From Octopus bimaculoides (taxonomy: Eukaryota), in contig NC_068994.1 in NCBI RefSeq assembly GCF_001194135.2, positions 58,081,651 to 58,145,650 on the forward strand: a stretch of DNA of 64,000 nucleotides, written 5' to 3'. This document shows, piece by piece, positions 1-64,000 of the stretch. Both the position numbers and the translations under genes were made by a program. The first letter of the stretch is position 1. The number at the start of each line of letters is the position of its first letter. The notes beneath the pieces are model-generated. The model had not been told where the DNA came from. It did not search any database and saw nothing but the letters and a program-made list of their open reading frames with translations.

Positions 1-192
1 TGGTTGATGCCACATATAGACTGACAGCAATCTGCAGTTTCTGTTAGTATACTCATAGCAATAGGTAAAGGCACAAAGGAACCAAAAATGAAATGTCAGT
101 ATTGGAAATGACTAATACTAATACAAGAATTTTCCAGAAAGTTCTAGACGCTGCCTTTACCACTACCAATGTTTGATGGAATGAGAGTGCTT

Positions 193-393
193 TTACTGTA
201 CAATTGGTTGTTGTTGTTGTTTAGCAAAGGTAAGCTGGTAGAAATGAGGAGGAGGTGAAGTATTGAGAGCTGTACAAGAGGAAATATTTTTCAACAGACA
301 AAAGATTGAAGAAATGCAACACAAAGGAAAAGCAATGGCAACAACAGCACAAACAAGCAGAAGCATAAAGAAAGAGAGAAGTTTATTTTGTAA
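193..393 (-). CDS. Candidate terminal exon with a hydrophobic/TM segment (LQNKLLSFFMLLLVCAVVAIAFPLCCISSIFCLL...IVQ*)
   Basis: Acceptor ctgatttag, 66 codons then TAA. It has about 25-30 apolar residues directly after LQNK, like the recalled JAKMIP2/3 'LEEKFLFLFLFFSLAFILW' tail. Confidence 0.45.
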   Translation of the reverse strand, partial: LQNKLLSFFMLLLVCAVVAIAFPLCCISSIFCLLKNISSCTALNTSPPPHFYQLTFAKQQQQPIVQ

Positions 394-640
394 CTAAATC
401 AGATGGAATCCATCAATGGGTGGCATTGGACAAAATACTGTATTCCATTGTGTGGCATTTGTTGGTTGAGAATTATATGTATGTGTGTGTATGCATGAGA
501 GAGAGAAAACTGATTAGATATGCAAGATGTAAACAAAAGGGGAAAAAAAAAACCCAAACCAGCCCTCAACATATCACTGGTACTTGAAAATACCTCTACC
601 CATGATGTAGTTCAAATCAAATTTTTTTTGTCTACTCTCA

Positions 641-1040
641 TCATCATCATCGTTTAACGTCTGCTTTCCATGCTGGCATGGGTTGGACGATTTGACTGAG
701 GACTGGCAAGCCAGAAGGCTGTACCAGGCTCCATTCTGATCTGGCAGAGTTTCTACAGCTGGATGCCCTTCCCAATGCCAACCACTCCGAGAGTGTAGAG
801 GGTGCTTTTACATGCCACCGGCACGAGGGCCAGTCACACGGTACTGGCAACGGCCATGCTCAAAAAGGTGTTTTTTACGTGCCACCTGCACGGGAGCCAG
901 TCCAGTGGCACTGGCAATGACCTCGCTCGAATGATTTTCTAACGTGCCACCAGCACAAGTGCTAGAAGGCAATGCAGGTAACGATTATGCTCAAATGGTG
1001 CTATTTATGGGCCACCAGCACGGAAGCCAGACAGCTGCTC
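641..1040 (-). mobile_element. SINE family A (RTE-type (ATG)n tail), minus orientation
   Basis: Starts catcatcatcgtttaacgtctgctttccatgctggcatgggttggacg. The same unit recurs many times in the window. Confidence 0.85.
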
Positions 1041-2429
1041 TCATATCTTACGTAAAGTATGAAGAGGAGGGGAATGTTGAGATATGGAAATCTGAGAGAG
1101 AGAATAAATAGACTTTCACAGCAATTTGTATTTGGGGTGAGAGGAGAAATAAAATTTCAGAGGTGTCCTTGTCTAGCCACTAACTTGATTCGGGTCCATG
1201 TGTTGAAACTAAATCAGTTGGAAGACACACATATCAGCCATCCAGTAATACACACAATGACTATTAACTTCACACAGACACAATGGAATCATGTCAGTGA
1301 CCAGGTTGCAGTTGGTGTGATGAAAATGTTGAGACCAAACAATAAATGTTGAAGTGAAGATAACAAGTCTTCTGTGTGGTTTTGAATGGTTAACATGAAT
1401 CTTTCGTAAAGAAATTAAAAGTAAATTGTAATCATTTTTATTCATCATCATCAGTTAACGTCCGCTTTCCATGCTAGCATGGGTCATTTTTGGAAAATTA
1501 AGTTGAAATTTTAAGACTTTTTAAAAAATTTGTTTCTTGGGGGTCAAGGTATAGTGTCAGTTTTAATGATATCACAGTTTTGTTATTTTAATAATAATCT
1601 TAATTATGATTTCTCTACATGGTTCCAAAGGGAACTTCTTGACCATTCCTACAACGCACATGTATATGTGGACACACACATAACTAAATACATATAAATA
1701 CATATATATACATTTATATACCCATAAAACACACACCAAATCAACTAAAATACAATACCAAAAAACAGGTATTGTTCAAAAACAAAACAAAAATTTCAAC
1801 TTTCTTTGTTACAAAAACATTTTGTTTCGTGTTTCAGTCCCAGTTATACAGACAAATACTGACTTGAACCGGGGTCATTATATTACCATATCAAACACCA
1901 CCACTACTACCCACCATAGATTAAGGCACAAAAAACATATATATTTACAGGGAACAGTCAAGTCGACTGAACTAATCCCAGTTAATCACTGGTATATGTG
2001 TGTGTTTGCATGTGTGTCAATACCTCTCCAAAGACTTTATTTCCAGTTTTAGTCATAAAAGAGTAATTCCATCAAACCAAAATAGCAAAAATACAAAGCC
2101 AAAAAAAAAAATGCCTAACAACAAAAAACAAAAACAATGCAAAACAAAAGTCTATAATAAGAAAATACAAACAAAAAAAAGGAAAATTCTTTTGAAAAGC
2201 AATTTCCCTTAATCTTTTATATCTGATTACATTTAAAATATTGATTTGATTAGATAGGATTTTGACTAGAAAAAAAGGCCATTTTTTTTGTGTATAAATA
2301 ATTGTTTTGATTGAAGCTCTCTTCTTCCTAGATTATGACTGGTACTTATTGACCCCCAAAAGACATAAAAGGGCATTGTGGACCCTGACAGGAATTTGAA
2401 CCACAAAAACATGTAGATGTACTCATGAC

Positions 2430-2612
2430 ACAAACCATTATTCATTCATTCATTCTGCCGAAACACTGACATTAGACGGTGTTCATTTATTACTAGTACA
2501 AACTGTTATTCATTCATTCTGTCAACACACAGACATTAGTTGGTGTTCATTTATCACTACGACAAACCATTATTCATTCATTCTGCTGACATTATTCGGT
2601 GTTCATTTATAA
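2430..2612. repeat. Minisatellite, about 3 copies of a roughly 60-bp unit
   Basis: acaaaccattattcattcattctg...gacatta..ggtgttcattta repeated three times. Confidence 0.8.
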
Positions 2613-2638
2613 CTCAATACAAGGCATTCACCCATTAC

Positions 2639-2704
2639 TGACTGTGGTGTTTCAGTTTTCAGTTGATTTCTCAAAACAACTTCTATTAAATGATAAAAGT
2701 GTCT
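2639..2704 (-). CDS. Candidate exon RHFYHLIEVVLRNQLKTETPQS
   Basis: Acceptor atttccctgcag, donor gtaatg, 66 nt, phase 0. An alternative donor gtgaat lies 7 nt further. No homology support. Confidence 0.4.
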
Positions 2705-3303
2705 CTGCAGGGAAATAGAAGAGGACCGGAGAGAGAAATGGGGGGGGGGGAGAGATAAAGAGAAGAAAGAGTAAGGGTGATACAAAGAGCAACTAAGAGA
2801 GAGAGAGAGAGANNNNNNNNNNNNNNNNNNNNNNNNNNNNNNNNNNNNNNNNNNNNNNNNNNNNNNNNNNNNNNNNNNNNNNNNNNNNNNNNNNNNNNNN
2901 NNNNNNNNNNNNNNNNNNNNNNNNNNNNNNNNNNNNNNNNNNNNNNNNNNNNNNNNNNNNNNNNNNNNNNNNNNNNNNNNNNNNNNNNNNNNNNNNNNNN
3001 NNNNNNNNNNNNNNNNNNNNNNNNNNNNNNNNNNNNNNNNNNNNNNNNNNNNNNNNNNNNNNNNNNNNNNNNNNNNNNNNNNNNNNNNNNNNNNNNNNNN
3101 NNNNNNNNNNNNNNNNNNNNNNNNNNNNNAAAAAAAAGGAAAAATATCTGGGCATCTGTTTTATCACACACACACACACACACACACACAGTGTAAACAA
3201 TATCGTTAAATGCAGCTTATATTTTCATGTAGAAACATAAGCACTCAATATGCCCTTGGAACGAGTCTTCTACAATGTTGTATGTGTCTCTGTATGTATG
3301 TAT

Positions 3304-3349
<46 letters not shown>

Positions 3350-3820
3350 CACACACACACTGTCTGTATTCACGTCTGACTGCTGTTCTATCCGGGAATC
3401 CAGAATATTCAGAAGACCTTTGTCTCAATGACAAATAATCTGCTGAAACCATTATACAGAAATAACTACAAGAACCGTGTGTGTGTGTGTCTGTGTGTGT
3501 ATATACATGGTTAGTGAATGTGTGTGGATGCTTTTATAAGTTTTTTTTATAAAAAGATGTTTTTATTTATAGAATAAATTTAAAAAAAAAACAAAACAAA
3601 ATTAACCAAAGCAACATGCTTCACCCACAGTCTATGGTGGTCCGTGTGTGTGTGTGTGTGTGTGTGTATACACACACATACACACAGACACTCAAACATG
3701 CAGACATGTATGTATAAAACAAACTAATGGCAGCTGAGTCCAAAAACGAGGGTGTAGAAAAATGGAAATGGCCAACAGATAAAAAAAAAAGCCCACTAGA
3801 CATGCTGATGGTGTCAGAGG

Positions 3821-4492
3821 TCAAGTAGAGACGAGGGAGGGGATAACATCACTGAGTTGGGGGGTACCAACCTGTTGTTTTGATTGGTCATTTGTGTTGG
3901 CTGTTTGTGGCATGTGTTGCTGTTGTTGTTGGCTAACGGTTGCCGCCGCTGCCGAGGGTAGAGTTGACTCAGCTTCAATTAAATGTTTGTCAGTGACGTC
4001 ATCATTGTCAACGAAAATTACCTCAGGTTCATCAAGGAGCGTCGGTGGCTGGTCAGGAGGAGGGGTTTTCGGCAAAGGTGGCTTCCATTCATCATCATCT
4101 GTGCTTGTTTTGGTTTCATCTGCTGCTGTTGCCGTATTTGGTGCCGTGCACGGCAGTGCAGCAGCAGCAGTATTTGAAACGGAATCGGTGCCGGCCTGCA
4201 CCTGTTCCACCTGTTCCACCTCACTACTTGGCTCTTTGTCTCCGTCTTCATCTTCAGAAGACAGCCACATTTCGACTTCGATTTCTTCAAATTCCTTTTG
4301 TTCATTGCTCATTGAAGGATTCAATTGGTCTTTCGGTGCCCTCTTCTTCACCTTTCCTTTATCCAATCGTTGTTTAAGGATCTGGGCCACCACCACCAAG
4401 TCTTCCGACGAGAGATTGTTAATTAGCTCTTTAATTACTTTCTTTCGATCAGATTTAGATGCTATGCTGAATAGACAGGGAGTTTTTGAACA
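3821..4492 (-). CDS. Large 3' exon (CSKTPCLFSIASKSDRKKVIKELINNLSSEDLVVVAQILKQ...SLVST*). It ends at the stop at 3821 or at an internal donor after 3872.
   Basis: Poly-T acceptor ttttttattccag in phase 0, open through ORF 3821-4399. The distal part is acidic and Ala/Thr/Pro/Gln-rich. Confidence 0.8.
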   Translation of the reverse strand, partial: CSKTPCLFSIASKSDRKKVIKELINNLSSEDLVVVAQILKQRLDKGKVKKRAPKDQLNPSMSNEQKEFEEIEVEMWLSSEDEDGDKEPSSEVEQVEQVQAGTDSVSNTAAAALPCTAPNTATAADETKTSTDDDEWKPPLPKTPPPDQPPTLLDEPEVIFVDNDDVTDKHLIEAESTLPSAAAATVSQQQQQHMPQTANTNDQSKQQVGTPQLSDVIPSLVST

Positions 4493-5384
4493 CTGGAATA
4501 AAAAAAAAAAGAAAAAAAAAGGGGGTTAGACATGTGAGAGAGAGAGTTTATCCAGCTTGAATTTAGATGTATACATTTTCAGATACACCTGGCCTTGGCA
4601 TTCACAATTCATCAACTAGACACAACGTATATACTCACTATCGTAGCTAGAGTATGTGCTGCCTGGCCCTTCCCTGGACCCCACAAAAAACACATATTGC
4701 TTACAGCAGACCCAACTGTGTCACCCTTTTAAAAGTGCCCCTCTCTAACTACACTAGTTCATGTACTCATAACTTTCTCTTTTGTTTGTAATATCAAACC
4801 ACGTGGGGGGTAGGTGAGGGAGGGGCTGAATCGTTAAGGTGGATTTGCATGGAAAATGACACACGTGGAGACAGGTGCATAGATTGGAATGTGGTTTGTA
4901 TTTTTTTCCTAGCCCCCATAGTTACCAAGAAAATCAATTAAAACTTTTTCTGCCACTAAAACAACCACTTGCTTACACAACTGGCATATACCATTTCACT
5001 AGCAACAAGGGGAGTACAGGATGACAGTCAGCCAAAACTGTCGGCTGTCTCTCTTCTTTCACCTCTTTCTGGGGTTAATAATCTTCATCTTTAGCTACAG
5101 TTTCTCATTCAAACTACATAATAGGCAGAATTGTTGGATTAAGACAGTAGGGTGTTTTGAGGGAGATTTGGCTGCTATTTCTACCAAGTCTAGCTACCAT
5201 GTAGAGGTCTGAACTTAATTTTCATTCACATTTCAAAAATGTAACAATCTTTTCCATAAATCAACTATCGTAAAAATTTTATACAATTACCTAAATGATA
5301 AGGTTGAGAAATGCTGTTATAGATTATGCCTAACCGAAAATGATCCCAGCCACATCATCCAAACAGACCGGGCTTAGCTGCTAG

Positions 5385-5419
<35 letters not shown>

Positions 5420-5642
5420 TTGACATGGGTGATTCTTTATTGTCTAGGGATTCATGGTCAAACGGCTGGGTGGAATTGTGCGAAAAATTACTCTTGGAGT
5501 GGTTGGTGTTAGGAAGGGCATCCAGCTGTAGAAACACTGCAAGATCAGATTGGGGCCTGGTGCAGTCTCCTGACTTCCCAGACCCCAGTCGAACCATCCA
5601 ACCCATGCCAGTATGGAAAACGGACGTTAAACGATGATGATG
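5420..5642 (+). mobile_element. SINE family A copy
   Basis: Contains ggaagggcatccagctgtagaaac...ccaacccatgccagtatggaaaacggacgttaaacgatgatgatg. Confidence 0.85.
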
Positions 5643-5693
5643 ACAATTACCATTATTATTATTATTGAAAGGTACTAAAGATTAATGACTTAC

Positions 5694-5767
5694 CAACCCC
5701 TTCGCCTCCTTGCCTGCACCTAATTGCTCCGTTTTCACCTGAGAAACTTCTTTGCCAGCATCAGTAC
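5694..5767 (-). CDS. 74-nt exon (G)TDAGKEVSQVKTEQLGAGKEAKGL, phase 1 to 0
   Basis: Acceptor ctcttctttcag, donor gtaagt. Only the phase-1 reading gives an open frame that continues into the next exon. Confidence 0.8.
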
Positions 5768-7509
5768 CTGAAAGAAGAGAGGAACGTGAAGAAAATCAGA
5801 GAATCATTCCAAACGATGGGAAACAGCATCAACAATTGAATGAATTACTAACATAATGTCCAATTTGACAAAGTGAGGGTTTTAACTGATGTGGTCAAGG
5901 ACAAAAGCTTGATATTTATGACATTATTTGAGGGCCGTTGTGTTCCAGTGTCCCTGATAAATAAAATTATTTACTTTTAATGGTAATAACGAGGAAGCTG
6001 CAGTGTAGGTGTTTGTCCTTCTAGAAATAGCAACCAAATCTCTCTCATATCACACACACCATTTAAAGGAAAAGGAAAGATGCATAAGATAATGCAATCC
6101 TAGGTAAACTATGGTGTTTCAAAGGAAAGATAAGACATAGTCACTGGCTGGAATGCTTTTCATTGTAAGTCAAGCCACGAGTAGGACTGAACTTGCAGCG
6201 GAAGCAAAAACCAAAGACCTTCAAAGCAAATTTTTCTGATATTCAAGGTTCAAAATGCAATATGTCATTTGCTGAAAAGCTGTAGTGTGGTGTTTAATGA
6301 AGAAAAGTAACATTTTTCTCTGGATCAGAGTCCTGTACATTCACAGGTAATACTGCTAAATGCTATTGTAGCCATTAATGTCTCCTGGCAAAACTGCCTG
6401 TCTGTAGCCCTCATCCATTTCACTTTTTTTGGATGGGTTACTTCCTATCCAAGATCATACCATTGTGGTATGTTGACTCATACTCTGGTGTACCCCAAGG
6501 TTATTTTCTCCCCTGCCACTCTTCCTCTAATACGTAAACAACCCAACCGCCGTCGCTGTGGCGTAAATACAATAACCCAGTGATTACCCCCATTAACCCA
6601 CAAAGATATCGTAGCCCAGTGCTTCCCAACCGTTTCACTACCAAGGACCCCTTTTATTTAAATGAGTTTTCCCACAGACCCCAGGATACTGAAAGGTCTG
6701 TTAGCTTAACATGTTCATAGTCCCCCAGTACTGCCCTTGCAGACCCCCAGGGGTCCACAGACCACTGGTGTAGGATATAATTTAACCTACAATTCAGATC
6801 TTATTTGTTTACAATGGAAAAATTAAACAGAATTGATTTTAATGTGTCAGGTTTAACCTACTTTGGATAAATATTTGCCGATTCAAACTAATATGTAAAC
6901 TGCTACGTCAGCAGTTCTCAACTGTGACTCCCAGGGCCACATGTGGCCCTCAAGCATCCTTTCAATGCCCCCCCCCCGATGGTCTTCCCTCCATAAATAT
7001 AATAAATTTTTCTTTAATTGACTTGCATTTTACTTTATTTGGTGCAACCCACTGAAAAAACCCAGATTTGGGATTTGGTTCAGATATTCAACAGGTTGAG
7101 AGCCACGGTTCTATGCAGTCACTTGCAGACCTGCTAGAAATAGCAGCTATATCTCTCGTACACTATTCATGGGGCAAAAAAAAAAAAGTGTGTTGGGGCA
7201 TTGCATTAAACAAGGACCACGTCTCTATAGAAATACTAGGTGCAGTGTAGCAGAAAAAGACACAAAATTAAACAGATAAAGGGTAGAAAGACCACCAGAC
7301 AAGAATTTCATTATTTATATAAAGCTGGACAGACATGAGATAGGAGATGGAGGCTAAATGGAATCAGAAAATCCAACTGTGTGGATCACATCTAGCTGTT
7401 TGGTCAAGTGTTGAGGTTAACATGACCAGGTAGATGTGTCCAACAACAACAATACTAACTCAAATAGTCATACACACGCACAAACAATGATAAAGTACAA
7501 GAAACTTAC

Positions 7510-7555
7510 CAGTTCCGTCTGGGGGAGTGGTCGAGTTCAAACCTTGTGATAAAGT
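7510..7555 (-). CDS. 46-nt exon TLSQGLNSTTPPDGT(G), phase 0 to 1
   Basis: Acceptor tttctcttcag, donor gtaagt. The frame is restored by the next exon. Confidence 0.8.
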
Positions 7556-7609
7556 CTGAAGAGAAATATAAAAAAAAAAAAACATATGTATGAATTTGTG
7601 AATATATAC

Positions 7610-7998
7610 GGCATGGCTGTGTGGTAAGAAACTTGCTTCCCAATCACATGACTCTAGGTTCAGTCCCACTGCATGGCACCTTGGGCAAGTGGCTTCTGCT
7701 ATAGCATTGGACCAACTAAAGCTTTTTAAGTGGATTTGGTGGACGGAAACTGAAAGAAGCCCGTCGTATGTATGTATATCACCACCATCATCATCATCCT
7801 CCTTAAACGTCTGTAGTCCATGCTGGCATGGGTCGGACGGTTTGACCAGAGCTGATAAGCAGAAGAGCGCTACACCAGGCTCCAACTGTCTGATTTGGCC
7901 TGGTTTCTATTGGCTGGATGCCCTTCCTTACACCAAACACTTTACAGAGTGTATAGGGTGCTTTTAACATGGCACTAGCATATATATATGTGCATGTG

Positions 7999-8050
<52 letters not shown>

Positions 8051-8250
8051 AGTGTGTGTGTGTGTGTGTGTGCCCCATCACAGCTTGACAACTGGCATTG
8101 GTATGTTTATGTCCCCATCAGTTAGTGGTTCAGCAAAAGAGACTGATAGAATAAATACCAGGTTTAAAAAAAAAACAAGTACAGGCATTGATTCATTTGG
8201 CTAAAAGTTCTTCAAGGCAGTGCCCCAGCATGGCCGCTGTCTAATGACCG
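7610..8250. mobile_element. Nested SINE cluster: tRNA-head family C (+), family A (-), (TG)n, family D (+)
   Basis: Recognisable units include ggctgtgtggtaagaaacttgcttccc...ggttcagtcccactg, catcatcctccttaaacgtc and ccccagcatggccgctgtctaatgac. Confidence 0.75.
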
Positions 8251-8449
8251 AAAAATAAAAAAATAAAAATACACACACACACACACACACATGTATGTAA
8301 ACCTTTACAATTGAGTCTTGTCTGCCTGGTTTTACATAACTGAATGATGAGTATATTTGATATAAAACATGCAGATGCCATTCTCTGGCAACAGATGTAG
8401 GAACAACAGCTGGTAATTACAGGAATATCTGCCCACAATGAAGCTAATG

Positions 8450-8481
<32 letters not shown>

Positions 8482-8759
8482 AAGAAAGAGAGAGAGAGAT
8501 GTAAGGTAAAGGAAAATAGAGAGATGTATACATGGAGAAAGGTGTGTTTATATGTACATATGTGTGATCCTTGTTTTGGCGTCCACTTTGCCATGCTTGC
8601 ATGGGTCAGAAGGAATTTGTAGAGGCAGGTTTTCTACAGTTGGGTGCCCTTCCAGTTACCTAGCCTTATCTATTTCCAAATAAGGTAATATTTCACCAAG
8701 GCCAGACATGTTTTTCATAGAAGACTGTAATATTTGTTTACATTCATCATATGAATTGA

Positions 8760-8803
<44 letters not shown>

Positions 8804-8829
8804 AAGAGAGAGAGAGTTAATTGACTCAC

Positions 8830-8904
8830 CTGAAGTTGCTTGGCATAAATCAGAAGTTGATCATTCGAAATTCCAGCTTGATTCTCATCACTGCATATAA
8901 TATC
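8830..8904 (-). CDS. JAKMIP: Exon DIICSDENQAGISNDQLLIYAKQLQ
   Basis: Acceptor ttttcctttccag, donor gtgagt, 75 nt, phase 0. It loosely resembles the recalled JAKMIP 'DILGDNGNLRNEEQVAIIQ'. Confidence 0.85.
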
Positions 8905-9085
8905 CTGGAAAGGAAAATGGGGTGATTAGTGGAAATAGTGACAGGTAATTAGTTGAGGTGCGTGGTTGGGTGGAGTGAGAAGTTGAAGTGGGGAGTGGAG
9001 CAATTAGCAAAGCCAGGGGTGATTAGCATTTTACCTTTTTTTTGGTACAGCCAATTGAAAAAAATCCATCTGGCCTGGACCTTAA

Positions 9086-9308
9086 CCCTTTTGTTACTGT
9101 ATTTATTTTGAAATGCTCTGTTTTACTCTCAATTATTTAAAATATATCAAAGAATTTAGTAAAATAATTTTGTTATCATTAAGCTAGTGTTAGGAACATA
9201 AATTGTGACTAAGGTGTTTGGTGGAAGAATTTAATTCAAAACTTTTGAAGACAAGACATTTGTATTACAGAGCCAGAGGTGGTTTCAGCTGGGTTGGTAA
9301 CAAAAGGG
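9086..9308. mobile_element. piggyBac-type MITE (223 bp)
   Basis: TTAA on both sides (9082-9085, 9309-9312) and perfect 12-bp TIRs CCCTTTTGTTAC/GTAACAAAAGGG. Confidence 0.85.
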
Positions 9309-9399
9309 TTAAAATGGTTGAGAACCCCTGGTTTAAACTCATTTGACTCAAAAAGAATTTAGACTAACACTCAAGGCTGGAGTGCCGAGTGAGACTTAC

Positions 9400-9684
9400 C
9401 CTTCCTTTCTGAAGGATCTGTAGCAGGAGTTCAAGCTGGTGTGGGAATTCCTTAACATTGGGCAAGTTCGCCTCAATGTCCGTGAGTATAGCCACCTTTG
9501 CCTTCCATACTTCGTACTCAGAGTGAGGCATCTCTACAGGTGCCATCGTGCTGTCATTAGCATCTTTTTGCTGCTGTTGCTGTTGTTGCTGTTGTTCAGT
9601 GACGTTGTCGATCAAGAGATCAGCTGTATCGACCCCTTGAGAGACTTTCTCACCGGCGAGGGTAGTATGCGTATTAATGGGAAC
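9400..9684 (-). CDS. Exon with a Q9 tract (VPINTHTT...TEQQQQQQQQQKD...LLQILQKGR, 95 aa)
   Basis: Acceptor gttttttttag, donor gtaagt, 285 nt, phase 0. Confidence 0.87.
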
Positions 9685-10084
9685 CTAAAAAAACGGAAAC
9701 AGTAAAATCACCACCATCACCAAAGCTGGTCAAAAGCGTCTCTTTAGTGACACTTGCACACACACACACACAAGCAAAACCACACAGACACAGACATCAC
9801 ATATATAAGACTATACACAGACAAGTCACTTCACATTATTTCATAGGGTACCTGGGTCATGTCTGCTCTGATAATTGGCAGAGACTTGGTCAGGGAATCC
9901 TCTGTGACGGTCGACAATCGATGGCAAGATGAGCTGCTATGGATCACATTATCCCCAAATATGTATACATGTGACTGAGGGCCACATGTGAACTTGTATT
10001 CCCACCGAAACTCTGAACATGAACATGTGGCTGGAGCTTGTTGAACTCACCCCAGTTGAATGTTGTCACAACTACAGGTATTAT

Positions 10085-10118
10085 TATAATGATGATGATG
10101 ATGATAATTATAAAAATG

Positions 10119-10152
<34 letters not shown>

Positions 10153-10243
10153 TGATGATAATAATGATGATGATAATAATGATGATGATAATAATAATGG
10201 TAATAATAACAATAATAATAATAATGATAATAATAATAATATA
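10085..10243. repeat. Compound (AAT/GAT)n microsatellite directly behind the giant-exon donor
   Basis: Visible in the sequence. It explains the poly-L/S tail of ORF 10108-12315. Confidence 0.95.
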
Positions 10244-10248
10244 ATTAC

Positions 10249-12339
10249 CTTACAGTTGCATTGCTGTTGGAATGTCTTGACTTCTGTGAGAACAGTCTTT
10301 CGTACTTCTTTGTCTCGGAATACTACTGTTCCACATTGTACTCTGTTTACAAAGTCAGAGAAATCTCGCTCAAATTGTTCAATTTTCTGTGATTTTGTTC
10401 TCAGGTCTGTCTTTAAAGTGCCACAAAAATCTATGAGTTGCTCTCGATTCATATCCACAAGTTCAGATTCTAATTCTTTACTGAGCTCTTCTGTACTCTT
10501 GGATGCTTGTTCTGCGATTGGACCTTGTTTATTATCTTGGAACTCACTGGAAGCCTGATTACTGCCAATGTCTTTGAGGCTGGCTTCAAGGGAATTGATG
10601 AGGCCAAGGTATTTGTTTTCTGTACTATGGAAAGGTAAGCTGTTTGTATTTGCTGAGGAATGATTACTATCAGATGATGATAGAGAGGAATGTTCCAGAA
10701 TGTCATGGTCTGCTGAATTTTGGTTGGGATCTGTAGAATCCACTGGAATGGTCTGATTTTGGGTGAGAGATTGGAGTTTTTCAGCAAGCAAATTTTTATC
10801 ACGAGTAACTTCCTCCAATTTCTTTTCCAACTCCATCTTTGAATGTTCATGGTCTGCATATGCATCCTTAATTGCTTCCAAACGCAACCTGAAAGATTGT
10901 AGTTGTTCTCGAAGAGAACCATTAAGTTCTTCTTCAGCCTGGAGTCTGCCCTTTATTTCTGCTTCTAGTTTCAGTAAACTTCCAACTTTTTCTCGCTCCT
11001 CTTTCAATTCACTTTGGCTTTCTTTCTTATCACCATGTACCTTCTGAAGTTCCTCTTTTAGACTTTCACAACTGTCTTCAAGTTCCACTACCTTCTCCAT
11101 GAGTCGTTCTTCATTGCTCTCCAGCTGTACCATCTTCTCTGCCGTTTCTTTCCACTGAGATTCAGCTTCTCGCAACCGACTTGCTTCGGCAAGAAGGTCA
11201 GAGTTCTCCTTCTCGAGTTCACACAATCGTTCGTAATTTGAAGAGACTGTTGAAGAGACTTTAGAAAGGGTTCCATTCTGAGAACCGTCAACTTTGATTC
11301 TGAGTTCTTGATTTTCGGTTTCAAGTTCTTGAATTCTCACAAACAGTGAGGATGTCGGAACTTCTTGCTTATTGTTTTGAGAAACCAAAGAATGTTCATT
11401 GTGCAAAGTATCCTTTCCCTTTTCTGTGGATAGAATTTGGCCTAAATGACCGGATTCTTTTTCTAACAACTTATCAACTTGGTCTTTCAAAGAGTTGTTC
11501 TCATTCCTCAACTGTTCAGTCAACTTTTTCTCTCTCAAACTCATCTCTTCATTTTTCTGGTAACTCAAAACCAATTCATCTTTCAGAGCATTGATTATCT
11601 GCAGTGAATGACTCTCAGGGTCAGCTACTGTATCTATGGCATTCAACAAATTCTCCTGTGAATAACTGAGCTCTTTGATACGCTCTTCATATTTAAGCAT
11701 TTTTTCTACAGAGAAATCAGAGTTTTCACAGAGTTTCAATTTTGCAAGCAGTTCCCGCTCTCTCTCTTCCATTTCTGCAACAGTCTCACTCAGTTTCTGC
11801 TCAGTACTGTACAGCTTCTCCAAATGGTCTTCCAGTTCGGCAATCTTGCTATTTTTAGCTTCTGTAACCTCTTGAAACTTTTCCTCCAGGTTCTTATATT
11901 CTGTTTCCAAATCAAGGCTCACTGTAGATTCTTTGGAATCTGGAGGGTTTTGGCTGAATGACAGTTCTGATGCCAAGGAAACCCCAGTCATAAATTCTTC
12001 TTCTCCTTCCTGAAGTTTCTTCTCCAGTTCCCTATTTAACGATTCCAACATATTCACTTTCTCTTGCAGACCCTCAATTTTGTTGGCATCAGCTTCAACA
12101 ATTTGGTTCCAGTGTTCTCTCGTTTCGCACTCACTATCTTCAAGTTCCACAACCCTACTCTTTAGCAATTTGTTACTTTTTTCTAGGTCCTTGATTTTCT
12201 TCTTCAGGGTTTTCAGCAACTCACTTTGGTCAGAGAGGTCATCCTTATTGCGCAGGCTTTCTCGCAAGTGGTTCTCATCCTCTTGTAATTCTACAAGCTT
12301 CCGAGAGTTTCTCATCTCAGCTTCTTCAAGTGCTTTGAT
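10249..12339 (-). CDS. 2,091-nt giant coiled-coil exon (IKALEEAEMRN...QQQCNCK, 697 aa)
   Basis: Acceptor tactttttcag, donor gtaatt, phase 0. It is E/K/L-rich and lies within ORF 10108-12315. Confidence 0.92.
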
Positions 12340-12571
12340 CTGAAAAAGTACAAGTACTCATGTTGATGATGATGATAATAATAATAACAACAACATACAG
12401 AAAATAGCACTTCTAGGCACTGCGCACATCTTATGTAAAGCACTTTCAATACAATAAAAATAAGAGTATCAAAACAAACCACAGCACATACTGAAGGCAC
12501 ACAGAGCTGCACTTGGTAGTGCAGTGAAAGCATATGATAAAAAAATACGACTACTGAATAATAACAACAAC

Positions 12572-12606
<35 letters not shown>

Positions 12607-12609
12607 CAA

Positions 12610-13395
12610 AAACTGAGCAAGTATCAAGATCTTGAAATAGAAATTAACAAAATGTTAAACTTGAAGACTAAAACAATACCTGTTGTCATAGGTGCCCTAG
12701 GAATGATAGTAAAAGGGGCTGATTGCTACCTAGCTCAGATACCAGGATTATTTACAAAATTGGCAGATGTGAAAAAGAGAAAATGGGAAAATGTGGAAAT
12801 GGAAGTTTGAAGGAAAGAAGCTGCAGTCAGCAATTTTCAAGGACACGAAGAGGTGTTGAATGACAAGGAGGGGTGGTCGTGGCTGAAGAAAAGAATATTG
12901 AGTGAACGAGAGTGAAGGAACAGGCTTTAAAAGTACCATAGATCAAGGGAACAATAAGTCAACAAAACTCAGCCAAATGTCGAATGCGTGAGGATCCAGA
13001 GGAGTCCATGACTTGCATTGTATTGGAATGTCCAGAATTAGCTTCGACCGAACACAAAGCAGAAGTGTGAAAGACTGCAGCAACAGGACAATGGAATTTT
13101 TACAAGAAATCTGCAGCAAAGAGTTATAACCATTTTGTGAAAATAGAAATGCAAGCTATTGTAAATGGCAACAATGTTATTGTGAGACTTTTGTATACAA
13201 ACTGAAAGAAGGCTGGATATTGTTGCTAATGACAACGAAAAGAAATCAAGTTTTATAATCAACGTAGCTTGTTAATTCGAGTAAAAAAGAAAACAGCATT
13301 ATATTGACTTGAAGGATGAAAATTTCAAGCGCTAGAACAAAGATAACCAAGTTATAATAGATCTAATTATTAGGGGACCTTGAGAACAATAATAG
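12610..13395 (+). mobile_element. Decayed R4/Dong-like (RLE endonuclease) non-LTR retrotransposon fragments
   Basis: KLSKYQDLEIEINKMLNLKTKTIPVVIGALGMIVKGADCYLAQIPG (12610-12750), then a degenerate CCHC knuckle KCRMREDPEESMTCIVLECPELA and a PD-like RRLDIVANDNEKK segment. Confidence 0.75.
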
Positions 13396-14414
13396 AATAT
13401 CTGAGAAGAGACCTTTTCAACAATATCTATTGGCCAAAAACACACAGACACACACACACTTTGTGTGTATCAAAATTCACTCTCAAGGATGGTCAAACAC
13501 AATGGGAATGAACCAGGAATCAAATATTGCAAAGCAATTACTCTACACAGGGTTAATCCTGCAGCTATTTAAAAGAAGGTAAATGGAAGGTGGAGGCTGA
13601 CAGAGCCATCAGCCAGCCCTACCTCTCCTTTCTCTGTCTCTCTTTACCAACACCACCACCACCACCACCACCACATATCTTATATCTAGCTATAAAAGGC
13701 TGAAGATATTGATAATCCTTGTATACAAGTGTCAATAATAACAGTTCTCCCACTCCACTTCAGAAGATAATGATGGTGGTGGTGTCAGATGGGGGAGGTG
13801 TGACAGCAAGGAGTCTAAACTCTATAGAAATACTTGAACAATGAAATCCTGAAGCTTTTATTCACTAGGATTAAACCAAAATGATTAAATACCTGCTTTT
13901 AATAACAGGTAGCTATCAACTAAGCCAACAGGGGAGCCATGACCTTCTAGAAATAGCAACCAAATCTCCCTTAAATCACACCTTACTTTAAATTACTGTG
14001 TATTCCACTATTCCATCCAACTAATATTGTAGTCTTATGTCCAGTTTATAAATTAAGCATTGTTATTGCTATAAATAATAATAATAATAATAATAATAAT
14101 ATAAATGCCACAATGGAAGAGCTTCTGAATATAAGACAAAACAATGTGAAGATGTAGCGTAGACCAACAAGTGCACCGGTGGGAGAAGAAGAAACACAGC
14201 ACTTCACAATTGTGATGTAGTGATAATCATGCTTGCCACAACATCATATAAAAGCAACACAGCAAATTTATAAAGAAACCAGTGATACTTTGGATTGGGG
14301 GAGTGAAAACTTACCATAGCAACAACTAGCCAGGGTAGTGACAGAGGTAGATTATACTTATATACACACAAATATACATACGTTATATATATATATATAT
14401 ATATATAAATACAT

Positions 14415-14640
14415 AGAAGGTGGTGCTGAAAAAAAGTTCCTGGTTCTGGGTAATAGAAAATACTGGAGGATCGGTTAATTATGATTTTATTCAACATATT
14501 CCCCTCCCCGCAGATTCACACACTTATTGCAGTGGTTCTTCAGTTTTTCTAAGCCTTGTAAAAGAACTCGAAAGTTTGGGCCTCCAGCCAGGTCTTTCGC
14601 AATACCTGTAAAGCCAGGAATTTTTTAGCACCCCATCATA
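14415..14640. mobile_element. Mariner-type MITE, degenerate
   Basis: Inverted ends ggtgctgaaaaaaagttcctgg / ccaggaattttttagcacccc, embedded in (TA)n. Confidence 0.65.
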
Positions 14641-15176
14641 TATGTATACATACATACACATATACACACAAGAATATACACACACACACACACACACACA
14701 TATGAAACGTGTGTGTGAGTATATGCATGTATATAAATGCATATGTATAGAGGATTACACAGGGAAGAGAAAATGAAGACATAGCCGAAAGACATCATGC
14801 AAAATATTTATAGAGAGAAACCAGGGTTTAAAAGAAGCCAAACCTGGGGTTACGATCCATTAGGGCTTTGAGGGTGCATACGGTTAGTCAGCCACTGTTT
14901 TATTTATACAAACAGGTGTACACCTGCCAATACATGCATACATATACATGCGCACATATACATACTTGCATATAGATACGTATACATGCACATACAAATA
15001 CACACACACATAAATATATATATATATACAAACAAAGTTAAGCCTGTTTTGTTTTAGACTCATCAGGCATCAGCAAGCCTGCAACAGATGTGGACAATCC
15101 TTATTCCACAAATCTTCGCTCAAAAAGCCAAGCCAAGATAAACTAACACACACACACACATATATTGCGCGCGCGC

Positions 15177-15225
<49 letters not shown>

Positions 15226-15317
15226 CATACATGCATACATACATACACACATTGTATATATATCAACATACACAAACATATATGTGTGTATATATATATA
15301 TATATATAAATATATAT

Positions 15318-15365
<48 letters not shown>

Positions 15366-15737
15366 CCACAGTCGTCACAAAATTCACACCTAAATGTAAT
15401 ACATACGAAGACACAAATGCACAAATATATTTACATAGAAACAAATAAGCATAAATACAAATACATGCAAATAATTGTGTATATGTGTGCATGTGTATGA
15501 ATGGCAACACAACTGTATACACTCATATAATTATGTAGGTATGAAAATGCATATATATCACTAGAGGAAACACACACAGAAAACGCGATTCATTCTTTGG
15601 ATAAAGCAAAAATTAAACAGTATCGACAAATATTGAGCACTGTACAATATGCAGCAGGGGTTGGAACATGCACATGCAGTAGCATATTGATGCAGAAGTG
15701 ATGTGCATACATGCATGCTGTACGTCAGGTGATATAC

Positions 15738-16754
15738 CTTATCGTGTAATTTTTCTTCGATGACATCCTTCTCTTTCAGCAGTTGTTCCAGCTCGTTGAC
15801 ATTTCGCAACAAACCCTGAGCCTTGGTCTTCCACTCAGCCTCTCGTTGGCTGATCTTAGCCAACTGCTCCTTCAGTAAGTTCTCGCTGCACTCTAACTCG
15901 CCGACAGTGTCTTCGGCATGCTTCAGCTTGGTCTTCAGTAACATCTCAGATTGCTCTGTCGTGTGGACTTTATCACGGAGGTTCTCGCAGACCTCTTCCA
16001 GCTGATGTAACTTCTCTATGGCCACGTCCACATTGACCACTTCGCCACTGGCTAGCGTAACATCCCCTGAAGTCAGCCTTTCTTTGAGGGCAGCATTCTC
16101 TTCTTTGATCTCTTCCATCTCCTGCAGCATCATCTCGACATGACTCAGAATTCCCTGCTCGCTGAGGATCTGTTTTATACTCTCCAGACACTCGCTCTGT
16201 TGTTCCAGTAACTGCAGGTTCTCATCTTCCTCTTCTGCATCATCATCGTTATCATTATCAAGCAATGAGTTGTCAATATCTAAAGAAGAGGTCAGATCAT
16301 CCCCATCACCACCACCTCTGCCATCATTGCTGTTGCTGTTGTTGTTGTTGTTGTTTCCAGCAGCAAGTTCTGCGATCGTCTCATCAATAATGGCTGACTC
16401 AATCTCTTTCCAGCTATCTTCCACCAGGTTCTGTTTCTTTTCTTCGTCAGCACCAGCAGCTTCATCTTCTGCCACTGCTGTTTCAGAGGGAGCTTCCAAC
16501 TTGGAGCAGGAATCTTGTACAAAGTCAACTTCACTGGAACCTTTTACATCACCATCATCATCCTTATTATATTTAACCTGTGACAAACTCGATGTTACTT
16601 TGTCATCATCCACTTCAGTATCACCAACTGAAAGATGTTTTGTGCCTAATGTCTCACTGCTTTCAGCAATATCATTAGGCCCCATGTCCTGAGAGCTGAA
16701 AACACTTTCACTCACTTGATCTTCGATGTTTACTTCCTCTCCATCTTTAGGTTC
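15738..16754 (-). CDS. 1,017-nt exon: acidic disordered segment followed by coiled coil (EPKDGEE...EEKLHDK, 339 aa)
   Basis: Acceptor ttttgttgcag, donor gtatat, phase 0. It lies within ORF 15561-16763. Confidence 0.9.
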
Positions 16755-18252
16755 CTGCAACAAAATTATAATTAAACATTATTCTTAATTCATTTATCAC
16801 TTTCTGTCTCACTCGTTATTACTTTATCGATTCTTAATTACTCCCATCCCTCCCCTCTCTCCAGCAGTTTCCTTTGTAACTTACTCTGACCCCAAGTTTT
16901 TTAGCCACCCTCGCCTCACCTTCCTCTCTACCCATTTCTTTACCACACTAATGTCAAGCCACATTACTATTTTAAAAAAGAGCCAACAAGCAATGTAGTC
17001 CAAGGTACACTATGACTTATAGAACGTACTTTGATCGTAGCTGATCTGGGTTAAACATCACCAAGTTTGCTTTCTTTAATCCTCAAAGTTACCCATTTTC
17101 TCCACATTAATTTACCCATAATCTATCCTACATATAATTAATTTCAAGTAATTAACTTTAAATTTCTTGTAATTATTTTCCTTTTTCTTTGGGACTTGCT
17201 ATCAGTCACCACAGGATATTTTTTTGATATCATTCAGTACAACTTCTTTTAACTTATCTAAATTTATGTCAATGAGCCACTTGAATTATTTCCTCTTAGC
17301 TCATTTTATGTTTTTAATTATTACTGGCAGAAAATCAACTGTAACATTTTCTATATTAAAAAAATCTGTTAACTAATTAAAACTGACTCAAATAGATTGT
17401 ACTTATGCTGATGAGCTCTAGTAAGATAGAAAGATGTTCATTACTTGTTTCCCTTGCCTGTAAACAAAGATAAAAATCTTCCTCCAAAGATAAATTAATT
17501 GAGGGGTTCATTTTGAATTCCTTAAAATTATCTTCATTGAGACTCACTAATAATTATTAAGTCTTTCGTTTTCTTTTTCCAACAGAATGGTAAATTCCAG
17601 TTAAGAATCCATAGCATATATCATCCCTAAACTTAATTAATTATCTTCTTCCTTTGTCTCCCTACCACACACCAATAGTCCTATATCTATCCTGAAATAC
17701 TAATATATACACTAGATCAGAGGGAAAATATTTAATCTATAAATGACAATAATTATAATTTTCACACTTAAAAACAAATGAACAAAAAAAGAACCAAATA
17801 TACAAAAAAGAAAAAGTTAACAATATTTTCAAGTTTTCTATAAAAGTCTAAGAGCATAAAATTGAAGATTGAACTGATCTGAACATAACGCAGAATTGGT
17901 TTGGTAATTTATAATTCTGAGTTTTTTTTTTGTTGTTGTCAAAAGGTTGAATTCACCACAATGTATACATGTCATGTATATGTATGTGTGTGTACATTGA
18001 AATTTTTTTGACACTATGACATTCACTGAAGACTAGGCCTTAGGATAATCCCATCACACAATCTTTGCAAATAATATGTTAATCACCCCCGACCCCAGTC
18101 CTTTATTTTAATCTGTAAATAGGTTTTAGCCGGAATAAAAAGACGACGAAATAAATGTTCTTGTTTTCCCTTAATGCTGGCAAATATAAGAAAGAACAAT
18201 TATAAGAAAGAAATGTGAAGGATCCTGATTGAATATTTGGTAAAGTTCTCAC

Positions 18253-18378
18253 CTTGTCCAGTTTTAAGTTGGAATAAGACTTTTGTGAAAGTTGTTCTTC
18301 TAATTGAACTTTGTCCTGCTGCAAACCGATTATTTTACCTTGGAGTTCAATAGCAATTTTCTCCAATTCTTCAATCCG
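18253..18378 (-). CDS. Coiled-coil exon (RIEELEKIAIELQGKIIGLQQDKVQLEEQLSQKSYSNLKLDK)
   Basis: Acceptor ctgtctccag, donor gtgaga, 126 nt, phase 0, clear heptads. Confidence 0.88.
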
Positions 18379-19162
18379 CTGGAGACAGAGTGAAAAACAG
18401 AGAAAGATGATGAATAAATGGTAAAAAAAATATATAGATACAACAAGGGGAAAAATCGAAATCTTTAAGGATGGTAGAGAGAGAGAGAGAGAATGTTATT
18501 TAAGAGAAAAATCAAGAAAATTCTATAAAGATCTTATTTTCTTAAGGTGGAAAGTTTAAGCAAATGACTTATTTTTATCAACTGGTTGTTAATGTAAAAA
18601 ACTGGAAGAAATTCCATTAGGCATTTTGACCAAAGTTTTAATGAATCTACCATTCCCACCACCCTTGATTAATATTAATTAGAATCGTTTCACTGATGAT
18701 TTCTTACAAGGCCACATTTATAGAAGGGGTGGGTGGGGGTATAGCTAAGTAATAAGTAGTGCTTTGAGTGAAATTTATTTCATTGACCTACATATGTATA
18801 CCCAGGTCAAATTCAGTTGCTTTACTTTTTATTTTTTGCTTGTTTCAATCATTGGACTGCGGTCATGCTGGGGCACTGCTTTGAACAATATTTAGTCAAA
18901 TGAATTGATTCCAGTATCTAAAACGGCCCAGTTGCTAAAATGGCCCTGGCTACAAGGCCTCAAATTCCAATGCCAAGTACTTAAGGAGTCATTCAACTAA
19001 ATATTTAACTCGTACTTAATTTAAAGACCCCTTAAGGACAACGGGGAGACATATCTATTTACTTTGAATAATTACTCCAAAAACATGCAAATATCAAAAT
19101 TTAAAAGAACTGTCCCCTTCCACGAATAGGGAATTCTTGAAAAACCAAAATGTGAAACCAAC

Positions 19163-19453
19163 CTGTTTGGATTCTTGAAGCTTTTTACCATCCTTAGTTT
19201 CTGTTGGATGTCCTGCCCCTGTCTTAATCTCTGTGGGTTTTGGAGGGAAATCCATGACCGGTCGTTCAGTGAGTTCAATGATCTGCTTCCTCAAGCTGTT
19301 CACTTCCTCCCTTAACAACTGCTCCTCTTCCCCACTCTCACTGGAAACAATGCTGGCTGGCTCACCATCTCCTCCTCTTCGCTCCTCCCTAAATAATGAC
19401 CTCTTCACTCCAGCAGACTTTTTACCACTTTCTTCATCACAATTCAGTTGATG
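19163..19453 (-). CDS. First exon of the large inserted block (HQLNCDEESGKK...LLREEVNSLRKQIIELTE...KLQESKQ, 97 aa)
   Basis: Acceptor ccattttcag, donor CAG|gttggt, 291 nt, phase 0. It lies within ORF 19094-19513. Confidence 0.82.
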
Positions 19454-20435
19454 CTGAAAATGGAATACAGAAAAATAATTAACCATACAACTATAATTAA
19501 CAAAAATAAACATACAAATTAACTACGAATAATTATTATCAAATGATTCCTTTTGCATCAAAACCAGCCTTATTCGGCCAAAATATTCTGCCTGTTTTAT
19601 GTTCAAATTAAGTACCAGTTACGAACTGGGGTCACCTCCCCCAAAAATTTTGGGCCTTGTGCCTAGAGTAGACAAAAAAAGATTACAAAGTCTGGAATCA
19701 GACACTTGTGTATTTTTAGAGTTTGGAATCAATGTTGGTTGTTCAGAGAGAATACACTTTGGTCAATGTATAACATAAAATAAATAAATAAATATATATA
19801 AATAACACAATGGTTTGTTACAATGACACCAGAACATAGATTAAGAGAGGGGTGGTGTATGTGATGGAATCAATCATTCTCCACCACAGTATATTAAAAG
19901 GTAATTATTTTATTCCATAGATCTCACCACAAGTAAAAAATGGAAAAAAAAAAAAAGAGAAAAACAGAAATATAAAGTAAGAAATCAATCTGAGTGAGAT
20001 TTGAACTAATGTAAGTAAATGTCACAAACCAGTTTGTCCACCTCACTAATGAATCTGCCAACCTTTGCTGCTGCTGCTGCTACTTGTAGTAACAACAACA
20101 ACAACAAAAAAATAATTTTCTTATGGTCTCTGGTTCCATTCTGCTGTGTGGTATCTTAGACAAGTGTCTTTTACTATAGCCCTGGGTCAACCGATGCTTT
20201 GTTAGTGGATTTGGAAGATGGAAACTGGAAGAAGCCTCATGTATACATATGTGCGTGTGTGTATGTATATAAGCATACACATTCCTATGGCCTTTGGAAG
20301 GGAATCCAGCTGTAGAAGCCGTGACAAAACAGACAACGGAACCTGGCAGGGCTTCTGGTCATGCCAGTTCCTGTTAAACCATCCAACCCATGCCAGCATG
20401 GAAAACAAACGTTAAATAATGATGAGATGATGATG

Positions 20436-20472
<37 letters not shown>

Positions 20473-20792
20473 AGCACTCCATCTGTTATGATGACAAGGG
20501 TTCCAATTGATTCATTGATCAACAGAACAGCTTGCTCGTGAAATTAACGTACAAGTGGCTGAGCACTCCACAGACGTGTGTACCCTTAACGTAGTTCTCA
20601 GGGATATTCAGCGTGACACAGAGTGTGACAAGGCTGGCCCTTTGAAATAAAGGGACCACTCATTTTTGACAGCTGAGTGTACTGGAGCAACGGGAAATAA
20701 AGTGTCTTGTTCAATGACACAATGGGTCACCAGGAAGTGAACTCACAACCTTACGATTGTGAGCCGAATGCCCTAACCACTCAGCCACGCAC
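20473..20792 (-). mobile_element. tRNA-derived SINE (family E), near full length
   Basis: The minus-strand head ggtgcgtggctgagtggttagggcattcggctcacaatcgtaaggttgtgagttc has Pol III A/B-box-like motifs. The tail abuts (AT)n. Confidence 0.7.
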
Positions 20793-21591
20793 CTCCACCT
20801 GCATGTATGTATGTAGCCATGTTTTGACATCACACGATGGCAGTAAATGAGCCTCATTGTCATACAAGTGAGGTTGTTTGTTTAGGGGAAATATTACTTA
20901 GGGTTGGTGACAGGAAAAGTATCCAGCTATAGAAAAATCAACAAATTCAACCTCATCCATGCAAGTATAGAAGTTAAATGATGACATCATCATCATCTTC
21001 ATAATACATTTGTTTCTTTTTTTTTGCAATGGTCGGGGTTGGATAGGTGTCTCACCTCATCATCTGACAATAAAAAGACTGACAACTTCTGTTGTGTGTG
21101 ACATTTGTATGGTTGCGTGTATGCAATGCATGCGTTGCATGTGCGGTTGTGTTTGCATGGAGATGCATGCATACACGTCAGTTGGTGCATGGAGGTTTTA
21201 AGGTTAAACGTTATGTTTGTGAAACAGAACACTTTGAGATAGAAAAGCAGAACTGTTGTAAGTGGTAACATGTTTAGACATTAACCTAGGGAGACACAGT
21301 TCAATTCCCAGCCACAGCAGATGCAAAGACGCATACAACAAAGATTTCGTCTTCACACGTCTTAAATTCATACATTATTTTAGATGTTTTGGTGCGTATC
21401 AGTACACACACACACACACACACACAGCTGGGCATATATACACACATCGATACACACACAATTTGTACACCCACATGCACATACACCTGTGAACACACAC
21501 ACACACATATAGAGAATCTATGCTTATACATGCAGCATGTTGCGGTTGATCTGAATAAACAAAAAATGCTTTCATTAAATGTGTAAAATCT

Positions 21592-21660
<69 letters not shown>

Positions 21661-21717
21661 TATTGCAACCATCAGTGGATCTGCAACAACTTTGCAACAT
21701 ACACAAAGACAAGAAAA

Positions 21718-21750
<33 letters not shown>

Positions 21751-22917
21751 AACATTTGTACACCAGCAACACCAACAAAGGTGCATTCATAGCAGCTGCA
21801 GCAGAATTGTGCATTAGGTAATGGCAAGATGCACTGCAATTGTCTAAATGGCATGTTTGCATTTCTGTGCAGCTTTGCTTCCACTTAAAAATGTGCGGCG
21901 TACATTGGTGGTGGAGGCGGCGGTGGGGTGTGGTACAGCAGCAGTATAAACTGTAGCTGTGGAGGTTGTAGCACATGTGGTGACAGCAGTGGCAGTTGTC
22001 GGGGTTGTAGTACATTCATTTGATGGTAGTGCCATGTATTGTAGCACAAGTGGTAACAGCAGCTTACATGTTGGGATAATTAGTCTTTTTGAAGGCTAAT
22101 TATAATTATTAATAGAGTTTGGAAGGGGGAATGTCCTGAGCAAGGATTGAAACTGGGTCACTAATAACAAAACAATTTTAAGTGTGTACTGCGGGAGCTA
22201 ATAACAATAACAACAATGAATACAAGCAGACAGCATCCCATTGCACGTCCTGCTAGAAATAGCAGCCAAATTCGCCTCAAAATCAAACCTTACTGTCTTA
22301 GAAAAAAATGGCAATAGAATGATCATAAGAACACTGTCTTGGAAAAAGCCAGAATAGCCATGGGTGGAATATATGTATAAAAGCACACACACACACACAC
22401 GTTTATGTATTATAATCTTTGGCATTCAGATTCCTGTCAAATGTGAAGCTAATTTATTCACAATGGTTTTCAATTAAGCCTCTTGTAGCAGCTAGATTTT
22501 GGTGGGATTGTTTATTTTTAGAATGACATTGTAGGGTAGGTGTGAGAGGCTGGATCTAGTCGGTTTAAACATAAAACAAGGAGAATATTTGGGTTGCATA
22601 TTGCTGAGAAATATGTGTATATAAACGCGGATGTATGGTAAGAAGGCTGCTTCCCAATCACATGGTTCTAGGCTCAGTCCCACCGAGTGGCATCTTCGGC
22701 AAGTGTCTTCTATAGCACCAGGTCAACCGAAGGCTTGTGAGTGAATTTGGAAGAAACTGAAAGAAGCCCATCGTTATATTCCATTCCATAACAGCTACCT
22801 CTGATGAGCACAGGGTTATATAATTGGACTGTTACCTAACACTCTGTCGAATCCCTGCCATGAAACCGATTAGTAAGATTGGCCGTAATGGATAAATAAT
22901 ACTCTACACTTCGATTA

Positions 22918-22957
<40 letters not shown>

Positions 22958-23067
22958 GGAGAGAGAGAGANNNNNNNNNNAGAGAGAGAGAGAAAGAGAG
23001 AGAGAGAAAGAGAGAACTATAAATATCAATTTAAATATGTGGAGCAACAGGCTGTGTACCAAACCAC

Positions 23068-23149
23068 CTGGATCGAGGTGTGACTGAACTTGGTTCCCTG
23101 GCGAAACACCGCAGCTTCATGGTTCATGCGCTACAAACAATCCTGATAT
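23068..23149 (-). CDS. Candidate alternative exon with an internal ATG (CDS 23127-23068, MNHEAAVFRQGTKFSHTSIQ)
   Basis: Strong acceptor tttttattttcctag, an in-frame stop before the ATG, donor CAG|gtggtt, phase 0. Confidence 0.42.
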
Positions 23150-23936
23150 CTAGGAAAATAAAAATCCGCAAGGCCGTCTTAAAATTTAAATAGATGTGCT
23201 ACGACGAAAAGAACAGACATCCATTGTTTTGTTTTTTAAAAGAAAAAACATTCCCCCCTACCAAACCTTGCCACTGGGTAATTGGTTGGTCAAAATAAGC
23301 TTTTAAACTCCCCCCAAAAGAAGAGAAAACGCGCATCCACGATAATAATGGACTTTCCAGTTGGGAACGATACACGGGTGCCCAGTTGGAACCACCTACT
23401 CGTTGAATTAGAAAGTGGTTGAGTACTCCTTAGATATGTTTGCCCCTAATGTATTTCACACAAAGAATCAGCTTGACAGTGTGACAAGGCTTTGGTGCTG
23501 ACCCGGTCAAAGACGTCTTAGAAGGCATGGAGAGGGAATGAACCAGCGATCTAAGGATCGCGAAACGAAAACACACTCACATACATATGCACACATATGT
23601 ACATACATATATATGTATATACGTGTACATAGAGTTGTACACGTATATAGGCACACACACATGGTCACACACGTTCGACACACACAAACACTTAAACACA
23701 CGTGTCAAGTGATCACCACCGATACCACCACCACCTCCACTGCCATGGTAGTTGTACCAATAAACGTTTTAAAAGACTTACAAGACGGAAGCAGGGAGCG
23801 AAACCATTCGATTGCAGCGACTTCAATATTCCGTTGAACGATAGTGTAATTGTGTGACTGCTCGCATTACCATGTGTGTGTGTATGTATGTGTGTGAGAG
23901 AGAGAGAGACAGAGCAATTGTTAGCAGCCGGGATCT

Positions 23937-24005
<69 letters not shown>

Positions 24006-25537
24006 CAGATGGGGAGTAGAGAATGAGCCAGTCTCTCAATATAGAGCGGAATGGAATGTGTATATCGTATGTGGAGTGGAATGTGTGTATGTGTAAATGT
24101 GTGTGCGTGTGCGTGCATGCGTCAGTTCAGCGGCTCCTACTAGGATAAAAATGTGTTAGTGTAATAATGCTGTGTGTGTGCGTGTGTACGTACACACACA
24201 CACACGCGAACGGGTGCATATGCCTTGTATAAGAAAAGTGGGAGACGTTGACAGCGAGATTTGGCAAGCGGTGGTGTTTGTTATGACGATGATGAAGTTG
24301 ACGGTGAGAGAGGACAGTATGTGACAGTGCTCGAGGAAATAGGGTAGCTTAATAGGGATTAGTAGAATATGAAGGGAAGGGAAAGGTGGTGAGGGGAAGT
24401 GGCAAATACATGGCAGAGAAGGAGAAGGTGAGAGACAGGCAAAGCAAGGAGGAAGGTAGAGAAGGGGAGGGAGGGAGAGACGCGGATAAAACTAGATTTT
24501 TAAGGTAAAGGGGTAACAGTGATGGAAGTGAGTGCAGAGGTACTAAGGGGACTGGAGAGACGGTTTATGGTGCATGTGATGTAAGGCAGTGAAGCTTGTG
24601 GCTGTGGGGTGAGAAGTTTGCTTCCAAACTACTTTGGTTATGGGTTCTGTCCCACTGAACGGCACCTTGGGCAAATGTTCTCTACTTATAACTTGGAACT
24701 GACCGAAGCCTTGTCAGCAGATTTAGTAGAGGGAAACTGAAAGAAGTCCATTCTATCTATCTGTGTGTGTGTGTGTGTGTGTTTGCATCTGTGTTTGTCC
24801 CTTATAACTGCTTGGCAACTGGTGTTGATGTGTTTACATCCTTGCAACTTAGTTCAGCAAAAAGAGAGACAGACAGAATAAGGACCAGGCTTAAAAAATA
24901 AAAGAACTGACAGGTGGTGTGACCCAGCATGGCCGCAGTCTAATGACTGAAGCAGGTAAAAAAGAAAAGACCCTTAGCGAGAAGAAGGACTGCCTGGAGT
25001 GTGTGAGGGGTGACTGTGAAGGCTGAAGAATCATGGAAGATGAAGAGACTATGTGTGTTATCAAATTAAACAGAGATGATCCCTTCACAAGCCAGTAAGG
25101 GATAAAGTACATTATCATTTCATTCATATAGTAAAATAACGAACTTATTGTATACAGTGCCCAGGTGCCCTACAACTCATCAGAAAAAGTTAGCCAAACG
25201 TGCATGGACAGTAGATAGAATATTAGTGAAGGGGTCGTTAGAAAACAAAGGTAAGGGGCCCACAGCAGGTGTACTGTTGGTGAATTTCAGGAAGCATGGA
25301 AATTTTGAAGGATGTAGTGTCTCGACAGCCAACAACTGATGAAGGTGGTTTATTCCATGCTTTAGCAATTCTGAGCATGAAAGAATTGTTTCCAAAAGTC
25401 ATGGGGGCTATGTTGTTCATAGCAGAACACAAGGCAAAGAATAGGACCTGATTCACAAAAAATCCCTCACAAAAAACCTCCCAAACAAATATTTCTATTT
25501 TTCCTAAAGTATTGAAAACAATTGACGAACTTCTTAC

Positions 25538-25660
25538 CGTTTTTGTCTGATGATCCGAGCATTCAGAATTTTCCTCTTCATTGCCATAATCGTCAACCTC
25601 TGACTCTTCAAGTTTGTTACTAACATATTCTAGTATAAACGTATTAAATTGGCTAAACAT
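25538..25660 (-). CDS. Candidate alternative start exon (MFSQFNTFILEYVSNKLEESEVDDYGNEEENSECSDHQTKT)
   Basis: gctgccATG Kozak-like context, 41 codons, strong donor ACG|gtaaga, phase 0 compatible with the exon at 19453. Confidence 0.5.
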
Positions 25661-26211
25661 GGCAGCTGCTGTCTGAAGGTGTCTGTGTGTCTGATTCAGT
25701 TGTTGTTGTCGTTGTTATATGGAGATGTCACATGGAGGCACTTTGGTCATCAATAATGGGCAATGTTACATTCTGAGTGCCATTTTTTTGCTGCTATGTT
25801 GGACAACCAGACCACAGCAAGAGGGGTGTGTGTGTGTGTGTGTGTGTATGTGTGTACAGAGATGAATTTACTGAAGGCAGGGATAGAGAGAGGGGGGGGG
25901 AGGGAAAGGAAGGGAAGATGAGAGAGAGAGAGAGAGAGAGACTAGAGGGAAAGGAAGAGGGAGTTCAGTATTACAACGCCAACACATAATAGTTGATACT
26001 TTGGACCAACACACATCATTGATATTGGTGTGTGTACATGACTGTACATTTAAGTAGGTGTGTGTGTGTGTGTAAACTGTGTGTGAGTAATAAGTGTGTG
26101 TGTGTGTGTGTGAATACAGTATCAATGAAATAGTGACGTCAGATCTTTTGAAGGAGGCAAACGTTCAACAAGTCATCTAAACACCAGATTTTACATACAT
26201 ATCCAACCCGT

Positions 26212-26437
26212 AACCCTTTAGCATTCAGTTAACTCCCATCAAATGTGATGCCTATTAATTCACATTCTTTGAATTAATTACACATTATCTCATAGCTTTG
26301 AGATTCTGATGATGTAATTTTTTAATTTTCAGAATGACGTTGTAGGTTAGGTTTGAAAGGCAAGATCTGGCCAGTTTGAACATAAAACAGGAAGGATATT
26401 TGGGCCAAATAAGGTCGGCTTAAATGCCAAATGGTTC
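26212..26437. mobile_element. Degenerate second piggyBac-type MITE family
   Basis: taaccctttagcattc...aaatgccaaatggtt. Internal sequence is shared with 56870-56975 (ending aatgctgaagggttaa), 22510-22610 and 27800-27870. Confidence 0.55.
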
Positions 26438-27069
26438 AAATATAAAATAACAAACAAATGCAAAAAATAAAACAAACTGCTGATCCTATTCTCCAAGAGT
26501 TTTGCCTCTTTTCAGCCTTCCATAATCTCAAATATTTAATTGAACCTCACAGTTCAAGTGAACGAGTAATTTGCTGTACGAGCTGAGACTCATACAAATT
26601 TTTGTCTTTAAGTAGAAGCAGAAATCCGCAGTACGAGCACACAAATCGTCCCATCTTTAAGGTAATTCAGTTAATAAAACCAGTTTACATATTTCTTTTG
26701 CTTTCTCTTTTTTATAATTGTCATTTTACTTGTAACTACACTTTTTCTGTTTTAAAACGCATAGAAAAATAATTTTTAGTGGTTTTGTGGGACTGGAATG
26801 GATTAATTATATTTTAGTTAATTTCAACGGGGAAAATTGATTTGTAAAACGAGTAAATTGTTAGACGAGCTCGGTCATGGAACAAATTAAACTCATACTG
26901 CGACGCATCATTGTATTTAACTGTAAAGCAAAACAGGAATATGTTTGTGTGTGTGTGTGTGTGTGTGTGTGCTTATCTCTCCATTGATCTGTTTGATTGC
27001 ATACATAAGAGAAAGAGCACTCAATGCATTCAGTAAAGTCCATATATTTGTTAGAAGTTGTTGATTTAT

Positions 27070-27290
27070 TAAGGCAGGGGGAGCTGGCAGAAATGTTAGC
27101 ATGCCGGGCGCAATGCTTAGCGGTATTTCGGCTGTCTTTACGTTCTGAGTTCAAATTCTGCCAAGGTCAACTTTGCCTTTCATCCTTTGGAGTTGATAAA
27201 TTAAGTACCAGTTGTGTACTGGAGATCAATCTAATCGACTGCCCCACCCCCAAATTTCGGGCCCTTGTGCCTAGTGTAGAAAAGAAGCTG
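27070..27290 (+). mobile_element. tRNA-derived SINE family B copy
   Basis: gagctggcagaaatgttagcatgccgggcgcaatgcttagcgg...gttctgagttcaaattctgcc...gataaattaagtaccag. Related copies lie at 35180-36370 (-), 46935-47150, 59210-59410 and 60120-60325 (-). Confidence 0.8.
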
Positions 27291-27984
27291 GTGATTTATT
27301 GTTGCTACCCAGAGTGAACCATCAACTGGTAACAAATATTTGTGTTTTGAGTGTGTATGTGAGTGTGTATGCACGAGTGTTGGACCATCATCTTTTAGCA
27401 TCTATCTTCCATGGCAGCATGGGTTAGATGGTTTCATAACATCCAGTGTGCCCCCCCCAAAATTGCTCCGATGTTTACTGCATCATAGTTTCTATGGTTG
27501 GATGTCCCTTCTTAAGACCAACCGCTTTACAGCATGTACTGAGTACCTTTTCTGTGGTGCCAGCACTAGTGAAGCTATCATGCAGCTTGCACGACTAAAG
27601 CTCCCTTCAGCCGAGTGGGGCAACAGTAAGGAAAGGGTTTTGTTGTGAACCATGTCTAGTCAGTCATCCCAGTCCTGTGTCGTCTCGTCAGAGTCCTGAG
27701 GTTAGCCATCACCACTTTGCCGCATTCTCTTCCTAGCTCTCTCTCTCTCTCTCTTCAACAAGCTTAATCCACATTAAACAACTGGCATTTCTTTATCTCT
27801 TTAACATTTAAACTGGTCAGATCCAGCCTCTCACACCTACTCTGCAATCTACAATGTTATCCACAAAACACACAATCATAACATTGAAATCTCAAAGCTG
27901 TGAGATAATGCACAATTGATTCAAAATGAAGTGAATAAATAAACGTTATATTTCGCAAAGTAACCTGAATTCCAAAGGATTATA

Positions 27985-28185
27985 TGGCTGTCCTCATCCA
28001 CAAGCCTCATCTGTCCATTCCATTACAGTCTTCTTTCTTGCACACCATATTGGATCTCTTCTGCTTCGTATTATGTCACTTGTACACATTTACAAGGCAC
28101 ATCCAACAGAACATGCTTACTTCATTTCTTTCCAGTCTCCTCAAGATCGCTGTGTTCAAGACCCAAATCTCACTCCAAGCAGTAT
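27985..28185 (-). mobile_element. RTE-clade LINE RT C-terminal remnant
   Basis: SEIWVLNTAILRRLERNEVSMFCWMCLVNV and EIQYGVQERRL*WNGQMRLVDEDS, typical of RTE 'RRLERNE..MLRWMC...VQERRLRWFGHV'. Confidence 0.8.
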
Positions 28186-28519
28186 TAGCCCCCTAAAGCC
28201 CCTTAAAGTTTCCAACTTGTTCTTACTCCAGCAATTACACTTTTAGAACAATCAACTCTTTTCGCTAATTATGTTGCTTATATAAGGAGGAAAGATAACA
28301 GTAAGTAGAATAATAATAATAATGGAGAAAACATACAAAAACAAAATATTAATAATAAAGATAAGAACAATTTGATCTATAATAATAATAATAATACCAT
28401 TAATTAAAAAGCCCCAGTAATCTTAGAAGTGGAAGCTGTATTGATAAAATATTGATAATAGACTGGTCAGTAGTAAATCAGAAAGGTAAGTGGTGGTGGT
28501 GGGGGAAGTATTATGATAA

Positions 28520-28821
28520 AACAATAACAGCAACAACAATATTAACAATAATTCTAATAATAATAATAATAATAATAATAATAGTGGGTGGCACATAAAA
28601 GACACCATTTCGAGCGTGGCCGTTTTCGTGCGGGTGACACGTAAAAGCACCCACTACACTCTCTGAGTGGTTGGCGTTAGGAAGGGCATCCAGCTGTAGA
28701 AACTCTGCCAAATCAGACTGGAGCCTGGTGTTGCCATCCGGTTTCACCAGTCCTCAGTCAAATCGTCCAACCCATGCTAGCATGGAAAGCGGACGTTAAA
28801 CGATGATGATGATGATGATGA
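28520..28821 (+). mobile_element. Young SINE family A copy
   Basis: CpG-rich and intact to the (GAT)n tail. 28625-28821 appears identical to 53395-53591. Confidence 0.9.
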
Positions 28822-29152
28822 ATAATGGGGAAAAAAAATGGGTGTTTTTTTGCATATTTGTAATCTCCGGTATCTAAAACATGGGAATCCATAAAAAAAT
28901 TTTCATAAGAAATGCATTTTTCAAGGAGAGGTGCCAAAAAAAGAATAGCCCCATAGAAAGAATAGTCAGTTAGTCTTAGAATGAGCACCCCATCGATTAC
29001 CACCAGGGAATGGAAGAAGGGAAAATGTAACAATATTGGTGTGTATTTTTATATATATTTTCCATTTTGGAATATATACATACATACAATTATGTATGTA
29101 TATAAATGTTTGTGTGTGTGTGCGTGTGTTTACATGAATCTATCTATCTATC

Positions 29153-29190
<38 letters not shown>

Positions 29191-29599
29191 CCTCTCGATA
29201 TATCGTGATTCACCTGTCACGGTTTATTATTTAAGCTTACGTCAATTCCTCCATGCTGCTGTTTTGCATTTATAATAAAATAAATATATACAAATTATAA
29301 AAATAATTTTAAAAATATATACAGTACTGTTTCTATTTCACGGCCTTTCAATTATCGCAGGGGGCTTTGGAACGTAACACCTGTGACAGTTGATGAATTA
29401 CAATATACATACATACATATATATATACGTATATATACATACATACACACACATGCATCAGTCAGTAGTTCATATATTCAAATAAGAAGCATACTCTAAA
29501 ATATTACAACACTCGTATATTTAGGTTGTCTGTTGCGGCCGGTCTGAGAGTGACCACTCTGATTAGCCATAACAACCATCTAAATATGTATAACATATA

Positions 29600-29726
29600 C
29601 AGGGTGTCCACAAAGTCTGGGTACATGCGGATTAACACATACTTTAAGAAATTATTATTTCTTATATTTAATTGTTTATGTTATGATTTTATTTACTCCA
29701 TGCACCCACATTTTGTGGACACCCTG
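29600..29726. mobile_element. Tc1/mariner-type MITE (127 bp)
   Basis: TA on both flanks and TIRs CAGGGTGTCCACAAA / TTTGTGGACACCCTG, extending imperfectly to about 28 bp. Confidence 0.85.
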
Positions 29727-30669
29727 TATATCTGTATACACACACACACATACATACATACACACATTAGAATGTTGCATGCAAACTCAATACAAAGGCT
29801 GTATGCAAGGTTTGAACTCATGGTCTCTCTGCTCACAGAAATGAGAAACAATATAGGTTTTGAGTGACCAAATCATGATGAGTAACAGGTCTTGAGTAAG
29901 ACACACCACTCAATAGTTTAGAGGCAGGATCTAGAGGTCAAGATATTTTATTGAACATTCAATGCTTGCTTGGTGATTTTGTAAAGAATTTGGTTAAAGG
30001 CACCAACACACCATGGGCCAGGAGCATTGTGTGACTTGACTAAGGCTACAGGGCAGCTATTTTACTAAACACCAAAAGCTGACTATAATATTATGTAGCA
30101 TTAAATGAGGCTTTAGACAACAATGTTCGAGGCACAACCTTAAAGTGGGGATGGTCACAGACGGAATGTTTTTGAGGTTTGCTCAATCATAGTTGATAAA
30201 CATAAGGGGCCAAAGATATCAACTTATGGGGCCTGAACATGTTCAAAATTGGAAAAAGATATAACAACAAAAGTGATCACATAGAGGTCAGTCTACATGG
30301 TGGTCATTGTACATGATCATTGACATGCTAAAAATAACAGCTAAATCTCCCTCACATTACACCTCTCATCTTAAAAAAAAATATGAAAAGCACTCTGAAT
30401 ATTGTAGTCCAAGATAGACTGTTTAAAGTAAAAGATGGGAAGGTCATGGCTGGAACGTTTTGGATCAAATCTGACCTGGGGCTACACAACAAATTCTTCA
30501 AGTCACCTACTCACCATTTCAATTGTACGTTGCCAACGACAACCTGTATGACGATAACTCCATCGCTGTAGTTTCCAACGGTAACACTCCACATCCATTT
30601 TGGACAGATGATGGTGGTGGTGATGATGATGATGATAGTTATGAATTGATTGTACAAGGGGACAGAGAT

Positions 30670-31015
30670 ATCGGTGGTCAGTTAAGACCATAGTGGCCAT
30701 TCCAGAATATGTTCCAGGGCAGTTATCTGTTGATGGTCAATTAAGACAGCACTGGTCACTCCTGTATGTATTCCAGGTTAGTTAAGACCATAGTGGTCAC
30801 TGTGGTATGTAACCCAGGGTCATGACATGACAGTGGACATTTAAAACAGTAGGATTACTGGAGTGTATCCAAGTGTAATAATATATCGGTCAATGAAGAC
30901 CATTCTGATCACTCTCGTATGTATTCCAGAGTCAGGATGAGGTAGTGGTCCGTTTAGCCATTAGTGACCAGTGAAGTGACTTATCGGTCAATTAAGACCG
31001 CAGAAGTTACTCTAG
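30670..31015. repeat. Degenerate minisatellite
   Basis: Recurring core ggtca(a/g)ttaagacca...gtggtcact...tatgtattccag. Confidence 0.65.
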
Positions 31016-31241
31016 ATGTCCATTTCACCATTTAGTGTGGAGCCTTTAATGGTTTTCAATTTATACAGAGGGCAATTGAAGGATGTGTGTGTGCATGTGA
31101 GTGTATGAATATACACCCACACATACATACAGGCACAGTGTTGTTATGTTTGTGGGATGGTACTATGTGTAATCATGTATAATGTGAGTCTGAATAGTGA
31201 GCTACTTAAGGATGTGGGCAGATAAAATCATATGTTAACAG

Positions 31242-31290
<49 letters not shown>

Positions 31291-32159
31291 TATATATATA
31301 TATATATATAATATATATATTGTGTGTGTATGTATTAAAGTGTCTGTTTGTATCTGGAGTATTTAAATAGCTGTGTGTGTGTGTGTGTGTGTGTGTACAT
31401 CTGAGTGTATTTAAGTGACTGTGTATGTATTAAGTGACTGTGCCTGTGTGTGTATGTGTAAGTGTTTAAATGAGAGTAGTGTGTGTGTGTGTGTGTGTGT
31501 GTATAGACACTTTCTCTTCCTCAAACAGTCTTCATAATAAAAAGCCTCACAAAAAAAAAAGCAAACAGGAAAAAAAGCAAACAACCAATTTAGAGAGAAA
31601 CGAAAAATATTCCAAATTAACAGAGTGACTTAGAAACATTTAGGATGTTATGTACCCGGGGTGGGATAAGGGTAGATTTGTGAAGAGATGCAGCAGCAAG
31701 CAATGGTACAGCAACAACAAATACATTATGTACAGCTGCTTACATCAACGTCTTGACACAGTTCCCCCACCCTGAACAACAACAACTCCACATCATCATA
31801 CACCATCTCCCCACCTCCACCCCACCCCAGTAGCGATGTCTGGCACCATACCTCCCCCACCACCACCATTCCTGCTGATATTATATCACTTTACTCCCAA
31901 CCACACCTAAACTCCTACATATAAATACCATATAACTGGTACATACACACCCACCTTATGGAGGGTTGCATCACTGCATTGCACAACGACCACCACCACT
32001 ACCACCATTACAACTGCCACACAGATGGAGATAAGGATGAAGGCAGCGGTGGTGATGATGATGATGATGATGAAGTAAAGTGAAGATTTCAAGAGATTTC
32101 CGTTGGTCATTGAAAGAGGAAGTAATTACTGAATCAAAAACAGGGCATCATATCCGGTT

Positions 32160-32162
<3 letters not shown>

Positions 32163-32195
<33 letters not shown>

Positions 32196-32230
32196 AAGAG
32201 AGAGAGATAGAGAGAGAGAAAGAGAGAGAG

Positions 32231-32261
<31 letters not shown>

Positions 32262-32355
32262 GGGAGAGAGAGAAAGAGAGAGAGAGAGGGAGAGAGAGAG
32301 AGAGAAAGAGAGATAGAAAGAGAGAGAAAAAGAGAGAGAAAAAGAGAGAGAGAGA
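32163..32355. repeat. Long (AG/AAAG)n tract. It is representative of dozens of (CA)n, (AT)n, (AG)n and (AAT)n arrays, e.g. 56044-56147 (CA)n and 50105-50188 (AT)n.
   Basis: Direct inspection. Confidence 0.95.
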
Positions 32356-32379
32356 CAAAACAACATGTAAACACTTGTG

Positions 32380-32410
<31 letters not shown>

Positions 32411-32477
32411 GCAAGATTATATTAGTATACTGTTTACACATACCAATTTGTCATTAAACAAATACAAACTCAGATAT

Positions 32478-32515
<38 letters not shown>

Positions 32516-33241
32516 TTTCTTTGAGAATGGACCTTCACAAGACTACATGAAGCAACTGAAATATCATATACAAATGTATATATATATATGTATACTAGCT
32601 GACGTACCCGGCTTTCAGTTTCCTTCTACCAAATTCACCCACAAGGCTTTGGTTGGCCCAAGGTTATAGTAGAAGACACTTGCCCAATATGCCACACAGT
32701 GGGACCGACCCCATGAGGTTGGTAAGCAAGTTACTTACCACACAGCCACCCCTGCATCTATATATATATATAATGTATATAAAACAAGTTAAAAATAATG
32801 GTCATTACATATTTTTCCTTTATTGGAGCAAATTTGGCTCACAGATGTTTCCAGTAGTCATTATAGGTACACACACGCACACACATACACATACACAAAC
32901 ACATACACACACACACACACACACACACTTCTTTGTGTTTGTTCATTTTGCCAGAAATCAGAAACAGCAGCCGAATCTTCCTCAAATTATACTCTGTCCT
33001 TTATAAAGGATGGACATATTAGATAATGTGGTCCTTGATGCATTATGTGCTGAAAATCAGAAGTGATGGTCATGGCTGGCATGCTTTGGCCAATGGGGGT
33101 AAAAAAACACACAAAAAAAAAAAGACACCCATCTCTTTGGCAAGTTTGGAGGACAGAAACCTGCATAGAAGTTTATTGGTAAAGGAAGGCCAAACACAGG
33201 AAGAAGAAAACATGAGAATTTAAAAAATGTCTCAGACTTAC

Positions 33242-33295
33242 AGTGATGTCAAATTTGAGGAAGTCTTCAAGAGCATCATTACCATCTTCTGCACT
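33242..33295 (-). CDS. JAKMIP: JAKMIP-like exon (SAEDGNDALEDFLKFDIT)
   Basis: Pyrimidine-rich acceptor ctttcttggtttctccacag, donor gtaagt, 54 nt, phase 0, no stop. Confidence 0.72.
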
Positions 33296-33354
33296 CTGTG
33301 GAGAAACCAAGAAAGATAATAATAATAATAATGATAATAATAATAATAATAATA

Positions 33355-33580
33355 GCCCATATCCTACGTAAAATACTGTCTATGTAATCTCAAATTTTAA
33401 AACAAACACAATTTTCTTATGGTTTCTTAAACATTCTCTAGAACAACACTGTACAAATCCAAATATATGGTACCCTAGGCATAACACGTACATGAACTTC
33501 TAACTTGTCGTCTCTTGAGGTCTCTGGGTGAGACTTGGATCCAACTTGTACAAATGCAAAGCAAAAATCAAACATAAAAT
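33355..33580 (+). mobile_element. 3' end of the same R4/Dong-like element (AHILRKILSM* plus 3'UTR)
   Basis: gcccatatcctacgtaaaatactgtctatgtaa, with (AAT)n arrays on both sides. Confidence 0.7.
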
Positions 33581-35179
33581 GATAATAATAATAATATTTA
33601 GATGTGAACCCAGGACATCATGGTCATGAATAGGACTTCTTAACCATTCGGCTATGCTGTGCCTATAAAATACACACACACACAGACATTATTATGGGAA
33701 TATCTCGCGTGGTTTATGAGCTGAATTCAATTTCTGCTGCTGTCAACAATGTCACCTTTCTGAGGGTCAATCATATATATACGCAGGCAAAGGACACGAT
33801 GGTGTATTGATCTAATGTAGCCATCCTTCTCTCCTTTCATGTAGAAATATGTGACCTTATGCCTAACTTTGACATTTCTATTATATAAACACAGAGCTTT
33901 TGGAATCTTTGTTCTGTCCTACATTCGTGTGTGTGTGTGTGTGTGTGTATGTGTGTGTGTGAAGTTAGGCACTATTGATAAACGAGAGTGGCAAAGATGG
34001 CTCTTTGTGATGCCAGTTTCTCTGTGATTCTGATTTCAAATCTAACTTGTATCCAGTGATGTAACAGGGGAGGTGGTTGTTCTTTAGCCCAAGGTCAACT
34101 CTGATTGGGTACATCATGTATGATCAAAAGCATTCTAGCCATGATCAATTTATCTTTTTGGTATATCTAAGACATTAATGAAAGCGCATGGCCAACTGGT
34201 TAGGTATGCTGCACACACAATCATCAGATCATGGGTTCAATTTCCAGACTGGGTGGTGCATTGTGTTCTTGAACAAAACACTTCATTTCGTGTTGCCCCA
34301 GTCCACTCAGCTGTAAATGGAGCACCCTGTGAGGGAATAATTTTCCGACCAGAGCAAATGCTGGCCTGCTTACCTAGCCATTATGGCATTGTTCATAAGC
34401 TAAAACGATGCAAAGTGCACTGTGACAAGTGATGTATAACAACATCTAATAGTCTGGTCAATCACATGATATCTCAGACAATGTGTGTCCATCCAGGTTT
34501 AAGACAGTAGGGCGTGATATGAGGGTGGTTTGGCTGCCTATAGATACTAACCCTGCAGAGGGTCTCCTATGGGCATATAACAGAGGGGGTAAACACAGCA
34601 GAGAGCAGTAAGGTTAACTAGCAGTGAGCTGACCCTGGCCTCACTGTTGTCTCTTGGTTGAGCTTATTCCATTGCAGGCACCTCACTAATGTTCTTGAGA
34701 ACATAACAATTCTCATTTTAACTTTCCATCAAAGTAAATAAGGTGAAACCATCATCATCATCATTGTCGTCGTCGTTTAACGTCTGCTTTCCATGCTGGC
34801 ATGGGTTGGACGGTTTGACTGAGGACTGGTGAGCCAGATGGCTGCACCAGCCTAAGGGATTTGAGGAGTTAAATAAAACATATACTGTGTGAGGATGGGT
34901 GGTGGGGTTAGCTACTTGATTGTGTTCCATGTTCCATACTAAACCCAGAGACCTCATTTAAAATTGATTAAGTCTAACTTAAATAAACTTCATTGTTTTC
35001 TGTCAGTGGAGTGAAGTGGAGGTGGTGGGCCAAACAAGTAACCTGTTGTGAAAGGTGTATTTAAACAAATGGCATGATATGACAAACAAGACAAACAGAC
35101 AGATGTTTGTAAGAGAAGAAAGATAAAAGAAAATTCCACAAATGAAAGAAGAATGATAACAACAACAATAATAATGGCT

Positions 35180-36370
35180 TCAAATTTTGGCACAAGGCCT
35201 GGAAGTTTGTGGGAGGGAGTAAGTTGATTACGTCATTGCCCAGTGCTCGACTTGTACATATTTTATCGACCCTGAAAGGGTGAAGGGCAAAGTTGACCTC
35301 AGAACATAAAGACGGATGAAATGCTGTTAAGTATTTTGTCCAGCATAAGATTCTTCCAGCTCACTGGCTTAATAATAATAATAATAATGATAATAATAAT
35401 AATAATAATAGTCCTTTGTATTATAGGCTCAAGGCCTGAAATTTGGGGGAGGGGGATAGTCAATTACATTAACCCCAATACTCAACTGGTACTTAATTTA
35501 TTGATCCCAAAAGGATGAAAGGTAAGGTTGACCTCGGCGGAATTTGAACTCAGAATGTAGCATTGGGTGAAACACTGCTCAGCATTTCAAACAGAGTGCT
35601 AACAATTCTAACAGCTCACCGCCATAATAATAATAATAATTATTATTATTATTATTATTTCCAACATAGGTACAAAGCTTGAAATTTGTGGGTGGTGGGG
35701 TGAGAAGAGGTTAGTTGATTACATTGACTCTAATATTTGACTATCAAACCCTGAAGAATAAAAGGCAAAGTCGACTTCAGTGGGATGTGAACTCAGAATG
35801 TAAAGGGACATAACTAGGTGGCTGCAAGGCATTTTGTCTTGTGCTCTACCAATTCTGCTATTCCATCGATAATGATAATAATGATAATAATAATAACAAG
35901 AATGATGATTTCTAATTTTAGCACACTGGCCACCAATTTTAGGGGAGGGAGTAAATCGATCACATCAACCCCAGTTTTCAACTGCTACTTATTTTATCGA
36001 CCCCGAAAGGATGAAAGGCAAAGTCGACCTTGGTGGAATTTGAACTCAGAACGTATAGATGGAGGAAATACCACGAAGCATTTCGCCTGGTGTGCTAACG
36101 ATTCTGCCAGATTGCCACCTTAACAATAATAATAATAATAAATAATAAAAATAATAACAATCCTCTGCTGGAGGCACACAGCCTTAAATTTGTGGGGGAG
36201 GGGACTAGTCGATTACATCGACCCCAGTGTTTCACTGGTACTTAATTTATTGACCCTGAAAGGATGAAAGGCAAAGTCGATCTCAGTGGTATTTGAATTC
36301 AGAACAGAGCGGCAGACAGAGTGCCGCTAAGAATCTTGCCTGGTGTGCTAACGATTTTGCCAGCTCACTG
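35180..36370 (-). mobile_element. Tandem cluster of about four family-B SINEs separated by (AAT)n
   Basis: Repeated ccgaaaggatgaaaggcaaagtcgacc...ggaatttgaactcagaa units. Confidence 0.8.
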
Positions 36371-36373
36371 CCT

Positions 36374-36410
<37 letters not shown>

Positions 36411-38522
36411 CAACAATAATAATTATTATATGCAGTCTTACATAGGATACAGTATTAAGATGCAAGAAGAGACAAAATAGTGATATAGAAAGATGGCAGG
36501 AAAATAAAATGAGAGGAAGTAGAGAAACAAACAGGTGGTTACAGGTATGTTAAAATCTATCTTACTCCTGTTTATATCATATTTTAAAATTAAGGTGGCG
36601 AGCTGGCAGAATCATCAGCATGCCGGACAAAATGCTCGGCAGCATTTCATCCATCTTTGTATTCTATTTAGCTGTTATTTTTAGCACACTTCACGACCAC
36701 ATCCTACTTCCCTCATTTGCTCGTCAGTTTGACGCTTTTCAAGGTCTTTCTCCCCATAAACATATTTAATGGTCTATTGCTGGAATTTAAGCCACAAATT
36801 CAGACTGTCCATATTTTAAACTGCATTTTAATAATTAATTTAAAAAAAAAACTTTTCAAATTAGAAAAGAATTTTTTTTCATAGTCGTGTAAATATCCAT
36901 GTGTTGAATACAAATTTTCGAAAATTTCTTGAAAATTCCAAAAAATAAAAATGTCACGAGGAGTTATATGTCATACTTAAAGCAGAATGCTGCCGAAAAT
37001 TACTGTGTGTGTGTGTGTGTGTAGCACAGAGTGGGAACTAGAATAAATGCTGAATGATGATATAGTTCAATATTATAGGTAACAGGGTTCAAATCTCACC
37101 TGTCTCCATGAAACAGAAATCCTATTTCTGTCAGGTTAACAAGTTGCAGGGTTGGTTAAATACTAGTAATATACTGGGGTCCAATCAGTCAAGTAGAATC
37201 CCTTAGGAAAATGGCTTTGTTGTACAATATATCACTCGTGCTTCTGTCGGTAACAGTCTAATAGTGATGATACAAATGACAGACGAGTATGTGTGAGTGG
37301 GGTGGTGGTCAGAGGGTGATCAAGGTGACAGTGTGGTAGTGATGGTATAGGCGACAGAGTGTGGTGGTGGTGGTGGTGGGGGTCTAGGTGACAGTGTTGT
37401 GGCAGGAAGCAGAGGAATGCTGTTTATCAGAGTTTAGCTGCCAATCAGAAACCCTGGGAGATGTCAAGTCACTGTTGACAGATAGCAGTGAATGATCCAC
37501 CACAACTGGGGAGTCTATGAAGAAAAGGGGACAGACACTGTGTGTGTGTGGGGGGCAGACGTTACAATGGGAGCTGTGGTAAAGTAGAGCACTGAGAATG
37601 AAGTGGGGAGGAAAGGGGTGTATGTGTGTGTGTGTGTGTGTGTGTGGTACAGGTAAAAGAGATAAGAGACAAACAGAAAGCAACATATGAGAAATGTGTG
37701 GTGGAGGGGGTGGGATGGCGGTTGGCTCAGAGTAAATCAGTGTTTGTTTGTTAGACAACTACAATGAGACATATACTAACAGAAATTATGGAGAAGATCA
37801 CAGATAATCATTAGATGTGGGAGTGGTGGTGGTGCTGGGATGTCAGTAGAGAAGAAATCAGTGGTGGTGGTGATGGTGGCGATTGTGGGGGTGGTGGTGG
37901 TGGTGTCTGTTGACTTCTCCAGGAATGTGTCAAGCCTGATTATTTCAAGATCTGCTGCTAGCTGTTTTCCCTTCAGTTATTTGGTCAGTGGTATGTGAAG
38001 TCAACTCCTGCCTCCCCCCCATCCCTCCCCCCACCACATGAACACATCTAAACATCTGTCANNNNNNNNNNNNNNNNNNNNNNNNNNNNNNNNNNNNNNN
38101 NNNNNNNNNNNNNNNNNNNNNNNNNNNNNNNNNNNNNNNNNNNNNNNNNNNNNNNNNNNNNNNNNNNNNNNNNNNNNNNNNNNNNNNNNNNAAGCCATTA
38201 CTTCACCAACTTCACCAACATGCTTCTTTATTTAACTATTTATACAGGAATGGCCATAAGTAACTTTACCCATTTCTTTATTCATCATCATCATCATCGT
38301 TTAACGTCCGCTTTCCATGCTAGCATGGGTTGGACGACACCAGATGGCTGCACCAGGCTCCAATCTGGTTTGGCAGAGTTTCTACAGCTGGATGCCCTTC
38401 CTAACGCCAACCACTCAGAGAGTGTAGTGGGTGCTTTTACGTGCCACCAGCACGAAGGCCAGTAGAGAAGAAATCAATTCTTTATTATTATTAGAAATGG
38501 ATAAATCGACTTATGGCCATCC

Positions 38523-38556
<34 letters not shown>

Positions 38557-38974
38557 GCACACATTCTCAACACTAGTTTTATCTACTGGAAATAACAGCT
38601 AAATCTCTCCCAATATCACACATGACTGTGTTAAAGAAAATAGATTGTTAAATAATGATGTAATTCTAGATATGTTAGAGGTGGATAAAGATGGGACAGT
38701 CGTGGTTGGAAAGCCTTTGATCATAGGTCTGTCCAATGAAGACGGGCAAGGGGTTTCATAGCAACAGCTATATTGGATAAACCAAAAAGACTGGTTTTAC
38801 AAGAGAACATTTACGAATGTGGATACACTTGTAAATCAACGCGTGTGTATGTTAGGGTGTGTGTGTGTGTGTGAGTGTGAGTGTGCATGCTATCTATTGT
38901 GTGTGTGTGTGTGCATGATATCATGTCAATGCTCATCAGTGCAGGAATGCAGTTCTGTGTAAAGCTAAACTCAC

Positions 38975-39088
38975 CGTGTTCTGACTTTCCTCTAATTCTA
39001 GAATCCGAAATTCTAAATCTTCAATTTGTTCCCTGGCTTCTGAGAGATCTTCCTGTAGCTTGCCCTCATTATCTTCCATCTTTTTCAA
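38975..39088 (-). CDS. JAKMIP: JAKMIP CC3-region exon (LKKMEDNEGKLQEDLSEAREQIEDLEFRILELEESQNT)
   Basis: Acceptor gttgcag, donor gtgagt, 114 nt. It contains the family signature LEFRILELEE. Confidence 0.93.
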
Positions 39089-40274
39089 CTGCAACAACAA
39101 CAACAACAACAAAAACATAGTTCAGAATTTGTAATCACACACATTGCATCTCTCTTTCTCTCTCATATCTCATCATTGTTTTAATGTCTACCTTTCCCAT
39201 GTTTGCATGGGTCAGACAGAATTTGTTGAGGCAGATTATCTATAATCAGATGCCCTTTTTATCACCAAACCCCAGTTTCCAAAAGCAAGACATGTCTGGT
39301 CACAAGAAAATATCAAATCTGTTCAATTCAAAAGATTGGAAATGGCACTGCTTGTATGGCAGAGACACTTGTTTACAATAATGTCACCCATCACACTATA
39401 AAGATGAGGAAATACACACACACACACACATGTATGTATATAGAATTAATATAAACAGCAGTTTGCAATGTATCACCAAAAAGGAGAATTACAAATGTCA
39501 CTAAATGTGACTAGGGTGTTAGAAACACCTACATTGCTAGAAATAAGAGTTAAAATGCTCTAATAGTATAGTTAAGGCACATGAATGGAAACATGTACAC
39601 TAACAGGGACCATAATCGTCCGAAAAGTGCTGATCGAGAATTCTCAATACTGCTCATGAGGGTTTGGTTGGCTCAGGGCCACAGTAAAAGACACTTGGCC
39701 AAGGTGACATACAGTGGAACTGAACCTAAAATTGCATGGTTGGGAAGCAAACTTTTTCACCTCACAGCCCGGCCTGCGTCTAGGCCTGTGTGTGTGTGTG
39801 TGTGTATGTATTACTAGATACAGTAAAAACCAGACTGATGCTTTGCTGTGATTGTTATTCCAGATGTTCACAATTAAAATGCTATTAAGATTGATCTTAT
39901 TAGCAGACATAGCTAAAAGGTTGGCAAAGTATGTAGCAGTAATGTCTGGACAATCAGCTAGACTCATTCCTTACAAAACATGTCATCTTGTTCCAAAGCT
40001 CTCTCTCTCCCTCGGTCTCTGTACACACACAAACACTGAATACGCAATGGACTTGTATGTGAAGAGGCATATCACTCTAATATGTAACCCAAATACAAAC
40101 ACATACAATCCCTATACCTGTCCACCAGTCTTTCTCTCTATATGCACACACACACACACACACATTGTATAGTGTGTAAGTGTGACACAGGAAAGCTACA
40201 GAGCCACACAAAGATGGAGGAAACTTGCTGTGGTGCAGACGTAGTGCATGGTTTGATAGAAGATGTAAGCTTAC

Positions 40275-40337
40275 CTTTTTCTGCATTTCAATGTTAGCTG
40301 ATTGTAGAGTCTCTTTTTCTTCAAGTAACCGTGGTTC
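40275..40337 (-). CDS. JAKMIP: JAKMIP CC3-region exon (EPRLLEEKETLQSANIEMQKK)
   Basis: Acceptor ctctccatccag, donor gtaagc, 63 nt. It matches the recalled 'WVEEKQVLMRTNQDLLEK'. Confidence 0.88.
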
Positions 40338-41164
40338 CTGGATGGAGAGAGAGAGAGGTAGCACTTGTCAAACAGGAATAAAAAATGATGTTGGTACCAT
40401 ATTCCAAAGCAATTCCTTGTAATCTTGTTATTTAACCCCAGGTCAGAAATGATCTAAGTCGTTCCAACCATGATCAGCAAGCCTTTTATTCAAGTTTTAT
40501 ATAAGACTACTCCAACTTGTGCATTGTGTCCTATGTTTTTTCCTTCTTAAAAATAGTAAGACATGATTTGAGGAAGATTTGTCTGCTATTTCTAGCCAGT
40601 CGAGAGATGTCATTGAGGCTCTCTTGTTGGCTTGTTCTTCAGTGTACCTGAAATACCAGGTGAGATATTGTGGTAGTGTCAAATTTTGTGAAGAGCCGTG
40701 AGTTCTTCTCCAGTGAGTGTCTTTGGATTAGGTATTGCTGTGGGTCAAGTGAGTTTCTCATAAGTCTTTATGACTTGTGTATCTGATTCTTGAGCCAACA
40801 ATTGGGACTTTGAAGGCAGTTGCTTGATCTGTTGCTTCCTAGTGCAACACATCTCAAACTGATTGTCTTTTGCAGAGAAAAAGTGACTCTGGACAACAAT
40901 AGGGGAAGAAGTGTTACGATGAGATCCCAGAATGTTTGACCTCCCAAACGAGAGGATACCAGACCAAAACATCTTTTGGCATGGTTTCTACAGATGAATG
41001 CCCTTCCTAATATGCCAACCACTTTACAGAGTGTACTGGGTGCCTTTTATGTGACACCATCACTTCTAATTTTTACGTAGCACCAGCACCTGTACTTTGG
41101 GCTTCTTTCAGTTTCCATCTATCAAATCCTCTCACAAGGGTTTGGTCAGTCCAATGCTATAGTA

Positions 41165-41334
41165 CAGTGGTTCCCAGCCCTTTTATTTAAATGAGTTTAC
41201 CCACAGACCCCTTTTAATATGCTTATCCTTATGTATGCATATATACATATGAAATTCTGAATTTAGTTCATGGACCCCCAGTACTACCTTTGCGAACCAC
41301 CAGGGATCCGCGGACCCTAGGTTTGGAACCACTG
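41165..41334. mobile_element. hAT-type MITE nested in a family-C SINE
   Basis: Ends CAGTGGTTCCCA / TTGGAACCACTG with an 8-bp TSD ctatagta/ctataata. A related copy lies at about 6617-6772. Confidence 0.8.
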
Positions 41335-41717
41335 CTATAATAGAAGACATGTCCAAAGTGCCACACAGTGGGACTGAACCTGGAATCATGTAGTTGAGAA
41401 GCAAGTTTCTTACTACACAGCCACTCCTGCACCTATATGTAACCATCATTTTGTAGACCTGTCCAACACTGACCATGCCAGAAAAGGAAATCCTTTACTC
41501 CCAAGAAACAACAATTCCCTGAATTTCTTGCAGCCCTTCTTTACCCCAGCTCCTTTTATTCTTTCACTACAGTCAAACCCAGCTTCAATTAGACCCACCC
41601 CTCTTCGGTGTCCGACCAACCTCTACCATTGAGTTTAACTTATGCTAGACATTTTACAACAATGCTACAGCTTGATCAGAACTACAAGAATTCTCAAAGT
41701 GTCAAACCAAAACTTAC

Positions 41718-41801
41718 CAAACCATCTGTTTGTAGTAAAGCTTTCAGTTCTTCAATTTTACACTGAGCTTCGAAGAGATCCGATTCCAGAGTACGACATA
41801 A
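41718..41801 (-). CDS. JAKMIP: JAKMIP CC3-region exon (LCRTLESDLFEAQCKIEELKALLQTDGL)
   Basis: Acceptor ttcttatag, donor gtaagt, 84 nt. It matches the recalled 'EQLQADLLRCQAKIEDLEKLL'. It is not in the ORF track. Confidence 0.9.
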
Positions 41802-42092
41802 CTATAAGAAGTAGAAGAGAGAGAGAGAGAGAGAGAAATAGAATAAACAGTAGGGTATTGACAGAACAGGGATGATTGGGTAGATTCTGTTGAATGGAGA
41901 TGCTGGGGTGGATGTTGTGTTGATGTTAGCATTCACAAACTCAAATGCACACACCCGCACAAGGTACAATGCACCCACACATTCTGCTTGCACGCATACA
42001 CAACAACATGCCCCCCCCCCATACAACACGGTTAATTCAAGAGGTGGGGGGGATAGTGGTATTAGTGACAGGATGGTGATGTTGTGCCTTAC

Positions 42093-42218
42093 CTTCAACT
42101 CTCGTTCTGGGTCCAATGCACTGGAAGTTTGTGTCTGAAGGAGCGTGTAAGACTTCTTCAGTTCTAAGTGTTCACGCATCAATTGACGGTAGCTACGTTC
42201 TATTTCCTCTCGAGCATA
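42093..42218 (-). CDS. JAKMIP: JAKMIP CC3-region exon (YAREEIERSYRQLMREHLELKKSYTLLQTQTSSALDPERELK)
   Basis: Acceptor ctgcag, donor gtaagg, 126 nt. It aligns by eye with the recalled JAKMIP '[35 protein letters not shown]'. Confidence 0.92.
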
Positions 42219-42248
42219 CTGCAGTGGAAGGGATAAAAATATATTAGA

Positions 42249-42291
<43 letters not shown>

Positions 42292-42630
42292 GAGAGAGGG
42301 GTGAGTGGGACGATGGGAAGGTGGCAACAGAGAAAGAAAGGAAGGAAGGGGGAATAGTGAGTAATGATGGAAGAGAAGATATTTTTATGTTTGAGAGTGG
42401 AGCATGTAACATGGGGTTAGATAAAGGGGAGAATCAGTGGTGGGGGAGATGAGAGAAAGAGAGGGGGGCAAGGGTCAGGGAGAGAATGAAGATTCACAAA
42501 TGTGAATGTAGACAGTGTCAACGTGTGTAGACAGTAGAGACATGTGTGTAATGGGAGTAGACAGTGTTGACATGTTTGAAGACGGATACAGTGTGACTGG
42601 GTGATGTAAATAAAAATCAGGGGTCCGTAC

Positions 42631-42744
42631 CTCATCCCAAATATCCAGCTGGTTTTCTTCTGTACCATTGTCCATGGGTAGAGAGGAGACTGATACTTCA
42701 GAGTCAACAGAACAAGCATCATCATCTCCATTGGTGTTGGCACA
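42631..42744 (-). CDS. JAKMIP: JAKMIP-like exon (CANTNGDDDACSVDSEVSVSSLPMDNGTEENQLDIWDE)
   Basis: Acceptor tttcag, donor gtacgg, 114 nt, phase 0. The SVDSE motif matches the recalled JAKMIP 'DEESVDSET'. Confidence 0.85.
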
Positions 42745-43149
42745 CTGAAACACACAGCACACAAAACATATAAGATGGTTGTAACTTGTAATTAAGACTA
42801 GATTACAGAGAGAGAGAGAGAGAGATAGAGAGAAAGAGTGTAGANNNNNNNNNNGTGTGTGTGTGTGTGTGTATATGGTTCATGCAGTTTCGGTTGCTTT
42901 TTCTGAAGAGCTGTAGTGCACCTTAGCATTGTATACAATAAGTTCAATATTATTTTAATTTTAAGCATACTAGTTACAAGTTGGTTTCTACAGTCCCCCC
43001 CAAAACAATACATATTTATTCAATCTGATATATTTGGATATCACCCATATAAAATTAAACTTGTTCTGTTAAGGGTCATAGATTTCACTGACCACAAAAC
43101 AGAAATGAGAATGCATGCAAGAAATCTGATCGTTTTTTTTCTGATGACA

Positions 43150-44890
43150 TTTGATGGGAAAAGCATAATGAAGATTTCTTCAATGTAAGCACAGAAGCCA
43201 TGGATTCTGTGGAATTCCAAACTTAATTGGAATGTATATTCCAGACTTAATTCACAATAGGTTCCGTACTATTATCGGAGGAATTTATAGTGACTTAATC
43301 AAACAATTCAAACATTTTGATGTATAGATTATAGTGAGTAGTGACCTCAAAACAGGCAATTTCTTAGACGTGGCATTCCACCTTATTAATGCAATATTCC
43401 AACCATACATTAAATATAATGATTCAATATAAAATATAGAAACAAGAACGCCAAACCATTGACTGTGTATGCTAAGTAATTTATTCAACAAGCTGAACAA
43501 ACAGAGCAACACAATTTCATATGACAAATATATACAACAATGAACAGGAATCTGGTGTTTTTCTAAGGAACCATTAGATATAGTAAACATAAATGGCACA
43601 ATGCATGGAAACGTTGCAGAAAGTCAATGGGTATTCCACCATTTTTGACAAATGTAAGAAGAATGAGCAGCAAAACCTTTTATCATTTATATATATATAT
43701 AAAAAAAAAAATGACTATTTCTACGCATACAGATATAGGAAAATTTTTAATTATAAATTTACAGAAAAGAAGATATTTGATAATAACTAAATCAATAAAA
43801 CAATTAAGAATTTAAATCGGATCACAACCAGGTGAGAGCAAAATGCAAGTGTCACACTCTTAAGTGGGCCAAACCGTTGGAAACTGCCAGGAAAAATGAG
43901 TTAAGTAAGCAGCCACTGTCATATCCAAATTAACCAAAATGTTATTGAATATATGAGTATGATGAAATAGTTTATGGGTTGCCCTGATCAAGATCATTAC
44001 AAAGAAAATTAGGCACAAAGCTAGCAAGATGTGATTTTCAAAAAAATAACAATGGAGCCTATATCTTAAGTTGGTAGTTCCTAGATAAGGCACCGATTTA
44101 AATGCAACCAAATTTACTGCATTCTTTTGCAACCTGGAAAACCTATCTTGAAACATCAAACCAAAATAGTGAAGAAAATATCCAGAAATAATCTCAGCTT
44201 CACATGTTCAGGTACCAACAGGAGTAACACGAAATTCCAACAGAATAAGCAATTCCGTTTCGTTTCAGTTTTACTTTAGATATTATTTCAAGTCTAATTA
44301 GTAATAATTAGCAATCTCATTTCATTACAAATACTCGCATAGAAATCTCAACGATATCCCTGTAGGGAAATAGGGAAACCCAATTCGAACACAGTTTCTA
44401 TTCATTGTCATCACTTATTTTCTCTTATAATTGTATGAGGGGCTTAATTAGGAATCAGTGAGAGTAATCTCCCTCATTCAATAAATAAACTTAGCAAATG
44501 ACAACTTGCAGGTCCCAGTCAGCATACACAAATAAATAAATAAAATAAATAAATAATATATATATATATACATATATACACATGTACATTAAATTATACA
44601 AAAATATCATATGGATGGGAAAAGCATAATGCAGATTTCTTTGATGTAAGTACTGAAGCAAGCCATGGATTCTGTGGAATTCCAAACGTAATTGGAATGT
44701 ATATTCCAGACTTAATTCGCAATAAGTTCCATGCCATTATCAGAGGAATTTATAGTGACTTAACCAAACTATTCGAAAATTTTCTATGTATAGATTATAG
44801 TGAGTAGTGACCTCAATAAAGACAATTTCTTAGACGTGGCATTCCACCTTATTACTGCAATATTCCAACCAGCAATTAAATATAATGAAG
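43150..44890 (+). mobile_element. Decayed Penelope-like element (RT motifs, possible GIY-YIG tail) with an internal duplication
   Basis: IIVSSDLKTGNFLDVAFHLINAIFQPYIKYND at 43328 and GIYSD upstream. 43152-43422 is repeated at 44614-44889. Confidence 0.65.
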
Positions 44891-46301
44891 AGTGCAGATG
44901 ACATACAAACAGATGCAGCTGCCTAAAAAATTATGAAGAATCAAACACACCAACATAACCAGTCAATGAACAAGAGTACCTCACTATTGAAACACAGTAA
45001 AACAAATAAACAAAAGCATTTATCTATAATTTTATCTTTAAGAAATAACAAGTAGTTGGATTATTAAGCATTATCTGAAGAGACATGATGAAACTAATAG
45101 TAGTAATGCGAGTTGAAAGTATAAGCTTATCTGTGAATTGCAGTGGGTGTGATCGGGCAGCTTGTGTCATGCTTTCATTAGTTGTTTTAGATAGCTGTGT
45201 AGGTGTGAGGAAACACAGACATTCCTGAGTGAAACATCAAGCAACAACTGGAGGGATGAAGGGAGAGCTGTACCAGCAATTGGCCAGAATCCATTTTCAG
45301 TAAACTGGTGAAATATGAAATGAAGTGCCTTGCTCAAGGAGAAAATGTAATGCCCAGCCAAAGGATTGGACCCATGACCATTTGATCATGCTCCACATCC
45401 TACAACTAGGTCACACACACACCTTCATATTTGAAAAAACATTCTGCTAATACACAAACACATGTACATACATTCATATTGAACACTATGTATGGTGAAT
45501 GGAAAAGAGGAAGGAGTGAAGGGTAATTATCTGTATAGGAGAGAGAGAGAGAGAGAGAGAGCTACTGCAGATGGCAACAGTGAGTGGAAGAGTGTTGATG
45601 AGAAAGAGAGAGAGANNNNNNNNNNTATCTGTATAGGAGAGAGAGAGAGAGAGAGAGAGCTACTGCAGATGGCAACAGTGAGTGGAAGAGTGTTGATGAG
45701 AAAGAGAGAGAGAGAGAGGGAGAGAGCTCTATTAATAAACACTGTAATGGTGTCAGGACAGAAAGCTATTGATTACAATACTAAATTCATTAGCCTCATC
45801 AATTAACATCTGTTTTCCAAGCTAGCATGGGCTGAATTGTCTGTTCTGGCATGGTTTCTATGGCTGGATGCCCTTCCCAACGTCAACCACTTTATAAAGT
45901 GTGGAATGAGTGCTTCTTACATGGCACAAGCAGAGCTGCCAAGTAGCTTGCAAGACAAAGACCTCTGGTGTCATTATAAAGGCTTCTGATGTCATTACAA
46001 TTGGTGAGATGACTGTGAAAGGATCTCACAAAGTTGGTGAAAACCCTTTTGGCAAGGGAGTTTGTGGGCTGAGCAATATATTGAAAGAGTGTTTGCATCT
46101 CAGACAACTGCTTTTGAAGATGTAGTCGTGGGTTAAAAAGCCATCCAGTTTGTTGGGGTGGAGCAGACTGAAGATGCACGATGTGTAGAGATATAAAGGT
46201 CATGATAAAGTGAACAGGATATCTAAGATGCAACTTGCCAAAAGACCGAATGAAAGGACTGCAGTGACCTGAAAGTCTGTAGGGAATAAAATGCAACTCA
46301 C

Positions 46302-46373
46302 CTTTTCCAAAGATCTTCGTAATCGCTTCTTCATTTTTCTGTGTTGGATTAATTCAATTCTTCTATCTTTTTC
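46302..46373 (-). CDS. JAKMIP: JAKMIP-like exon (EKDRRIELIQHRKMKKRLRRSLEK)
   Basis: Acceptor ttcttag, donor gtgagt, 72 nt, phase 0. The basic patch sits where JAKMIP has its RxKRxR segment. Confidence 0.85.
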
Positions 46374-47264
46374 CTAAGAAAATAAACAAAAATCAAGAAC
46401 ATTTCAGACTACAACTGTTCCACACAGACATCATACATATAATAGACTTCAGTGGAAATCCTTTTACACTGGAAATCAAATATAGCAACTACTGTAACTA
46501 CTATTATCAATTACTACAACCAAAATATCATTTGTTATTTATTGAAGTTTATAACGAGGTATAAATATTAATGGTATTTTGTGATTTTCATTCATTTCCA
46601 ACAATTTAGCAAGCAGATGGTTGAAACGGGGAGAGTTTAATGTGAAGAGAGGGAGACTATTACAAGGGAGGTAACTAGGGATGTACTTAGAGAGTAAGGT
46701 GCGTGCACACACACACACACACGATGGGCTTCTTTCAGTCTCCGTCTGCTAAATTCACTGACAAGGCTTTGGTCAGCCTGAGGCTATGGTAGAAGACACT
46801 TGCCCAAGAGACCATGAAGTGGGACTGAACCCAGAACCATATGGTTAGGAAGCAAACTTACCACACAGCCACACCTGCACTTGCATATTCTCTTCATCTC
46901 ATGCCTTCTTTTACTTCATTATCAAAATAATTATCGTTAAGGTGGCGAGCTGGCACAATCATTAGCACACCGGGTGAAATGCTTAACGGTATTTCATCTG
47001 CTGCAACGTCCTGAGTTCAAATTCTGCCAAGGTTGACTTCGACTTTAATCCTTTCAGGATCAATAAAATACATACTAGTTATGCACTGGGATTAAAGTAA
47101 TCGACTCTCCCCCTCCCCACAAATTTCAGGCCTTGTGCCTATAGTAGAAATGATTATCATCATCACCATTTTCGTCTAGCAACATCCAAACTGTTTCCAC
47201 ACAAAGATATGGTAAAAAAACAATCAATAAATCAATGTGGATTTTCTCTTAGATTCCTAGACTT

Positions 47265-47301
<37 letters not shown>

Positions 47302-49923
47302 GTATGTGTGTATTGACGAGTATAGATGTGTGTGAGTGAGTGTAGTTCGTGTATGTGTGTGTGTGTGTGTGTGTGCGTGCATGTGTGTGTGTGTGGGATC
47401 ATGACTTATGGAAGTAATTTCATTGGTTCATTGTGATATAAAGAGTCTGACCAGATTTGACCTCTGCTCTCCAACAACAATGTCACCACCACTACCACCA
47501 CCACCACTAACAACAACAACAACAACAACAGTTACAAGAAACATTTCAATGATGAAAAGAGAAAATAAATTGTTGCATATTTATTGAAAATCTGATAACA
47601 AAATATTACATTCAAATTAGACTGTAGGCTGGTGGTGGTGGTGGTGGAGGGGTGTGATTATGGTGCTTGTGATGAAGATAAAAGATAATGATGAAGATGG
47701 TGGTGGTGGTGGTGGTGACAGGGAAGGTGGTAGTGATGGTGATTATGACGATGATGATGAGCATCATCATAATCTCCATCAACACCACCACATTCACCAT
47801 CATTATAAGTGGGTTACCAAGGAAACAAATTGGAGAAAATAAAATAAAATCCAAAATGTTTTTTAAAAAAAGTTATTCAACCATAGACTCTTATTTAGGC
47901 TACAGTAAGTAGTAGTAGTAGTAGTAGTAGTAGTAGCAGCAGCAGCTAATGCCTAGAATTCAAGCCAAAATTGAAGCCAAAATTTCTGCAGGAACTGAAG
48001 AGGGGGAAGAAATATTAAAAAGTCAACAGATAAACACGACCACTTGAACTAATTTTCTCAGCACCCAATTTTGGCACCGAGTTATTCAAGTGGCATCACT
48101 TAGCAAACATGGTTGATATTCCAAGCAACTGGCCACTTCACTGAATCATAATCATTTCAGTTTCCTGAACACTAAATAAACATTGAATATGTCAAACATT
48201 CGCACAAGAATCTAGAACTGAGCATGTGTTACAATTATGAGTCAGAAAATATTCATGAGGGTGTCAGAGTATGGAGGGTGTACGACAAAAAAATCTAGGA
48301 CGAGATGGTTTGTGAGTCAGACAACATTTGGGAAGGATGACAATGGTGTATTAAGAGCAGACTCAGGGTGGATAATAACATCAGGGTGTGAGGGGATAAG
48401 GGTGAGTCTTAATCACTAAATGGTTTGTTATTCAGACAATGTTGGTAAAGGATGGTAACCTAGGGTACAGACATGACTTAGCGAGTTTGAGATATGGGAC
48501 ATAAGGGTGTTGAACTTGGGTGGATGATGTATTACTGAGAGATTATGATGTGAGAGGAAGTTGGGTTATCATTGTAGAAGATAAAGTGAGCTGCTTTGAG
48601 ATATCGTATAACAGCTCAGTTAAGACAAATGGAGGTATATAAGAGGACAAGATGAGCAGAGGTATGAGGTTTGGTCATAAAGTATCTGGACTGTTGCTAT
48701 GGTAACAGAGCTAAAGTACGCAGAGTGAAGCTGCTAGGCTCAAATTGACCTTGAACTCTTTTGTACACAAACACAAAGTTATAAAGTTCTCGCTCATTTC
48801 TGATGTTTATTGCAGTGCTTGGAAGTAAAGTGTGTAGGGTGTGGTCATTTCAAAAACAAGATTGGATTTCAGCTATGCAGGATCTCATTGTGTCAAGGAA
48901 GATGAATATTTTTAGAAAAGAGCCATAAATAGTTCTATATTTAAGAGACGAGGAATTATGACTACATTATTTACATTTGATGAATATTTGTCCTCATCTT
49001 GTTTGTTGTTAACACAGCGTTTCGGCTGATATACTCTCCAGCCTGAAGATCCTGTGTGCCTACAGAGGAATCCCAAAGTAGTAAGATACTGACTCCACCA
49101 AAATAAAATATTATATTCTGTAAAGTGGTTGGTGTTAGGAAGGGCTTCCAACTGCAGGAACCACACCAAAGATAACACTACAGCTTGATGCAGCCCTGTA
49201 GCTCACCAGTTCCCCATCAAACCATCCAACTCATATGTCAGCATGGAAAGCAGACATTAAATGATGATGATGATGATGATGAGGTAGGCTTCCATACAGT
49301 TTGTCTATAAAATTCCTTCCACCAAACATTGGCTGGCATCAGCTGAAGGTGTCACAGAGTGAGGTCAAACTGAGACATTGTTCCCAAGCAGATTCCTTCA
49401 GCAACCATTGAATAGATTATGGTGTAGCAGCCACCTCACAGCAGAGTCTGTTTCCTATAGAATGGTTTTGATAAACAGAATGTGGCAGCAGATAGCAGAA
49501 CAGACACAGACTGTCTAGAAGAGTGATCAAGGTTGTTTACCAAACTTGGTCAAAGGCACAGAAGAATCCTGCTTACATTAACAATCAAACATCTTGTTTT
49601 GGCCTGTCTGATATGTGTATGTGCGTAATTCTGGTTGTGTGTGTAGGTGTGTAAGTGCTTTTGAATGTTTATGTAATTTTGACTGTGTGCATGTGTATGT
49701 GTGTGTGTGTGTGCATAGACATGGATGTGCATTGTGTGTACATGTGTAAACTTGAATGTGTGTGTGTGTAGAGAGAGAGATGGCTGTAGAGCATATCTAG
49801 GTGAATGAGTATGTAGATATGGGTGTAAATAGTGTGTGTATGTGTGTGTGTGTTTAGGCAGATGGTAGATGCTTGTGTGTGTGAATACGTAGATATGGAT
49901 TTAGAGATGTGTATGTAATATAC

Positions 49924-49982
49924 CCAAAGATGCAGAAGGCTGTTCATATGTTTCTGAAGTACGGAATCTTTGTCTTCTGCAT
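49924..49982 (-). CDS. Candidate 59-nt exon (D)AEDKDSVLQKHMNSLLHLW, phase 1 to 0
   Basis: Acceptor ataacatag with an upstream ctcac branch-like motif, donor TGG|gtatat. It complements the 16-nt candidate. Confidence 0.35.
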
Positions 49983-50103
49983 CTATGTTATACAGTGAGT
50001 GTGTGTGTACTTTACTGTGCATCAATACATGTAGGAAGGAAGGAAGGAAGACAACAAGTATTTTTGGTTACAACTACAGTATGTAGAAATATATACGTGT
50101 ATG

Positions 50104-50192
<89 letters not shown>

Positions 50193-51854
50193 TCAAACGT
50201 CCGCAGCTACTACTCCTACTACCACCCCCACCATTACTGATGTACCATTCAGCAATGCATCATTTAAGGCACAAGTGTGAGCATATGTACATGAGACGAC
50301 AAAAAACAGTTATGTGTGTGTGTGTGAGGTAGAGATAACAGTCATGTAGAAGCTACATGTCTTTTGCGTCTAGCTATGTTAACAAACACGGTTAGACACA
50401 CCCACATGGGAATGCACATCCTATATCACACACACACACACACAATGGAAATTCTAAAGCTCAGATGCACACACACACACTCAAATTCAGACAAATAGAA
50501 GGAAGGAGGCCACATCTGTCAAGTAGTCTCTACCTGTTGGTAGGGGTTGGTGATGGAGTGGGGTGGTGGTGGTTTGAATCTATTATCATCCAAAGAAATC
50601 TCAATGCGCAATAATTTCTTACAGAGCTGAACAGTTTCCCAAACAGACACTGCCTCTTCCTCTTCCTTCCCCTCACTGCATTGGTGGTATAAGCACAAAT
50701 GAAGGAGGGAGAGCAGGGGGAGGGGGAAAACGTTCTTGTAAAGTGATACTCCCTTCCCCACCCCACCCCACGACTGGTGGATTTTGTTTTTTTAACCTTT
50801 TATTGTTTACTTGTCTTAGTCATTACACTGTGGCCATACTGAAGCACTGCCTAGAAGAGTTTTTAGTGAAATGAATTGACCACAGTATCTATTTTTTTCA
50901 ATTTGGTACTTGTGCTGACAGTCTCTTTTATTGATGGGATTCTTTCAGTTTCCATCTATCAAATCCACTCACCAAGTCTTTGGTTGGCCAAAGGCTATAG
51001 CAGAAGACACTTGCCCAAGGTGCCACATAATAGTGGGACTGAACTTGGGACCATGTGGTTCGGAAGCAAGCTTCATAACCACACGGCCATGGCTGAGCAA
51101 TGCCAGTGCTGGTGCCACTTAAAAAGCATCCAGTCCGCACTGCAAAGCGGTTGGTGTTTGGAAGGGCATCCAGCTGTAAAAACCAAGCCAAAACTGACCT
51201 CACCTGTGCAGGTGTTACATAAAAAGCACTTGGTCCACTCTACAGGGGGGTTGGTGTTAGGAAGGGCGTCCAGCCATAAAAAACCTTGCCAAACACAGAC
51301 ACAGAAGTCAGGTGCAGTCTTCTGCCTGGTCAGCTCCTGTCAAACCGTCCAACCCATGCCAGCATGGAAGGAGGACATTAAACGATGATGATGATGATGA
51401 TGTTTTCCTTGTGAACGAAGGCAAGCAATTCAGAATGTCTCGCGGACCACAGTGTACCCAGGACTGAGGTTCACTATGGCCCCTGGGGGAGCATCAGGGC
51501 CAATTACAGTGGTTGTATACATACAGTGTCAGAACTAGTTTCAGCCAGATGGACTGGGCTATGTAATGAGTTTGTTGACCTTACAAACAGCGGGGTGTTA
51601 CTGCCTCCAGTTGCTACTTAGAGTGACACCTAGTTTCAGCCAAGTGGACTGAGCTACTTGAGTTAATGAATGTAAATGGCGCTGCAAACAGCACAGAGCT
51701 GTATAATGTGTGCGTGTATGTAGAAGAGTGGTTAATTAATGCAAACTGATTGAGATGTGGTAGAATGAGAGAGAGAGAGAAACGGAGGAAGAGGAAGATA
51801 AAGAGTGCCTCTCACACACACATATATATATACATACACCGCATATTCAAATAC

Positions 51855-51891
<37 letters not shown>

Positions 51892-52377
51892 CATATACAC
51901 ATATACATTAAATATTTTTTATCGTTTTACTGGTTTCAGTCATTAGACTACGACCATGCTGGGGCACCACTTTGAAGAATTTTAGTTGAATGAATCAACC
52001 CCAGTATTTTTTTAAAGCCTGGGACTGATTCTATCTCTTTTGCCGAACTGCTAAGTTACAGGGACGTAAACATACCGACACTGGTTGTCTAGTGGTGGTG
52101 GTGGTGGGAGGGGCGCAAACACAGCGATAGGATGGTCATGGCCCGGAATACCTTTGATTATATGATTTGATCAGTCGGGGTTGAATTGGCTCTCACTAAA
52201 TCCCTTGTTATTTAGCTACTTCTACAGCACCACCACCACCATGTACTGTCAGACCAGTCCCTTATCCTTCCACCTCACTGTCACCACCACCGTCATTGTA
52301 GTAACAAATATACAGAATCAATGTGACAATATCGAACTGATTAAAACACTTAAGCACACACACACACACAGCATTAC

Positions 52378-52393
52378 CGTCAGGTAAAAAAAC
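52378..52393 (-). CDS. Candidate 16-nt microexon VFLPD(D), phase 0 to 1
   Basis: Acceptor ctttgtttacacctcag, donor ACG|gtaatg. Confidence 0.33.
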
Positions 52394-52886
52394 CTGAGGT
52401 GTAAACAAAGCAATAATATTGTAAAGATGTTCAAAGTAGTAGCAGCAGGAGTAGTAGTAGCAGCAGTCAAAACAGTACTGCCATCTTTTCTGGGAAATGA
52501 ATAGCATTTGTGTATACACACACACTCACAAACACCACCACCAGAAGTGTGTATGTGTATATGTATGAGTGCGTGTGTGTATGTTATAGACAAACGCATA
52601 CACACAGAAAAGAAAGAACGTAAATTGTGCCCACTCCACTACACAACAATATTGTAGGGTAGCAAAAGGGGGTATGTTAGGTTCTGCAAGCAGCAGCTCC
52701 TCGTACCCAACTACCCTGACAACATTGAAGAGTAGATGGAGGCAGAGCTGAAGGTATTTCTCCATGGTGGTGGTGGTGGTAATGGTGTGTTTATGGAGAA
52801 GACTGCGATACTGGCCTTACAATCTCCATACCTTCTCACCATAGGCGTGATGTGCATGTGTATACACACATATAGAGAGCTAGATG

Positions 52887-52941
<55 letters not shown>

Positions 52942-53133
52942 TTTGCAGTGAGAAGCAGGAAAATAGAAACGTTGCTAGGGCAACACAAGTGTCCTTAAAT
53001 GTCTAAACTGTTGCTAGGTAACCATAAAGTCCACAGAAATCTGCTGCGTACTTCCTTCCATAATAACCAAGATTTCCCAGACACAGAACATCACAGACAC
53101 CCACCACATTGCCTGTGTTGTGCTATCTATACG

Positions 53134-53170
<37 letters not shown>

Positions 53171-53394
53171 AGACATTTTAAGATATCTATGGCTATGTGT
53201 CTTGTTTTTTACTGGTTTTCAGTCATTAGATTGTTGCCATGCTGGAGCACCACCTTGAAGAATTTTAGTTCGATGCATTGACCTGAACACTTTTCTTTTT
53301 AAGCCTGGTGCTTATTCTATCGGTCTCTTTAGCTGAACCGCTAAGTTATGGGGATGTAAAAACACCAACATTAGTTGTCAAATGTGTGTGTGTA

Positions 53395-53905
53395 TTCGTG
53401 CGGGTGACACGTAAAAGCACCCACTACACTCTCTGAGTGGTTGGCGTTAGGAAGGGCATCCAGCTGTAGAAACTCTGCCAAATCAGACTGGAGCCTGGTG
53501 TTGCCATCCGGTTTCACCAGTCCTCAGTCAAATCGTCCAACCCATGCTAGCATGGAAAGCGGACGTTAAACGATGATGATGATGATGATGATATATATAT
53601 ATATATATATACACACACACTCGGCTTGCGAAGACCTGTTGGGGTAATTGAAAACGAAATCGTGATGGCACCTGTACCAGTGGAGCACTAAGAGCACCGT
53701 CCGAGCGTGACCGTTGCCAGAGCACCTGTCTGGCTTCCGTGCCAGTGGCACGTAAATAGCACCATTTGAGGGTGATCGTTACCAGCATCGCCTTCCTGGC
53801 ACTTGTGCCGGTGGCTTGTGAAAAGACATTCGAGCGAGGTCGTTGCCAGTGCCGCTGGACTGGCTCCTGTGCAGGTGGCACGTAAAATACACCATTTTGA
53901 GCATG
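53395..53905. mobile_element. Two tail-proximal SINE copies: family A (+, 53395-53591) and a related minus-strand segment (about 53615-53905)
   Basis: The first part matches 28625-28821. The second part matches the 840-1030 segment (gccagtccagtggcactggcaa). Confidence 0.8.
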
Positions 53906-54088
53906 ACGATATCTACCTGTCTGTCTGTTCATCCAGCAAGCTAGCTATATCTCTATAGGTCATGTGAAATCAAACAGCAGAGATTGAATTGTTGGAAAGC
54001 AGACAAATGCATGATGAATGAGATTAACTCTACCATAATCTCAGAAGATTAAGAATTAAATCATTACAATACACGTACATAGCAAATG

Positions 54089-54126
<38 letters not shown>

Positions 54127-55834
54127 CAAAAAAACAATAACAAAAAAACAAAGAAACAACAAAGTGAGGACGTGATATGGATAGTATTATTGGACGCTCA
54201 GGAAAGGAAAGAGATATATATATATCCATAATAATACAAAAGAGAGAGTTTAGCTAAAGCTTAGTCTCAGCTTCACTCGCATGTCTGTTTCATTGACATT
54301 TACATTTGGATGAAGAGTTTTATCAGCAAGTCTACAGATGAACTCTTTCTGTTTGTCTGTCTGTGTCTGTTTGTCTAGGACGGCTCTCTTCATAATATCA
54401 TCACCATTATCAGGGTCATTATTTCTGTAATCCATCATCATCATTCTAACAACTATTGCCTCCATAAGCCTTCACCAACAACCAACCAACTATTATCATT
54501 ATTTTCACAATAACCATCACTATTGCAAGCCATCATCATCATCACAACTGTCGACTGCAGATGGCAGAAGCAAGCGTGTGTGTGCACCTTTAGAAAGATG
54601 AGGTGGAACAGAAAAGAGAACGTAAAGTACACGGTGGTTATGCAGCAGCCTGCTTCTCTTTTCACTTTGCTAATGGGATGAAGACATGCCAGCTTTATCT
54701 TAGTACAACCATTGTGTGTGTGTGTGGGGGGGGGGCATGCAATTGCATGCGTGTTGTGTGTGTATATATCTATATATATATAGATTTAATCAAAAGATTA
54801 AATGTGGTACTTAAAATGTTTGAGGTACCAGAATTTGGTAGGGTAAAAACCAAAAACAAAATCAAGAGATTTGGTGAATAAAATTTGAAGAAAAGCAACA
54901 AAAATTCAATAGGTTATAGCAGTACGTACGTTTCGCACAAACTTCATTTATTTATGTAATGAGAACACCACATAAGATGTGCAATGAAAATGTACTCCTC
55001 AGCTGCATAATGGAAGTTCATATTAGAAAGTCATTTTGTAGATGTGTGCAAAAACAAGAGTAGGAGAAGAAGAAAATACCATCTTGACTGGGCTGCTAAT
55101 GAACAGTCTAGTGAATCAAACATGAATTTAATTTCTATATATTCTAATTGGTGGGGAAACTATATTTAAATATATTTTTTGATGATTACAGCTGACTGAC
55201 ATAGGTTATAGTTTTACCTGTCATCAACAGAGTTGTGGCTTTTATCATGGTCTGTCTTGTTCTGTAATTGACTAACTATACACAGCATTTTTGAAAAGAA
55301 AAACAAAACCAACAAAAAAAACATTTGGATATATAAAGCCCCCAACACACATACGGATGCACATTCCAACGTGCCAAAATCCACCTGCCCTTCAAAACAA
55401 TAACCCTTTAGCATTCAGATTCCTCACTCAAATGCAATGTTTATTTATTCACCGCTCGACTGGCTCCCATGCCGGTGGCACATAAGCACCATTCAAGCGT
55501 GGCCGATGCCAGTACTTCCTGACTGGCCCTCGTGCCGGTGGCACATAAAAAACACTCGCTACACTCTCGGAGTGGTTGGCGATAGGAAGGGCATCCAGCT
55601 GTAGAAACACTACCAGATTGGATTGGAGCCTGGTACAGCCTCCTGGCTTGCCAGCCCTCAGTCAAACCATCCAACCCATGCCAGCATGGAAAACAGACAT
55701 TAAACAACAATGATGATGATGATTGTTTTGAATTAATCCTGGATTGAACATAAAAAAGTAAGGACATTTGGGCCAGTCCAAATGCTAAAATGTTAATGCT
55801 ATTAAGCCCCACATTCTGGAAGTTTGTTACTTAC

Positions 55835-55996
55835 GGAACATGCTTGTCTGAGAGCATTGATGGTTTTGTACTGTTCAGAGATCTTTTGCTGTAGACTGCG
55901 AATCTGTGCAAGGAAGGTGGAGTTTTCTTTGTCACTCTTCCTTGCCAGGTATCCTGGCACTTTGTTTTTACTGTTTTGGCAACTGCTGTTCTCTTT
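55835..55996 (-). CDS. JAKMIP: JAKMIP-family coiled-coil protein, most 5' coding exon found (54 aa, KENSSCQN...FLAQIRSLQQKISEQYKTINALRQACS)
   Basis: Acceptor tatttcag, 162-nt open phase-0 exon, donor gtaagt. The heptad segment resembles the recalled JAKMIP 'EFLRLQVLEQQHVIDDL' region. Confidence 0.85.
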
Positions 55997-56042
55997 CTGA
56001 AATAGACAAACACATCAAATTGGTCAATAAAATGTGTAGACC

Positions 56043-56149
<107 letters not shown>

Positions 56150-57369
56150 CATCATATACAAAAGCCTAAAATAAGTGTTAAGTTTATAAGAAAGTGACTT
56201 AGATTTCAGTGCCTTATATTTACAAGCATTGTATTTTAGTATTTAAGAAACATTTTATATTCTAAGTAAGAAATATTCAAATAATGGTTAATTGTTTGGA
56301 TTGAGACCAACTAACGAGAAAGTTTATGTAGTCTGCTTGAAATAGGAACTAATCTATCAAACCACATACTGCCTTACGAAAAGGAAGGACACATTAGATA
56401 AGATTCTTGGAAAAAGATAATCATGGCTGGAATGCTTTTGACCTTACGGTCCTATTTGATCAACAATGACCTGAATCTATCAAAACAAGGAAAATAGGGA
56501 GCAGTTCTTACTTGAAGACCATGAAACAGGGATTCTATTCACAGACTTCCCCTTGGAAGTAACAAATCAATCTTGTTGTCAGAGCATAAAGAAGGGGTCT
56601 TCACACAAACCAGCAACAGCCATGGAGCTGGAACAGCTTGGCCCCACCCCCACAAAAGATACTTCCTAAAACCCCAGCACCCATTTTATTCTTCACTCAG
56701 TGATTGAGCTGTTGGAAATCTATAACCAGTGATTGATCTATTAGAAAATAGTAACCAATGACGCTATTGTTCACAAATTACAATAAATAATAATAATAAT
56801 AATAATAGAATAAATGTATTTAACATTTTTGGTATTGGCTGACCATTCTATTATTATTATTATTATTATTAGAATGACATGGTAGGACAGGTGTGAGAGG
56901 CCAGACCCAACAGGTTTGAACATAAAACAGGTAGAATATTTGAACTGGATATGGTCTAAATGCTGAAGGGTTAACAACTGAACCATTCCATTGTGTATAA
57001 TGTTATTTAGTTTATCCAAAGTTCCACGTCTGCTCTTAGTAAATCCTTTGAAAATCCTACAACAAGGTGTTAAGGCTAGGTTACTAAGAAGAATCGGTCA
57101 AATTGTAATCTAAGAAGAGAAGTAACCCTTTCACAGGCAAAACTGATGTGAACTGAAACAGATCGAGGAAATTAGAGGCAAAAAAGATCAAAAATCAATG
57201 CAAGAGAGAGAAAGAGAGAGACATACCTTGATAAATGTGAGTATGTGATCAACAGAAGGTCCATAGACAACTTCACCGAGACATAAATGTGAACAACATC
57301 CAGAATTTAGACAACGTAACTTGTAAAACTCGTTTCCATAGAGTGGTGCCATATCTTTGGACTTTACGA

Positions 57370-57409
<40 letters not shown>

Positions 57410-58445
57410 AGGTGTTTGTGGAAGTGAGGTGAAGAGCAAGTCACAGAATGAATGGGAACAGAAAATCCTTTGGTGATGGACAGTTGAAACAGTAGCATTG
57501 ACTTTCAGACAATTTTGAATAAATATTTAATGATTCATCAACTTTGTCAAATATTGGTTAGAACTAATGGATTCAACACGATGAAGCATGACATAGCTGG
57601 AATAAGAGGGAGAATCACAAACAGCCGAGTGGACCAGACTTGGAAGAATTGCCTTGGTCTCAGCTGAAGATGGTTTTTTTATATTGTTTTGATATACAGA
57701 ACACTAGTCCACCCCTGACCGCTTACTGAAACAGTAAACAGAACTGGGGTCAACGAGGGTGGAGGGACAGAGAAAATAACCGAGTGATAGAGTGACAAAA
57801 TAACTGAAATTGGTCATGTGGTTTGGTGATTTGGAGAGCAGGGATCAAATCCTCAGTCGAACACAATTACAACCGACTGAACAGAGCTAAAGTAAACATG
57901 TGGACCAGATAAAGGCAACACCGACTAACTATTAGCTTTTAACATTATCCTTTTAGATAATCCACTCTTAAACTACATTGATTAGGATTAGCAACCCATT
58001 GCTAAAAGCAAATAATTGTTTAATCTTGTGTGTAGTTTAATTGGTAATTAAGCAAATGGGAAACTTTAGAAAAAAAAGCCTCAGAGATAATTAGATAATT
58101 AATTTAGCTTTATATAGGTCATCATAAAGTTATTGAAGTTTAGAGGCAGAAAGTTGGTTCTACAACTCATGTTACTCTTAACTTTTTTTGGCAAATTTCC
58201 AGAATATTTACATACACACACGCACACAATCATCTTGATTGTCGTCATCAACATCCCTGTCGTTGTCTAAGATAATATTTTTTTTTCTGTGCCAGCAGAA
58301 AATTAGAAATATCTGCCAGTTCTCCTGCATCCGTTATTTCTGGCACTGTTCCAAGACAAAAACAGGGCAATACAACAGGTGTGATGACAGCAAGTGTGTA
58401 GACTTAAAAGAGAAGGTGGAGAGAACAAGCAGATGTGTGTATATA

Positions 58446-59205
58446 NNNNNNNNNNNNNNNNNNNNNNNNNNNNNNNNNNNNNNNNNNNNNNNNNNNNNNN
58501 NNNNNNNNNNNNNNNNNNNNNNNNNNNNNNNNNNNNNNNNNNNNNNNNNNNNNNNNNNNNNNNNNNNNNNNNNNNNNNNNNNNNNNNNNNNNNNNNNNNN
58601 NNNNNNNNNNNNNNNNNNNNNNNNNNNNNNNNNNNNNNNNNNNNNNNNNNNNNNNNNNNNNNNNNNNNNNNNNNNNNNNNNNNNNNNNNNNNNNNNNNNN
58701 NNNNNNNNNNNNNNNNNNNNNNNNNNNNNNNNNNNNNNNNNNNNNNNNNNNNNNNNNNNNNNNNNNNNNNNNNNNNNNNNNNNNNNNNNNNNNNNNNNNN
58801 NNNNNNNNNNNNNNNNNNNNNNNNNNNNNNNNNNNNNNNNNNNNNNNNNNNNNNNNNNNNNNNNNNNNNNNNNNNNNNNNNNNNNNNNNNNNNNNNNNNN
58901 NNNNNNNNNNNNNNNNNNNNNNNNNNNNNNNNNNNNNNNNNNNNNNNNNNNNNNNNNNNNNNNNNNNNNNNNNNNNNNNNNNNNNNNNNNNNNNNNNNNN
59001 NNNNNNNNNNNNNNNNNNNNNNNNNNNNNNNNNNNNNNNNNNNNNNNNNNNNNNNNNNNNNNNNNNNNNNNNNNNNNNNNNNNNNNNNNNNNNNNNNNNN
59101 NNNNNNNNNNNNNNNNNNNNNNNNNNNNNNNNNNNNNNNNNNNNNNNNNNNNNNNNNNNNNNNNNNNNNNNNNNNNNNNNNNNNNNNNNNNNNNNNNNNN
59201 NNNNN
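58446..59205. other. Assembly gap. Other gaps are at 2813-3129, 22971-22980, 38062-38190, 42845-42854 and 45616-45625.
   Basis: Runs of N. Confidence 0.99.
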
Positions 59206-60325
59206 AAAGGTAACAAGTTGACAAAATATACAGCATGCCAGATACAACTCCAAAACATTCCATCCCTCTACGCGTTCTGAGTTCAAATTCCACCAAGGTT
59301 GACTCCATTTTTTATTCTTTAAGGGATGATGAAACGAGTACCAGTCAAGTACTGGGGTCAGTGTAATCAACTTAACTGCTCCCCTCCAAATTTTACGCTT
59401 TGTGCCTCTAGCAGGAAGGAGTATTTATGGAGTGGCTTCCTTCAAATTCCACTGAAGCAATTTATTTTGTGTCTGTCATGCAGTTTCGAAAATAATAGAA
59501 ATTTCTTATAACATAAGCAACACACACACACATTGTGTGTATGTGTGTGTGTGTGGTGGGGTGCCTGTGTGATTTGGCAGAGACGGTTGCCACCCCTTTC
59601 TTGTAAGCTGAATATTGAACTGTGAACTAGATGAGAAAGTGGTGGGGAGAGAACAGAAAGGTTAATCAGAGATTAAAGGGAAGGAATAACATAGAATAAG
59701 GGCAGAGGATTAGAAGATTCAGTACAACATCAGACAAACTACCTATGGTATTTAGTTTAACTGTTTACATTCTGAGTTCAAATCCTACCGAGGTAAGCTT
59801 TGTCTGTAGGCCTTCTGGGGGTTGGATAAAAATTTTAATGTTAATCAGGGTAGATGGAAGTATAAATCCCTGAATGACTCCAATATTCCAGGAAGGAACA
59901 GTGACCCCAAAGTGTCAGCTTTAAAAGACATCAAATCCAAACATGTCTAAATTATTTTAACTTAGAAAAGGAAAAATAATGGGAAGATTTAATTGATCTT
60001 GCAAGTGGGAAATTGGGAGAAATAAAGCTAAACAGTCAGTTTTTTATTAAAAAATAATAATGATGATAATAATAATAAAAATTAAAAAAATAATAATAAT
60101 GATGATAATACATCTTTCTACAATTGGCATAAGGCATTGAAATTTGTGGGGAGGGGTTATGTCAATTACAGTGACCCTAGTACTTGACTGGTACTTAATT
60201 CATTGAACCCAAAAGGATGAAAGGCAAAGCCGACCACAGTGGAATTAGAACGCAGAGCATAAAGATGGATGAAATACCGTTAAGTATTTCATCCAGAGTG
60301 CTAACGAGTCTGCCGGCTCACCGTT

Positions 60326-60373
<48 letters not shown>

Positions 60374-61036
60374 CCCTGATGCAGTACCAGGTAGTGGCTC
60401 TCATGGCTTCTGATCTTAACTGATTGGAAGTGTTATCATGTACATTGACAAGCCTTGTCGGTGGGTTTGGTAGATGGGAACTGAAAGAAGCCTTGAGCCT
60501 GGTGCAGCCTCCTGGCTTGCCAGTCTTCAGTTAAACCGTCCAACCCATGCCAGCATGGAAAGTGGACGTTAAATGATGATGATGATGATCCGTGTGTCTT
60601 TGTAACCCCCCACTCCATTGCTTGACAACAAATGTTGGTCTGTTTACGCAGACGTTAATTAGCAGTTTGACAAAAGAGGCAGATAGAATAAGTGGCGGGC
60701 TTAAAACAAATGTACTGCGATCAATTCATTCGACTAGAAATTCTTCATAGCGGTGCCCCAGCATGGCCGCAATCTTATACGGACTGAAGCAAGTAAAAGA
60801 CGTGTGTCTGTGTGAGCGAGTGTGGGGTGAGGATGAGAGAGAGAGAGAGAGAGAGAGAGAGGTTTGTAGAGGGCTGATAGAGAAATAAGATATTTGGAAA
60901 GTAGAAGGGATTATTTATTGCGCATTACGACTGTGAAGGAGTTATTTCTATATTATACTAGTCTATAGGAGAGAGGGGGAGAGTATGAGAAAGAGTGAAC
61001 ATCTGTGTGCCTTTATCTTAGCATTTACGTAGTTAT

Positions 61037-61083
<47 letters not shown>

Positions 61084-62419
61084 TATAAGAGAAAGAGAAT
61101 GTATGTGAATGAGAGTGTATGAGAGAGAGAGGGAGTGGATATAAGTGTATTAGAGAGAGTATGTGTATGAGAGAGTGTGCATGTGTGTGAAAGAGAGTGT
61201 GCATGTGTATGAGAGGGAGTGTGTGGGAGTAATTACTTTACGGTATTTAATGCGCACTTTTGTTTTTGTTATTGTAAAAATTGATCCTATAAAACTGCCC
61301 TGCAACAGAGCTTTCAGTACCTTCGGAATAGATTTTATGCAGAAAAATTTCCCCTTCAAATTGAGACTGCACATTATACGCATATTGTATTCACAGGGAC
61401 CGTTTTTACTGGAATACAGTGTTTTCTCAAATATAAAGTCGTTTTGTTTTCTAAAACAACAACTAAAAAAAAAAAAATCAGCAATATATATAGTTTAGCC
61501 TCCTAATTTTATTTTACACCCCAAGATAATGTTACCTTACAATTTTGATCCTGACATTTTGCATTAAATTTCGCACATTATAACACATGACTAAACATGG
61601 TATATATACATATATACACGAGTATATCTATCCATCCATCCATCTATATATATATCTACCTACCTACCTAACTATATATCTATCTAAATAAAGTGAAATA
61701 ATAGAACAGAAGAGGTAAATAAATAGTGGTGATGGTTTGGGGAGAGTGGGGGAAAATAGTTTTGGTGGGAAGAGAAAAAGTTACATTCAGACAAGAAGTC
61801 CTCGGTGGAGAAAGATGACAATTATATGGGATGAAATGATATGTTTATAATATCGAACAGTCATGATCAAATTGTGACCCGTAAGACTTTCTGAATGATG
61901 GCACGCCAACAAAAAAAATTACCTTGAAATTTTTCAGTATTTTGATCTGCTCCTCGAAAAAGGATACCCGTACCCGATATAGTATATACTTGACGGGATT
62001 AATCTAATCTGTCTACCCGCAATTACACCGCCACCACCTCCCAAACTGCTTACTCGAATAACAATGTTAAACCACAGACCCAATCACATAGGTGTTAACA
62101 TGAAATAGTGTGCGCACACGCACACAAAATCTGATTTTAAAATACCAGCGAGAGATATAGATGAATAATTAGTGAATAATTAGGCTTGCTAGAAACAACA
62201 GCAAAATCTCATTCAAATCACACCGCACAAAAGATACACAACGCAATTCAAGATATGTAAAAAGACAGGATGGTCATGGGTGGAATGTCTTTGATAACGG
62301 TATAAGAATTGGATGAGATATGATGGCTCGGCTGTCTCTCCCCAGTTCTTATATTAATCATCAAATCCAGAAATACAGCAACACGAGGGATAGCGGTAAC
62401 AACAGATCAATAGTTTATT

Positions 62420-62716
62420 CTAGGTTGGTGTAGAGCCGTTTCGTTCCTGGGTGAATAGGCATGCCGCTAGAATACCAAAGGAAGCTTCGACCACATGTCG
62501 GGGTTGAGTTGGGACAGCCTGGAAGAACATCTTGTCACGACACCTGCTGGATGGATAAGAGATACGTGTTGTCGCCACCGCTGCTAGAGAGAAAAGAGAT
62601 TGAAATGCTATCGCTTTTTCTCCACCTGTTGCATTGCGCATGCGTGCTCGGGTACTTCTGCTGACGGCAAGTCCCTTGCACATGCTCAATGGCACTTCCC
62701 AAGATGGTGGCCACAC
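62420..62716 (-). mobile_element. Probable PIF/Harbinger transposase remnant
   Basis: SYPSSRCRDKMFFQAVPTQPRHVVEASFGILA has the spacing of the Harbinger motif PYP...[24 protein letters not shown]. Confidence 0.5.
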
Positions 62717-64000
62717 GCGCCACTACAATGGTTTTGATAAATCAAGGTTGATCTTGTATTTCTGCTACATGTATACACACTAAATATATATATGCACAAA
62801 GCAACAAGCACACATGTCCGCCATGAGTAAACATGCTTTCTTGGAAACTGACCGAAGGTGTGGAAACTGACCGAAGGTGTGGTGGTGAGGGGAGATGTAG
62901 AGTTATCTTTTTGCGTTTGTTTCAGTCATTAGATTGCAGTCATGCTGCAGCACCACAGTGGTACTAAGTCTACTGGTTCATTTCGCCAAACTTAAGTTAC
63001 AGGGGATATAAACAAACCAACACCAGTTATCGAGCAGTGGTGGGACAAACACAGCGACACACACATGACAGGCTTCTTTCAGTTTCTGTCTCTAAATCCA
63101 GTCACAAGGATTTGTTTGGCCTTGGGCTATAGTAGAAAACACTTGCCCAAGGTGTCACACAGTGGGACGGAACCCAAAGCCACAAGGTTGGGAAGCAAAC
63201 TTCTTAATCACACAGGTATGGTAGGTGAAAGGTAGTTTTATCAATAAATATAACGTTAAGTCAATTGTTTTTTGAAGAGGTTTCTGGATTGGTTTTTCTT
63301 TTCTACTTATTTGTATATCCAAAATGGTTAAAGCAGATACCACGACAACAGAAGAAAAAAAGGAGAGGTTAAAAGGATCAAAAGTACGTGGAAAGAAATA
63401 GTAATGGTGGTGGTGGTGGTGGTGTTAGTGACGGTGGTGATGGTATTGTTGATGGTGTTGTGGTATTAGTAATGCTGCTCCTGGTCGTGACAATGGTATC
63501 AATAGAGAGGAAAGCAGCAATGATGATGACGACAATAGTGATGTTGATGATGATGGCAATATGTATACAGATTATCATACATGAGCCTTCTGGCAAAAGA
63601 CAGAGTTGTGTATCTTGCTCAAGAAAAGAAAAAATCTATCAATATAGAGGAAGCAACAAGACCTGTTGCTGGTCTGTTCACACAACCATTATGGCTGTTA
63701 AGACACACAGACAGACCAATGGTTGAATGCAGCAACAATTGCTACAACCGTTTCTTTGTTCTGATCTTGTGGACAGTGAAAAGGGAACGAATGCGAAAAG
63801 GACAAAAGGAAGACATACTGGATAAGCTCGTGTCTTAGCACGCACACACACACACACACACACACACGTATACAAAAGAACATTATCATTTGAAAGGACG
63901 TATACACATAAGCTATCATTTTGCTCTTAATTACAGCTCCCCACCCCACTCTCCTTTCACTATTGTATTCTTGATAATGGATGGGAGTATCCAAAGAGGA

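What the first reader, a model, noticed from the sequence alone, without database searches (positions are those of the whole stretch)
9400..19453. JAKMIP/Marlin-family gene carrying a roughly 1,270-aa extra coiled-coil block
Seen: five consecutive phase-0 exons (291+126+1017+2091+285 = 3,810 nt) follow the JAKMIP CC3 core in frame, giving at least about 1,820 aa in this window even without the N-terminus. Established: vertebrate JAKMIP1-3 are about 630-850 aa microtubule/kinesin/receptor-trafficking adaptors with no such block. Inference: this is a golgin-sized tether version of JAKMIP, or a JAKMIP gene followed closely by a separate coiled-coil gene. I cannot tell whether the block is cephalopod-specific or shared with other molluscs.
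Basis: partly seen in the sequence, partly recalled or inferred. Interest (0 to 1): 0.75.

Follow-up and report, generated by a model that had tools for sequence, protein, structure and literature searches.

The report
Middle of a giant JAKMIP/RIM-BP-like scaffold gene
The five exons are real and do belong to the same gene as the JAKMIP-type exons. That gene is a roughly 2,500-residue scaffold protein with a RIM-BP-like SH3 end, and it is already present under uninformative names in public annotations of other molluscs, so the block is ordinary for this family.

Summary
Five minus-strand, phase-0 exons with AG/GT borders (19163-19453, 18253-18378, 15738-16754, 10249-12339, 9400-9684) give 3,810 nt, or 1,270 codons, with no stop.

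They are one piece of a 17-exon, 1,805-aa in-window model (55996 to 3872). That model aligns in a single HSP to residues 126-1953 of a 2,560-aa Argonauta hians protein (67% identity). It also aligns to a 2,488-aa ORF that is uninterrupted in an 18-kb marine JGI contig, which I infer to be a spliced mRNA. So the CC3 exons and the block are one gene.

The gene is not a JAKMIP orthologue with an add-on. Its relatives in Argonauta, abalone, scallop and the mRNA contig all carry JAKMIP_CC3 near the N-terminus, a long helical middle, and SH3-Ig_RIMBP2-SH3 at the C-terminus. The C-terminal part lies outside the window. It is also not the canonical RIM-BP, which has RIMB1_N and exists separately in octopus. 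It matches the divergent sea-urchin "Rimbpb".

About half of the block is shared with gastropod and bivalve proteins, which are even longer (3,500-4,360 aa): exon B plus block aa 350-720. Only about 690 aa of the block is a helical rod.

Interest is low to moderate.

The parts
55835..55996 (-). Exon N1 (54 aa, KENSSCQ...LRQACS), the first exon recognisable in the window. It corresponds to Argonauta residues 126-180.
   Evidence: tblastn against P0005, 89% identity; AG/GT borders, phase 0.
46302..46373 (-). Exon N2 (24 aa, EKDRRIELIQHRKMKKRLRRSLEK), where the JAKMIP_CC3 match begins.
   Evidence: Pfam match starts at in-window residue 56.
42631..42744 (-). Exon X1 (38 aa, CANTNGDDDACSVDSEVSVSSLP...), part of JAKMIP_CC3.
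42093..42218 (-). Exon X2 (42 aa, YAREEIERSYRQLMREH...), part of JAKMIP_CC3.
41718..41801 (-). Exon X3 (28 aa), part of JAKMIP_CC3.
40275..40337 (-). Exon X4 (21 aa, EPRLLEEKETLQSANIEMQKK). Its two borders coincide with exon borders inferred for fish JAKMIP2.
38975..39088 (-). Exon X5 (38 aa). It ends the CC3 domain and holds the most conserved motif, DLEFRILELEE.
33242..33295 (-). Exon X6 (18 aa, SAEDGNDALEDFLKFDIT), the last exon before the 13.8-kb intron.
19163..19453 (-). It is mostly disordered, with the conserved stretch LREEVNSLRKQIIELTERP.
18253..18378 (-). Exon B (42 aa). Its motif LE..A.ELQ.K...LQQ.K..LE is invariant in cephalopod, abalone and scallop proteins.
15738..16754 (-). Exon C (339 aa). 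It holds an acidic, Asn/Asp-rich disordered region, then the start of the helical rod at LQLLEQQSECLESIKQILSEQ.
10249..12339 (-). Exon D (697 aa), the main helical rod. Its first ~240 aa are shared with gastropod and bivalve proteins. Its tail is non-coiled.
9400..9684 (-). Exon E (95 aa, with a Q9 tract and the W.AKVAILTDIEA motif). It ends in a gtaagt donor, not a stop.
8830..8904 (-).
7510..7555 (-). Exon G (46 nt). It ends in phase 1.
5694..5767 (-). Exon H (74 nt). It starts in phase 1.
3872..4492 (-). Exon T (207 aa). It holds the helix pair SDRKKVIKELINNLSSEDLVVVAQILKQ and the proline-rich motif DDDEWKPPLPKTPPP. It ends in a CAG|gttggt donor, and the rest of the gene (about 600 aa with SH3-FN3-SH3 in relatives) lies outside the window.
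19454..33241 (-). The 13.8-kb intron between the CC3 exons and the block. It is the candidate site of an internal promoter for CC3-less isoforms. This is an inference from relatives only.

Best explanation
The region 9400-19453 is the central part of one large minus-strand gene that crosses at least window positions 55996 to 3872 and runs off the low end of the window. It probably runs off the high end too.

The gene is the octopod orthologue of an uncharacterised molluscan scaffold protein with three parts:
- an N-terminal JAKMIP-type CC3 coiled coil;
- in all full-length relatives, a C-terminal SH3 - Ig/FN3 (Ig_RIMBP2) - SH3 module of the RIM-binding-protein type.

It is a paralogue of canonical RIM-BP, the same type as sea-urchin 'Rimbpb'. 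It is not a JAKMIP orthologue.

Shown here: the exon structure, the continuity of CC3 and block in one ORF, the domain architecture of the relatives, partial conservation of the block across three mollusc classes, and the helical character of the block.

Inferred mechanism, about 40% confidence: the protein works as an extended dimeric tether or scaffold. The block acts as a rod-shaped spacer, on the order of 100 nm if fully coiled, plus flexible acidic linkers. These separate an N-terminal coiled-coil docking site from C-terminal SH3 domains. In vertebrate JAKMIP1, a fragment spanning residues 549-627 binds the CLASP2 TOG4 domain. The SH3 domains would bind PxxP ligands, as RIM-BP SH3 domains bind RIM and Ca2+-channel tails. 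A conserved cephalopod KPPLPKTPPP motif in exon T could be an internal SH3 ligand.
For: Exons and frame.

One gene:
- A single BLASTP HSP joins the in-window protein (1-1805) to Argonauta GAB1604314.1 (126-1953) at 67% identity, and to P0037 (116-1821) at 51.5%.
- All 16 junctions are continuous in both proteins.
- P0037 is an uninterrupted 7,467-nt ORF on JGI contig Ga0192852_10000003. The Argonauta gene spans 102 kb, so I infer that the JGI contig is spliced mRNA.
- A Tara Oceans transcript fragment, P0007, covers the exon D tail, E, F and T and continues beyond.

Architecture: JAKMIP_CC3 plus SH3_2/SH3_9 plus Ig_RIMBP2 is found in Argonauta, P0037, Haliotis and Mizuhopecten.

C-terminal module: it is closest to solved RIM-BP2 and Drosophila RIM-BP SH3 and FN3 structures.

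Paralogy:
- Canonical Crassostrea and Lingula Rimbp carry RIMB1_N, not JAKMIP_CC3.
- Octopus bimaculoides has a separate canonical Rimbp fragment that matches oyster SH3-II/III at 4e-73.
- Sea-urchin Rimbpb matches this family's FN3-SH3 end at 1e-37 to 1e-42, against 1e-22 for canonical Rimbp.

Shared block: abalone aligns at 37% identity and scallop at 35% over in-window aa 613/657-983, and scallop at 33% over aa 332-432. The exon-B motif is invariant.

Helical rod.

Literature used for the inferred mechanism: PMC11297316 for JAKMIP1 binding to CLASP2 TOG4; PMC7337501 for RIM-BP SH3 ligands and the role of its N-terminal coiled coil.
Against: - No RNA data from the window's own species were available. 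The 33242-to-19453 junction is supported only by orthologues and by one cross-species ORF that I infer to be mRNA.
- The SH3-FN3-SH3 end and the first ~125 residues are not in the window, so their presence in this species is inferred.
- The AlphaFold model is of low confidence (mean pLDDT 50, single sequence). It supports helicity only, not coiled-coil pairing.
- No functional study of this family was found, so every statement about partners and cellular site is by analogy.
- The family has only two SH3 domains and one detectable FN3, so RIM-BP ligands cannot simply be assumed.
- RefSeq isoforms without CC3 in abalone and scallop show that the block can be expressed without the JAKMIP-type domain.
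Confidence: 0.85

Rival explanations
1. There are two genes: a short JAKMIP-like gene ending near 33242, followed by a separate coiled-coil gene starting upstream of 19453.
For: The two parts are separated by a 13.8-kb intron. RefSeq lists CC3-less isoforms in scallop (starting at M460) and abalone (starting at M637), which begin about 20 residues after the CC3 domain.
Against: - Exon A starts at an acceptor site and exon X6 ends at a donor, both in phase 0.
- One uninterrupted 7.5-kb ORF, read as mRNA, and the Argonauta model run through the junction.
- The same order (CC3, exon-B motif, block core) is seen in three mollusc classes.
- The CC3-less forms in relatives are isoforms of the same locus, not separate genes.
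Confidence: 0.05
2. It is a true JAKMIP orthologue that gained a cephalopod-specific coiled-coil insertion.
For: There is a full-length, high-scoring JAKMIP_CC3 match. A 145-residue gapless alignment to fish JAKMIP2 has 38% identity. Two intron positions around exon X4 appear to be shared with fish JAKMIP2.
Against: - There is no similarity to JAKMIP outside CC3.
- The relatives end in SH3-Ig_RIMBP2-SH3.
- Part of the block is present in abalone and scallop, whose proteins are longer still. The block is therefore ancestral to molluscs at least, not a cephalopod insertion.
- The tail of the block (in-window aa 984-1805) was found only in cephalopod-like sequences. This may reflect lineage-specific sequence or simply fast divergence.
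Confidence: 0.07
3. It is the cephalopod orthologue of canonical RIM-BP, the presynaptic active-zone scaffold.
For: The SH3 and FN3 domains of the relatives are closest to RIM-BP2 and Drosophila RIM-BP structures. One scallop model is named after RIM-BP1, as 'Peripheral-type benzodiazepine receptor-associated protein 1'.
Against: - Canonical mollusc and brachiopod Rimbp carry RIMB1_N, three FN3 domains and an SH3-II/III tandem. This family has JAKMIP_CC3, no RIMB1_N, one FN3 and two SH3 domains.
- Octopus bimaculoides has a distinct canonical Rimbp.
Confidence: 0.03

Closest known systems
Uncharacterised mollusc gene models: Argonauta hians GAB1604314.1 ('protein MLP1 homolog isoform X2', 2,560 aa), Haliotis asinina XP_067656819.1 ('CEP250-like', 4,296 aa), and Mizuhopecten yessoensis XP_021350814.1 ('CEP290-like', 3,508 aa) with OWF51703.1
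   Same: The window is colinear with the Argonauta protein over all 1,805 in-window residues (67% identity). With abalone and scallop it shares CC3 (44-49%) and the block core (35-37%), and with scallop also an exon-A/B stretch (33%), all in the same order. The exon-B motif is invariant in all of them. These are orthologues.
   Different: The gastropod and bivalve proteins have 1,000-1,800 more residues of central coiled coil. The cephalopod tail (exons E to T, with the KPPLPKTPPP motif) was not detected in them.
Sea-urchin 'Rimbpb' (XP_011663614.1), set aside as too divergent in the Rimbp survey of PMC7565545
   Same: Its FN3-SH3 end matches the C-terminus of this family better than it matches canonical Rimbp (E of 1e-37 to 1e-42 against 1e-22). 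It also ends shortly after a single SH3, as this family does.
   Different: Only a 218-aa fragment is available, so it is unknown whether it carries JAKMIP_CC3 and a long rod. The matching part is outside the window.
Canonical RIM-binding proteins (RIM-BP1/TSPOAP1, RIM-BP2, RIM-BP3; Drosophila Rbp)
   Same: They share the type of SH3 and Ig/FN3 domains and the general plan: an N-terminal coiled-coil region, then SH3, FN3 and SH3. By analogy the role is an elongated adaptor.
   Different: Canonical members have RIMB1_N, three FN3 domains and three SH3 domains. This family has JAKMIP_CC3, one FN3, two SH3 domains and a far longer middle. Octopus has its own canonical gene as well.
Vertebrate JAKMIP1-3 (Marlin-1, NECC1, NECC2)
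   Same: The CC3 domain is clearly homologous, and the motif LEFRILELEE is nearly identical. Two intron positions appear to be shared.
   Different: JAKMIPs are 630-915 aa, purely coiled coil, with no SH3 or FN3 domain, and the literature calls them vertebrate-specific (PMC3765260). No similarity was found outside CC3.
Golgins and other long coiled-coil tethers
   Same: They have a long helical rod interrupted by disordered breaks. Automated names of the relatives include 'golgin subfamily A/B-like'.
   Different: No GRIP, GRAB or transmembrane anchor was found, and no golgin family matched in Pfam. The resemblance is compositional only.

Membership tests
JAKMIP (JAKMIP1-3) | JAKMIP_CC3 domain (PF16034) | tested here: met
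   In-window protein residues 56-246, E = 5.3e-32, 111.6 bits against a cut-off of 30.2, profile positions 2-196 of 200.
JAKMIP (JAKMIP1-3) | Homology to JAKMIP beyond CC3 (the C-terminal coiled coil and tail after LEFRILELE) | tested here: not met
   BLASTP against fish JAKMIP2 fragments aligns CC3 only. hhalign of the mollusc and fish post-CC3 segments gives a probability of 0.3%.
JAKMIP (JAKMIP1-3) | N-terminal microtubule/kinesin-binding coiled coils (CC1, CC2) | not testable with these tools
   No vertebrate N-terminal reference sequence could be retrieved. The first ~125 residues of the gene are not in the window. The Argonauta N-terminus has no Pfam match.
JAKMIP (JAKMIP1-3) | Overall architecture: 630-915 aa, coiled coil only, no SH3 or FN3 | tested here: not met
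   The orthologues are 2,488-4,362 aa and carry SH3-Ig_RIMBP2-SH3. JAKMIP sizes are from PMC3765260.
Canonical RIM-BP | RIMB1_N N-terminal domain (PF25566) | tested here: not met
   It is present in Crassostrea and Lingula Rimbp (E about 1e-38). It is absent from P0005, P0008, P0009 and P0037 at E <= 0.01 and from the in-window N-terminal part at E <= 0.1.
Canonical RIM-BP | Three SH3 domains (SH3-I, then the SH3-II/III tandem) and a cluster of three FN3 domains | tested here: not met
   The relatives show two SH3 stretches and one Ig_RIMBP2/FN3. The defining rule is from PMC7337501. These parts lie outside the window.
Canonical RIM-BP | Being the single Rimbp orthologue of the species | tested here: not met
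   Octopus bimaculoides Ocbimv22025169m is a distinct canonical fragment. It matches oyster Rimbp at 4e-73, against 1e-19 for this family.
JAKMIP_CC3 / SH3-Ig_RIMBP2-SH3 scaffold (Rimbpb type; uncharacterised) | Colinear full-length similarity to the Argonauta, mRNA-contig, abalone and scallop members | tested here: met
   Single HSPs cover all 1,805 in-window residues (Argonauta) or 1,681 of them (P0037). The conserved segments are in the same order in abalone and scallop.
JAKMIP_CC3 / SH3-Ig_RIMBP2-SH3 scaffold (Rimbpb type; uncharacterised) | C-terminal SH3-Ig_RIMBP2-SH3 module in this species | not testable with these tools
   Exon T ends in a splice donor at 3872, and no further exon was found in 1-3871, which holds an N gap. 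The module would lie beyond the window.
Golgins | Golgi-anchoring end (GRIP or GRAB domain, or a transmembrane tail) | tested here: not met
   No such Pfam match was found in the block or in the full-length relatives.

The most novel reading that the evidence does not exclude
The gene belongs to an ancient bilaterian second RIM-BP-like family that seems not to be described in the literature. The family is present in molluscs, and by its C-terminal module in a sea urchin. It joins a JAKMIP-type CC3 coiled coil to an SH3-FN3-SH3 end.

If so, two published statements need revising: that JAKMIPs are vertebrate-specific (PMC3765260), and that invertebrates other than the sea urchin have a single Rimbp (PMC7565545). 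Vertebrate JAKMIPs could then be truncated descendants of such a scaffold that lost the SH3 module. The shared CC3 sequence and two apparently shared intron positions would fit that.

A literature search for papers mentioning JAKMIP together with RIM-BP names found none that linked them.
Probability: 0.3. Interest if true: 0.55.

Novelty: already known. Interest (0 to 1): 0.28.

Why it matters
As posed, the finding does not reveal anything new. The block is the normal middle of a large gene whose orthologues are already in GenBank and RefSeq.

Three things of modest value come out of the check:
1. The automated names of these proteins ('MLP1 homolog', 'CEP250-like', 'CEP290-like', 'golgin-like') hide a consistent architecture: JAKMIP_CC3, a rod, then an SH3-Ig_RIMBP2-SH3 end.
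2. Molluscs have a second RIM-BP-like gene beside the canonical active-zone RIM-BP. This matters to anyone cataloguing cephalopod synaptic or cytoskeletal scaffolds.
3. The CC3 domain, studied only in vertebrate JAKMIPs, sits in a very different protein in invertebrates. That gives a testable lead on where JAKMIPs came from.

Tried and rejected
- **Word-indexed protein searches.** The search with the whole 1,270-aa block returned nothing, probably because its 8,000 candidates were swamped by low-complexity words. The search with CC3 plus exons A-C found only four fish JAKMIP2 fragments. The search with the Argonauta SH3-FN3-SH3 end found nothing. These negatives say little. The exhaustive HMMER search is the one that found the relatives.
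- **Pfam on the block alone.** No family matched.
- **A resemblance seen by eye.** Exon E/T looked like the vertebrate JAKMIP segment 'IPDLIKLLDILGDNGNLRNEEQVAIIQ'. BLASTP did not support this (E > 1), and hhalign of the post-CC3 regions gave a probability of 0.3%.
- **A weak BET/ET-domain match in exon T.** It had E = 0.079, below threshold, so I did not use it.
- **Bacterial promoter/terminator scan.** It is irrelevant for a eukaryotic gene.
- **Exons outside the model.** Searches for exons encoding Argonauta residues 1-125 (above 56 kb) and 1955-2150 (below 3.9 kb) gave no credible match. Both stretches of the window contain N gaps.
- **The 39-aa cassette in the mRNA contig.** It lies between the exon C and D equivalents, is not flanked by GT..AG, and has no counterpart in the window's C-D intron.
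- **Foldseek on the AlphaFold model.** I did not run it, because the model's confidence (pLDDT 50) is too low for matches to mean anything.

Full report
**What is in the sequence**

The window looks like cephalopod nuclear DNA. It has about 38% G+C, dense TA/CA/AAT microsatellites, a SINE-like interspersed repeat and several assembly gaps.

- Each is preceded by AG with a pyrimidine tract and followed by GT.
- Each begins and ends in phase 0.
- Joined, they give 3,810 nt, or 1,270 codons, without a stop.
- With this base composition a stop is expected about every 16 codons. The chance of the 749-codon open stretch around exon D is about 3e-21.

Exon E ends in a good donor (gtaagt) and not in a stop. 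Guided by relatives found later, I located four more exons downstream: 8830-8904, 7510-7555, 5694-5767 and 3872-4492. The last of these again ends in a donor.

Upstream I located eight exons: 55835-55996, 46302-46373, 42631-42744, 42093-42218, 41718-41801, 40275-40337, 38975-39088 and 33242-33295.

All 17 exons have AG/GT borders. The joined frame is 5,415 nt, or 1,805 aa, with no stop. Only the junction between the 7.5-kb and 5.7-kb exons is in phase 1.

The upstream exons encode a complete JAKMIP_CC3 domain (PF16034, E = 5e-32, 111.6 bits against a cut-off of 30.2).

**Is the block part of the same gene as the CC3 exons?**

The word-indexed protein searches were uninformative. An exhaustive HMMER search with a trimmed block found 32 relatives. 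Five pieces of evidence follow from them.
- **Argonauta.** The best hit is a 2,560-aa protein of the octopod Argonauta hians (GAB1604314.1, 'protein MLP1 homolog isoform X2'). Its gene spans 102 kb. The whole in-window protein aligns to its residues 126-1953 in a single BLASTP segment at 67% identity.
- **mRNA contig.** A second relative, P0037 (2,488 aa, 51.5% identity over 1,681 in-window residues), is encoded as one uninterrupted 7,467-nt ORF on an 18-kb JGI contig from a marine sample. The octopod genes are split by many introns over 50-100 kb, so I infer that this contig is a spliced mRNA.
- **Junctions.** All 16 in-window junctions, including 33242 to 19453, are continuous in both proteins.
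- **Tara fragment.** A Tara Oceans transcript fragment, P0007, independently runs from the tail of exon D through exons E, F and T into the next part of the protein.
- **Other mollusc classes.** In abalone (Haliotis asinina XP_067656819.1, 4,296 aa) and scallop (Mizuhopecten yessoensis XP_021350814.1, 3,508 aa), CC3, the exon-B motif and the block core occur in the same order. Identities are 44-49% for CC3 and 35-37% for in-window residues 613/657-983.

The 'two genes' reading is thus refuted as far as it can be without RNA from the window's own species.

One qualification remains. RefSeq lists isoforms of the scallop and abalone genes that begin at a methionine about 20 residues after the CC3 domain. 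An internal promoter in the homologous place, the 13.8-kb intron at 19454-33241, is possible.

**What the gene is**

Pfam finds the same architecture in the Argonauta protein, the mRNA-derived protein, and the abalone and scallop proteins: JAKMIP_CC3 near the N-terminus, a long middle with no family match, and SH3 - Ig_RIMBP2 - SH3 at the C-terminus.

The C-terminal module is closest, among solved structures, to the SH3 domains of human RIM-BP2 (2csi, 5e-16) and Drosophila RIM-BP (4z88, 4z8a), and to the Drosophila FN3 array (6q9m).

It is nevertheless not the canonical RIM-BP.
- Canonical Rimbp of oyster and Lingula carries RIMB1_N (E about 1e-38), three FN3 domains and the SH3-II/III tandem, and has no JAKMIP_CC3. 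Their sequences come from the supplement of PMC7565545.
- The family here has no RIMB1_N, two SH3 domains and one FN3.
- Octopus bimaculoides has its own canonical Rimbp fragment. It matches oyster Rimbp at 4e-73 but matches this family only at the level of single SH3 domains.
- The same paper set aside a sea-urchin 'Rimbpb' as too divergent. That fragment matches the FN3-SH3 end of this family at 1e-37 to 1e-42, against 1e-22 for canonical Rimbp.

The gene is therefore a member of a second, RIM-BP-like family that is older than molluscs.

**Relation to JAKMIP**

The similarity to vertebrate JAKMIP is genuine but local.
- A gapless 145-residue alignment to fish JAKMIP2 has 38% identity, and the motif LEFRILELEE is nearly identical.
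- The borders of the 21-aa exon X4 coincide with exon borders that can be read from intron read-through pieces in a mis-predicted fish protein.
- Beyond CC3 there is nothing. BLASTP finds only generic coiled-coil similarity. A profile-profile comparison of the post-CC3 segments gives a probability of 0.3%.

JAKMIPs are 630-915 aa coiled-coil proteins without SH3 domains, and they are described as vertebrate-specific (PMC3765260; PMC12732012).

**Anatomy of the block**

A simple heptad score and a single-sequence AlphaFold model (mean pLDDT 50, used only for secondary structure) agree on three zones.
- Block residues 1 to about 320 are mostly acidic and disordered, including Asn- and Asp-rich runs. 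The one short helix is the exon-B motif.
- Residues from about 318 to 1005 form long uninterrupted helices of 60-100 residues with short breaks, with no strands. This is the picture of a coiled-coil rod.
- The last ~260 residues, and exons F to T, are short helices and disorder.

The parts shared with abalone and scallop are exon B and block residues from about 350 to 720. The rest was found only in cephalopod-like sequences, which may reflect fast divergence. The abalone and scallop proteins have 1,000-1,800 more residues of central coiled coil. Within its family, the octopus protein has a short middle, not an extra one.

**How it most likely works**

This section is inference. By its parts, the protein should be an elongated, probably dimeric scaffold.
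- **The C-terminal SH3 domains.** They are of the type that in RIM-BP binds proline-rich motifs of RIM, Munc13 and Ca2+-channel tails, while the N-terminal coiled coil of RIM-BP docks to ELKS/BRP (PMC7337501).
- **The N-terminal CC3.** In JAKMIP1, residues 549-627 bind the TOG4 domain of CLASP2 through a helical motif with a conserved Phe and Glu (PMC11297316). The conserved DLEFRILELEE segment is a candidate for that motif. I could not check the residue numbering, so this is a lead and not a test.
- **The block.** It would serve as a spacer rod on the order of 100 nm, with flexible acidic linkers.
- **The proline-rich motif.** DDDE[WL]KPPLP[KN][ST]PPP in exon T is conserved in cephalopods and is a candidate internal SH3 ligand.

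Where in the cell the protein acts (synapse, Golgi, centrosome or elsewhere) cannot be said from sequence.

**Novelty**

That is essentially what was found. Gene models containing CC3, the block and the SH3 end exist in GenBank and RefSeq for Argonauta, two Haliotis species and Mizuhopecten, under uninformative automated names. The Argonauta name suggests transfer from an octopus RefSeq entry, which is my inference.

I therefore rate the finding as already known, and its interest as low to moderate.

What does not seem to be in the literature is the family itself. No paper linking JAKMIP to RIM-BP was found. The Rimbp survey counted one Rimbp per invertebrate apart from the sea urchin. The idea that this family is ancient and may be the stock from which vertebrate JAKMIPs arose is the most novel reading left open. 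It needs broader sampling and trees that I could not make here.

Noticed in passing
window 638-908, 5490-5643, 7786-7965, 20288-20434, 28626-28819, 34746-34853, 38282-38463, 49124-49280, 51206-51406, 53396-53589, 55444-55830, 60495-60589 and others: A SINE-like interspersed repeat of about 150-270 bp has at least 16 copies in both orientations (74-86% identity), all in introns. One copy ends 4 nt from exon N1.
   Followed up: partly
window 10086-10245; 9568-9596; exon C around 15900-16000: An (ATA)n microsatellite of about 160 bp begins 4 nt after the donor of the 2.1-kb exon D. Inside the coding sequence there is a Q9 tract (exon E) and Asn/Asp-rich runs (exon C). These differ in length from the Argonauta protein.
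   Followed up: no
window 19454-33241 (intron), by analogy with P0048 and P0042: RefSeq isoforms of the scallop gene (X8, starting at M460) and the abalone gene (X6, starting at M637) begin about 20 residues after the CC3 domain. This suggests an internal promoter at the place homologous to this 13.8-kb intron.
   Followed up: partly
L001 202-7668 (JGI 3300018952, Ga0192852_10000003): This marine contig holds the whole 2,488-aa relative as one uninterrupted ORF, followed by more than 6 kb of further sequence, so it is probably a full-length mRNA with a long 3' UTR. It carries a 39-aa cassette between the exon C and D equivalents. The cassette is not flanked by GT..AG and has no counterpart in the window.
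   Followed up: partly
window 3872-4492 (exon T), in-window protein residue 1736: The proline-rich motif DDDE[WL]KPPLP[KN][ST]PPP is conserved in the octopus, Argonauta and mRNA-contig proteins, but was not found in abalone or scallop. It is a candidate ligand for the protein's own SH3 domains.
   Followed up: partly
P0004 (Sinocyclocheilus JAKMIP2-like) against window exons 41718-41801, 40275-40337 and 38975-39088: This fish gene model contains intron read-through pieces that begin with V and end with Q. They mark exon borders at exactly the positions of the octopus X3|X4 and X4|X5 junctions, which would make these two intron positions in CC3 conserved.
   Followed up: partly
window 25241-25714 (minus strand): A 158-codon open stretch inside the large intron has a tail (…SFMLRIAKAWNKPPSSVV…) that, from memory, resembles the C-terminal end of non-LTR retrotransposon ORF2 proteins. 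It is probably a transposon remnant.
   Followed up: no
window 2813-3129, 38062-38191, 58446-59205; 10-N gaps at 22971, 42845, 45616: There are assembly gaps at these positions. The gaps at 2.8-3.1 kb and 58.4-59.2 kb could hide the next downstream exon and an upstream exon of the gene.
   Followed up: no
PMC7565545 supplement against the relatives of the window gene: The published Rimbp survey counts one Rimbp in molluscs. The data here show a second, divergent RIM-BP-like gene in cephalopods, gastropods and bivalves, of the same type as the sea-urchin 'Rimbpb' that the survey excluded.
   Followed up: yes
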